Virus record (IMG/VR): IMGVR_UViG_3300025270_000064
Location: 1 to 28,107 of that record
Direction: 5' to 3' (one strand)
DNA length: 28,107 bases
DNA from: a virus
Taxonomy: Duplodnaviria; Caudoviricetes
Shown: positions 1-28,107 of the stretch, one piece after another
Layout: each line of letters begins with the position of its first letter
Position numbering within the stretch: the first letter of the stretch is position 1
Program-made: the position numbers and the translations under genes
The notes under the pieces: generated by a model
What the model was told of the DNA's origin: nothing
The model's input: only the letters and a program-made list of their open reading frames with translations
Database searches by the model: none

Positions 1-1443
1 ATCTAAATCAATACCAGTATTATTAACAGTACCCACCATTGTTGGCGAGTCACTATTCATATCTAAATCAAGACCGATATTAGTAGCAGTCTGACCAGAT
101 GCAGTTATACCAGTAGCATCAAAATCAAGATGTAAACTTCTTGTTGTAGCTGTAGTTGTAGCGGTTAGGTTAGAATCAATTAAAGCCGCAATAGCTGGGC
201 CATCTTGCTGTATCGCTAATGTTACTTGAGTATTTGACGCATGGTCGTTTCTCATAGTAACCAATGGGTCCGAACCTGATTCTGCAATATTGCGAGTAAA
301 AAAACCAGCATAACCACCACTGACATCCTGTATGGATTGTATACCATATTTACCTGTAATTTTTATAGCATCGTTACTTGCGGATTCACTATCGACCCTG
401 ATAGCACCAGCGTCATCATCTTGGTCAATAAATAACCGTGCATCATTTAGAACTAAATCATCTTCCGATGTGTCCCATGTCATGTTTGAACTGGCAGTGT
501 CTCCATAAAATATTACATCATAACCTTGGTTATCTGCGCCTATTGTAAGTGTACTGTCTAATTGTACTGCACCATCAATATCAACAGCGTCTAAGTTTGT
601 AATGCCGTCAACGTCTATATTAGCAGAAAAATAAGCGTGTCTACTTGTATCGAAATACAAAGCATAAGCTGGGGAAGAACCATACCATATACCAAATTCT
701 GTACCACCTGTTATTTCATAAGGGTCGCTACTTTCACCTGAAGCATGACCAATTCCCCATTCTAATGCACTTTCTCTATAAAATCTAATAATTCCATGTT
801 TATCAGAATTACCCTTCTTTAAATCAATATATTGGTCTGTTGTAGCCGCTCCAAAAGTTGATGTGCCAGCAACTGCTAACGTACTTGCCATGTCTACCGC
901 GCCATCAATATCAACAATGTCTAAGTTTGCAGTGCCATTAACATCAATATCACCTTCGATATCTACACTATCAGCAACTACTAAATTGCCATCAGCAATA
1001 TCTAAGGCTGTTGCACCGTTTGTACCTGTGATTGTTAGCTTTTCTGCGGATGAATCCCATGTGAAGTTGTCTCCAGCAGTATCACTATAAAATATTACAT
1101 CCGTTCCGCTTCCGTCAGCGCCAACAGTTAATGTACCAGATACATCAAGTGTGCCATTTACATCTATTGCGGTAGCTGTTAAATCAATTTCACTGCCACC
1201 AGCTATACTAAGAACAGAACCGCTGCCTGATATATACTCACCGCCAATATCATTAAAGTATAATTTATTTGTACTAGTTATACGAACACTGTCAGTTGAA
1301 AGTGCTAATGCACTTGACACTCCTACACCATCTTCTATAACTCTTGAATCAGTTGATGTTGCTACTAATCCAGCTGTATTGTCTTCAACATGTAATATTG
1401 AATCATAGGTATCTGCAATTTTTGAACCAGTTAATGTTGCCAT
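1..1443 (-). CDS. Tail fibre / receptor-binding-like virion protein (3'-truncated by window edge, >481 aa)
   Basis: Absent from the ORF track because it has no stop in the window. ATG at 1443 with GGAG upstream; open to base 1: MATLTGSKIADTYDSILHVEDNTAG...NNTGIDLD. G/T/D/S-rich beta-type composition with internal repeats (IDVNGT.., DIDGAV, TLTxGAD..DVIFY.DTA..xTWD). Confidence 0.75.
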   Translation of the reverse strand, partial: MATLTGSKIADTYDSILHVEDNTAGLVATSTDSRVIEDGVGVSSALALSTDSVRITSTNKLYFNDIGGEYISGSGSVLSIAGGSEIDLTATAIDVNGTLDVSGTLTVGADGSGTDVIFYSDTAGDNFTWDSSAEKLTITGTNGATALDIADGNLVVADSVDIEGDIDVNGTANLDIVDIDGAVDMASTLAVAGTSTFGAATTDQYIDLKKGNSDKHGIIRFYRESALEWGIGHASGESSDPYEITGGTEFGIWYGSSPAYALYFDTSRHAYFSANIDVDGITNLDAVDIDGAVQLDSTLTIGADNQGYDVIFYGDTASSNMTWDTSEDDLVLNDARLFIDQDDDAGAIRVDSESASNDAIKITGKYGIQSIQDVSGGYAGFFTRNIAESGSDPLVTMRNDHASNTQVTLAIQQDGPAIAALIDSNLTATTTATTRSLHLDFDATGITASGQTATNIGLDLDMNSDSPTMVGTVNNTGIDLD

Positions 1444-1455
1444 AATATCACTCCA

Positions 1456-1587
1456 TTAAGTCTCTTGTTCCCATACGTTGCCAGATGCTTCCCATAAACC
1501 AAGCTCATTTTCCCAAAACTGCTTTACAGCTGCTACTATTGTTACAGCCAAAGCTGATATTGATGCTCCTAATCCTAAACTTGGCAT
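1456..1587 (-). CDS. Small 43-aa protein (MPSLGLGASISALAVTIVAAVKQFWENELGLWEASGNVWEQET)
   Basis: Below the ORF-track cutoff. ATG overlaps the upstream stop (TAATG at 1589-1585), fills the gap, and its stop abuts the SD of the fibre gene. Confidence 0.7.
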   Translation of the reverse strand: MPSLGLGASISALAVTIVAAVKQFWENELGLWEASGNVWEQET

Positions 1588-1916
1588 TAGCCACCAAAAT
1601 AGATTAAGACTTTATCGCCACCAGTTTGCAAAGTACAAGTATCCCACCTTCCGAAAATTGTTACTCCTGCAGGAAAAGTATCACTACTTGTTAGCGTATC
1701 TCCTCCAGTACCAGGACTTGCTGCTGTAGTTCCAAAATTCTTTTCAGTATCACTAGCTGTTAACTCTGAGAATTCTGTATCTGTCAGCATCGTTATCATA
1801 ATAATTTTCAATCCTGTAGGTGGGGTGTATTGTCCTGTAGTATCTACGAATGCAGATCCAACTTGTCCCAACTGTATATTCTGGGATTCTACTACTGAGT
1901 ACTTGTTTATAGCCAT
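1587..1916 (-). CDS. Small virion-associated protein, paralog of 2018-2323
   Basis: 109 aa, GGGAG SD; shares LGQxG, PxGxTIxGRW and terminal YxG motifs with the neighbouring ORF. Confidence 0.75.
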   Translation of the reverse strand: MAINKYSVVESQNIQLGQVGSAFVDTTGQYTPPTGLKIIMITMLTDTEFSELTASDTEKNFGTTAASPGTGGDTLTSSDTFPAGVTIFGRWDTCTLQTGGDKVLIYFGG

Positions 1917-1931
1917 CTTGTTTCTCCCGAT

Positions 1932-1967
1932 AATGCCTTACCGAGCTTGGCAACTCTCATGGGCATT
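1932..1967 (-). promoter_or_regulatory. 5'-UTR stem-loop with purine-rich internal loop
   Basis: RNA: AAUGCC-CAUGA-GAG-UUGCCAAG-CUC-GGUAA-GGCAUU, immediately 5' of the SD of 1587-1916. Confidence 0.4.
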
Positions 1968-2017
1968 TCTGTTTATTTGTTATTTACTATTAAAATTTCT
2001 ATATGTGTTAATTATAC

Positions 2018-2323
2018 CTAGCCTCTGTATACAATCGCTGTATCATTAGCTCCAATAGTTACAGCCGACCATCTACCATAGATAGTACAACCTTCTGGAA
2101 CTTCTAAACTTGATAAACTATCACCTAAATCTGTATTTGCTGACGTAGCTGTAACAGTACCACTTGCAGTATTATCTGCAATTACTTCTGATCCAACCAG
2201 AATTGTTAGTGCAACATAAGTATGAGCATTAACAGTAGCGTTTGTTACTATATCCCAGCCACCTTGTCCAAGCAGAAGACTTATGCCTTCTGAACTAGTA
2301 TATTGACCTATTCCTATTGCCAT
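2018..2323 (-). CDS. Small virion-associated protein, paralog of 1587-1916
   Basis: 101 aa, GGAG SD; LGQGG...VPEGCTIYGRW...IVYRG. Confidence 0.75.
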   Translation of the reverse strand: MAIGIGQYTSSEGISLLLGQGGWDIVTNATVNAHTYVALTILVGSEVIADNTASGTVTATSANTDLGDSLSSLEVPEGCTIYGRWSAVTIGANDTAIVYRG

Positions 2324-2341
2324 ATCTTTTTCTCCAGCATA

Positions 2342-3037
2342 TTAACGTATTAAAGGGAAACCCTGAATTATGCGTGAACCCATCTGTTTACCAGATTGGT
2401 ACTTCTCAGCAGTTCTTCTAAATTCCCTCATAAAAAATTCTCTCATTTCCAATTCACCTGCATCTTCTGCATACTTTGCCTTAACATAGTATACAACAGC
2501 ATTTGCCAGATATCTTGGTATATCCAACTCATCAGTCTCAGAATCTAATGCATTTACATTATAATATAATGATGGAGTTTCTTCAAATGCTTGCTGAACA
2601 GTAGAACTATCACTGCATTTAGTATACAAAGTAATATATCCTGTACCAGCTGCTTTGACTTTATGCAATCCATTCCACTTACCAGCACTTCTTAATACTA
2701 TATAGCTTCCATCACTTAAACTTTCAGGAGAGGCAGAATAATCATTATCTCCCTGATCTATAAGTTTAAGTAGACCATCAGTTGATACATATGTATCTAT
2801 TTGAGTATCTACTTTATCAGTCTCATTTATGAAATAATTAGGACTGTGTACGTATTGTATCTCCAGGCCATCAGCTACACTTGCTGTAGGGCTTTTCCAT
2901 AGCAAAGCACCAATAACACTAATATCATTCAGTGCAGGCTGCGAAAGGGTCTGCCCACCAGAAAATGTCCAATCCTTCTGGACAACAGCAAGCTTACCCC
3001 CTTTTACATAATATGCATATTCCTTACTAGTTGGCAT
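2342..3037 (-). CDS. Putative head-tail adaptor / tail ring protein, C-terminal-type part with inserted domain
   Basis: Start at MPTSK (3037) or the track's ATG 3043. The C-terminus DELDIPRYLANAVVYYVKAKYAEDAGELEMREFFMREFRR resembles the helical end of podophage adaptor proteins; lies in the structural operon. Confidence 0.55.
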   Translation of the reverse strand: MPTSKEYAYYVKGGKLAVVQKDWTFSGGQTLSQPALNDISVIGALLWKSPTASVADGLEIQYVHSPNYFINETDKVDTQIDTYVSTDGLLKLIDQGDNDYSASPESLSDGSYIVLRSAGKWNGLHKVKAAGTGYITLYTKCSDSSTVQQAFEETPSLYYNVNALDSETDELDIPRYLANAVVYYVKAKYAEDAGELEMREFFMREFRRTAEKYQSGKQMGSRIIQGFPLIR

Positions 3038-3308
3038 CAGCATCCTTCCTGATCGGTTCGCCTATCATTCTTGGTATAGATCTATACTCACTGTCAGCAT
3101 TAAGATGATTAAGGCACCTTATATCCAATACCTTGATCATATCATGTGGAAAGTCATAGAACCTCTGATTCTCGGTTATATCAAACCTTTCCGTATTGAT
3201 ATGGGTTTCGGAGATAGTATTCATCTCTTCGAGAGCGTCTTTGATATATGCTACAGCTCTCCCAGTGTCAGAAACACCAACTCTTTCCATTATTTCTTGT
3301 ACTGTCAT
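3027..3308 (-). CDS. Putative adaptor protein, N-terminal-type part
   Basis: 93 aa; MTVQEIMERV...YIKDALEEM...ITENQRFYDFPHDMIKVLDIRC resembles the N-terminal helices and Y-x-L/F-P-x-D strand of adaptor proteins. Confidence 0.55.
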   Translation of the reverse strand: MTVQEIMERVGVSDTGRAVAYIKDALEEMNTISETHINTERFDITENQRFYDFPHDMIKVLDIRCLNHLNADSEYRSIPRMIGEPIRKDADAN

Positions 3309-3866
3309 CTAAGTTATTGTTACTAACTGTGTAAGCACAGTTGAAGATGATGAAGTACCACCTGCAACGTTATTTGATGCTGCTACATAGTATCCCATAC
3401 TACTACCAAGTGCTGGGGTATGCGGCAAAAATAACGCACCCTTATGTGGTATACTAGCAATAAGAGTATAAGCACCTGATGAATGCTCTACAAACACTGC
3501 TACATACTGATATGTCTTAGTATCAAAATCAGTATCTGTAAATCCAGTATGTTTAATAAACATACCATCATATACAGTATTTTCAGCACCAACTACCTGT
3601 TTTGTACCATCTGCTGCTAAAGAAGTATAAGTAGGAGTACCAGAACTATAATTAGTCACAGTACCAGCTATTTCAATCCCACCAGTAGCTTGAGTTACTG
3701 CAGAAACGCTACTACCTATACTACCACCAACTGCGCTATAATGTCTATAAGCAGTTGCTGCTACATCAGAACCAGCATTATTATTTTCATCATTAGTATA
3801 TGCAGTTGTAGCAGTATACTCATCAACCATATCAACTGACAATGCATATTTTATATGATCTGCCAT
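3309..3866 (-). CDS. Hypothetical virion protein (185 aa, T/S/A/G-rich)
   Basis: AGGAG SD, abuts neighbours, beta-rich structural composition. Confidence 0.7.
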   Translation of the reverse strand: MADHIKYALSVDMVDEYTATTAYTNDENNNAGSDVAATAYRHYSAVGGSIGSSVSAVTQATGGIEIAGTVTNYSSGTPTYTSLAADGTKQVVGAENTVYDGMFIKHTGFTDTDFDTKTYQYVAVFVEHSSGAYTLIASIPHKGALFLPHTPALGSSMGYYVAASNNVAGGTSSSSTVLTQLVTIT

Positions 3867-3869
3867 TTT

Positions 3870-6800
3870 TTATCTCCTGTATTGTTGTTGCTGCTGAGAT
3901 TGCGCCTGAGCAGCAATTGTTCTATTTATCATTTTTGAATTATTCTGAATATACTTAGTTATCTCATCTTGAGCCCAAACATAATACCTATCTGCCTGCT
4001 TTTCATAATGCTGTATATTCTGTACTGTTAAAGTAACTTCCTGTGTTTTATCAGATATCTCTGCCTGATACTTTTGCAGGTTAGCACTATATTCTTGTAA
4101 ATCTGTTGTCCTTTCAGCCTCCCACACACGTAGATCGCCTTCAAGATTTTGCTGATACTCTTGTACTTCAGTAGCTACTTTCAATTGATATTGTTGAAGT
4201 TCAGCAGAATACTTTTGAATCTTACTACTATTGTCAGCAATAACGTCTTCTATCTGTTTTGCTGCATTAGCAAGTGCAAGTGCTTGATCTTGAGCTTTAT
4301 TAAACTTATCAACATCAGTAGCTTGAGCTGATTCTTGCTCTGCATCTGCTCTATCTAATTGAGCTTGAGTTAAAACTTTCTGTAAATCTGAGTTATGTTT
4401 CGCTATTTCAGCTTGTATATTTGCTTGATATCTGACGTTTTCCTTATTGAATTCATTTAACTCATTCTGAATATCAGCCTGGAAAACTGCTATATTATCT
4501 GATTCAGTTTTTTGCCATGCTTGATAAGCTGTATTTACTTCCATTTGATATCTAGATATCTTTTGTGTGTACTCTTGTATCTCTTTACTAATATTAGCTT
4601 GATATGTGGCAGTTTCTGCTTGATATAGTGAAATTTTTCTTTGATTATCATTTACAACAGCCTGCATGTCATTAACACCATTCTGTAATTGTCTCTGTAA
4701 ATCCCTATCTTCATCAGTAGTAGCGGCTTGTAAGTCAGATTGAGCTTGAGCAAGATTAACTTGATTGGCAATCTGAATTTCCTGCATAGATTCCTGAATA
4801 GCAGATTGATAAGCAATATTTTCTTTATTGAACTCATTTAGTTCATTCTGTATATCGCTTCCATATTTCTGTAAGTCTGTTGTTCTCTCTGCTTGCCAAA
4901 CCTGTATATCACCAGCAAGATTTTGTTGATATTGTTGTACTTCTTTATTAATTGTTGCTTGGTATGTTTGAACTTCAGCTTGATACTTTTGAATTTTACG
5001 TGCTTCATGTGCGTCTAATAATTGTGCTTCTTGTAAGTATTCTTGCAGTATAGCTTGATACTTGGCATTTTCCTTATTGAACTCATTCAATTCATTTTGT
5101 ATATCACTGCCATACTTTTGCAAATCTGTCTGTCTTTCCGTCTGCCAGACTTGTATATCACCTTGAAGATTCTGTTGATATTCTTGAACTTGCTTATTCA
5201 CATCTTCACTGTATGTTTGAACTTCTGCTTGATATTTCTGTATCTTGCGAGCTTCATTTTGATCAAGCAACTGTGCTTCTTGTACATATTCTTGTAAGAT
5301 AGCTTGATATTTAACATTATCCTTGTTGAATTCATTTAGTTCATTTTGAATATCACTCGCATATTTTTGCAGATCAGTTTGCCTTTCTGCCTGCCATACT
5401 TGTATATCTCCAGCCAAATTTTGCTGGTACTCCTGTACCTCCTTGTTAACTACTGCCTGATATGTACCAACTTCTGCTTGATAAAGTGCAACCTTTCTAT
5501 TATTGTCCTGAACAATAGCCTGCATATCATTAGTACCATTTTGCAGCTGTCTTTGTTGATCTCTATCTTTATTGGTTGTTGCAAGCTGAAGATCGGATTG
5601 TGCTTTTGCAAGATTAACTCCATTAGCAACTTGAAGTTCTTGTATAGATTCTTGTATAGCAGACTGATACGCTATATTCTCCTTATTAAACTCATTTAAT
5701 TCGTTTTGAATATCACTTGCATACTTTTGTAAATCAGTCTGTCGTTCTGCTTCCCAAACTCTTAAATCCCCTTCAAGATTCTGTTGATATTCTTGAACTT
5801 CTTTAGCCACATCAGCTTGATATTTACTAATATTTGCCTGATATACTTGCAATTCAAGTGTATAATCTTGTATAGATGCCTGTAATGTTTGAGTAGCATT
5901 CTGAATATTAACATTCGTTGAAAGTTGCATTTGCTGTATAGCAGCTGTAGTTGATTGCTGCATTTTAGCAATAGATGCAGATGTGGACTGTTGCATTTTA
6001 GATATAGATGCGTTTACGTCATTAGACGCATTAGCAATAGAAGCTTGTACTAATGTTTGCATAGATGCATTATTAGTTGAGACATCATTAGCAGCATTTG
6101 CAATAGATGCTTGAGTACCATCGTTTGCATTTGATATAGCTACTTGAGTAGCTTGTCTAGCATCTTCAATAGTTGCCTGCATAGCAGCAGTTGAACTCTG
6201 CACTTCTGCTTGAAATGCACTTATATAAGAATTAATTTTTTGTATTTGAGCAGATGCTAATTCAACATCTTCCTCTCCCTCTATAAAATGTCCTATAGTA
6301 GACCACCATTGGTCTACCTCTAGTTGGTCAGCATGAACATCTATAGTATTATCAGTATCTAATATAGATACATCTGTTACTTCATCTCCATCTCCTCCAA
6401 CAGTAGGTTTTGTATAAGCAGATGCCGTTGAAGCCGTTGCGCTTGAAGCAGATGCATCGCCTGGAGCATCTGTATCTGACGTACCAGCAGCATCTGTTGG
6501 GCCATGTGTAATAGAATCAACAGCTTGAGTAATAGCATCTTGAGCTGCACTTACAGCATTACCAACTGAAGCATTTGAATATGAAATTGTTGGACTAGGA
6601 GGAGGAACAGGAGAAATAGCAGAAATAGATAAATCTGAAATCGTAGGTGTAGTCCCTAACGCAAGAACTGGCTTTGTATAGCCTGGAGCACTTCCAGTAT
6701 AAGTACTCGATGCAGCAACAGTTGCAGTTGTAAAAACAGGAGCACTAGCATCTAATGCAGAATCTATACTAGTAAAAGTTACAGATGTCAAAGATGGGAC

Positions 6801-8075
6801 TGCTGGAACTACTGCCGATATACTTAAATCTGAAATTGTAGGAGCTGCCCCCAATGCAATGACTGGTTTAGTATATGTCGGAGCGAAACTAGAAGGATCT
6901 GCAATAACTTGAGCAGATATTGACGGAACTGTTGGTACTACAGAAGTAATAGACAAATCTGAAATTGTTGGGGCAGCTTCTAATGATAATACAGGTTTAA
7001 TATATGTTGGAGCAAAGCTAGAGGGATCAGCAACAACCTGTGCAGATATTGATGGAACTGATGGAGGTACAGCACTAATACTCAAGTCAGATATTGTTGG
7101 AGCCGCTCCTAAAGCTACTACTGGTTTACTATAAGCAGGTGCTGATCCTGTATATACGCTAGATGCAGACAAAGTTGCAGTTGAGATTGTAGGCTTAACC
7201 ACATCTAAAGCGGTATCTACACTAGTAAAAGTAACAGACGTTAAAGATGGTACTGAAGGAGAAACAGATGTTAACGATAACACACCTGGATCACTGTCAC
7301 CAAATGGATTTCTATCCTCACTTTCATTAAAAAAATCTTCAAAAGATATTTGAGTTGGATGTCCTGGCTTTGTATAGCCTGGAACATCACCACTTATATC
7401 AGCTTTTGATACACTAGCTACTGTTATTGCCCCAACAGTAGTCGCACTTGCGTCTGCATTAGTAGCATCTGAATATGAAACTGTACTTATTGACGGTACA
7501 GCAGGTGGTACAGCAGAAACTGATAAATCAGAAATAGTAGGAGCTGCACCTAGTGAAGGAGCAACTGGCACTATAGGGGAGGACCAACTTGGAACAGTGC
7601 CTGTAGCCAGTTTTGCAAATTCCTGAGCAGATGCATGAAAAATAACTGCATTCCTTAAATCACAGTCATCATCTATCTGAGAATAATCCACATAATACAC
7701 ATACCCATCATTGCTTCCACCTGAAGAAGGATCTGGTTTTATGAATACCTTTCCCTGGGCATGATAGTATTTAGGATATAAATTAGTCGCTTTATGTAAA
7801 CTTGCACTATCATCAATCCACTTGCTCATACTGAATGGCACTTCAGAAGCAGGATAACCCTCCCTCTCAACTGCAAGCACACTATCAGCAGTTTGAACAT
7901 CGTATCCATTTGCATCTTGAATAGCTGAAGATTGTGAAGAAGCAAACCAAAGCAAATCTTTAGGAATGCTTGAAGCTATAAATCTTTGAGCAGAAACAAT
8001 AAAATCATCTGAAGCACCGTGTGCGGTTACTCCAGTTATTGAAACTATCTCAACTGATATGTTTGTTGTAGCCAT
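3870..8075 (-). CDS. 1401-aa virion protein: adaptor-like N-domain, six Pro/Ser/Thr-rich repeats, central turn, six Gln/Tyr-rich helical repeats
   Basis: Long ORF; repeats APTISDLS..VP..PS....YxKP and YxSDIQNELNEFNKEN...EYQQNLxGDxxVWxxERxTDLQK are directly visible. Confidence 0.85.
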   Translation of the reverse strand: MATTNISVEIVSITGVTAHGASDDFIVSAQRFIASSIPKDLLWFASSQSSAIQDANGYDVQTADSVLAVEREGYPASEVPFSMSKWIDDSASLHKATNLYPKYYHAQGKVFIKPDPSSGGSNDGYVYYVDYSQIDDDCDLRNAVIFHASAQEFAKLATGTVPSWSSPIVPVAPSLGAAPTISDLSVSAVPPAVPSISTVSYSDATNADASATTVGAITVASVSKADISGDVPGYTKPGHPTQISFEDFFNESEDRNPFGDSDPGVLSLTSVSPSVPSLTSVTFTSVDTALDVVKPTISTATLSASSVYTGSAPAYSKPVVALGAAPTISDLSISAVPPSVPSISAQVVADPSSFAPTYIKPVLSLEAAPTISDLSITSVVPTVPSISAQVIADPSSFAPTYTKPVIALGAAPTISDLSISAVVPAVPSLTSVTFTSIDSALDASAPVFTTATVAASSTYTGSAPGYTKPVLALGTTPTISDLSISAISPVPPPSPTISYSNASVGNAVSAAQDAITQAVDSITHGPTDAAGTSDTDAPGDASASSATASTASAYTKPTVGGDGDEVTDVSILDTDNTIDVHADQLEVDQWWSTIGHFIEGEEDVELASAQIQKINSYISAFQAEVQSSTAAMQATIEDARQATQVAISNANDGTQASIANAANDVSTNNASMQTLVQASIANASNDVNASISKMQQSTSASIAKMQQSTTAAIQQMQLSTNVNIQNATQTLQASIQDYTLELQVYQANISKYQADVAKEVQEYQQNLEGDLRVWEAERQTDLQKYASDIQNELNEFNKENIAYQSAIQESIQELQVANGVNLAKAQSDLQLATTNKDRDQQRQLQNGTNDMQAIVQDNNRKVALYQAEVGTYQAVVNKEVQEYQQNLAGDIQVWQAERQTDLQKYASDIQNELNEFNKDNVKYQAILQEYVQEAQLLDQNEARKIQKYQAEVQTYSEDVNKQVQEYQQNLQGDIQVWQTERQTDLQKYGSDIQNELNEFNKENAKYQAILQEYLQEAQLLDAHEARKIQKYQAEVQTYQATINKEVQQYQQNLAGDIQVWQAERTTDLQKYGSDIQNELNEFNKENIAYQSAIQESMQEIQIANQVNLAQAQSDLQAATTDEDRDLQRQLQNGVNDMQAVVNDNQRKISLYQAETATYQANISKEIQEYTQKISRYQMEVNTAYQAWQKTESDNIAVFQADIQNELNEFNKENVRYQANIQAEIAKHNSDLQKVLTQAQLDRADAEQESAQATDVDKFNKAQDQALALANAAKQIEDVIADNSSKIQKYSAELQQYQLKVATEVQEYQQNLEGDLRVWEAERTTDLQEYSANLQKYQAEISDKTQEVTLTVQNIQHYEKQADRYYVWAQDEITKYIQNNSKMINRTIAAQAQSQQQQQYRR
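4090..6214 (-). repeat. Coding repeats, alpha-helical units of about 164, 120, 83, 83, 127 and 131 aa
   Basis: DIQNELNEFNKxN occurs five times; units counted by hand from the translation. Confidence 0.85.
6404..7570 (-). repeat. Coding repeats, Pro/Ser/Thr-rich units of about 66, 81, 43, 43, 65 and 88 aa
   Basis: Each unit ends in YxKP; five of six contain PTISDLS. Confidence 0.85.
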
Positions 8076-8084
8076 GTTGTTTAT

Positions 8085-8110
8085 AGAAGGGGGCTTGGTA
8101 GCCCCCCTCT
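8085..8110 (-). terminator. GC-rich hairpin after the capsid genes (terminator or attenuator)
   Basis: AGAG-GGGGGCU-ACCA-AGCCCCC-UUCU; weak U-tract; 9 nt before the ATG of the 1401-aa gene. Confidence 0.55.
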
Positions 8111-8149
8111 AATATCCTTATATTGAGATATTACTTCCCAAACTTCGGA

Positions 8150-8665
8150 TTAAACTAACTCTACACTTGCAGCATCAATTCTGAATTCATTATCAGCATG
8201 AGCAGCACTCCAATCAACATTAAGTACTATTTGTAAAGTACCTGTAGTGTCCATTGATGTTAATGCTGTTTGCCCAATAACATGAACTGCACCTAAAGCA
8301 TCAGTTCTGATTTCAGAAATAGCTGTCATAGTTCCAGAACTTCCAATTGCTGTTACATGAACATCAGCCCATGCATAGACAATATCATCGTCATCAACGT
8401 CAAGAGCTGCTCCAGTAGCAATGGCTGTCCCACCAAACTTAAGAATAGGAGTTAAAGTATTTGTACTATTGTTATCAACAACTGTACCAAATACCTTAAT
8501 TCTAACAATATCACCTACCTCAAGCTTATTAGCTGGAATATAGTAGGAGAATATGTCTAAATCATCAGTCGAGTTTTCATGCTCACGACCTGTACCAGCT
8601 TCTGTGAACAACCTTTCGCCAACTCTTTTGTCAAACGAATTTGATCCATATAATGGATTTGCCAT
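8150..8665 (-). CDS. Putative capsid decoration / minor head protein
   Basis: 171 aa, beta-rich, directly downstream of MCP, strong AAGGAG SD, followed by a hairpin. Confidence 0.6.
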   Translation of the reverse strand: MANPLYGSNSFDKRVGERLFTEAGTGREHENSTDDLDIFSYYIPANKLEVGDIVRIKVFGTVVDNNSTNTLTPILKFGGTAIATGAALDVDDDDIVYAWADVHVTAIGSSGTMTAISEIRTDALGAVHVIGQTALTSMDTTGTLQIVLNVDWSAAHADNEFRIDAASVELV

Positions 8666-8675
8666 AGTCTACTCC

Positions 8676-10304
8676 TTATGTCCAGATAGCATGGGATTCG
8701 GCCATTGACCATTCCATGCCAGCTTCAGTTAAGATTTGATCTACTCTACGGTCGACTCCTGAGTTCTCTAAAGTTTGAACTCCTACGTAGACTGAAGTGT
8801 CTCTATTAACGCCATTACCAACTAAAGGTCTGTAAGCACAGTTCTTCATGTTGATGCCAAGCATCTTCACGTTTGAACCGTCAAGGTGAATATTGCGAGC
8901 AACATTCATGTCTCCGTACACAGTTGAAATCTGCGTTACATCAACACCTAAGACCTTCTTTCTTCCTACCAAACTCATGTCAGCACGTCCTAAACTACCA
9001 CCCGCAGCCGTTTGCGCTGGGAATGAAGTAGGTGAAGTGTTACCAGAACCTGGCTGTACAACGCCAACATTATTAGCAAAGTACCCACTCAACTTATGTA
9101 ACCAGTTATAAACTGCAGTGTTACAGAAGAACATGGTTGCTTGGCTATTGTTGTATCTTGGATCTATGTAATTAGAAAGATCATCAAGAAAAGCATCCTG
9201 AGTTTTAGTTGTAGGATCTAAGCTAAATGCATTTCCATAACCAGAAATGTAATCAACAGCACCCTGAGTATACTGAATACTATCACCATCTGAATACTGA
9301 GATCCAAATAGTAATGAAGTTTCAATATCCCACTTGTGTTCAATCAACTTCTCTTTCCAAACACGAGCCCACTCATTCTGTTCAAACTTCAATACTGTGG
9401 CACGAGCCGTATTGGTCATTGCCATTGAAGTCTTCCAAATCTGAGTAAGACCATGATTGCTTTGATAAGGTTGATCAATCCAGGTTTCTGGAAAACCAGA
9501 ACCTTCCTGGTGAGCACTACCTACTACATAACTTCTAGCTCTTTCAAGAACTCCTGCAATAGATATAGCAGAAACAGCTTCACTGTCAGCTCCACTTGGA
9601 GCAAAGTCATTGTTATCAAAACCAGCATATCCTAGATAGCTTGAATCTGTTGCCTTTACCACTTTACAAGTAACAACTGCAGGATATTTACTATCCTTTG
9701 CTGAACTTTCAAATGAATCTGCATCAACTTCAGTTATTCTAGCTAACATATAACTGGATCCCCATGAGGTTGCAGCTGTAGCTGAACTTGTCATTGTAGG
9801 AATCTTAATAACTTGACCTGGAATGAAGAACTTTGGTGTAGTTCCACTAACTCCAACATCAATTTTGTTAGATGTATTGCCAAATACATTCTGCACATTA
9901 CCAGCACTCTTATAATCACCTGCCATATACAGTTTTAATGTATCTCCAACAGCTACAGAAGATCCAGTGCCACCATCATTATATGCTTCAATGGTGTCAT
10001 CTGCAAATTCATCCTGGCCGTCATTCTGTACATAGCCCATGACATAAGCATACCGCTTATGAAACGAAGGACGTTTCTCAGAGAATTTAAACTGAGGATC
10101 GTCAGTCGCTTTTTTCGCCACCTTACTTACAAATCGAAAAAACGGATCTTGAGGGATTGCCAGCTCTGATACCCTGCTGCCGAAGTTATACTTTCTACGT
10201 ATATCCCCAGTTGCAAGGTCAGTACTTGTACCTGGCCCTCGTCCATCAAAGTCCGAAACACTAAGATCTGTGTTAGGTGTTATCGCCGATATAAAATCAG
10301 CCAT
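8676..10304 (-). CDS. Major capsid protein (SU10-MCP / DUF5309-like)
   Basis: 542 aa; motifs DPFFRFVSK, GSAHQEGS, TQIWKT, EKLIEHKWDIETSLLFG, TQG, LTEAGME; canonical portal-scaffold-MCP order; AAGGAG SD. Confidence 0.85.
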   Translation of the reverse strand: MADFISAITPNTDLSVSDFDGRGPGTSTDLATGDIRRKYNFGSRVSELAIPQDPFFRFVSKVAKKATDDPQFKFSEKRPSFHKRYAYVMGYVQNDGQDEFADDTIEAYNDGGTGSSVAVGDTLKLYMAGDYKSAGNVQNVFGNTSNKIDVGVSGTTPKFFIPGQVIKIPTMTSSATAATSWGSSYMLARITEVDADSFESSAKDSKYPAVVTCKVVKATDSSYLGYAGFDNNDFAPSGADSEAVSAISIAGVLERARSYVVGSAHQEGSGFPETWIDQPYQSNHGLTQIWKTSMAMTNTARATVLKFEQNEWARVWKEKLIEHKWDIETSLLFGSQYSDGDSIQYTQGAVDYISGYGNAFSLDPTTKTQDAFLDDLSNYIDPRYNNSQATMFFCNTAVYNWLHKLSGYFANNVGVVQPGSGNTSPTSFPAQTAAGGSLGRADMSLVGRKKVLGVDVTQISTVYGDMNVARNIHLDGSNVKMLGINMKNCAYRPLVGNGVNRDTSVYVGVQTLENSGVDRRVDQILTEAGMEWSMAESHAIWT

Positions 10305-10367
10305 ATCGAACTCCTTACTTTAAGTTCCGATAGACCTCAAGTCAAAGCGACTTTATATAAGTTAAAT

Positions 10368-11258
10368 CTATCCGAACAGGTTATCTAATTCACCATCCAG
10401 ACCAAGGAGACCATCAAATAACGCATTATTTGGATCTACTTCCTCGGCCTGACTATTGGCTCCACTAGCGGACGTTGGTATATGTCGTACATTTTTCATC
10501 TGGGTCAGCATATCGGTCTTCGTAGATTGGACAACATTAGCATTAGCCTGATCACGATTCAGAAGATAGTCAATGTCTTCAAGTGTAAGCACATGTTTCT
10601 GTGCTTTTCCTTTAAAGGTCTCAAACTCTTCATCAGTCATACCCTTCTTTTTCCTGAAGTCATTTTCCATTTCATTCTGAATTTTAGCAGCGTTTGCTTT
10701 CTGCGCTCGATGCTTTTCATGGTTTACTATTTGTCCTACTCTATTCTCAACGACTTTATCTACCTGAGCAGTCAGGACTTTTGCTGAATCAGATTCGGGT
10801 TCTGTCATTGCTTCATTAGCATCAAAGACAAAATCCTCATCCAGTTTCAACTCTTCCTGAATACTTTTAGGAGTATTACCTCCATTTACCAGATATTCAC
10901 GAACATGTTCTACTAGTCCACTATCGTTCTTCATTGCATCAAGAACTGGTACAAAGGGTTCAATCTCTTTATACTGTTCTCTCAGCTTGACGGCTTCACG
11001 ACTACTGTCTTTGTAGCGTTTTTTATAAGGGTTGCCATCATCATCCCATTCCACGTTATCGGAGCCAACAGCTTCTTGCTGGGTTACCTGTTCGGTGCCA
11101 ACTGCCTGTTGGGTTGCCTCAGTGTTGCCTTCGGTTATCATACCGTTGACATCTCCTTCAAGGGCTTCAAAAAAATTATCCGAGGAGCCAAAAACCTTAT
11201 CTGTAACCTGATCTTCCTCGATAGTTACGGTTTCTGGGTTGCCTACAGTTTCTTCCAT
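10368..11258 (-). CDS. Capsid scaffolding protein
   Basis: 296 aa, acidic N-terminus, YKKRYKDSSREA coiled-coil, located between portal and MCP. Confidence 0.7.
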   Translation of the reverse strand: MEETVGNPETVTIEEDQVTDKVFGSSDNFFEALEGDVNGMITEGNTEATQQAVGTEQVTQQEAVGSDNVEWDDDGNPYKKRYKDSSREAVKLREQYKEIEPFVPVLDAMKNDSGLVEHVREYLVNGGNTPKSIQEELKLDEDFVFDANEAMTEPESDSAKVLTAQVDKVVENRVGQIVNHEKHRAQKANAAKIQNEMENDFRKKKGMTDEEFETFKGKAQKHVLTLEDIDYLLNRDQANANVVQSTKTDMLTQMKNVRHIPTSASGANSQAEEVDPNNALFDGLLGLDGELDNLFG

Positions 11259-11284
11259 ATTATTTCCCCATAGTTGATTTGATG

Positions 11285-13582
11285 TTACTTATTTTTGTCA
11301 TTACTTTGCAAATCTTTTTTTGCAAACTGTAATTCTCTTGATAAATCTTTCTTTGTAGCGTCTACTTGATTAGACATTACATTCTGTAAAAGCTTCTGTT
11401 TTGCCTCGGTTGAACGATAGGAATCCTTCAAATCACCCTTCACTTCTTCCTTCTTTTTAGTGATCTCCATCTCAGCCTGCATAACTTTACCCTTAATACC
11501 AGCCTGTACCAACTGTCTTTCCAGAGTTTCGATAGTCCCCTCCTTGTCTTTCAATGATTCCTGCAATTGTCCTAACTGGCCCTGTAACTGAGAGTATAGA
11601 CTCTTACGCTTCGCTATTTGTTCTTTATTCCGTATATCTGTTTCAGCAAGAACAGCAATATCATCCACAACACCAAACTTAAGAAGTTCCTTTAACTCAG
11701 CAAGGTATGCCCATCTGTTTACTGGCAATGTTGAACCAGCTACAATTTTCACGTCAAACTTGGCAGCTGAATAATCCATTGATTTCCCAATTGCCTGCCC
11801 CATGTCATTATAAATTGGAATATTTATCTCCTGCTGTCGTTCTTCCTGTATAGCAGAAGGCTGTATAATCCTGAATCTCTTATTAGCTGTATACACAGAT
11901 TGAGATATCTGCATTATAACTTTCCCCATCTGTCTCAAGGCTGGCTCTATAGAATGTTTCATCCACTGCTTAATTCTTCTTGTCCCATACTCATCAAGCG
12001 CAAGCATGCCCCTGAATGTTTCATGCTGCTGTTGTGTATCACCCTGCATTGATGAATAAATACCAGCAAGATACTCCATATCCTGCTTGGCTTCCTGTAC
12101 AACACTAAAAAACGCATTTGACAAAGGTGCTGGCATAATTGGAGTTGGTCTTTCAGATCCTGGTCTTACTGAAAGTAATGCTCCAGGTGAGGAAGAATAC
12201 TTCTCCCATTGATCTGGATCAATAGAACCTTCTTCATAAAGCCATCTTAGGGAAGAACCCAAAGATGCATTGTGTACCATTATCTGGTGAGATTTGTTTA
12301 TTTCTTTCTGCTTTCCTACCAAAGGGCCAACTGCAGATACTGGATAAGGAGTACCAGTCCACTTATAATGAAATGGAATTAACGGATAATCAACTACATT
12401 TTCTGGATATACAACTTCGTACAACAGTTTATCCCCTGCACATATTGTCTGTTTAATCCTGGTACCATAGAACTGCACAGCATCAACAATAGATTCCTGA
12501 AAAGCTTTATCTTTAAGCAATATCTTATATTCCTTTTCTGAAATAACTTTATTTTCAATCTTTGATGCTTCTGCCTGCAATTTACTCATATACTGCTGTT
12601 CAGCTGCCTGAAGCTGATCCTGCATCATTTGCTGGGCTTTCTTCATCTCCAATTCAAATCTTTCAGGAATCATCTTTCCTTCTTGAACAGCCTGCTGCAT
12701 TTGTTTCTGCTGTTCCATAAGCTCAACTTCCATCTCAGCAGCCATCTCCTTCATTTTTACTTGTACCTGCTGCTGAATAGCTTTTAATTGTTCTTTATTA
12801 GGAGGTATCCTGTAAAATACATTCATATAGGATATCTTAATCTTTTCGTAGAGTTCAAATAGTTCTAATGTTGGTTCATGCTGTCCTTCCGAATCAACTC
12901 CCATATCTTCGGCATTAGAGTCATCTCTTAAAAAAAGCTTTTGCTCTCTATCTGAAAGTGCTCTTTCTGAATAGGATCCATGACCTTCTAAAGAAGATGC
13001 ACTACTAATCTTACGTTTATAATGTGGAAAAAGCTTTGCAACATGACTTTTCGGAAGAACTTTTCTTATCAGGATATAAGATGCATCCCTGAACATCATA
13101 TCTCTGGACTTCGGATCTACATATATATCAAATGGTTCTGGCTGCTGTAACACAACCTCCCCCATGCCATTGTCCATATCTGTATCAACAGTAACCAGTA
13201 TATATCCAATTGATTTACAGATAGCATCATTTATTGCATTAGAATACAGAGCTGCACCGTCAGATAAGCTCCAGATATAATCAGAAAGATCTGAAAATAC
13301 TGCTGCTACATCAGAATCACTGCCTTCAACCCCAATAGCCTGCCATCTAGGATTATTGGCAGTAGCATAGAAATTCAGCATTTCAACTACAGGTAATATC
13401 CTGTTAATCGTAAATGTAGGCATGCCCTGATCCTGTAAAGCAGTTTTCTCATCAAAAGACAATTGTTCGTCATGAGCAAATTCATATCCTTTCTGGTTTA
13501 TGAACTGCCACTGACTACGTGTCCAGTTGCTGGACAGGTTATATAATTCTCTTATCTGATCTACTTTTTTCTTCTTAGCCAT
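11285..13582 (-). CDS. Portal protein (P22-like)
   Basis: 765 aa; PTFTINRILPVV, PFDIYVDP, YPLIPF, QKEINK, YLAGI motifs; Q/M-rich coiled-coil insertion and long C-terminal coiled-coil; downstream of TerL. Confidence 0.85.
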   Translation of the reverse strand: MAKKKKVDQIRELYNLSSNWTRSQWQFINQKGYEFAHDEQLSFDEKTALQDQGMPTFTINRILPVVEMLNFYATANNPRWQAIGVEGSDSDVAAVFSDLSDYIWSLSDGAALYSNAINDAICKSIGYILVTVDTDMDNGMGEVVLQQPEPFDIYVDPKSRDMMFRDASYILIRKVLPKSHVAKLFPHYKRKISSASSLEGHGSYSERALSDREQKLFLRDDSNAEDMGVDSEGQHEPTLELFELYEKIKISYMNVFYRIPPNKEQLKAIQQQVQVKMKEMAAEMEVELMEQQKQMQQAVQEGKMIPERFELEMKKAQQMMQDQLQAAEQQYMSKLQAEASKIENKVISEKEYKILLKDKAFQESIVDAVQFYGTRIKQTICAGDKLLYEVVYPENVVDYPLIPFHYKWTGTPYPVSAVGPLVGKQKEINKSHQIMVHNASLGSSLRWLYEEGSIDPDQWEKYSSSPGALLSVRPGSERPTPIMPAPLSNAFFSVVQEAKQDMEYLAGIYSSMQGDTQQQHETFRGMLALDEYGTRRIKQWMKHSIEPALRQMGKVIMQISQSVYTANKRFRIIQPSAIQEERQQEINIPIYNDMGQAIGKSMDYSAAKFDVKIVAGSTLPVNRWAYLAELKELLKFGVVDDIAVLAETDIRNKEQIAKRKSLYSQLQGQLGQLQESLKDKEGTIETLERQLVQAGIKGKVMQAEMEITKKKEEVKGDLKDSYRSTEAKQKLLQNVMSNQVDATKKDLSRELQFAKKDLQSNDKNK

Positions 13583-13585
13583 TCG

Positions 13586-13828
13586 TTACCCTAAATCTTT
13601 TTGAATAAGCTGTGTATCCATCATTGTTAAACCTTTTGATTTATCAGGCTTACCATCTTTTCCTGCTTGTGCTACTGCCAGACTATATCTGCCCTCTGGA
13701 ACTATTTTTCTAAAAGCTCTATAGATATCTGGTATTGTTTTAAATTTTCTGTTAATAACATCCTTTAGTCCTAATTTTTCATTTAGAACATCAAATTTCC
13801 CAATTTCTGTTACCATAATTAAAATCAT
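13586..13828 (-). CDS. Hypothetical protein (80 aa)
   Basis: GAAGGA SD, in operon orientation. Confidence 0.6.
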   Translation of the reverse strand: MILIMVTEIGKFDVLNEKLGLKDVINRKFKTIPDIYRAFRKIVPEGRYSLAVAQAGKDGKPDKSKGLTMMDTQLIQKDLG

Positions 13829-13857
13829 TTAACTTCCTTCTTTATACCAGTTAACCA

Positions 13858-14013
13858 TTATTTACCTTCTTTGTACTTATTCTTTGGAAAGTTGTAGTAA
13901 AAATTAGGCGTTTCACTTCCTTGTATCTTACTACCTCCCTTCCTGACATGCTTCTTCCCAACTGGATGAAGCTTTCCACTATCTGGTCAAATATGTAATG
14001 CTTCTTTAGGCAT
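13858..14013 (-). CDS. 51-aa His-rich protein with in-frame TGA at codon 9 (candidate selenoprotein, or pseudogene)
   Basis: MPKEALHI*PDSGKLHPVGKKHVRKGGSKIQGSETPNFYYNFPKNKYKEGK; ATG coupled to the upstream stop (TAATG); TGA at 13989-13987; hairpin follows. Confidence 0.55.
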
Positions 14014-14264
14014 TAGTAACCAGGCTTTTTAATTCCTCGAGATGCAGGTGCTTTCCCCATTGGTGCTTTTCCTGCTGGTGCTGCACCTGGACTTTTTTTA
14101 GCATATCCACCTTGATATTTAAGACATTTCTCTCTTTCTACTGGATCTATTATCTTACTACATACTTCTTTGCTTGGCATATCATGCCTCCTTCTTGTAT
14201 TTCCTGTTTTTAGTTCACTCTTATCTTCTACGGATAAGTCTGTGGTTGTAATTACGGATGGCAT
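14013..14264 (-). CDS. Small basic protein (83 aa) with an MCP-like N-terminus
   Basis: Start re-called to MPSVITTTDLS (ATG 14264 overlaps the TerL TAA). Confidence 0.7.
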   Translation of the reverse strand: MPSVITTTDLSVEDKSELKTGNTRRRHDMPSKEVCSKIIDPVEREKCLKYQGGYAKKSPGAAPAGKAPMGKAPASRGIKKPGY

Positions 14265-15820
14265 TAAGCTACCACCCAATCTTTTGCTTTAGGCTTCTTC
14301 TTATACCATTTGCCTTCTTTATCTTTACCTGCAGCTAATGGTGGATGAGCGAATTTGCAGGCATATGCAAGTGCATCTATAGTATCATCGTGCGCCATTC
14401 TTGGGCCAAAGGTTGTTATTTCCCTATGCAGATCATATTGCATTTTCTTGAGATGTATCTGCCCGATAGAGAACCTTTGAGCCAGTATTTCCTGTATTCG
14501 GTCTCTTTTACTCATCCTGGTGCCTGGTTTTTCAGCCTTGTATCCGATAGAGAAGTCATTTCTCCTTCTCATCTCCGAGTTAAGTGCCTGAAATATAGGC
14601 TTACTCATAGTAGTATCTTCAACTGTGAAGAGGTTAGGCTTATAACTTTTTGCGTACTGGAACATGTAATCTACAATTCCAAGTTTATTCTCTCCAGGTA
14701 TACCTAATACTGGGATGGACTGTTTCCTGATGTAGTCAAGAACATATATATTGTTGTCTGGAGTCACTGCTACAGCAATAATGACAGAGAAGTCGGAATC
14801 CCGTCTTGCTGAATCAGTTGCAGGATCCACACCAACAAATACACTGCAGGGTTGGTAGCCTTGGTCGTTTGCATCTATAAATGAAAGACCAGTATCTTTA
14901 TCTACATAGAACTTGCCATCCCAGTATTTAATGTGATCTCTGGTAAATATTGCATCTTCAGCACTCTGTACTTCCATCATATACTCTTGATAAAACTTCT
15001 GTGGAGTACCTGAGTCCTGATAAAATTTCTTTTTTCTGTTCATCTCCTTCATTCCAAACCAATCTGGCCAGAGAGGAGTACCATCTTCCTGTAATGCCTT
15101 ATAAGTTATGACATGCCAGCTAAATCTTTCCGCTTTCCTTAATGATTGCTGATATCCAACGAGGATCTTCTGTATAAATGAATCATAATGCACTGGGGTG
15201 CCATTGATCCTTAATCTTCCCGTTTTCGGCTCCAAAGCAGGAAAGACAACCGCTGTAACAAGGTTTGATATTTTCGAGCGACTCTCAGGCGTAATAGTAT
15301 TATTCTCGTCCTCAAAATCATCCAGTACAATGAGATCGTATCTCTTATGGAGTTTCGCTCCACCTCTTATACCCGAAAGGTTAGATTTTGATATAAGTTT
15401 ACAGTTATTGTTAAGTTCAATATCATCTTCAGTCCACTTCCTTCCTTTTAAATCACCAAAGTAATACTTTACTTTATCATTATATTCAATGTGATACTTG
15501 ATATAATCAAGGTTAGGCACAGATATTTTGGAACTTGCTGCCACCCAACCATAGAATAAAGGTTCCTTAGTAAAAAGGAAGTCATGAAGAATGCTGCACT
15601 TGGTGAGTACTGTCTTTCCATGTCCTCTAGGGAGAATTACAGCCAGCTGCCTGATGTCCCTGTTATCAACTGCATCTGCCACTTCATAATGAAAAAATGG
15701 TGTTTCACTACGTGTAAAGTCATCTGGTAGAAATAACTTACCAAATGCTATTAAGTCCTCATATGCGAGTTTAAGCTCTTCTTCAGCTTTTGAAACGACT
15801 TTTGTGTTAAAATTCGCCAT
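14264..15820 (-). CDS. terL: Terminase large subunit
   Basis: Walker A PRGHGKT, Walker B LIVLDDFED, motif III NGTP, RNase H-like nuclease GVDPA..DFS and HDDTIDALAYA. Confidence 0.93.
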   Translation of the reverse strand: MANFNTKVVSKAEEELKLAYEDLIAFGKLFLPDDFTRSETPFFHYEVADAVDNRDIRQLAVILPRGHGKTVLTKCSILHDFLFTKEPLFYGWVAASSKISVPNLDYIKYHIEYNDKVKYYFGDLKGRKWTEDDIELNNNCKLISKSNLSGIRGGAKLHKRYDLIVLDDFEDENNTITPESRSKISNLVTAVVFPALEPKTGRLRINGTPVHYDSFIQKILVGYQQSLRKAERFSWHVITYKALQEDGTPLWPDWFGMKEMNRKKKFYQDSGTPQKFYQEYMMEVQSAEDAIFTRDHIKYWDGKFYVDKDTGLSFIDANDQGYQPCSVFVGVDPATDSARRDSDFSVIIAVAVTPDNNIYVLDYIRKQSIPVLGIPGENKLGIVDYMFQYAKSYKPNLFTVEDTTMSKPIFQALNSEMRRRNDFSIGYKAEKPGTRMSKRDRIQEILAQRFSIGQIHLKKMQYDLHREITTFGPRMAHDDTIDALAYACKFAHPPLAAGKDKEGKWYKKKPKAKDWVVA

Positions 15821-15832
15821 TTATGGTACCTT

Positions 15833-15862
15833 ATAATACAAAAAATAAGGTTTATAAGTCAA
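15833..15862 (-). promoter_or_regulatory. Sigma70-like promoter for terL
   Basis: TTGACT-18 nt-TATTAT, 12 nt upstream of the ATG, right after a U-tract. Confidence 0.45.
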
Positions 15863-15876
15863 AAAGTATAAGTTAT

Positions 15877-15988
15877 AAACAAAAAAGGGACATGGTAGCC
15901 TCCACCTGGCCCTTAACTATCCAACAAGTGTCGGACTTGCACACATACAATCACCGTTGCATTTTAGCACTGGCACTTTAGTCCCTTT
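15877..15988 (-). ncRNA. Multi-stem structured RNA ending in a U-tract
   Basis: Closing helix AAAGGGAC/GUCCCUUU; inner hairpins AUGCAA/UUGUAU, GUCCGAC/GUUGGAU, GGUGG/CUACC; G-U pairs favour the minus strand. Confidence 0.55.
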
Positions 15989-16310
15989 AATACTCCCTTT
16001 TATCAGTCGTATCTGGAGCAGCTTCCATCATAGCGTCCATTTCTGACTGCATGATATACTTTTCACCATATCTATCCTTGGCTTCTTCAAGCCTTCTTTC
16101 TGGTGTCCAATAGTAGTTATCAAAAAATGAATTCACGGCTTTAACAGTAGCATCACCATATTGACCGTCTATACTTAGATCCTTATTCTCTGGATAGTAT
16201 TGAAGAAGTTCTTGAAGTCTGGTAACATTTTCATTCGTCATACCTTCTTCTTCCTGGGTAGCTTCGTAAGCTGCGTTTACTTTATCACTGTATTCTTGAT
16301 CATATGGCAT
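15987..16310 (-). CDS. Acidic protein with peptidoglycan-binding (PG_binding_1-like) domain
   Basis: VTRLQELL...SIDGQYGDATVKAVNSF matches the V..LQ..L...DG.YG..T..AV..F pattern. Confidence 0.65.
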   Translation of the reverse strand: MPYDQEYSDKVNAAYEATQEEEGMTNENVTRLQELLQYYPENKDLSIDGQYGDATVKAVNSFFDNYYWTPERRLEEAKDRYGEKYIMQSEMDAMMEAAPDTTDKREY

Positions 16311-16324
16311 TTTAATCTCCTTTA

Positions 16325-16684
16325 CTATAAATCTTTAATTGAATCTATAATTTTATCTTCTGCAGATACACCCATTTTTAATTTCTTGAAATATTGATGA
16401 ATAAGGGCATCTGCTTCCATACCTTCTTTATAAGTTTCATATTCACCAAAATGTTTTCCTTTTTCTATTGCACCCTTATAAGCACCTTCAAATGGCAAGT
16501 CTACTCCTCCCATCATGGTAGGGAACAAATACCATTTATCTGTTTCAGGGTCAACTTCCAGCCTAGTCTTAATATTCGATTCACCTGATCTTCCATCCTT
16601 TACCCATGAAACTTCGGGGAACAGTTTAAAATTTAAAGGCATAGTACCTTTATAATCAAATCCATACTTACTCTGCTTGGCCAT
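16325..16684 (-). CDS. Hypothetical phage protein (119 aa)
   Basis: ORF overlapping the terS end; no function recognised. Confidence 0.65.
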   Translation of the reverse strand: MAKQSKYGFDYKGTMPLNFKLFPEVSWVKDGRSGESNIKTRLEVDPETDKWYLFPTMMGGVDLPFEGAYKGAIEKGKHFGEYETYKEGMEADALIHQYFKKLKMGVSAEDKIIDSIKDL

Positions 16685-17396
16685 TTTCTATCTCTTTAGG
16701 TCTTTCAACTTCTTCCAGCTGCTCTTCACTAAACCCTTGAAACTGTATACCTGTCAACTGGGTAAGCTTGGCAGCAGACTTATCCTCAAGGTCTAAAATA
16801 TCAGATAACTTAAACAAAGCCTTTAACTTAGTGTCATCTTTCTCAGACTCATCAGCGACTGCCTTTATCCCTTCCAGGACAGTCTCATCGGTGATGCCTA
16901 ATTTCTCTAAAACTGGTTCTAATTCTTTTTTCATAGCTTTCCTTATCCTGGTACATTTTATCAATTCTGTACTTCTGAAGTTAGCATAGTGTGGATCATT
17001 AGTGGGAAATGCTTTTATATAAGCTTCTACTGGTTTCAATCCTGCAGCCACGTATTCAACAAACAACATTTCGTACTTATTAAGCTTCTCCCTGGTATCT
17101 GTCTTTGAATTTAAGCCGCTTATTGTATAGATGTTCTCCCGTCTAGACGTATCCATGGGAGCACTTACTGGATAAGTTCCTGTGCAAGTACGATAGTAAT
17201 GCACGATTCTCTTTTTGCCTTTTGGTTTGACAAGATTCCCCTTTTTGAGGACTTGTATATAACAGCCATCATCCGCCTTAACCCAATCCCCTTCTTCTGA
17301 CTCTCTCCAATCAGAAACGGGGTGGATGTCACTGGGCAACTCGTCTGCATCATCATACACGCAGTGAGGCTGGCGGTTTACATGATAGTGTCTCAT
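16668..17396 (-). CDS. terS: Terminase small subunit-like protein with extra N-terminal domain
   Basis: LNKYEMLFVEYVAAGLKPVEAYIKAF HTH and GITDETVLEGIKAVA...KLKALFKLSDIL oligomerisation helices; upstream of terL. Confidence 0.65.
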   Translation of the reverse strand: MRHYHVNRQPHCVYDDADELPSDIHPVSDWRESEEGDWVKADDGCYIQVLKKGNLVKPKGKKRIVHYYRTCTGTYPVSAPMDTSRRENIYTISGLNSKTDTREKLNKYEMLFVEYVAAGLKPVEAYIKAFPTNDPHYANFRSTELIKCTRIRKAMKKELEPVLEKLGITDETVLEGIKAVADESEKDDTKLKALFKLSDILDLEDKSAAKLTQLTGIQFQGFSEEQLEEVERPKEIENGQAE

Positions 17397-17415
17397 AGTA
17401 AGCGTAAGCGGCTTG

Positions 17416-17580
17416 TTAAGTATATGGACTCATTTTAGAAAGTCTTTTGTCTTTCAACAGTTGACACGGTACACACAGGCCATTAACATGAATAAAAACC
17501 TCTAGTTCCGTTTTGTGACAGTTGAAACATTTTATATATGACTTCCCCTGAGAAGGATTTACCAACTTTTTGGATTTCAT
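17416..17580 (-). CDS. 54-aa zinc-finger protein (CFNC...CVPC)
   Basis: Not in the track: MKSKKLVNPSQGKSYIKCFNCHKTELEVFIHVNGLCVPCQLLKDKRLSKMSPYT; AAGGT SD-like sequence. Confidence 0.55.
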   Translation of the reverse strand: MKSKKLVNPSQGKSYIKCFNCHKTELEVFIHVNGLCVPCQLLKDKRLSKMSPYT

Positions 17581-17808
17581 GCCCTACCTTTCGTCAAAGC
17601 CAGTACCATTCATAGTCTGACTATTGTCTGTCCATACCTTGAGTTATAGTAAGGATTGTTGCGGCAATATCGGAGAAAATTCGAGGGTAGTATATGCTTG
17701 TCTATTCAAGTTAACCCCTTGTAATCCGACTTCTGACCCTTAAGGCAGTACTAATGCTAGGGTACCTTCTGGGTGATTCTTTTGTCTTTGTTGACATCTG
17801 ATTGCCTA
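17581..17808 (-). ncRNA. ~230-nt structured leader of the packaging/structural arm
   Basis: No sizeable ORF between the promoter and the first gene; stems ACCCU/AGGGU with inner GCA/UGC, UCCUUAC/GUAUGGA, CUACC/GGUAG over the SD. Confidence 0.4.
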
Positions 17809-17813
17809 CTGAA

Positions 17814-17842
17814 AATATATTACGAACAACTTTTTAAGGCAA
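17814..17842 (-). promoter_or_regulatory. Sigma70-like promoter for the leftward arm
   Basis: TTGCCT-17 nt-TATATT. Confidence 0.55.
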
Positions 17843-17985
17843 GTTTTAAAAATTGTGGCATTTTAGTGTGCGGTCTTATCACTAGCCCCTACCCCTTACA
17901 TAAGGGTTTTCGCTATCGCTTTTTCGTTATTTTTGATTTGTATTAATTGGTTTTTCGTCACATTCTAAAAGACTAGGAGGTCTAC

Positions 17986-18276
17986 ATGGATGAACTATTA
18001 GCATTACTTAGAGCTGGTGCTACAATGGCAGGACTTGAAGTAATACGCGTCATGAAACCTGAAGACTTTGAGCTTCGAGTTAAATGCGGTATCATGGATA
18101 TGGAAATACATGAAGCAGCCACATTGCGTACCAAGTTAGCTGGTTTAGCTGACTCAATTGCAAATTGTACGCAAGATCGCACTAAAAAAGGTGACTGGCA
18201 GAATGTTGCTTGGAACCTTGACCCTAATAAAGGTAGTGGTGGTCGTAAAGTATCCAGATCATTTGCTGGATATTAA
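17986..18276 (+). CDS. Hypothetical protein (96 aa), first gene of the rightward arm
   Basis: AGGAGGT SD; followed by a hairpin. Confidence 0.75.
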   Translation: MDELLALLRAGATMAGLEVIRVMKPEDFELRVKCGIMDMEIHEAATLRTKLAGLADSIANCTQDRTKKGDWQNVAWNLDPNKGSGGRKVSRSFAGY

Positions 18277-18286
18277 ATGCTAACCT

Positions 18287-18314
18287 TAAAGGGGGTATTA
18301 ATTTATCCCCTTTA
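18287..18314 (+). terminator. Intrinsic terminator-like hairpin
   Basis: UAAAGGGGGUA-UUAAUU-UAUCCCCUUUA. Confidence 0.6.
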
Positions 18315-18316
18315 TA

Positions 18317-19133
18317 ACCTGTATTGTTGTTGTTTGTACCATAGATGAGTCTATACCAGACAGCATGAGCCAGTAAGCAGACCATTGGTAGTCATGTCAT
18401 AGCTTATAGGTATATATATGCGGTAACTTATACCAAACTGGACTAAGCCAGTATAAATAGATGTTAAGCTTAGTGCGTTAGTACAAATGTACTAGATCAT
18501 ACTCATAGTTATACTATGATTATCTTGGACGAGGTAGTCATAGTTGTATGATATCTCTTCTTGTACTTGTCACCAGCAAATATGGTTGAGATAAAGTATT
18601 AACAGTCTAGTAAGTGTGGTGCTTATTAGGTTGCAGTGAAAGTCTGTACTCTGAGTGATGGCGGGATAAACACGACAATGTTTGCCCCTGCAAATGTACA
18701 AAAGCATGCTGCATGGTTGCCACCTAGCAACACAGGACATGTAGATATGTAAGTAGGTACAGTGCCTGTCATCATTACAGTTTCACTCTTACAAAGGATC
18801 ACCTTGACGTGGTGTAAGAGCTTTTAACTAACGATCCAAAGCGTCCTCCTCTTGGGACATTAAAGTACAAGTGACATATTCTAGTGTAAGTCAATTAAAT
18901 TGCTCTAGATGAGTTGAGGATAACTATCTCGTAAAATAAGTGTTTCTACAAGTCCGTCTCGTTTAGCGGGTAGCTGCAGTAGATACATCGTGCTTTGATC
19001 AAGTTTCTGGAATTAATTACTCTGGATTTAACGGTGGGCGATGAGGGATTTAATCACCCAGAGACGTTGGAAGGACGTTGGTACAGTTGATACAGCTAAG
19101 ATGCCTACACTGTAATACTTTAATCATGTATCT
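18317..19133 (+). ncRNA. ~820-nt non-coding region of consecutive structured RNA modules
   Basis: No ORF of 60 aa or more; more than 15 helices found by eye, many with G-U pairs that only work on the + strand. Confidence 0.65.
18786..18837 (+). ncRNA. Minimal HDV-like (theta-type) ribozyme fold, variant
   Basis: P1 CUCUUAC/GUAAGAG, J1/2 AAA, P2 GGAUC/GAUCC, P3 ACC/GGU, L3 UUGACGU, no P4, J4/2 CUAAC. Confidence 0.55.
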
Positions 19134-19150
19134 TTAGAAGGGAGATTGAC

Positions 19151-19309
19151 ATGAAAGATTGTGAACATAGAATATTTCATATGTCCTGTACTGTATGTTG
19201 GTATAAGATGGCCAAAGGTGTATTTAAGAGATCATCTAAACAATCTAATACTAGTGGTTATGAATTTGTGATAAATGATCCAGATGATGGTAGTTGGAAG
19301 GGGAGATAG
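19151..19309 (+). CDS. 52-aa CxH/CxxC metal-binding protein
   Basis: Not in the track: MKDCEHRIFHMSCTVCWYKMAKG...WKGR; AAGGGAG SD. Confidence 0.65.
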   Translation: MKDCEHRIFHMSCTVCWYKMAKGVFKRSSKQSNTSGYEFVINDPDDGSWKGR

Positions 19310-19311
19310 GT

Positions 19312-19482
19312 ATGGATGATCGAAATGAACAATATCTTGGAGTACACTGGAGTGAAATATATACTGAATGCAAAGAATGTAAAGGCGATGGTAATGATGG
19401 ACATTGTAAGTCATGTGATGGTGAAGGATTAGTATTAGATAAAGACGGTAAGGATTATAAATACTATAAAGGAGGTGAATAA
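19312..19482 (+). CDS. 56-aa protein with DnaJ-type CxxCxGxG zinc finger
   Basis: CKECKGDG...CKSCDGEG; start re-called to ATG 19312 after GGGAG. Confidence 0.7.
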   Translation: MDDRNEQYLGVHWSEIYTECKECKGDGNDGHCKSCDGEGLVLDKDGKDYKYYKGGE

Positions 19483-20015
19483 TGGCTGACAATAGTAAGG
19501 TTGATTTATTATTAAGTCAATTCCCAGTGATTACTCTCAATAGTGGAGTAACAATATGTAATTTCTCATCATTTCATAGTTATTGGTTAAGAACTGACGA
19601 GCACGACACAGTGGGTGAGGTATTACACGGTTGCACCAAGGCAGTAGCTGATAACCATAAGCTTATTACTGAAGAGGTATTAACACCTAGATGGTCAGGA
19701 TTTAGAGTTGAACAGACTAAAGATGCTGATAAACCATTCTTTGAGATGTATGAGCTTGATAGAGATTATTCTGATTGGTTAGATGTAGAGCTGACTCTAT
19801 CTATTGACCTGCATACCATGCAAGATTTACATGTATTGGCTAAAATGAAGGACTTAGATGTAATATTAGTTCCATATCCTATTCAATCTATCTTGAATGA
19901 GAGATGGAGAATAGACAGTAAAAGCTATACGATATGGTGCAAGAGTAGGACTTGTAGAAAGATAGACCCAAGAGATATTACTCAAGGTGTATATTCTGAC
20001 AGGTTCTGTGTATAA
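19482..20015 (+). CDS. Hypothetical protein (177 aa)
   Basis: GGAGGT SD, TAATG coupling. Confidence 0.75.
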   Translation: MADNSKVDLLLSQFPVITLNSGVTICNFSSFHSYWLRTDEHDTVGEVLHGCTKAVADNHKLITEEVLTPRWSGFRVEQTKDADKPFFEMYELDRDYSDWLDVELTLSIDLHTMQDLHVLAKMKDLDVILVPYPIQSILNERWRIDSKSYTIWCKSRTCRKIDPRDITQGVYSDRFCV

Positions 20016-20016
20016 T

Positions 20017-20110
20017 ATAGGCTGCTTGAGGGATGCTCCTTCACCTCTGATTAAACTGAGCGACCTGATGTAACATGCTGTTGAAGGGTCAAATAATTGA
20101 GGCAGTCTAT
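20017..20110 (+). ncRNA. Multi-branch structured RNA (module A)
   Basis: 11-bp closing helix AUAGGCUGCUU/AGGCAGUCUAU with three inner stems. Confidence 0.55.
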
Positions 20111-20132
20111 TTAATTTAAAGGAGTACTTGAA

Positions 20133-20288
20133 GTGGGAAAAGAACTACAAAGTAAACATAGAAAGCTGAGTAAAAGAATGACTCAGAAACAATTGAAATC
20201 AAGACTTGAAAAAATCAAGAAAAGAAGGGAGAAATCAGATTATGACAATAATGGCGTTTATGAAAAAACATCTAGTTCTACCAGGTGA
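20133..20288 (+). CDS. 51-aa basic protein
   Basis: GTG start after AAGGAG; MGKELQSKHRKLSKRMTQKQLKSRLEKIKKRREK... Confidence 0.5.
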   Translation: MGKELQSKHRKLSKRMTQKQLKSRLEKIKKRREKSDYDNNGVYEKTSSSTR

Positions 20289-20400
20289 GTCTTTTATTCA
20301 GGAATATAAAAGTGTATCTCCTAAAGGAAGAGAAGAGTTGAAAGAATACGCACGTGAAGAGATGGAACATAAGGGTATTGAGATAGACGATGATAAATAG
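20242..20400 (+). CDS. Hypothetical protein (52 aa)
   Basis: Start re-called to MTIMAFMKK after AGGGAG. Confidence 0.6.
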   Translation: MTIMAFMKKHLVLPGESFIQEYKSVSPKGREELKEYAREEMEHKGIEIDDDK

Positions 20401-20412
20401 TATTTATTTATA

Positions 20413-20908
20413 AAGACAGCATCCCTCTATATGAGGTCTGTGGAAGTCGGACACAGGTCAGTTGATTTTAGAAACTACTGTGATGAAAATATATGCTGTC
20501 TTATTTGAGTAGTATGTAAGTACCTAACAATCTCTACGAGATGGGGATAGGGTACCATTCAAGTAGAAACCTTTGATAGGGTTTAAAACAAACAGATGTA
20601 CAAATGTATGATGTTTGTCTACATATATTGAATGGACGGTAGTAAAAAAAACACATAGTCTTACTATATCACGCTGTCATGTAGGTTGGATTGACGGATC
20701 CTTCACTTGTGAATCCTACCATATTACTCAATCAATGGGGAGATATATAGGGGCGAGCGCATAGGAAATTTGGAATAGCCAGTAGCACCTTCCAAATATT
20801 TCCCCACAAATTTAAGGGATTAAGTCTGTCAGCATCTGCTTACTCCCTTACCCATAATGTGGTTTTCCACCATAAGTGGATGCTGATAACTTTAACAAAA
20901 AGGGAGTA
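20413..20908 (+). ncRNA. Four back-to-back structured RNA modules (20413-20502, 20505-20731, 20736-20806, 20813-20908)
   Basis: Closing helices AAGACAGCAU/AUGCUGUCUU, UUGAGUAGUAUG/CAUAUUACUCAA, UGGGGAGAUA/UAUUUCCCCA, UAAGGGA/UCCCUUA, separated by 2-6 nt. Confidence 0.7.
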
Positions 20909-20912
20909 TTTC

Positions 20913-21098
20913 ATGAGTAAACGAGCATTAGCTGAATACATTAGGAAATGTATAAAAGAAGCTAAAGATACAGATATGGTTATACCATATAATGGAGTTT
21001 TACCAGACGTTGATTGTTATGAATTTATGTCTAACAATGAAGAATATTGTAATACGAAAATGGAAGAGGGTTGGAAAGTAATAAGAGGAGATAGTTAA
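20913..21098 (+). CDS. Hypothetical protein (61 aa)
   Basis: Start re-called to MSKRALAEY after AAGGGAG. Confidence 0.65.
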   Translation: MSKRALAEYIRKCIKEAKDTDMVIPYNGVLPDVDCYEFMSNNEEYCNTKMEEGWKVIRGDS

Positions 21099-21250
21099 TG
21101 AAGATAAAAGAAGAAATACATGCATATGTCACAATTAATAAATATATGCCAAAGATAGCTGACTGCTTAGAAAGAATAGCTAGTGCTACAACTGTTTTGG
21201 CTTTAAGGAAAGAGTTAGAAGAAAGTAAAGAAGATGATAAAAAAAGCTAA
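21098..21250 (+). CDS. Hypothetical protein (50 aa)
   Basis: Not in the track: MKIKEEIHAYVTINKYMPKIADCLERIASA...; AGGAG SD, TAATG coupling. Confidence 0.6.
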   Translation: MKIKEEIHAYVTINKYMPKIADCLERIASATTVLALRKELEESKEDDKKS

Positions 21251-21425
21251 GTGCAGCATATGCAGCGAAACTATAATGCCTGATCTTGATGGTTGGGATG
21301 GTGGTCATAATGCAGAACCTATTAATAGTGGTAAGTGTTGTGGTTTTTGTAATGCAAGAATCGTAACACCAACACGAATAGTATTGTATTATAAAAAAGA
21401 ATATCCAAAAGGAGAAGTAACATGA
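21234..21425 (+). CDS. Small Cys-rich phage protein (CxxC...NAEP...GKCCxxCN)
   Basis: 63 aa; zinc-finger-like pattern; ATGA overlap with the next gene. Confidence 0.7.
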   Translation: MIKKAKCSICSETIMPDLDGWDGGHNAEPINSGKCCGFCNARIVTPTRIVLYYKKEYPKGEVT

Positions 21426-21859
21426 AAAAGTATCAACAAGGCGATGTTTTATTTGTTGAAGTACCAGAAGGTAAGTGGAATTTTAAACAAGATGGTAATA
21501 AAGAGGTAATGATACCATCAAAACATAAGACAGACAGTCCATACAGAAGTTATGGTCATAAAACTGAAAGTCAATCTACAAAGAATGTCGATGTTATAAC
21601 AGTTGCTCATGGTGAAGCTACTGGACATACACACTCTTTTAGAATGTCACAACAAGCTCCAGGTGTAGCAATAACTGCATATGGTGGAACTAGAACAAGA
21701 GTAGGTGATGTACCTGAATTCATTAAGATTACAGGTAATGCTGCTGTTATTAAGCATGAAGAGCATAATGCTTTAACTATTCCTGCTGGTCATTACAAGG
21801 TTGGCATAGTTAGAGAGTTTGATCATATTTCAGGAACAACAAGATATGTGGTGGATTAA
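21422..21859 (+). CDS. His-rich protein (QGDV / GEATGHTH / HEEH motifs)
   Basis: 145 aa; motifs typical of the small partner gene found next to DUF6745 proteins. Confidence 0.75.
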   Translation: MKKYQQGDVLFVEVPEGKWNFKQDGNKEVMIPSKHKTDSPYRSYGHKTESQSTKNVDVITVAHGEATGHTHSFRMSQQAPGVAITAYGGTRTRVGDVPEFIKITGNAAVIKHEEHNALTIPAGHYKVGIVREFDHISGTTRYVVD

Positions 21860-22851
21860 TGAGTATTCATATTGATAAAAATCATAATCTAGATAAAAGA
21901 GATAAACTACGTGATTTAGCTATTAGTGGAAAGCAAGGAGATGCTCTTTCTTTATATGCTGGATATGGATACAAGCATCTTGCATTTCACTGTGTAAAGA
22001 TGGGATCAAAAACTATAAATGTTTATGGATTTGATAGAGGATGGTATAACAGGATAGATCATAAGATTCCAATTATAAAGATAACTAAAGACTACTTTAC
22101 ATTTATATCAGGTAATTTTAGTCATAGTCGACAACATGGTTATAGACAGATTAAAGATGATACTCCAGGAAATTGGTCATATACTTTCAGAGGATTCTTG
22201 AGTTTAGGTATAATACCTTATTCAGGTCTAAGATATCTGAGAAATGGTACTCTGGTCAATTTTAGTGATAAAGAAGTTGCAACATTTTATCCAATGAAGG
22301 TTGATTGGGATGGTAATCTTTTAAGCAGAATTCCTAAAAAGGTAAGAGCTTATACAGATAAATGCTATAAAGATGATAGAGATATCAAGAATGCAGCTGC
22401 AAGATCTAATTATGGTAATACACGTGTAGTTAGATTAATAAAAGAAGCTAAAGAACTTGGTAATTGGGATAAAGTAAAGCCAATAGATACTTTTAACTTA
22501 ACTAATGTAGCTAAAAGAACTGAACTGATTGAACATTTCGGGATGGAAACTATTCTTGAAAGTGTACCCAATGTATGTATTGATAAAGATGTGATTGATG
22601 GAAGGAAATACGAATTGTTAAGATTCTCTTTCCCTGCAAGCAATATAAGGCAATCAGATACTACTACAATCCCAGCAACATATCTAAAGATGATTAATCC
22701 ATCTACAGGTGAAACATGTGTTGAAGGTGTACCCAATAATGCAGGAAAAAGTTGGAGTAGGGATATTACAATGAATACCGTTAAAGAAGCTTTGGCTTGG
22801 AGAGATGGTGACCTTGATAATGTCTATTTAGAACCAGTTGCATTAACATAA
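21859..22851 (+). CDS. Protein with C-terminal DUF6745-like domain
   Basis: 330 aa; RTELIEHFG...YLKMINPSTGE...GVP...TVKEALAW. Confidence 0.6.
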   Translation: MSIHIDKNHNLDKRDKLRDLAISGKQGDALSLYAGYGYKHLAFHCVKMGSKTINVYGFDRGWYNRIDHKIPIIKITKDYFTFISGNFSHSRQHGYRQIKDDTPGNWSYTFRGFLSLGIIPYSGLRYLRNGTLVNFSDKEVATFYPMKVDWDGNLLSRIPKKVRAYTDKCYKDDRDIKNAAARSNYGNTRVVRLIKEAKELGNWDKVKPIDTFNLTNVAKRTELIEHFGMETILESVPNVCIDKDVIDGRKYELLRFSFPASNIRQSDTTTIPATYLKMINPSTGETCVEGVPNNAGKSWSRDITMNTVKEALAWRDGDLDNVYLEPVALT

Positions 22852-22860
22852 TAAGGCATG

Positions 22861-22890
22861 GGAGTAGGCTGATTATTCTAGCTTACTCCC
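22861..22890 (+). terminator. Hairpin between the early genes and the recombination module
   Basis: GGGAGUAGGCU ... AGCUUACUCCC (11 bp); lacks a U-tract. Confidence 0.5.
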
Positions 22891-22959
22891 TCGCTAAATC
22901 GTAGATTTATGGTCGATCTTTTGACTATTTATCTCTCAAAATAGAAGGAGGAGGATTTA

Positions 22960-23721
22960 ATGGATAAGATCCTAATGTTCGATACAGAACATGGTTCCCA
23001 CACCCTTGGTGGAGAAGCTGAAATACAGGAAATGTTTAACTGTCCAGTTTTAAAACCAGCTCAATTCAATGACTTCAGAAACATTATAACTTCAATGTAC
23101 ACTACCAAAAAGGTAGAAGTTTCAAAGAAGATATCAGATGATCTTGTAATAAATGAGATTCAAGAACATACTGTCTTAAAGAATGGTGTTAATGTAGATG
23201 TTTTGATTATTGATTCATTTTCTGAATTAGCAAAGAAATATCAAAGGTCATTAGTTGATAAAAGTGGAGTAATGAAACTGAATTCATGGGGCAAATTGAA
23301 GAATACTCTTGATACGCTGCTTGAATTCATTACTAAAGTTCCTGGTGTACTAGTTGTAACATGCCATAGTAAGACTGAAACCCTTGAAGATGGAAGAACA
23401 AAGATTAAGCCATATATAGATGGCAGTACTAAAGAAGATGTAAGTAAATGGTTTGATTTTGTGCTGTATACCTATACGAAGAAGAATGGTGCTTCAGAAG
23501 ATTATATGTGGAGGACCAAACATTCTGACATATATGAGCATGCTAAAGATAGAACCGATCTTTTGCCATCTGATATAAAGCAAGATTTTCAGCCTGTAAT
23601 TGCAGCTGCCTTAGAAAAAGGATTCTCAAATGCGAGAATACTGGTAGTTGGAAGTCCAGGTACTGGAAAAACAAAAAGCCTAGCTACTTTAATTAATAAA
23701 GGAGAAACAAATGGCAATTAA
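22960..23721 (+). CDS. Sak4-like / AAA_24 ATPase (single-strand annealing), circularly permuted
   Basis: MFDTEHG, LIIDSFSEL, WG, VVTCH, WFDFV, AKDR motifs; Walker A GSPGTGKT near the C-terminus. Confidence 0.8.
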   Translation: MDKILMFDTEHGSHTLGGEAEIQEMFNCPVLKPAQFNDFRNIITSMYTTKKVEVSKKISDDLVINEIQEHTVLKNGVNVDVLIIDSFSELAKKYQRSLVDKSGVMKLNSWGKLKNTLDTLLEFITKVPGVLVVTCHSKTETLEDGRTKIKPYIDGSTKEDVSKWFDFVLYTYTKKNGASEDYMWRTKHSDIYEHAKDRTDLLPSDIKQDFQPVIAAALEKGFSNARILVVGSPGTGKTKSLATLINKGETNGN

Positions 23722-24265
23722 AACAGTAACAATTGGCTCTGGTGGTGCAGATTATGAAGCTGGTTGGAAACAGTTAACCATAAAGAATGCCAAATATGAT
23801 AACTACAATGGTAATAAGTTTGTAGATATTTGGTTCGAGGATTATCCAGATAATATGAATGCTCGTGTATATGAGACCATTAACAAGACTACCAAAGAGG
23901 AATTTAGAATTTCTAATTGGTTTAGGTTTGCTAATGCTGGTATACTTGAAGTCATTGATAATGGATCTGGTAAACCAGTCATAAAGTATGATGATGATAC
24001 AGAAAATCTCAGTGGAAAAGAAATTAATGTTCTATTCTACCGAGAGAATACAGGAGATGGTGAATATGCCCGTATATGGCGTGAACCAGCTCCAGTTATG
24101 ATGGAGACAGATGAATTGTCATATACAGAGAAAGACGTATCTTTTTGGAAGACTCGTTCCGAAAGGAGTCTTAGTTCCTGGCAAGCAACGAATGGACAAA
24201 CTAAAACCTCAATGGATGCTACTGCACAAAGTGTGACAGATCCTCCTGAGAAAGCACCATTCTAG
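23711..24265 (+). CDS. ssb: Single-stranded DNA-binding protein (Sak4-associated)
   Basis: 184 aa directly after Sak4; aromatic-rich beta core; flexible tail ending in PF. Confidence 0.6.
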   Translation: MAIKTVTIGSGGADYEAGWKQLTIKNAKYDNYNGNKFVDIWFEDYPDNMNARVYETINKTTKEEFRISNWFRFANAGILEVIDNGSGKPVIKYDDDTENLSGKEINVLFYRENTGDGEYARIWREPAPVMMETDELSYTEKDVSFWKTRSERSLSSWQATNGQTKTSMDATAQSVTDPPEKAPF

Positions 24266-24280
24266 CTTTCAAATAACACT

Positions 24281-24328
24281 AAAGGTTGATAGATGTCAGT
24301 CTAGATTGATGTTTATCAACCTTTTTTT
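24281..24328 (+). terminator. 20-bp hairpin plus U-tract
   Basis: AAAGGUUGAUAGAUGUCAGU-CUAG-AUUGAUGUUUAUCAACCUUU-UUUU. Confidence 0.75.
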
Positions 24329-24343
24329 ATGTAAGGAGGAAAA

Positions 24344-24598
24344 ATGTTAAAGCCTACAGTTAGGAAACATATAGAAGCTATGATAAAGTGGTACTGGAAT
24401 AACAGAAAATTGGGATTTCGTACTAGAGATATACAAGGTCTCTCAGAAAGAGGTGTTGGATTATATGGTAGAAGATTAGGATCCCCTTCCACATATGATA
24501 GAGTTTTTAGGGATATGAAAGAAAAGGGAGTAATTGATGTTAAAGAACAAACAACCAGAACAGATTCAGTCTGGTTATTAAGGGGACATAAGTTATGA
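24344..24598 (+). CDS. Putative winged-helix DNA-binding protein (84 aa)
   Basis: AAGGAGG SD; FRTRDIQ...SPSTYDRVFRDMKEKGVI followed by a beta wing. Confidence 0.6.
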   Translation: MLKPTVRKHIEAMIKWYWNNRKLGFRTRDIQGLSERGVGLYGRRLGSPSTYDRVFRDMKEKGVIDVKEQTTRTDSVWLLRGHKL

Positions 24599-26334
24599 TA
24601 TTAAAAGAGTATGCGTTTTCGCTTACCAATCGCCATCATTTCTTTCCTCCAAGCCAGATTTCTTCATTTTATAACATTTCATCTGACACATTTATGTCCT
24701 TATGGGACTATGATGAAGAAGTAGTTGAACATGTTAAGACCAAGAAGACATTATCTGGATATAGAGGAAAGCTATACATGCCTGATGAATTTATATTTGA
24801 TGTTGATGGTGCAAATATAAAACAGGCCAAGGAATTGACATTTGCATTACTAAATCTATTAGAAGATGCTCAAGTGTCTATACCAGTACAAGTCTATTTC
24901 TCTGGAGAAAAAGGCTTTCATGTACATATTTCAGGTTCTGCTTTCAGATGGGAACCTTGTAATGATTTACATTTAAAAGTTAAGCATGTCTTGAAGAGTA
25001 AAGGTATTTATGATTATGCAGATCCACTTGTAATAGATAGAACGAGATTAATCAGAGTACCAAATACTTTGAAAATTCATTCAGGATATTGGAAAGTACC
25101 GCTTAAACGGTCTGAAATAGCAGATGTAGATGAACATTGGCTGGATTTAAATGCTGCTAAACCAAGAGATAACTTCATTTTTGAAGAATTAGATACAAAC
25201 CCTTCATTTGATGTAACAAAATCTCTTCCGAAAGCAAAGTTTACTTCTCAAGGTAGAACATCAATATCTAATAACTACATATGTATCCAAAAGATGATGG
25301 AGAATGTTCCATACGGATTTAGACATAAGGCAGCTTTAACTCTTGGTTCTCATCTGAGAATTAGGTTTCCAGAAGATGCTGTAAGGATATTTATGGAGTA
25401 TTGGAGAGTAAAGATATCTTCAGCTGAAAATCCGTTTACTGAAAGTGAGATGGAAAAGATAGTGGATTCAGTATATAATGCTAATAATGGTGAAGGATAC
25501 AACTTTGGATGTAATTCGGAGATAAAAGATAGATTGTGTTCGCCAGAATGCAAACTGTACAAGTCTAAGAAGTCTATTAGCAGCTACAATATAAGTGATC
25601 TTGAGAAAGAACTTATAACTTTCTATTCATCTAATCAGGAACCTCTTGACATAGGTAGTATATATGATCAGAGTTTTCCTGTACATCCAGGTGAGACCAT
25701 ACTTATCACTGCTCCACCAGAATCAATGAAGTCAATGTTAATATTAAATTGGTTGCTTGCATTCAAGAAGGAGTCATATTTCATGGAATTTGAGATGTCT
25801 AGACGACAAGTGATGGAAAGGATATCAATGATTCATAATGGATGGAATCAAGAATCTCTAGTAGAACATTATAAAACTGGTAAGAATGGAATGCCTGAGA
25901 TGAAGAATATTGAGTTTGAATTTGAACCATGTTTTCCATGGGAGATAAGAAAAAAGCTTGATGTTATTGATTTTAAGCCTGAAGTGATATTTATAGATCA
26001 CTGTGGATTAATGAAATCAAGGTTCAGAGACGAGATATCAAAGGATAAAGATATTTCTGAAGGAATAATGAATCTATCTAAAGATCTAAATTGTATTGTA
26101 ATAGGAATATGGGAATTATCCAAGGAAGCTTTTAAATCTGGAGTAGATATAGCAAGTCCTTCAGGATCATTCAGGATATCCTATAATGCAAATAAGATAC
26201 TAGCATTAAAGCCAATTAGAGGGGCTAGTGGATCTATAGAACATCTTGAGCTTATTACTCTAAAGAATAGAGAGCAAGAAAGACTCAACTGTAGACTTGA
26301 TGTTGATCAAAGAAAGAATGGAAGGATAATATGA
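24595..26334 (+). CDS. Primase (AEP) - SF4-like helicase fusion
   Basis: AEP motifs FDVD, FSGEKGFH, RLIRVPNT; PriCT-like RHKAALTL; Cys cluster FGC...LCSPECKLY; RecA-fold helicase with EFEM, IFIDH, KNRE. Confidence 0.82.
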   Translation: MILKEYAFSLTNRHHFFPPSQISSFYNISSDTFMSLWDYDEEVVEHVKTKKTLSGYRGKLYMPDEFIFDVDGANIKQAKELTFALLNLLEDAQVSIPVQVYFSGEKGFHVHISGSAFRWEPCNDLHLKVKHVLKSKGIYDYADPLVIDRTRLIRVPNTLKIHSGYWKVPLKRSEIADVDEHWLDLNAAKPRDNFIFEELDTNPSFDVTKSLPKAKFTSQGRTSISNNYICIQKMMENVPYGFRHKAALTLGSHLRIRFPEDAVRIFMEYWRVKISSAENPFTESEMEKIVDSVYNANNGEGYNFGCNSEIKDRLCSPECKLYKSKKSISSYNISDLEKELITFYSSNQEPLDIGSIYDQSFPVHPGETILITAPPESMKSMLILNWLLAFKKESYFMEFEMSRRQVMERISMIHNGWNQESLVEHYKTGKNGMPEMKNIEFEFEPCFPWEIRKKLDVIDFKPEVIFIDHCGLMKSRFRDEISKDKDISEGIMNLSKDLNCIVIGIWELSKEAFKSGVDIASPSGSFRISYNANKILALKPIRGASGSIEHLELITLKNREQERLNCRLDVDQRKNGRII

Positions 26335-26840
26335 AGAAGAGAAAAATGCATGAAATATCTACAGATATCATGAAACTTCAAATGGGTCTGGATATGCTAG
26401 ACCCAGAGGAGAGAGAGGTTCAAATTAAAAGCTTATTTGTTGAATTATTTGATAAAGAAGATGGCATTTACTGGCTATACACAGATAATGACAGAAAAGT
26501 AAGCATGATAAAAGAACACATTGATAAATGTAGAGCTGTTATGAATTCTATCAGAAAAGATAACGAATATGTTAAGAAGTTGGTTATAAACAACCATGAA
26601 GCTGTAGGCAGTCTTCCTAAACATTCGGTATTTAATCCAGTAAAGATTAGAAATTCAAGTGGTGCAGTAAATGTTGAAGATGAAAGCATAATTCCTAAAG
26701 AGTATTTTATTCTTGTACAGGAAGAAAGATTGGATAAGAAGAGGATACTGCAAGAGTTAAAACAGGGAAAGACAATTCCTGGAGTGAGTTTAGTAACAAA
26801 ACCATTTGTCAGTGGTTTAAAACAAAGGAGTAACGAATGA
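26331..26840 (+). CDS. Siphovirus Gp157-like protein
   Basis: N-terminal coiled-coil; C-terminal VNVEDESIIPKEYF...LDKKRILQELKQGKTIPGVSLV. Confidence 0.75.
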   Translation: MKKRKMHEISTDIMKLQMGLDMLDPEEREVQIKSLFVELFDKEDGIYWLYTDNDRKVSMIKEHIDKCRAVMNSIRKDNEYVKKLVINNHEAVGSLPKHSVFNPVKIRNSSGAVNVEDESIIPKEYFILVQEERLDKKRILQELKQGKTIPGVSLVTKPFVSGLKQRSNE

Positions 26841-27700
26841 ATACATTCGAGCCTTATACCTCAATAGAGAAGGTACCATTATTCACTGAGGATGGTGGTA
26901 TGCAGTCGAAAATGTACTCCATAAAGATGGAAGTGCCATATGAGACTAAAGACGGGATATACAATAAACCTTATGAATGTGGTGTTGTAAGTGAACAGTT
27001 TATGTTAATTCCAAATGCAGAAGTCAAAGAGTTTTCAGATGCTCTTGTATCAAGTTTACCAGGAAGTTGGAAAACAGGTAAGGAGATCTTTGATGGCAGC
27101 AAGTACATGATGACTCAGATTTGTGATAATGGTTTTGCCACTCATGAATTAAAGGTAGGAGACAAGGTTGCAATGGGACTGATGTGGCGTAATGCATATG
27201 ATATGACATGCTCATTATCTTTTGAGATCTTTGTCAATGTATTATCATGCCTTAATGGAATGGTACATAGACAATGGTTCAATAAGTTTCGTTTCAGACA
27301 TACGCCTAATAATTCTAATTGGGCTGAAGTTTTAGGTGAAGCTAAAGAATCAATTATTTATGCTGCTGATTCAATGCCAGAGTTAGTTGATAATCTTGAT
27401 AGATTAAACAATATCAATGTTGATACAACTGATAAATTGAAGTCTGTAAGACATCATTTAAGTAAAGATGTGCTTGGTTATACACAATGGGGAAAAGTTG
27501 TGGATAGATTCATTACAGAAGCACCAGCTAATGGAAATAATCACACCATGTGGGACATGACACAAGCTTGTACTCATACATTCTGGAATAGTGGAAAAGA
27601 TGATACCAAAATCAATTCTTGGGCTGATTTACAGACAAATGAAAAATGTGTGCGTAAATTAACTGCACTGAAGGAATTAACTCCAGTAGCAGAATCGTAA
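26837..27700 (+). CDS. DUF932-like protein
   Basis: GVVSEQFMLIPNAE, NAYDMT, SCLNGMV, FRH, TMWDMTQACT motifs. Confidence 0.7.
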   Translation: MNTFEPYTSIEKVPLFTEDGGMQSKMYSIKMEVPYETKDGIYNKPYECGVVSEQFMLIPNAEVKEFSDALVSSLPGSWKTGKEIFDGSKYMMTQICDNGFATHELKVGDKVAMGLMWRNAYDMTCSLSFEIFVNVLSCLNGMVHRQWFNKFRFRHTPNNSNWAEVLGEAKESIIYAADSMPELVDNLDRLNNINVDTTDKLKSVRHHLSKDVLGYTQWGKVVDRFITEAPANGNNHTMWDMTQACTHTFWNSGKDDTKINSWADLQTNEKCVRKLTALKELTPVAES

Positions 27701-27710
27701 GATAATAGAT

Positions 27711-27792
27711 AAAAGAGAGAGTTGACGGCTAAAACCACCATCCGTTAATACTGTTTCGGTGACAGGCAGTTAAGCGTGGTCTCTCTCTTTTT
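27711..27792 (+). ncRNA. Three-way-junction RNA with possible pseudoknot, ending in a U-tract
   Basis: AAAAGAGAGAG/CUCUCUCUUUU; UUGACGG/CCGUUAA; ACUGUUU/AGGCAGU; loop ACCAC complementary to GUGGU. Confidence 0.6.
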
Positions 27793-27806
27793 CTAGAAAG
27801 GAAAAC

Positions 27807-27941
27807 ATGAAAACAATATTGTTATTTGAACTTTTTGTTGCAATACAAGTTGTGGTTCTTATTTTTATATATGAAGTTATATGGAGAGAAATTAAAGATA
27901 GAAGAAAGAAGAGAAGAGATGCTGCAAAAAACAAAAGTTAG
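27807..27941 (+). CDS. 44-aa single-pass membrane protein
   Basis: MKTILLFELFVAIQVVVLIFIYEVIWREIKDRRKKRRDAAKNKS; AAGGA SD. Confidence 0.6.
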   Translation: MKTILLFELFVAIQVVVLIFIYEVIWREIKDRRKKRRDAAKNKS

Positions 27942-28107
27942 AGAAATTTTCAATAGACACAAGATCCAATTACCAGCAGAAACACTTGATTTTCTTGATA
28001 GTGAAGTAAGCAGAATGGTAGAGAGATGGGCTTTAAGCTGTAAAAACAATAACATAAAGCGAATCTCTTTAGATTTGATAGGATATATTGGACTAGTAAT
28101 GAACAGG
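27919..28107 (+). CDS. Histone-fold-like protein (3'-truncated by window edge)
   Basis: Not in the track: MLQKTKVREIFNRHKIQLPAETLDFLDSEVSRMVERWALSCKNNNIKRISLDLIGYIGLVMNR... Confidence 0.6.
   Translation, partial: MLQKTKVREIFNRHKIQLPAETLDFLDSEVSRMVERWALSCKNNNIKRISLDLIGYIGLVMNR

Follow-up and report, generated by a model that had tools for sequence, protein, structure and literature searches.

In the adaptor of phage T7, the last helix lines the inner surface of the channel (PMC6702177). In the lower collar of P68, 12 hairpins build a 108-Å tube, and a loop binds the knob (PMC6795507). The tube of the phiX174 protein H is helical; 18 of 23 inward positions are N, Q or R, and hendecads and heptads occur in series (PMC7354561). 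In the streptococcal protein BspA, the proline arm is bonded by a seam of Asn residues (PMC7732690).

The window analysed here, i.e., the whole stretch of viral DNA (28,107 nucleotides), contains a gene whose product features a putative adaptor domain and two repetitive arms, the N-arm and the C-arm, joined by a hinge. A literature search, short on subscription papers, returned no paper on this mirror-repeat adaptor family.

Organization of the mirror-repeat gene

The gene and its surroundings are described in Table 1. In the N-arm, units are marked by Y.KP anchors at residues 234, 315, 358, 401, 466 and 554 (spacings 81, 43, 43, 65 and 88). In the C-arm, DIQNELNEFNK anchors are found at residues 788, 908, 991, 1074 and 1201 (spacings 120, 83, 83 and 127). 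The mirror order proposed in the sequence-only reading is confirmed, as the N-arm series 66-81-43-43-65-88 is answered by the C-arm series 164-120-83-83-127-131. The reported ratio of about 1.9 also holds in five of the six pairs (1.98, 1.57, 1.93, 1.93, 1.85 and 1.86 from X to Y), and the 708 helical residues correspond to the sum of the C-arm units. The atypical L* head (type B) is matched by the atypical B' tail, as had been noted, and the four typed inner anchors are A/A'. The lengths of X and X' are read in the sequence from the phase of the head and tail motifs, and 66/131 is a recurrent unit pair among homologs. The length of Y' is set by a degenerate anchor located 29 residues past the hinge, where most homologs have a normal anchor.

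Table 1. Features of the mirror-repeat gene and of adjacent genes. Coordinates refer to the window.
Feature	Coordinates	Strand	Basis
Whole gene: putative adaptor ring protein with mirror-repeat hairpin insertion, 1401 aa	3870..8075	-	sequence
Predicted adaptor domain, residues 1-157: helices 1-2, beta fibre-dock domain, helix 3	7605..8075	-	Atlas neighbours and P0197 model
N-arm unit X, residues 168-233, 66 aa	7377..7574	-	sequence; 66/131 pair in homologs
N-arm unit L*, residues 234-314, 81 aa, type B head	7134..7376	-	sequence, anchor typing
N-arm units S, S, residues 315-357 and 358-400, 43 aa each	6876..7133	-	sequence, TRF
N-arm unit L, residues 401-465, 65 aa	6681..6875	-	sequence
N-arm unit Y, residues 466-553, 88 aa	6417..6680	-	sequence
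Hinge/tip, residues 554-631, conserved I..EED.ELA motif	6183..6416	-	hinge conservation across homologs
C-arm helical unit Y', residues 632-795, 164 aa	5691..6182	-	sequence, homologs
C-arm helical unit L', residues 796-915, 120 aa	5331..5690	-	sequence
C-arm helical units S', S', residues 916-998 and 999-1081, 83 aa each	4833..5330	-	sequence, TRF
C-arm helical unit L*', residues 1082-1208, 127 aa, type B' tail	4452..4832	-	sequence, anchor typing
C-arm helical unit X', residues 1209-1339, 131 aa	4059..4451	-	sequence, homologs
C-terminal cap: predicted last helix (alpha-4) of adaptor fold and basic tail	3870..4058	-	P0197 model, adaptor alignment
185-aa neighbour in conserved slot	3309..3866	-	locus comparison
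Two adjacent ORFs, 93 and 233 aa	2342..3308	-	weak SU10_adaptor matches
Upstream: SU10-like major capsid protein, probable scaffold, P22-like portal, large and small terminase	8676..17396	-	

At the DNA level, TRF detects two periods in the gene, one of 129 nt with 78% matches and one of 249 nt with 76%. A role of the repeats at this level was rejected, because they are coding and only 76-78% alike. Pfam matches to Apolipoprotein and Pepsin-I3 were discarded as compositional. The N-arm contains 11.3% Pro and 30% Ser+Thr. Judging from this composition, it is a proline-punctuated extended chain and not the polyproline half originally described; the backbone appears extended, and polyproline II geometry is putative. 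The C-arm helix has a period of 3.61-3.64 residues and contains 17.5% Gln and 12% Ala. Both arms are strongly acidic (net charge -21 and -48).

Predicted pairing of the arms across homologs

A profile of the family matches 1111 representatives of 50% clusters. N-arm and C-arm lengths are correlated (r 0.89) in 196 parsed homologs. Unit order, analysed in 56 architectures (170 units), correlates when units are paired in mirror fashion (r 0.57) and not in parallel (-0.02), and the mirror correlation was reached in 0 of 5000 within-protein shuffles. Anchor types are matched in all 133 of the 244 pairs that could be typed on both sides, with none crossed. Residue couplings between the arms, some of which are position-specific K/E pairs, run antiparallel with a slope of -1.9 to -2.0, which fits ~2.9-3.0 Å per N-arm residue. 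Comparison of family sequences establishes mirror order, joint length change and arm-to-arm covariation at ~1:1.9. The proposed antiparallel fold-back of the extended arm on the helix is supported by the order, length and coupling data alike, and the coevolution between halves that had been suggested as a check is found. In a held-out set, the unit-order test was not significant (mirror 0.11, parallel -0.15, 828/3000 shuffles), the set being small (10 architectures) and its units mostly uniform. Anchor counts were equal in only 34 of 61 parsed held-out proteins.

The expectation that homologs always gain or lose mirror pairs holds for most proteins, as evidenced by the length correlation, but not for all, since about four homologs are unbalanced; three homologs have an extra N unit. 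The unbalanced homologs, and the mosaic structure of the recombining gene, do not support the statement that length changes only by paired duplications. The gene is present in one copy per locus. Relatives with adaptor domains 94-99% identical have helices that differ by up to 310 residues. A nested double crossover was considered as the route of paired change and set aside, because linkage is equally weak for the adaptor domain, the hinge and the cap (Spearman 0.147, 0.146 and 0.154; 103 proteins), synonymous sites, probably saturated, carry no mirror signal (rho 0.00-0.01), and single cases, such as P0151 against L056, resemble inner swaps.

Predicted adaptor domain, helix faces and candidate structures

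ESM Atlas neighbours of residues 1-160 are SU10_adaptor and CrAss_Ring_1. In the model of a homolog, P0197, the adaptor domain has pLDDT values mostly above 85, and the cap has values of 85-94. Matched against podovirus adaptors, this model gave a best Foldseek E of 1.7e-4. VIA ranked portal-tail chains in the top seven rows, with middling Z values (8.0-9.4; rmsd 3.8-5.1 Å), and aligned 156-182 residues of the predicted structure, from P0197 residues 1-2 to 514-520 and over nearly the whole target chain, including its end. Neither the 1401-residue protein nor any of 50 homologs matches Pfam PF24175, and the protein has no sequence match to any solved chain. The Atlas, Foldseek and VIA results bear out the adaptor-like anchor noted earlier. 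As predicted from the model, a beta fibre-dock domain is inserted in a helix bundle, as in the podovirus adaptor fold, and the last bundle helix lies at the C-terminus, where that fold requires it. The repeats are thus predicted to be an insertion ahead of the last helix. Since residues 1-157 and the cap are predicted to form one domain, the insertion must leave and return.

The hinge motif, conserved in 169 distinct hinges (E 98%, D 100%, E 98%), is present even in the shortest members of the family, and the hinge is probably the distal end and the dock for the next tail part. The C-arm is helical in both models, in which the helix is broken about every 83 residues (pTM 0.52-0.53). In the full-length model of the homolog, pLDDT is under 50 for the extended arm. 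For the hairpin tip, a four-copy complex prediction scored 0.02 and is uninformative on binding. A Foldseek search with the tip model gave no match at E 0.001. VIA gave a best Z of 8.2 among helical bundles, without a clear match, and antigen I/II was not among the matches listed.

Residue classes form stripes around the C-arm helix: aromatic at 338°, aliphatic at 28°, Gln/Asn at 124°, small at 186°, basic at 230° and acidic at 282°, each reached in 0 of 2000 shuffles. Of these, the aromatic, aliphatic, Gln/Asn and charged ones are seen again in 61 held-out homologs, where the small-residue stripe, which is weak (R 0.20-0.25), shifts to 137°. The 120° sector is 62% Gln/Asn, 5% acidic and 1% basic. 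The C-arm has an amide-lined face like that of helical DNA-conduit tubes, and this face may border a lumen. In five C segments of the proline-free helix/helix type, which are related to each other and of which only four have a clearly proline-free partner, the same sector is still 65% Gln/Asn, indicating that a polyproline backbone is not what the stripe is for. Heptads are found only in this rarer module. The polar face of alpha-4, with 1-3% hydrophobic residues in its 60° and 120° sectors (main class), and the Gln/Asn stripe share the same phase; between the last Tyr of the stalk and the cap Trp, spacings of 20, 31 and 45 occur. N-arm couplings sit mostly at 210-330°. Scarcity of couplings on the Gln/Asn face is weak evidence, because invariant columns cannot covary, and covariation within the helix was uninformative, revealing no clear helix-to-helix contacts.

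The best reading, towards which the evidence tips slightly, is a twelve-helix, DNA-conducting tail tube braced on the outside by extended strands. It is preferred because the Gln/Asn stripe follows the phase of the polar face of the helix that lines the channel in T7, and is kept in proline-free modules. The adaptor loop before the last helix would have grown into two mirror-ordered arms that pair antiparallel. The ring would be a dodecamer, to judge from other adaptors such as those of T7 and SU10, and the 700-residue helix would prolong the channel-lining alpha-4 straight in the distal direction. Twelve helices would close as a barrel with Gln/Asn facing the lumen and aliphatic and small residues at the seams; with a lumen at 124°, the geometry of a 12-mer needs seams at ~49° and 199°, and those seen are at 28° and 186°. 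The aromatic/acidic face would point outward, covered by the Pro/Ser/Thr strand of the same chain, and P-x-Y-x-K-P would dock on the QNELNEFN segment through a K-E salt bridge. The acidic hinge would form the distal rim where the next ring and the nozzle dock, so that tube length would equal the number of matched unit pairs, reaching ~106 nm here and roughly 8 to >100 nm across the family. Length may shift by recombination within the gene, with selection purging most mismatched arms. A long tube could bring the nozzle across a thick layer on the host surface and might also keep ejection proteins in store. Helix differences as large as those seen between close relatives would be a large tolerance for a tail, and this counts against a tube.

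The same adaptor and fold-back hairpin could form twelve free single-chain whiskers of up to ~100 nm radiating from the neck, with the hinge at each tip to sense or bind either a surface or a small protein at the tip. Mirror order and covariation fit whiskers equally well, the slope, about -2, is the same as the rise ratio of an extended chain to a helix, and the Tyr stripe with Pro partners and the Asn seam are antigen I/II features; the acidity of the arms and the single-chain model, in which the extended arm (pLDDT 57-81) has neither helix nor strand, also agree. We nevertheless consider whiskers unlikely. Conserved residues at the anchor occupy all helix faces, and geometry does not allow one strand to bury them; the Gln stripe, in phase with the alpha-4 polar face, is retained when the partner is helical; and the insertion extends the channel-lining helix, the usual dock of the next tail part, rather than the outward fibre-dock domain. 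Moreover, the tip has no adhesin-size domain, and separate fibre genes lie downstream. The fibre of the sequence-only reading therefore survives as one of two readings, while the residue pattern around the helix is better suited to a tube of twelve helices than to a free stalk.

If hairpins bundled in twos or threes via their aliphatic and Gln/Asn faces, conservation on faces unused by the N-arm would be explained; the product would be six or four thicker fibres, or else a solid rod resembling a needle, rather than a hollow tube. The lengths of the C-units tend to be multiples of a full 3.64-residue turn, as in straight bundles (equalled in 4 of 2000 random sets). Such bundles are improbable, as the ~158° between the two apolar seams suits a large ring rather than the core of a dimer or trimer. 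It is also unusual for a core to consist of amides alone over 700 residues, which counts against bundles of two or three hairpins. We give very little credit to arms without stable pairing in the virion, in which the extended arm would be a slack tether or an assembly chaperone and the length match would reflect reach alone. The low pLDDT of this arm in the full-length model and the extra N unit in three homologs would suit a tether, but the type-specific pairing of anchors and position-specific couplings such as K/E oppose it.

Genomic context and comparison with known systems

In 104 of 112 loci, one of the last three ORFs upstream is a capsid gene. A gene of the size of the 185-aa neighbour is missing from six loci, among them the four shortest adaptor loci. 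The 93- and 233-aa ORFs match SU10_adaptor weakly (E 7e-4), as do 4 of 18 homologs of the latter, and both halves match in G004. Together, their sequences look like a second, split adaptor ring, presumably distal. With a second adaptor-like ring present, either ring could touch the portal, which also speaks against the tube. A profile search found no solved relative of the 185-aa or 233-aa protein. In five relatives, a large gene is followed by genes of 200-700 aa and 1500-3100 aa; 2 of the 22 proteins scanned gave weak phrog_511 matches, and the nozzle is a candidate. A P0197 query found no match among 50,697 GenBank phage records. Four genome-bin contigs carry the family (two Poseidoniales, one Marinimicrobia and one Bacteroidota); no host is claimed, because these assignments conflict and the contigs are probably mis-binned.

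Even cautiously read, this is a family in which modules far apart in the protein pair according to a code that can be read, much as in an RNA stem, and its hundreds of naturally matched pairs lend themselves to studying and designing helix/extended-chain rods of defined length. The chances are about even that it represents an undescribed kind of tail in widespread uncultured phages, i.e., a single-gene, twelve-chain helical tube, with its own extended strands as outer bracing, in which a palindromic code of complementary modules sets lengths from <10 to >100 nm through gain or loss of matched pairs, without a tape-measure protein or tube subunits. If the tube is real, it would add another tail-length control to tape measures, stacked rings and beta-hairpin collars, blur the division between short and long tails, make virion shape predictable from sequence and yield a protein nanotube that can be programmed and has room for DNA.

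Antigen I/II proteins (SpaP A3VP1, PDB 3IOX, and BspA) pair a long helix with a proline-containing extended chain past a turn, with Tyr set against Pro, much as is predicted here. The order is opposite, as the sequence-only reading stated, since here the strand comes first and the helix second. The antigen I/II helix is Ala-rich and heptad-based, whereas the present one is Gln-rich, with its period of 3.61-3.64 and a partner of 11% Pro, and only here is there a mirror code of several mutually exclusive module types. The V domain, Ig-like C domains and LPXTG of antigen I/II are absent (Pfam), the anchor here being a phage adaptor, and no sequence similarity to antigen I/II was found in Pfam or solved structures. 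The phiX174 DNA pilot protein H tube shares an alpha-helical, Gln/Asn-lined DNA conduit (the lumen being putative here) with hendecad and heptad segments. In contrast to the proposed tube, it is a decamer that forms during ejection and is not known to have an outer bracing strand or an adaptor domain. Another 12-helix tube rich in Gln is the P22 portal barrel.

Podovirus adaptors (T7 gp11, SU10 gp11, Pfam PF24175 and the phiCrAss001 ring proteins) share the predicted four-helix bundle with a beta fibre-dock domain and the position of the gene near capsid and portal genes. The 24-strand beta-hairpin barrel of phi29/P68 is not matched, as the return arm is helical in both models. The lower collar of the phi29-like P68 nevertheless provides the working model of the best reading, being a dodecameric collar (a state presumed here) with an out-and-back hairpin insertion. 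It is built of beta-hairpins of 108 Å, whereas the present insertion consists of a helix and an extended strand, is modular and varies more than tenfold in length.

Mirror-ordered units in a predicted adaptor

The 1401-residue product of the mirror-repeat gene carries Y.KP anchors at residues 234, 315, 358, 401, 466 and 554 of its N-arm and DIQNELNEFNK anchors at residues 788, 908, 991, 1074 and 1201 of its C-arm. With the outermost and innermost bounds set by motif phase, unit lengths run 66-81-43-43-65-88 before the hinge versus 164-120-83-83-127-131 after it, which confirms the mirror order proposed in the sequence-only reading. The N-arm contains 11.3% Pro and 30% Ser+Thr, and the C-arm 17.5% Gln and 9% Asn, with no Pro. 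In the innermost Y/Y' pair, 7-residue N microrepeats lie opposite 11-residue C microrepeats; both tracts are jointly enlarged in the homolog P0098 (125/215 vs 88/164). Two forms of the hinge occur: a long one, which contains a loop rich in Asp and measures about 49 residues from the last anchor, and a short one of about 22; the loop is a possible metal site.

Residues 1-160 have SU10_adaptor and CrAss_Ring_1 clusters as neighbours in the ESM Atlas. The model of the 520-aa homolog P0197, confident in the N domain and C-terminal helix and of low confidence in the proline arm, matches podovirus adaptors in Foldseek; in the top seven VIA rows, matches extend from model residues 1-2 to 514-520 and over nearly the full 181-227-residue targets. 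In the window, a virus record of 28,107 bases, SU10-like capsid, P22-like portal and terminase genes lie upstream. The adaptor gene, present in one copy per locus, follows the capsid gene in 104 of the 112 loci (duplicates counted) whose upstream DNA was long enough, and is usually followed by a 150-190-aa gene and then by a split adaptor-like pair. The smallest members (279-293 aa) retain the hinge and a short hairpin alone. The protein is predicted to be an adaptor-fold member whose insertion is undescribed. Searches of open literature brought up nothing on the family, and neither GenBank phage records nor genome-bin contigs yielded a cultured relative or a host.

Among 74 distinct loci, the 150-190-aa gene is absent from L037, L116 and the four loci with the shortest adaptors (279-293 aa). 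Its product is perhaps stalk-associated; searches found neither a family nor a solved relative. In most relatives, the second adaptor-like ring appears to be divided between two ORFs (93 and 233 aa), the latter differing greatly in length. In three homolog loci (L085, L096 and L095), an additional fibre-like gene is carried by a small cassette inserted between the adaptor and split ring genes. The probable fibre ORF at the window edge is related to genes that lie downstream; in relatives, some of these feature an endosialidase chaperone domain. The 111,116-base genome record G001, which includes locus L016, has an adaptor-like match about 55.5 kb away from that locus, and may be a doubled genome.

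Features of the window and of homolog loci
Feature	Position	Strand	Remarks
Gly/Asp/Thr-rich ORF	window 1-1443		Likely tail fibre; extends off the window edge
Second adaptor-like ring	window 2342-3308		
Member of 150-190-aa gene slot	window 3309-3866		Directly after adaptor
Mirror-repeat gene	window 3870..8075	minus	
Y/Y' pair	window 5691-6680		
Hinge	window 6183-6416		
GC skew sign switch	window, near 18,000		
Replication block	window 19482-27700	plus	Sak4-like annealase, primase-helicase, Gam-like protein
Second stalk type	L116:4506-6206		Same adaptor slot
Second stalk type	L008:5131-10659		Same adaptor slot; both stalk types in series
ORF with class II tRNA synthetase domain match	L047:6317-7129		E 3e-11; tail region of relative

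Paired arm lengths across the family

Homolog searches yielded 183 proteins of near length and 949 shorter ones, and the best 120 from each set were taken for analysis; a hairpin-tip profile matches 1111 representatives of 50% clusters. Of 241 proteins, including that of the window, 45 that lacked a hinge, a start Met or either type of anchor were left out, leaving 196. Pre-hinge and post-hinge lengths are correlated (r 0.89), and anchor counts are equal in 145 of the 196, once a degenerate first C anchor is added in 22. For the 61 proteins with at least two units, which comprise 170 units in 56 distinct architectures, the unit-length correlation within proteins is 0.57 in mirror order, a value reached by none of 5000 shuffles, and -0.02 in parallel order. 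With a leave-one-out length codebook, the length of the partner is predicted to within two residues in 51% of 168 cases for mirror order and in 14% for parallel order. Head and tail motifs pair as 48 A/A' and 85 B/B', with none crossed (111 of 244 anchor pairs are untyped on at least one side); parallel pairing in multi-unit proteins would produce 25 crossed pairs. Similarity between N windows follows that of the mirror C window (rho 0.52), rather than the adjacent N window (0.06) or an off-mirror C window (0.04; 1657 comparisons, 28 proteins). In the partly overlapping locus set, 93 of 119 parsed proteins (from 145 distinct complete ORFs; 329 to 1843 aa) have equal counts, with r 0.97. The gene is a recombination mosaic, in which near-identical outer parts flank differing hinges and vice versa, as in P0151 with L056, P0188 with L165 and P0017 with P0191.

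Among 58 disjoint nearest-neighbour pairs (121 proteins), 37 are unequal in length; both arms change in the same direction in 35 of them and one arm alone in 2, with a slope of 1.72. Paired gain and loss of units is supported for most homologs. Unequal counts occur in 51 proteins, 16 of which have a degenerate anchor scoring at least 10 at the codebook-predicted site. Most of the rest seem to reflect wrongly called anchors, truncated proteins or variants of the outer junction, and part of this set is settled. An extra N unit is present in P0188, P0151 and P0133, and an extra C unit, judged by eye, in P0021; these four might have arisen as transient recombinants or through chimeric assembly. 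In a more distant held-out set, 61 of 120 proteins were parsed, 34 with equal counts (arm r 0.76), and mirror order was not significant there (828/3000; 10 mostly uniform architectures). Given the unbalanced homologs and these held-out results, pairing is the rule rather than a law, and the claim that length changes only by paired duplication was too strong.

Contact between the arms and assembly of the hairpins

Mean-field analysis of 265 mirror-paired anchor windows revealed the anticipated coevolution between halves: the top 25 inter-arm couplings fall along an antidiagonal with a slope of -1.9 and a Spearman coefficient of -0.95. Multi-unit proteins alone (184 rows) give slope -2.0 and rho -0.97, with 22 of 25 couplings in the band. 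Deranging the pairing within proteins leaves 8 in the band (rho -0.03), and cross-protein pairing 13, around invariant columns (rho 0.05-0.09). The top coupling links the Lys 2 residues after the N Tyr to the Glu 4 before the C Phe; K/E occurs there in 169 of 250 distinct rows, loss of either often accompanies loss of the other, and the pair is concordant in 39 of 46 held-out pairs. Kinship of unit types adds to the signal, yet does not alone yield the slope -2 line. The arms almost certainly fold back as a hairpin. In a model of a two-unit tip fragment (pTM 0.52), a register-correct alignment lifted the arm pLDDT to 57-81, and the arm had neither helix nor strand.

The 28 C-unit lengths gather at integral numbers of 3.64-residue turns (4/2000 random sets). 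In the window C-arm, aromatic (338 deg), aliphatic (28), Gln/Asn (124), small (186), basic (230) and acidic (282) stripes all lie beyond 2000 shuffles, as in 51 S-type units, and the angles, except that of the small-residue stripe, hold in 61 held-out proteins. Since strand couplings lie mainly on the aromatic and charged side of the helix, a highly conserved amide face is left over, together with the flanking aliphatic and small-residue seams, whose separation of about 158 deg is near that in a 12-helix ring (150 deg). It is doubtful that the hairpins remain free as single whiskers, and quite improbable that they join in small bundles; we lean towards a twelve-helix tube. Stripe phase continues into alpha-4, the last helix of the adaptor fold, the polar sectors of which are the amide-stripe sectors. 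A second kind of module, which combines heptads in the C-arm with an Ala-rich N-arm lacking proline, retains the amide stripe (65% of the 120-deg sector; five related segments). The last bundle helix of the T7 adaptor forms the inner channel surface and grips the portal with its C-terminal end (PMC6702177), and the dodecameric SU10 adaptor has the same plan (PMC9509320). Given the T7 arrangement, an N-terminal extension of alpha-4 would prolong the channel away from the head. Twelve collar hairpins make a tube in P68, with a knob docked on the turn (PMC6795507), the phiX174 H tube has an amide lining (PMC7354561), and crAss001 has an extended barrel that stores cargo proteins and may aid capsule crossing (PMC10172136). 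In five relatives, a large gene and giant genes occupy sites expected for nozzle and ejection proteins. The 22 proteins scanned matched no long-tail gene family. We infer the ring state, hairpin direction, lumen and hinge role; if true, the twelve-helix tube would be a new tail architecture.

A second stalk type, with an Ala-rich N-arm devoid of proline and Gln/Tyr heptads in the C-arm, is also found in P0041 and L012, and is probably a helix/helix hairpin.

Comparison with antigen I/II

The likeness to streptococcal antigen I/II drawn in the sequence-only reading holds in part. The helix/extended pairing predicted for the phage product works similarly to that of antigen I/II (PMC3707005, PMC4974636, PMC7732690). 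In contrast, order, domains and repeat period differ, and the phage product is not an antigen I/II protein.

Follow-up and report, generated by a model that had tools for sequence, protein, structure and literature searches.

We have found that a small gene, located between the genes for the terminase large subunit (TerL) and the portal protein of a phage, contains an in-frame UGA that is retained by its relatives together with the reading frame on both sides and a hairpin at a nearly fixed distance downstream. This conserved recoding signal is real, and the gene most likely represents a new family of phage selenoproteins, which works like a bacterial SECIS gene and falls in no described family. 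The stretch analysed (henceforth the window) is the whole of the IMG/VR record IMGVR_UViG_3300025270_000064, 28,107 nucleotides, and carries terminase, P22-like portal and SU10-type capsid genes, all of them on the minus strand. We regard it as very likely that the UGA is decoded, and as likely that it is decoded as selenocysteine (Sec) by host SelB binding the G or GU of the hairpin loop. The Sec interpretation had been put forward in a first-pass annotation of the sequence, and the conservation of the UGA, the frame before and after it, three His residues and the position of the hairpin supports it, the identity of the residue being likely on the strength of these features.

Translated from position 14013 to 13858, the ORF begins with MPKEALHI-UGA-PDSGKLHPVGKKH... 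and has 42 codons past the UGA, so that the complete read-through product of this gene between TerL and portal is MPKEALHI-UGA-PDSGKLHPVGKKHVRKGGSKIQGSETPNFYYNFPKNKYKEGK-stop. The first-pass annotation had described the same reading, although it did not state that the gene lies on the minus strand. It was also right about the coupling of the start to the upstream stop, since the ATG of the UGA gene overlaps the stop of the preceding ORF (TAATG), and about the H-x-*-x6-H-x5-H spacing, which in the window protein is H7-x-U9-P-x5-H16-P-V-x3-H22. The coordinates of these elements and of the neighboring genes are listed in Table 1. The upstream ORF gave no PHROG or Pfam match. At the other end of the gene, the purine run that encodes the YKEGK end probably also acts as ribosome-binding site for the gene that follows.

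Table 1. Location in the window of the UGA gene, its internal elements and the genes around it.
Feature	Position	Strand	Evidence or remarks
Terminase large subunit	14264..15820	-	phrog_38, E 3e-75
Upstream small basic ORF, likely start 14180; stop overlaps ATG of the UGA gene	14013..14279	-	ORF list
Read-through ORF, 51 codons, UGA = codon 9	13858..14013	-	Product small and basic, with 10 Lys
In-frame UGA, likely Sec, followed by C	13987..13989	-	TGA in 118/120 viral motif matches; intact in independent contigs
Portable 16-codon core, His7 to His22, common to all relatives	13948..13995	-	Motif scans
SECIS-like hairpin, loop AGUUG 13963-13959	13950..13972	-	G at nt 28, U at nt 29 (U of UGA = 1)
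YKEGK end	13861..13875	-	Sequence; next start overlaps/abuts stop in 54/95 relatives
Downstream ORF, 80 aa	13586..13828	-	Hypothetical protein
Portal protein	11285..13582	-	phrog_156; PF16510

A few other features of the region were observed. A mini-ORF of nine codons (MVNWYKEGS, 13829-13858, minus strand) has its start within the stop of the UGA gene and terminates immediately ahead of the 80-aa ORF. The YKEG end recurs in it, and it may be a duplicated coupling cassette. The database protein P0061 has a two-Cys N-terminus like that of the window upstream ORF (14013-14180, minus strand) joined to an HPV-x3-H tail, with the UGA half absent, and it may be a natural fusion with Cys residues in place of the H-x-U half. 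Farther away, a Pistol ribozyme (RF02679, 18437-18501, plus strand, 62.5 bits vs. a gathering score of 34.5) sits in a long non-coding stretch between divergent gene blocks, and a protein of 1401 aa (3870-8075, minus strand) that has no PHROG match has long repeats inside it, and one of its halves is rich in Gln and resembles a coiled coil. A promoter scan gave results at chance level only. The RNA runs X18-X20 covered small shares of the record in which the ORF is not included, and have therefore no bearing on its expression.

The UGA is not a peculiarity of one assembly. Two runs that are not flagged as possible sources, X9 (depth 69) and X14 (depth 34), yielded assembled contigs (not raw reads) identical over the ORF, and the TGA was untouched among the 40 best-supported differences listed for the variants in X16 and X17. 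A tblastn search retrieved 13 loci: three identical, eight full-length relatives with 63-76% identity, in all of which the TGA occupies the same codon, one fragment without the site and one chance match. We have also scanned viral sequences (34 of the 64 parts of the collection) with the pattern H-x-TGN-P-x5-H-P-V-x3-H, leaving the third base of TGN free. This way, we obtained 120 matches, 118 with TGA, two with TGC and none with TGG; the two TGC matches look unrelated. The viral matches in the whole collection are estimated at ca. 230. As a control, the same pattern gave 51 matches in 185,579 prokaryote genomes, seven with TGA, all chance-like and none family-like. When the N-terminal half of the pattern was imposed alone, TGA was found in 15 of 17 matches and both downstream His were at the same spacing in 15 out of 15, and each of the 15 profile matches in 27 related records had one TGA. 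For the comparisons that follow, the pooled family sets were collapsed to distinct 54-mers, giving 106 members (motif-pattern filter and GC of 0.52 or less) and later 120 (motif-pattern filter, GC of 0.47 or less and no internal stop). A sequencing error or a private TGY-to-TGA nonsense mutation, the alternative contemplated in the first-pass annotation, is excluded by the independent contigs and by the family census. The TGA recurs in those contigs, is shared by the relatives and is followed by a conserved frame, and the homologue search proposed in that annotation returned TGA plus a conserved hairpin in relatives.

The hairpin of the window, GCUUC-A-UCC-[AGUUG]-GGA-A-GAAGC, folds as originally described, with its loop 23 nt past the UGA. 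Its predicted stability is -10.5 kcal/mol (z -2.35, with 5 of 200 shuffles equally stable); that of the whole 63-nt stretch is ordinary (z -0.77). The additional pairing of UGAC with GUCA found no support, as it is outside the minimum-energy fold and positions 43-46 vary freely in relatives, i.e., this lower stem is not conserved. According to the available text of PMC13188914, the consensus for bacterial SECIS elements is a loop of 3-9 nt, a G in the first two loop positions, a spacing of 16-37 nt, a stem of four or more pairs and a stability of -7.5 kcal/mol or lower, and the window hairpin has every one of these properties, with -11.9 kcal/mol in this comparison, a spacing of 23 nt and the loop AGUUG. 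The SECIS geometry was present in 109 of 120 members, in 25 of 25 selD controls (Dehalococcoidia genes, 25 of the 31 loci that fitted the search pattern) and in 20 of 80 ordinary phage TGA stops. Adding the cut-off of -7.5 kcal/mol left 54/120 members, 24/25 selD genes and none of the 80 ordinary stops.

Throughout the family the loop is located 22-24 nt past the UGA, although its sequence comes in three forms over the same peptide: class A (AGUUN or GUU), class B (GGU) and a single member, L608, with GGGCA. G28-U29 was found in the hairpin loop of 97 of the 106 members, vs. 50 expected for the same peptides randomly recoded. A purine occupies nt 27 in 105/106, and nt 27 and 30 are linked (A-U in 75 members, G-G in 25). 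Pair 24:34 is C-G in 42 and U-A in 22 of 80 sequences, with a nominal p of 9e-9 that ignores kinship. In the class A alignment (38 sequences) none of 500 shuffles attained the covariation score and slid registers scored lower, the counts being inflated by kinship. The structure of the hairpin is thus conserved beyond the needs of the peptide. The stem below the three core pairs is loose in many members, the codons of H-P-V overlap the hairpin, and there was no match to the Rfam SECIS models. A blind scan for a start, a UGA and a hairpin in the free space of 12 records gave 13 candidates, with the family gene in nine, at 23-24 nt, and no further recurring Sec candidate in the same records. One weak candidate, at 17618 of the window (plus strand), is intergenic, has -6.3 kcal/mol and is absent from other records, and is probably due to chance.

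Selection acts on the coding frame both before and after the UGA. An upstream in-frame start is present in 105 of the 106 members, and there was not a single in-frame stop in the 1378 codons after the UGA, vs. 20 and 207 in the shifted frames. In the region beyond the hairpin, excluding the last five codons, 23 non-overlapping pairs had 84, 54 and 168 differences at codon positions 1, 2 and 3; their pN/pS was 0.33 in the reading frame, vs. 1.14 and 1.98 in the other two. Conservation is three-periodic, with synonymous His codons, both of which are in use at all three His positions of the motif. Moreover, when the RNA features alone were imposed (class A and class B scans) and the flanking His were left free, 70 of the 91 distinct class A matches had both His, as did 35 of the 38 AT-rich class B matches. 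Five of these 70 belong to a group that is unrelated and GC-rich, and the GC is 0.45 or more in all 21 class A matches lacking the His. The Pro and Val of H-P-V are variable (members L043 and L608 carry H-R-A or H-S-V), and P0203 and P0204, two longer relatives, have Asp and not Pro after the recoded site, indicating that Pro is not strictly needed there. Frameshift or bypass was rejected, because the reading frame before the UGA continues unchanged after it and the intervening residues are conserved.

Under a different explanation the UGA would be a true stop, and what is conserved would be an element in the RNA or DNA, or else a leader peptide plus a separately started downstream ORF. The hairpin is indeed conserved at the RNA level, and in 45 of the 106 members an ATG, GTG or TTG occurs in frame in the first 13 codons past the UGA. 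However, the window ORF has none of these codons anywhere past the UGA, yet its tail is under purifying selection (pair L014/L028). The three-periodic conservation, the synonymous His codons and the lack of in-frame stops all point to translation through the UGA, as do seven long ORFs that stop exactly at the last His, 13 codons past the UGA. We therefore find a true stop very unlikely.

TGA is otherwise a normal stop in these phages. As the first-pass annotation had pointed out, four ATGA overlaps of the window use it to end a gene; besides, 11 checked genes are without internal TGA, and it terminates long ORFs in all 12 records examined. No tRNA-Sec above the cut-off and no UGA-reading tRNA were found in 27 related records. 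Seven tRNA-like matches, a single one in each of seven related records (L451-L457), had the anticodon CAT, four of them called by ARAGORN and three read from sequence. A global reassignment of UGA in phage or host (code 4 or 25), or a suppressor tRNA of the phage, might be invoked from the tRNAs of several relatives and from the database gene calls that use TGA as Trp. Nevertheless, the normal use of TGA as a stop, the CAT anticodons and the absence of in-frame TGA in core genes led us to reject recoding at the level of the genome, and we hold it to be extremely unlikely.

The gene calls themselves require some comment. At the site of the UGA, 49 of 73 database proteins have Trp and one (P0003) has Arg. 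Eight of the Trp-bearing proteins were traceable to fetched DNA, which contained TGA in all eight and TGG in none, and several of them continue through a terminal TGA. These two facts indicate that the Trp proteins are code-4 gene calls, and a true TGG is ruled out for the eight that can be traced to DNA. Neither did any DNA scan reveal a TGG member. These results bear on a further possibility, a programmed leaky read-through that inserts a standard residue, most likely Trp, with the UGA-C context and the hairpin slowing termination and the UGA setting a low expression ratio. Read-through of a UGA is known in phage Qbeta, so that there is a precedent, and in the family the base after the UGA is invariably C, a base seldom found after true TGA stops (3/80). 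The lack of Cys homologues and the Trp in the 49 database proteins would also fit. We nevertheless judge it unlikely, since the Trp is an artefact of gene calling where it can be checked, a free-standing gene of 40-50 aa should sometimes fix TGG if Trp worked, and the G is kept at one fixed distance in three forms of hairpin, as recognition by SelB would require.

Nearly all selenoproteins have Cys homologues, as stated in PMC13188914, and the first-pass annotation had proposed to look for them. None was found: there was no Cys version among 28 non-TGA viral matches in the whole collection, among 120 non-TGA metagenome matches in 24 of 64 parts, or among 72, 22 and 2 profile hits, short motifs being hard for profiles. 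Two candidates were discarded. L600 (1-621), a long phage ORF whose sequence YHICPYSGK imitates the first half of the motif with Cys at the site, lacks both downstream His and any Pfam match and was taken as a generic turn, and P0194 is an unrelated repeat protein. The missing TGG weighs equally against Trp, and it is simplest to suppose that no standard residue works at this position.

The core motif H-x-UGA-P-x5-H-P-V-x3-H was found in three types of carriers. The first are ORFs of 40-60 aa adjoining TerS, TerL or portal, the second is the 13-codon C-terminal tail, ending at the last His, of the seven longer ORFs mentioned above, and the third are long ORFs (482-959 codons) that have the UGA at codon 8 and belong to a second phage group, with a T4-type prohead protease. 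The 16-codon motif is therefore portable, appearing as a small ORF, as a C-terminal tail or at the N-terminus of the long proteins of the T4-like group. The UGA gene is also accessory, being gained and lost among close relatives. It is held by 14 of 80 loci selected by TerL and by 11 of 57 complete TerL-portal intervals, and a quick version of the TerL tree gave five gain/loss changes, of which starred branches force only two. In 54 of 95 members the stop is overlapped or directly adjoined by the start of the next gene, often portal, TerL or TerS, and the 3' end of the gene carries its own Shine-Dalgarno-like run.

This arrangement could suggest that Sec is inserted mainly as a selenium sensor or a SelB sink, with read-through gating the downstream head genes or the long T4-like proteins and the peptide being secondary. 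The overlapping starts just mentioned and the position of the UGA at codon 8 of such long ORFs would agree with it, and a role that needs the UGA itself would fit the absence of a Cys version. We consider it quite unlikely, as the three His are kept at the protein level on both sides of the UGA, close relatives do without the gene, the Shine-Dalgarno-like run is the gene's own and overlapping starts are normal in the window genome.

In four records (G001, G002, G011 and G027) the long ORFs opened by the motif (L433, L437, L445 and L449) contain repeated ES(I/V)NE words, which, following the logic of T4, we take to look like prohead-protease cleavage sites. The T4-like record G027 also has a large block of nucleotide-sugar genes, panB, an acetolactate synthase and a CCA-adding enzyme (L446-L448). 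Regarding the host, the TerL is ca. 24% identical to those of the nearest cultured phages, and no clue came from cultured phages, cluster names, the Atlas taxa for the capsid protein or the gene content of related records. There are abundant Sec users in the sea, such as Actinomarina (10.64898/2026.04.03.716425, in the part of the text available), and we detected selD in 84 of 121 sampled Dehalococcoidia genomes; no link of either group to the window phage was seen.

The read-through protein had no Pfam, PDB sequence or fold match, the latter with a low-confidence AlphaFold model (mean pLDDT 65, pTM 0.31) that has strands at residues 6-8 and 15-17. At the level of the family there was no match in NCBIfam, Pfam or PHROGs, with 0 NCBIfam families for 44 members. 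With no fold match and a weak model, it is the conservation that argues for a metal site. We are slightly in favor of H7, U9 and H16 lying on a beta-hairpin and forming with H22 a single metal or redox site. The sequence of events would be as follows. Late in infection the head operon would be translated, and host SelB with Sec-tRNA would bind the loop G and decode the UGA as selenocysteine, by analogy with established bacterial Sec insertion. The predicted strands would place H7, U9 and H16 close to one another, H22 being a candidate for the fourth ligand, and the product would be a small basic protein predicted to hold metal by three His and one Sec. Internal proteins of the head would in this way be tagged with a metal or redox site, a reading suggested by the carriers: small proteins rich in Lys and encoded in the head module, or the long proteins of the head region in the T4-like group. 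We propose, tentatively, that the motif serves to tag basic late proteins destined for packing into the head. There it would buffer metals or oxidants, either close to the DNA or inside the cell just after infection. It is conceivable, if somewhat doubtful, that two unrelated groups of ocean phages share a 48-nt Sec cassette (UGA, SECIS and a His3-Sec metal site), on either end of head proteins or alone, in which Cys cannot replace Se, and that selenoproteins travel in the virions to the next host.

A family without Cys homologues escapes the usual searches based on Sec/Cys pairs, and gene callers shorten the gene or write Trp. In the literature searched, which included few subscription papers and no supplements (where such families could be listed), we found no phage selenoprotein in print. 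The words phage, virus and viral are absent from the main text of a 2026 inventory of 119 prokaryotic families (PMC13188914), and the phage motif is absent from its table of 119 selenoprotein families (Table 1 in that work). If our interpretation is true, the hosts of these common marine phages use selenocysteine, providing a new handle on host prediction, and the production of virions is tied to the selenium cycle of the ocean. A natural Sec cassette of 48 nt, with three SECIS forms over one peptide, would then make recognition by SelB and the question of why Se and not S directly testable.

There are several known systems with which the family can be compared. C2H2 and rubredoxin-type fingers are zinc-knuckle beta-hairpins with an x-C-P-x-x-G-K turn. 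The phage motif resembles them in the geometry of this turn and, in the model, in the strands predicted at 6-8 and 15-17, but the second Cys is missing, three His flank the site and Pfam, PDB and fold searches gave no match. Among viruses, the available text of PMC8310308 describes poxvirus selenoproteins (GPX1 of molluscum contagiosum and GPX4 of fowlpox) that are captured host glutathione peroxidases with eukaryotic SECIS. As would be the case in the phages, the virus uses the machinery of the host to read UGA as Sec; the phage family has, in contrast, a bacterial-type SECIS and was seen only in phage records. tRNA-Sec genes have been described in huge wastewater phages, suggesting that phages can touch Sec decoding, with no selenoprotein gene named in the accessible part of that work (PMC10747093). 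The window phage has the opposite combination, a candidate selenoprotein gene and no tRNA-Sec of its own. Short loops of three bases (e.g., GUC, GUU and GUG) are likewise found in selD genes of Dehalococcoidia, and there is a similarity with bacterial SelB/SECIS selenoprotein genes at large, of which fdhF of E. coli is an example. The phage genes share with the latter the in-frame UGA and a hairpin inside the ORF 16-37 nt downstream, with a loop of 3-9 nt and G in the first two loop positions (PMC13188914, available text). They differ in being encoded by phages, in having neither Cys homologues nor a second Cys nearby, and in consisting of a portable module of 16 codons rather than an enzyme fold.

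Follow-up and report, generated by a model that had tools for sequence, protein, structure and literature searches.

Conserved folded RNAs and a predicted pistol ribozyme in a variable slot at the start of a phage early region

The window analyzed here is a stretch of 28,107 nucleotides from a virus of the class Caudoviricetes. The first gene of its divergent late block encodes the terminase small subunit (TerS; 16668..17396, minus strand; phrog_51, E 3.7e-7), which was used as the anchor of the phage family and has relatives in 80 loci, with 43-100% identity. The first rightward ORF (96 aa, 17986..18276, plus strand) shows no PHROG or Pfam match but has homologues at 11 viral and 37 metagenome loci. 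It is followed by a terminator-like hairpin with a short U-tail (18288..18313, plus strand); its counterpart in the related locus L012 has a longer T run, and the folding window holding the hairpin has a z-score of -3.97. The hairpin was not called by the terminator scan, which returned one site in the window, outside the RNA cassette described below. Three non-coding blocks (18277-19150, 20016-20132 and 20401-20912; about 1.5 kb in total) lie between small plus-strand ORFs. The original prediction had divided this region into nine independently folded modules with a summed length of 1195 nt; the array is real, whereas three of the nine boundaries are wrong and a pistol ribozyme had been overlooked. 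The ORFs include two small Cys-rich ones (19151-19309 and 19312-19482, plus strand) and one of 177 aa without a known family (19482..20015, plus strand), homologues of which flank the same modules in relatives. The proposed interleaving with tiny zinc-finger genes is at most partial: only two of the five ORFs in the interval are Cys-rich, and the best Pfam match (DnaJ CXXCXGXG, E 0.0017) is below the cut-off, and the weak, sub-threshold zinc-finger-like matches are confined to the second Cys-rich ORF.

The first of the proposed modules (18317..18411, plus strand) is a spacer of variable length that has no conserved fold in five homologues (z -1.4; consensus energy -0.49 kcal/mol). It leads into a TATA-rich stretch (18411..18438, plus strand) ending in a conserved 14-nt motif (18425-18438) that resembles a promoter and is the putative transcription start of the cassette. 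The motif has a single exact copy in the window, heads the slot at 75 distinct loci and lies no more than 1.6 kb from TerS in 48 of the 61 testable loci; in 15 of the 75 loci, an ORF starts 10-54 nt past it. It is present in three of five complete records and was not found in the other two. There is no match to the sigma-70 consensus in the motif, and a sigma-70 scan of the window yielded 14 sites compared to 16.7 expected. The first kilobase past the motif is richer in non-coding sequence (median 53%, n = 63) than 21 gene windows (14%), and in relatives lacking the pistol ribozyme a helix begins only 2-11 nt past the motif (five examples). Neither this promoter-like stretch nor the conserved stretch 18843-18980 figured in the original prediction.

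A pistol self-cleaving ribozyme is predicted at the end of the motif (18437..18501, plus strand; RF02679, 62.5 bits against a gathering threshold of 34.5, E 2.4e-9), with the cut expected between A18496 and U18497. Helices P1, P2 and P3 and the P1-loop pseudoknot are all present, with compensatory changes in 9 of 21 pairs across six homologues (0/500 shuffles). The pseudoknot is a perfect 7-bp helix that is 100% paired in the homologues, with compensatory changes in five of its seven pairs; P2, the weakest helix (3 bp in the window, 78% paired in the homologues), faces competition from a downstream strand with a probability of 0.3. In the alignment, the core residues A32, G33, G40, C41 and G42 and the 2-nt junction are all in place, following the numbering of PMC6154101 and PMC7027511. 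The junction is A-U in the window in place of the usual G-U, which occurs in L524 and L080 and is itself only modestly conserved (PMC4604425). The ribozyme begins at the motif end in six loci and, in L462, 13 nt past it; six of the eight listed pistol loci have it ahead of the large RNA discussed below. It shares the helices, pseudoknot, junction length, conserved core and phage context of described pistol ribozymes (RF02679; Harris et al. 2015, PMC4604425) but differs in the A-U junction, in its place as the first element of the inferred transcript and in being followed by an uncatalogued large RNA. Directly 3' of the predicted cut is a long hairpin (18497..18552, plus strand), with counterparts in L503, L524 and L526, that holds the position of the first helix in the pistol-less relatives; the helix at the predicted cut is weak (probability 0.2 locally and 0.01 in long context). 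Theta ribozymes at phage tRNAs are similar in that a small ribozyme is proposed to mature an adjoining phage RNA by its cut (PMC10879173); however, theta belongs to the HDV-like ribozymes and acts on the 3' ends of tRNAs, whereas the pistol ribozyme would make the 5' end of a non-tRNA.

The following element is a large unclassified RNA of about 280 nt (18561..18838, plus strand), delineated by comparison of 22-26 variants. It combines co-varying loops A (18570-18576) and B (18614-18621) that are predicted to kiss, a T-loop hairpin conserved in the variants (18633-18647), a branched core (18655-18775; 14 of 40 pairs compensatory, 21 sequences) and a 3' H-type pseudoknot (18786-18838; 7 of 14 pairs compensatory, 19 sequences). 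None of the 500 shuffles and none of the slid controls reaches the covariation of the core and the pseudoknot. The kissing loops co-vary over four sequence classes (cognate mean -6.3 versus -2.4 kcal/mol for 102 cross-class pairings, with loop A of the window set by eye); the 5-bp criterion of the automatic tally discriminates weakly, with 44 of 128 non-cognate pairs reaching 5 bp, and for the window's own sequence the minimum-energy fold lacks hairpin A. The core also contains a further loop-bulge pairing, almost invariant, which was left out of the covariation count. Remote members are found in L451, L462 and L031, and a pattern scan of 119 stretches gave no new ones. The large RNA is present in only part of the phage family and precedes different genes or other RNAs from phage to phage. 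The core resembles a cobalamin riboswitch by eye, but this candidate was rejected given the absence of an Rfam match, the T-loop hairpin located outside the junction and the varying downstream neighbors. Packaging RNAs of the phi29 type, which are found in all members of their clade in phages without a small terminase, were rejected as well, considering the presence of TerS and the patchy distribution of the large RNA. Beyond it, comparison of seven sequences delineates a second conserved unit of about 270 nt with two insertions specific to the window lineage (18843..19115, plus strand; 8 of 50 pairs compensatory); in L068 and L508 it travels independently of the large RNA. By these alignments, this unit appears to replace the module 18981-19133 of the original prediction.

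The remaining plus-strand RNAs are a multi-branch RNA before a ribosome-binding site (20017..20110; 4 of 22 pairs compensatory, three sequences), a four-way-junction RNA (20413..20502; 13 of 23 pairs, six sequences), a five-way-junction RNA of about 230 nt (20505..20731) and a small RNA whose 24-nt core is invariant while its basal helix varies (20736..20806; 5 of 19 pairs, one homologue, in L007). In the four-way-junction RNA, a T-loop-like hairpin (20441-20447) is invariant and the joiner is A-rich; the RNA has an independent model match in L215 (E 2.4e-10); a tRNA or tmRNA identity was rejected because ARAGORN and Rfam return none and the order of arms differs. The five-way-junction RNA comes in three types that share 56-60% identity and the same folded layout and is found also in phages whose TerL is only 29-30% identical; matches in a 15-mer scan for it were mostly due to chance. 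Basal helices had been claimed for most modules. Those of the 20017, 20413, 20505 and 20736 modules are borne out, with most pair probabilities at 0.7-1.0, compensatory changes in the last three and the 20017 helix kept in homologues. The closing helices 18560/18871 and 18981/19133 have a probability of 0.0 in context and are absent from relatives, and the one assigned to 18317-18411 is not supported either. Together with 18843-19115, these four modules appear to be conserved folds, on thinner data than the large RNA.

Two RNA runs, represented by assembled contigs that carry neither strand nor ends, cover part of the cassette. In X4, the sole contig matching the 10 kb examined covers 20529-20753; in X1, which also covers ordinary genes, a 195-nt contig spans 20525-20720, and the deepest contig lies on the 20413-20502 module. 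The latter contig reads on past 20413-20504 into another sequence, and the module is therefore not cut free there. The pistol ribozyme and most of the large RNA are outside the cover of both runs, which carries no weight either way.

The last module (20813..20908, plus strand) looks like a cis switch acting on the next ribosome-binding site, as predicted from alternative pairings; 11 sequences of it were compared. It consists of an upstream SD-like strand (20813-20824), a 14-bp helix, an anti-SD (20839-20850) and the real SD (20900-20908) serving the ORF at 20913. The helix is 98% paired, with only 3 of 14 pairs compensatory, and in 8 of 9 homologues 6-10 bp can form between the anti-SD and the SD that follows. 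The SAM-II and SAM-V riboswitches are SD-sequestering pseudoknots and likewise are pseudoknot-type elements located directly before a start codon; these and preQ1 were rejected as identities in the absence of an Rfam match at E<=10. The T4 gene 32 leader pseudoknot, mentioned in PMC10690425, occupies the same position. The element described here differs from all of these in its 14-bp first helix, the upstream decoy SD, the different downstream genes and the lack of an Rfam match.

Judged by folding energy alone, the array exceeds shuffled sequences only modestly; the comparison with related phages is decisive. Against dinucleotide shuffles of all nine proposed modules on both strands, the plus strand is the better one in six. 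Plus-strand z-scores are -3.6 for 18496-18552, -3.55 for 20505-20731, -2.4 for 18560-18871, -2.2 for 20017-20110 and -1.85 for 20813-20908; the plus and minus values are -2.5 and -3.3 for 20413-20502, -1.55 and -1.8 for 20736-20806, and -0.3 and -1.8 for 18981-19133. Blind 100-nt windows of the non-coding blocks average -1.11 on the plus strand versus -0.24 on the minus strand (n = 20, overlapping; Wilcoxon p=0.008) and are not clearly better than coding plus-strand windows (z -0.44 to -0.51; p=0.086). The comparison of homologues, which revealed compensatory changes in related phages, upholds the central claim of several independent folded RNAs selected on the plus strand of a phage early region, and the family comparison strengthens the modular picture. 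The modules are indeed not repeats of one another, as no repeat array was detected in a repeat search. They had also been described as resembling neither tRNA nor tmRNA, in agreement with the 0 genes reported by ARAGORN for the window and the absence of such Rfam matches. Only the pistol ribozyme and two chance matches were recovered from Rfam (E<=5 for the whole window, E<=10 for 18500-20920), and the other modules have no match in Rfam 15. Altogether, the cassette would comprise the pistol ribozyme and at least six conserved folded RNAs outside the catalogued families.

In related phages, the mix of modules differs, with many combinations past the motif. A search of 88 loci with Rfam gave 16 tRNA, 3 GOLLD, 3 tmRNA-like and 3 pistol matches; the known RNAs that share the slot are initiator-type tRNA-Met, GOLLD (179-186 bits, in the same region of L024, L070 and L497) and tmRNA-like shells. 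The TATA spacing had suggested an archaeal host; given the bacterial-type tRNA-Met and tmRNA-like domains of the relatives, this was rejected. No nucleotide relative was found among cultured phages (best TerL about 25%), and none of the genome contigs searched for a host carries TerS; a capsid match of 25 residues, to a Rhodothermales MAG, is not usable for host assignment. Among the 87/105 ORFs scanned in two complete relatives, no RNA ligase, RNase or RNA-binding families were detected. No description of such an array was found in the literature, and 12 sequence words had 0 matches in the part of the IMG/VR alignments of Fremin et al. 2023 (PMC10690425) that was searched.

What is observed are conserved folds, the way they are shuffled from phage to phage and the known RNAs in the same slot. 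The explanation built on them, which we hold with roughly even confidence, is that the slot at the start of the early region is a swappable cassette of conserved folded RNAs that are likely stable and are predicted to affect the translation machinery of the host, while one module or more would work in cis. The roles as sponges and anti-defence decoys put forward in the original prediction are speculative. That all modules are free small RNAs probably does not hold, given the cis-like behavior of 20813-20908 and the frequent location of 20413-20502 directly before a ribosome-binding site; probably, some of the cassette RNAs act in trans and others in cis.

It is possible, albeit on the unlikely side, that most modules are not free RNAs but serve the early mRNA in cis, as stabilizers, nuclease sites or translation operators carried along with the small genes. 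The anti-SD pairing of the switch, the frequent ending of modules 20017 and 20413 just 5' of an SD and the deep X1 contig that is uncut on the 3' side of 20413-20504 all fit this scenario, whereas the varying 3' neighbors of the large RNA, its structure much more elaborate than a leader requires, the sharing of the slot with tRNA and GOLLD and, as a weak hint, the short contigs matching 20505-20731 in two RNA studies do not. It appears rather improbable that the large RNA, and perhaps 20505-20731, are structural RNAs like GOLLD and ROOL that form RNA-only multimers through loop-loop pairing. The covarying kissing loops and the pseudoknot are reminiscent of GOLLD and ROOL, the cages of which are built through kissing loops (bioRxiv 10.1101/2024.12.08.627333), and GOLLD itself occupies the same region in three relatives. 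However, neither model is matched at the above Rfam thresholds, the large RNA is about half the size of ROOL, the adjacent loops A and B could pair within one molecule, and L024 and L497 hold both the large RNA and GOLLD; moreover, this proposal concerns assembly rather than function and is compatible with the cassette explanation. More generally, the cassette resembles GOLLD and ROOL near tRNA islands (RF02032; PMC5737381 and the same preprint) in its large, ornate phage RNAs of unknown function with pseudoknots and kissing loops and in the proximity to tRNA-Met, but differs in that its RNAs of 70-280 nt represent many exchangeable families mixed with small ORFs. Still less probable is that one or more of the 3' pseudoknot 18786-18838, 20017-20110 and 20736-20806 are new self-cleaving ribozymes punctuating the transcript: the folds are compact with invariant unpaired cores, and new ribozyme classes have been discovered beside known ones, but many such neighbors failed to cleave (both according to PMC6765202), and one ribozyme, the pistol, was recognized in the array, with no Rfam ribozyme match for the other modules at E<=10. 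Finally, that folding arises neutrally in intergenic DNA, or that only recent descent accounts for the shared folds, is very improbable and largely refuted: despite the borderline z-scores relative to coding DNA, a shuffle control that relatedness can beat and the failure of module 18317-18411, compensation in the core, in the pseudoknot and between the kissing loops is far above slid controls, the 20505-20731 layout is unchanged at 56-60% identity, and the pistol scores 62.5 bits.

Under the cassette explanation, transcription would begin where the motif 18425-18438 ends and one early transcript would span the whole cassette. The pistol ribozyme would then remove about 60 nt and leave a 5'-hydroxyl end at U18497 that would slow end-dependent decay, an effect of such ends reported in bioRxiv 10.1101/2020.07.22.216051. 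Host or phage nucleases, rather than additional ribozymes, would release 18497-18838, 18843-19115 and 20413-20731. Judging from the slot neighbors and the T-loop shapes read by eye, the T-loop-bearing RNAs may resemble tRNA and act as ligands or decoys for host proteins that associate with the ribosome or target tRNAs. In 20813-20908, the anti-SD would first be kept inside a nascent hairpin, and later refolding would let it block the ribosome-binding site of the next gene. Early polycistronic phage transcripts that are cut up, and stable RNAs of unclear role, are familiar from the T7 early transcript with its RNase III sites and the T4 cluster of tRNAs and small stable RNAs; in contrast, the window contains no tRNA and shows no sequence likeness to cultured phages. 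A tentative and unlikely extension is that of an RNA plug-in operon, in which dozens of unrelated structured-RNA families, the new kissing-loop and pseudoknot RNA of about 280 nt among them, would be swapped like accessory genes in one promoter-anchored slot and, acting purely as RNA, would serve to take over the host or counter its defences; a ribozyme would supply the protected 5' end.

Large phage RNAs (GOLLD and ROOL) and phage-linked ribozymes are already known, mostly without a function. The single small slot described here amounts to a natural swap experiment, filled with tRNA-Met, GOLLD, tag-less tmRNA-like shells, a pistol ribozyme or many uncatalogued folds; at least six new RNA candidates are supplied with alignments, and the pistol ribozyme gains a testable role, that of making the 5' end of the adjoining RNA.

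In the window, a 28.1-kb virus record, the late genes (TerS and TerL, the small and large terminase subunits, portal and capsid) are on the - strand. The + strand carries genes of early function or replication (Sak4-like, primase-helicase and Gam-like), with the RNA array located at the start of this + block. Nucleotide matches of the window to cultured phages are no better than chance, and the closest cultured-phage TerL is about 25% identical to that of the window; the RNA runs containing parts of the array are labeled seawater and marine metagenome. The relatives include 80 TerS loci, 31 viral loci collected via two early proteins, 37 metagenome loci collected via the first ORF, and additional pattern hits; each module was searched for iteratively across 526 loci. 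Several other features deserve mention. The gap at 17530-17960, a divergent promoter region separating TerS from the first ORF, is conserved in nucleotide sequence across most TerS loci and shows no folding signal; it possibly contains operators, an origin or a packaging site. The - strand also encodes a 1401-aa protein (3870-8075) that has no PHROG match; it contains repeats rich in Pro, Ser and Thr, and a long half of it is Gln-rich and resembles a coiled coil. In the early regions of two complete relatives, a ThiF (E1-like) gene adjoins a Prok-JAB gene (L531, 2527-4142, - strand; L533, 941-2471, + strand), and these neighbors are a ubiquitin-like conjugation pair.

The array of folded RNAs proposed in the original prediction is real, and its folds, conservation, shuffling and neighbors are shown. 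The non-coding DNA, about 1.5 kb, is split over three blocks. Five of the nine modules reach a + strand folding z-score of -2.2 or lower, and six fold better on the + than on the - strand. Strand asymmetry was seen in blind windows (p=0.008, the windows overlapping), but these showed no clear excess of folding in non-coding over coding DNA (p=0.086), so that folding energy alone makes a weak case. The only Rfam family in the window is the pistol ribozyme at 18437-18501, missed in the inspection by eye; nothing else was detected at E<=10.

The array lies behind a 14-nt motif that follows a TATA-rich stretch (18411-18438) and occurs once in the window. Among 45 regions upstream of TerS, 22 distinct contexts contain the motif; it also occurs in 79 viral stretches and in three of five complete records, and a total of 155 sites reduces to 75 separate loci. 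TerS is within 1.6 kb in 48 of the 61 testable loci, and an ORF starts 10-54 nt behind the motif in 15 of the 75. The motif is read as a putative promoter or start site; no consensus agrees with it. The first kilobase behind it is a median of 53% non-coding (at least 40% in 47 of 63 loci) vs 14% in 21 gene windows. An all-against-all comparison yielded 106 non-coding families, 43 of them in at least three loci, a count that takes in tRNA, overlapping sub-families and a small number of loci not linked to TerS. The modules of the window are combined in many ways elsewhere: only those at 20413, 20736 and 20813 are present in L007, only the unit at 18843-19115 in L068, and the pistol and the large RNA (18561-18838) without the latter unit in L526. 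In 11 of 45 loci, the occupant of this slot is tRNA-Met, and Rfam searches over 88 partly overlapping loci gave 16 tRNA, 3 GOLLD, 3 tmRNA-like and 3 pistol hits. The tmRNA-like genes (L051, 3734-3815, -; L070, 957-1032, -; L467, 4931-5013, +) are 76-83 nt long, score as tmRNA with 55-56 bits, and consist of the tRNA-like domain only; they have a G3-U70 pair, lack a reading frame for a tag, and may be decoys of SmpB or alanyl-tRNA synthetase. In L063, ARAGORN identifies a tRNA-like gene (1743-1831, -) adjoining tRNA-Met, and the anticodon of this gene reads a stop codon. Further large, uncatalogued non-coding modules are common to phages (behind the motif in L051, L060, L063 and L453, and also in L526 and L021/L023), including one of about 430 nt shared by four loci and one of about 510 nt behind the four-way junction in L526 (about 2640-3150).

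The large RNA is represented by 22 distinct sequences, or 26 with remote members. Its 40 core pairs are 96% paired and 14 of them are compensatory, whereas shuffles give 5.3 and slid controls no more than 4 (21 of the 22 sequences, one near-duplicate being omitted). The 3' H-type pseudoknot has 7 of 14 compensatory pairs in 19 sequences, with 32 such cells vs 10.5. Upstream lie two hairpin loops, complementary to each other by at least five pairs in 11 of the 12 representatives chosen, which switch jointly between pyrimidine-rich and purine-rich classes; cognate pairing is the best in 8 of 12 rows, with loop A placed by eye. In the window's own copy, hairpin A is weak. By eye, one hairpin resembles a T-loop and one internal loop an S-turn. 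Across 100 sources, the covariance model recovered the window, two divergent members of its training set, and, as a weak new match, L031 (E 0.19), which occupies the same slot and has complementary loops of its own. The helix 18560/18871, proposed to close this module, is outside the large RNA: in relatives, the 3' strand of this helix is paired with sequence downstream, and the helix has a probability of 0.0 in context.

Six distinct pistol copies have both sides changed in 9 of 21 pairs, which none of 500 shuffles reaches, and a 100% paired pseudoknot. The predicted cut is at 18496/18497. The window and three relatives (L503, L522, L462) have A-U at the junction, and two others (L524, L080) have G-U; according to Harris et al., the G-U is only modestly conserved and the 2-nt length is strict (PMC4604425). 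The A variant could be slower because, in a crystal structure, G53 N2 is close to G42 before cleavage (PMC7027511). In L024, L498, L499 and L501, another small hairpin module in the first 60 nt after the motif takes the place of the pistol and is a candidate for another 5'-end-forming element. A region of L012 (about 4075-4020, -) appears hammerhead-like by eye, without an Rfam match at gathering score.

Among the other modules, 18843-19115 is a single unit, with compensatory changes at 8 of 50 pairs across 7 sequences, and the proposed 18981/19133 helix is not retained in relatives. A four-way junction is formed by 20413-20502, with 13 of 23 pairs compensatory in six aligned sequences of seven, a figure without shuffle control; the seventh came from a model search (E 2.4e-10). 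Three types of 20505-20731, 56-60% identical, independently fold into the same five-way layout, and one occurs in phages with TerL only 29-30% identical. Conserved folds are thinly supported for 20017-20110 (3 sequences) and 20736-20806 (2 sequences), and no consensus fold was found for the predicted module 18317-18411. The 14-bp helix of 20813-20908 is 98% paired in 7 aligned sequences of 11, with only three compensatory pairs, a number that 18-26 of 500 shuffles reach. In eight of nine homologs examined, the anti-SD in its loop pairs with the SD of the next gene over 6-10 bp, and, likewise in eight of nine, an upstream SD-like strand captures this anti-SD in the nascent RNA; in the window, the probability of the upstream hairpin falls from about 0.98 to 0.01 on completion of the helix. 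We infer a refolding switch that would turn a free SD into a blockable one. A hairpin at 22857-22893 of the window, behind the 330-aa gene and with an SD-like strand paired to an anti-SD strand, resembles this element.

Expression data consist of contigs of RNA runs only. Run X4 has a single contig across 10 kb, on 20529-20753; run X1 has ten pieces, including a complete contig of 195 nt that matches 20525-20720. The 11 listed differences in the X1 contig on 20505-20731 include 4 unpaired, 5 pair-keeping (with one compensatory pair) and 2 pair-breaking ones. These contigs weakly hint at a stable 230-nt RNA from 20505-20731. Another X1 contig, of depth 39.5, starts near 20420 and continues beyond 20504 into other sequence, and the remaining listed pieces, ordinary genes among them, have depths of 2.5-5.7. 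The contigs also hint against every module being cut free.

This kind of locus is already known, since GOLLD and ROOL are phage RNAs of unknown function near tRNA islands (PMC5737381; bioRxiv 10.1101/2024.12.08.627333). No description of this array was found in the literature searched, and fragments of its motifs may be present in the candidate alignments that Fremin et al. built from IMG/VR. Apart from the pistol, none of the individual folds was assigned to a known family by the tests applied, and the array holds several uncatalogued RNA families. Pfam searches of 87 of the 105 ORFs of two complete relatives detected no RNA-processing protein. The processing of polycistronic transcripts by bacterial or phage ribozymes is suggested and unproven according to a review (PMC6765202), and the closest worked example is that of the Theta ribozymes (PMC10879173). 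Under the proposed mechanism, transcription would start at the motif and the pistol would cut to leave a 5'-hydroxyl end; such ends retard end-dependent decay (bioRxiv 10.1101/2020.07.22.216051). Nucleases would then release stable RNAs that may act on host translation as tRNA-like molecules or decoys.

Follow-up and report, generated by a model that had tools for sequence, protein, structure and literature searches.

Ribozymes of the HDV class are usually described with a purine at the first nucleotide after the cleavage site (+1). Excerpts of two reviews (PMC8495972 and PMC11331408) state a purine, G1, at this position as a rule, call G1 invariant and treat the G-U pair that it forms as essential. 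Two natural variants, both originating from Weinberg et al. 2015 and analysed by Luo et al. 2026 (PMC13635239, in excerpt), broaden this picture. The C. briggsae variant, for which a structure has been solved, is cut between U-1 and C1 at 9.3 per minute and has a P1.1 made of U:A plus C:U; the Ackermannviridae phage variant has a P1.1 of U:A plus U:U and cleaves at 4.2-4.6 per minute. A C-to-U change abolishes activity in both, and G25A in the C. briggsae RNA leaves no visible cleavage in 60 s. (The preprint of this paper has 'C-1 and U1' twice; the journal version has U-1 and C1.) The statement that canonical members have a purine at +1, from which the first-pass annotation of the DNA studied here set out, thus reproduces a printed rule but is out of date, and because a natural C1 variant is fast and solved, a C at this position is less surprising than was claimed and is not in itself new.

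The tRNA-associated table of Kienbeck et al. 2024 (PMC10879173, in excerpt) contains the canonical core, in which C22 pairs with G38 in P1.1, 463 times and the flipped core, with G22-C38, 0 times; in the accompanying minimal-drz file, all 94 rows sampled out of 6,037 are G-initial with C22-G38. Here we describe a 52-nt element of a Caudoviricetes virus that combines C at +1 with G22-C38, and its relatives in other phage contigs.

A predicted HDV-like fold in a non-coding gap

The window, that is, the whole stretch of DNA analysed (28,107 nucleotides), is a 28.1-kb linear virus record with a completeness of about 50%. Among the 30 proteins scanned, those for terminase, a P22-like portal and capsid are encoded leftward, and Sak4-like, primase-helicase and Gam-like proteins rightward; a 1401-aa ORF in the structural block (3870-8075, minus strand) has no PHROG match. 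The HDV-like element occupies part of a non-coding gap of 1 kb, close to where the rightward block begins, within a cluster of non-coding RNAs. No tRNA gene was found in the whole window, in agreement with the original description of the element as lacking an adjacent tRNA. Promoter and terminator scans of the window returned what chance predicts (8 matches against 8.8 expected, and 1 against 1.3, respectively). A GC-rich hairpin directly 3' of a 96-codon ORF (18288-18313, plus strand) received no terminator call. The parts of the element, all on the plus strand and read from the sequence unless another basis is given, are as follows.

18786..18837, plus: minimal P4-less HDV-type double pseudoknot with C1-G37 and G22-C38 (sequence, descriptor, shuffles and family covariation)
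Between A18785 and C18786, plus: predicted cut (descriptor fold)
18786-92 with 18814-20, plus: P1, CUCUUAC with GUAAGAG, seven Watson-Crick pairs, the first C-G
18793-95, plus: J1/2, AAA
18796-800 with 18833-37, plus: P2, GGAUC with GAUCC, 5 bp
18801-03 with 18811-13, plus: P3, ACC with GGU
18804-10, plus: L3, UUGACGU, with U20 at 18804, G22 at 18806 and G25 at 18809
18821, plus: P1.1 partner, C18821, directly after P1 and able to pair with G18806
18822-27, plus: linker in place of P4, UUUUAA
From 18828, plus: J4/2, CUAAC (5 nt), opening with C18828, the predicted general acid
18805 with 18822, plus: predicted U21-U39 pair

All helices lie where they had been placed in the first-pass annotation, in the strand order of the HDV nested double pseudoknot: P1, within the usual 6-7 bp, encloses P3 and L3 across 18786..18820 (plus strand), and P2, P3 and P1.1 follow in nested order. 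L3 contains both U20 (U18804) and G25 (G18809), the reverse-wobble partners and metal site of HDV-like ribozymes. The Watson-Crick pair of P1.1, which joins position 22 in L3 to the nucleotide following P1, is present in inverted form (G18806-C18821), and position +1 holds C18786 in place of the textbook purine, usually a G in a G-U pair. Both inversions that the annotation had reported, C at +1 paired with G and a G in L3 facing a C after P1, can be read in the sequence. Its putative catalytic C18828 also stands, whereas the J4/2 that it gave as CUAA is one nucleotide longer.

A descriptor in which +1 and P1.1 were left free, run on both strands of the window, matches 18786-18837 alone and gave 0 matches in 300 dinucleotide shuffles. 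None of the Rfam HDV families reaches its cut-off in the window; RF02682 scores 9.6 bits at 18787-18819, which is no evidence by itself because the same model also responds in 9 of 14 control genomes. In folding predictions that include the upstream RNA, P1 pairs have probabilities of 0.81-0.96, and the pairs of P2 and P3, under a model unable to form pseudoknots, 0.01-0.02; the predicted nested fold favours a competing hairpin, 18799-802 with 18809-12, in which G25 would be hidden. These predictions, and a P2 of just 5 bp, count against the reading of this member as a ribozyme. Within the lineage of the window P1 has undergone compensatory changes, and P2 a compensatory change in two relatives (L473/L408).

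A family of C-initial phage sequences

The descriptor search proposed in the first-pass annotation, allowing C1-G and the swapped P1.1, yields a single match in the window and a widespread family in other phages. The flipped-core fold is not a one-off: pattern scans found about 86 distinct C1 sequences in phage contigs. A viral scan with the core plus G37-C38, covering 41 of 64 parts, gave at least 124 usable matches, and in 62 of the 124 a perfect 7-bp P1 partner stood 7-15 nt upstream, as against 4% when P1 halves were exchanged between matches. This pattern did not fix +1, and 51 of the 56 distinct P1-forming sequences that it found are C-initial. Across scans at least 59 distinct sequences were parsed as C1-G37/G22-C38, of which 3 (L057, L067 and L071) were removed as chance matches before counting; the remaining 56, one of them identical to that of the window, carry C1-G37 without exception. 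With other outer P3 pairs allowed, a scan yielded 66 matches, of which 35 are distinct; removal of L513, L514, L524 and L543 left 31 that fold, 30 with C1 and 1 with U1. All 3 matches in a species-genome collection fold fully, and the named crAssphage record MH552500.1 contains one member.

Covariation was assessed in 12 members picked from the 56 for equal spacing, with the window's own member left out. In this alignment 6 of 7 P1 pairs and 6 of 6 P2 pairs are changed on both sides, a count biased towards structure because the sequences had been selected as already paired, a bias that the swap control does not share; related phages are, besides, not independent. Of the cells in the alignment, 99.5% are paired, compared with 32-48% when it is slid. 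At the outer P3 position, A-U, G-C and C-G pairs are all found. Certain members carry a genuine P4 hairpin, and one of these (L056) scores 23.5 bits against RF02682 (cut-off 44). Some contigs hold two members (L053, L068, L085, L138/L139, L033/L034 and L538/L539), in some cases 370-760 nt apart; L053 additionally encodes two tRNA-like genes and shows, at 1081-1183, one more HDV-like match, a weak one. The C22 core that L415/L419/L420/L424 have at a comparable position was not parsed as a ribozyme. The short helices of the element and the lack of any Rfam HDV score above cut-off are what a chance arrangement of short complementary stretches would give; the covarying family, with about 86 distinct relatives, and the empty shuffles refute that reading of 18786-18837, which we regard as wholly improbable.

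The residues expected to matter for catalysis were examined separately. With J4/2 outside the search pattern and P2 chosen blind, 41 of 45 sequences have a C at 4-5 nt ahead of P2, and 7-12 of the same 45 have one at control offsets. Inspection by eye attributes three of the four misses (L031, L093 and L139, which have CUAA) to a wrong P2 register and the fourth (L067) to a chance match; two passes (L064 and L071) are false. U39 is invariant (56 of 56); U20 and G25 were fixed by the search patterns, so family counts do not bear on their conservation. L064 apparently has an A at the catalytic position, L393-L397 carry G25A and L408/L410 carry C24U, sequence changes that point to possible decay in close relatives.

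Taken together, the comparative evidence indicates that 18786-18837 is very probably an active self-cleaving ribozyme. The suggestion of a variant ribozyme cutting after A18785 gains support from both flips being kept, from covariation in P1, P2 and P3 and from the J4/2 cytosine, with cleavage itself as a prediction; we place the cut with good confidence exactly at A18785/C18786. The other branch of that suggestion, a catalytically weak structural mimic, is disfavoured by the covarying, widespread family and the conserved J4/2 cytosine. A fold kept purely for its structure (an exonuclease block, folding insulator or translation element), cutting slowly or never, would suit the status given to G1 and the G-U pair in the excerpts of PMC8495972 and PMC11331408, the G25A or C24U of lineage members and the predicted competing hairpin. 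It sits poorly with a J4/2 cytosine that has no pairing role and is nevertheless kept, with a natural C1 variant among the fastest HDV ribozymes (PMC13635239, in excerpt) and with flipped-P1.1 members located exactly at tRNA ends, and we consider it unlikely. Were the cut to fall one nucleotide earlier, before A18785, position +1 of this copy would be a purine, and in a single case (L141) one nucleotide separates the encoded tRNA CCA from C1, so that the earlier cut would give an exact CCA end. Across the family, however, such a shift restores no purine rule, since the 56 have A (27), U (24) or C (5) at position -1; C1-G37 is moreover invariant and the solved C1 variant cuts at U-1/C1 (PMC13635239, in excerpt), which makes the shifted cut very improbable.

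Strictly, the two flips do not amount to a single compensatory event. In the scans, three states were distinguished. Sequences of the ACC-UUCACGU-GGU type combine G1-U with C22-G38 (at least 30 distinct, 19 at tRNA ends). A second state joins G1-U or G1-C to G22-C38 (7 distinct, all 7 at tRNA 3' ends, 6 of them from one tRNA-Arg lineage), and the third is C1-G with G22-C38 (at least 56 distinct, 1 at a tRNA end). When both positions were left free, G22 went with C38 and C22 with G38 in structure-valid matches. The combination of C1-G37 with C22-G38 occurred in 0 of 119 C22 matches, for the one core ACC-UUCACGU-GGU in 44 of 64 parts scanned. The crAss-like phage cr272_1 (L545) has, at about 1500-1570, C1-G with U22-A38, a G at position 20 and a P4; this fold lies 150 nt after a RAGATH-1 hammerhead and resembles the published U:A variants. 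The P1.1 flip therefore does not need C1, and C1 was seen only where C22 is absent. The 'compensatory-looking swap' of the first-pass annotation holds in that both flips are present, but the seven G1/G22-C38 sequences and L545 speak against a single event. Those seven (L203, L206, L212, L213, L218, L222 and L233) are tRNA-adjacent and theta-like, and were probably missed by the published descriptor. A possible reason for the flips lies in P1, which has 6 bp in 19 of 30 canonical members, with C22 taking the next G: canonical minimal ribozymes could use a P1 of 6 or 7 bp because C22 takes the G following P1, and C22 would then compete for G37, so that C1-G37 may be safe only once position 22 is not C.

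Neighbouring RNAs and a predicted transcript-processing role

The contexts of the C1 members differ from those of canonical ones. A tRNA lies immediately upstream in 1 of 56, against 19 of 30 canonical sequences, and in 0 of 35 from the scan with other outer P3 pairs; the one case (L141) takes up the spacer that separates tRNA-Asn from tRNA-Thr. Of 53 distinct contexts, 43 have a stable stem that ends no more than 6 nt from the predicted cut (14-21 at shifted windows), and 33 have an ATG opening at least 40 codons within 60 nt after the ribozyme (5 of 53 antisense). One group is flanked on one side by a gene that is capsid-like by a weak PHROG match (1 of 2 tested, E 0.001) and on the other by the ORF that comes next. 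A T-loop-like motif stands 30-80 nt upstream of the cut in 12 of 56 C1 members (L005, L012, L031, L033, L037, L064, L076, L081, L102, L127, L382 and L384) and in 0 of 30 canonical ones; after it come a long hairpin and an A-rich tail that adjoins the ribozyme, an arrangement also seen in L478. Anti-Shine-Dalgarno-like C-rich stretches occur upstream in 21 and downstream in 6 of 56 (canonical, 5 and 4 of 30), with upstream examples in L026, L044, L080, L117, L118, L124, L005 and L056 and at about 18719-18726 in the window. Otherwise different phages (L093, L138, L139 and L014) share a motif 100-190 nt before the cut, which by eye is also present upstream in L545.

The element's own neighbours were compared across 80 terminase-linked loci and 13 metagenome loci.

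18437..18501, plus: pistol ribozyme (Rfam RF02679, 62.5 bits, cut-off 34.5)
Between A18496 and U18497, plus: pistol cut predicted from the model alignment
18640..18780, plus: module A, a structured RNA domain (fold), its closing stem ending 5 nt before the predicted HDV-like cut
18842..19116, plus: module C, a structured RNA of about 220-280 nt (covariation)

The pistol ribozyme, at 18437-18501 the sole Rfam match above cut-off in the window, has a predicted cut at A-U rather than at the consensus G-U. It recurs in L466, L475 and L476 and was not found in L006, L393, L408, L472, L473 or L474, all of which retain module A and the HDV-like fold; module A itself is conserved in L006, L393, L408, L466 and L472-L476. 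Module C, which opens with a hairpin bearing a pyrimidine-rich loop, has 14 of 43 predicted pairs changed on both sides among 11 sequences and no Rfam match at E<=10, and may be an undescribed phage RNA family. It also occurs in L393, L398, L466 and L472-L476, and without the ribozyme in L452, L467, L477 and L400; a viral scan for its 3' motif gave 14 matches, 11 of them unrelated. Long-range pairing between modules A and C, proposed from two sequences, was dropped because module C occurs without module A. The parts are shuffled among relatives: L408 joins module A and the ribozyme to different downstream DNA, and in L473 an insert separates them from module C. On the reverse strand of L473, at about 1000-1025, a second copy comprising the ribozyme 3' end only precedes module C after the insert, and is likely a recombination scar. 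L408 also encodes a GOLLD RNA (178.7 bits; 1086-1503, minus strand), which lies downstream of its HDV-like fold at a distance of about 960 nt and marks the gap as a non-coding RNA hot spot in this phage group.

A search among RNA runs returned 5, none of which contained half of the query words. Five RNA-library contigs from 4 RNA runs (18592-18660, 18611-18739, 18819-18969, 18821-19076 and 18843-18993) fall within 18300-19300, at a depth of 2-9 and with 2-18 differing letters; three contigs, from three studies, lie on module C (depth 2-3). None of the five bridges 18785/18786, and another run (X4) likewise has no cover at 18786-18862. Given that gap, contigs that carry neither ends nor strand, and libraries that may contain DNA, the unbridged junction is no evidence for cleavage.

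We consider it likely that the element is a minimal HDV-class ribozyme, predicted to be active, that provides a protein-free processing site on the rightward transcript; for the transcript-processing role taken alone the balance tips modestly in favour. The rightward phage transcript would be cut between A18785 and C18786. By analogy with the solved HDV variants, C18828 would act as proton donor to the 5' leaving group, with a Mg2+ close to the U18804-G18809 pair activating the 2'-OH of A18785. The upstream product would be the module A stem with a 5-nt tail ending in a 2',3'-cyclic phosphate; the downstream one would have a 5'-OH and the folded ribozyme at its head, with module C and the next small genes behind them. 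The purpose may be to split the transcript into end-protected pieces, in the manner of the RNase III sites of T7 early RNA. An earlier proposal, that cleavage matures the upstream RNA, fits a hairpin ending just before the cut, but the downstream ORF start or, here, module C seems equally likely to matter. In the window the first ATG after the element is 313 nt away, so a role as an 'mRNA cap' does not directly apply there.

The pistol ribozyme raises a different prospect, in which it and the HDV-like element excise a defined 289-nt RNA (18497-18785), bearing a 5'-OH and a cyclic phosphate at its ends, that an RtcB-type ligase could circularise. A pistol stands 289 nt upstream in the window and also upstream in L466, L475 and L476, RAGATH-1 hammerheads precede C1 members by about 150-290 nt in L060 and L545, and the 289-nt piece outperforms shuffled versions in predicted folding (z -2.2). 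Against this, the six relatives named above keep module A and the HDV-like fold where no pistol was found, the two ends of the piece show no pairing with each other in the predicted folds of the window, L060, L466, L475 and L476, and no RNA ligase is among the 30 window proteins scanned, in a record about 50% complete. We hold such excision to be improbable as the main function and keep transcript splitting as the preferred reading. A broader scenario, which we offer tentatively as a minority view, is that the family is a phage-wide, undescribed minimal HDV branch, invisible to G1-based searches, that left tRNA processing and now serves protein-free transcript processing. C1-G would have arisen only after C22 was lost, the tRNA-linked G1/G22-C38 sequences would be a living intermediate, and in some phages a pistol or hammerhead partner would excise a ligatable small RNA.

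If the family is active, current searches whose descriptors prescribe G1 and C22-G38 overlook a good part of the HDV-like ribozymes in phages: in comparable scans for this core the flipped form has at least 56 distinct sequences and the canonical form at least 30. The family would also supply a testable answer on phage ribozymes that lie away from tRNAs (a cut after a hairpin and before a gene) and a natural three-state series (G1/C22, G1/G22 and C1/G22) for epistasis at the cleavage site. An active 52-nt C-initial ribozyme could be used to make defined RNA ends. The surprise is limited, as a fast C1 variant has already been solved.

Comparison with known systems

In the literature searched, with most subscription papers outside reach, we found no report of a C1-G/G22-C38 phage family, and no tested ribozyme with G22-C38 was found in the literature examined. 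The excerpts of PMC9901934, PMC3774820, PMC4870747 and PMC5737381 contain nothing on such a variant, and those of PMC9901934 hold no pairwise mutagenesis data for the HDV +1 pair or the first P1.1 pair. What may be new here is a P4-less C1 family with a G-C P1.1. The family is set apart from the known variants by way of their published description. The RAGATH-1 motif reportedly comes from screens of the laboratory behind the HDV-variant alignment, and, as it stands upstream in two C1 cases, it becomes more likely that this alignment, that of Weinberg et al. 2015, already includes the family, as it may.

The T7 early RNA is processed at RNase III sites that split a long phage transcript. The predicted split in the window likewise leaves an upstream piece ending in a hairpin; unlike those sites, the window's cut would be RNA-catalysed and would leave 5'-OH and cyclic-phosphate ends. 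The HDV genomic, CPEB3 and HDV-F. prausnitzii (RF02682) ribozymes have the same nested double pseudoknot strand order and catalytic C, and differ in having a purine at +1, C22-G38 and a P4. Closer in form are the theta and minimal drzs (PMC10879173, in excerpt; drz-Mtgn-1), which share with the element its P4-less fold, ACC/GGU P3, 7-nt L3 ending in ACGU, U-rich linker, CUAA in J4/2 and phage origin. The element falls outside the published theta descriptor (G1 with C22-G38, as judged from the part of its hits available), and theta members follow tRNAs, with cuts within 5 nt of the tRNA 3' end, a setting found in the family in L141 and absent from the window. The C. briggsae and Ackermannviridae variants have in common with it a Watson-Crick P1.1 pair other than C22-G38 together with a pyrimidine-U pair, A23, U20-G25 and the catalytic C; the former also has C at +1 and the latter a phage origin. 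They differ in their U:A P1.1 and P4 stem, where the window, as most of the family, has G-C and no P4. As far as sequence can tell, the element is HDV-like in its working and is not a tRNA-associated theta ribozyme, and its closest counterparts are the published C1 variants.
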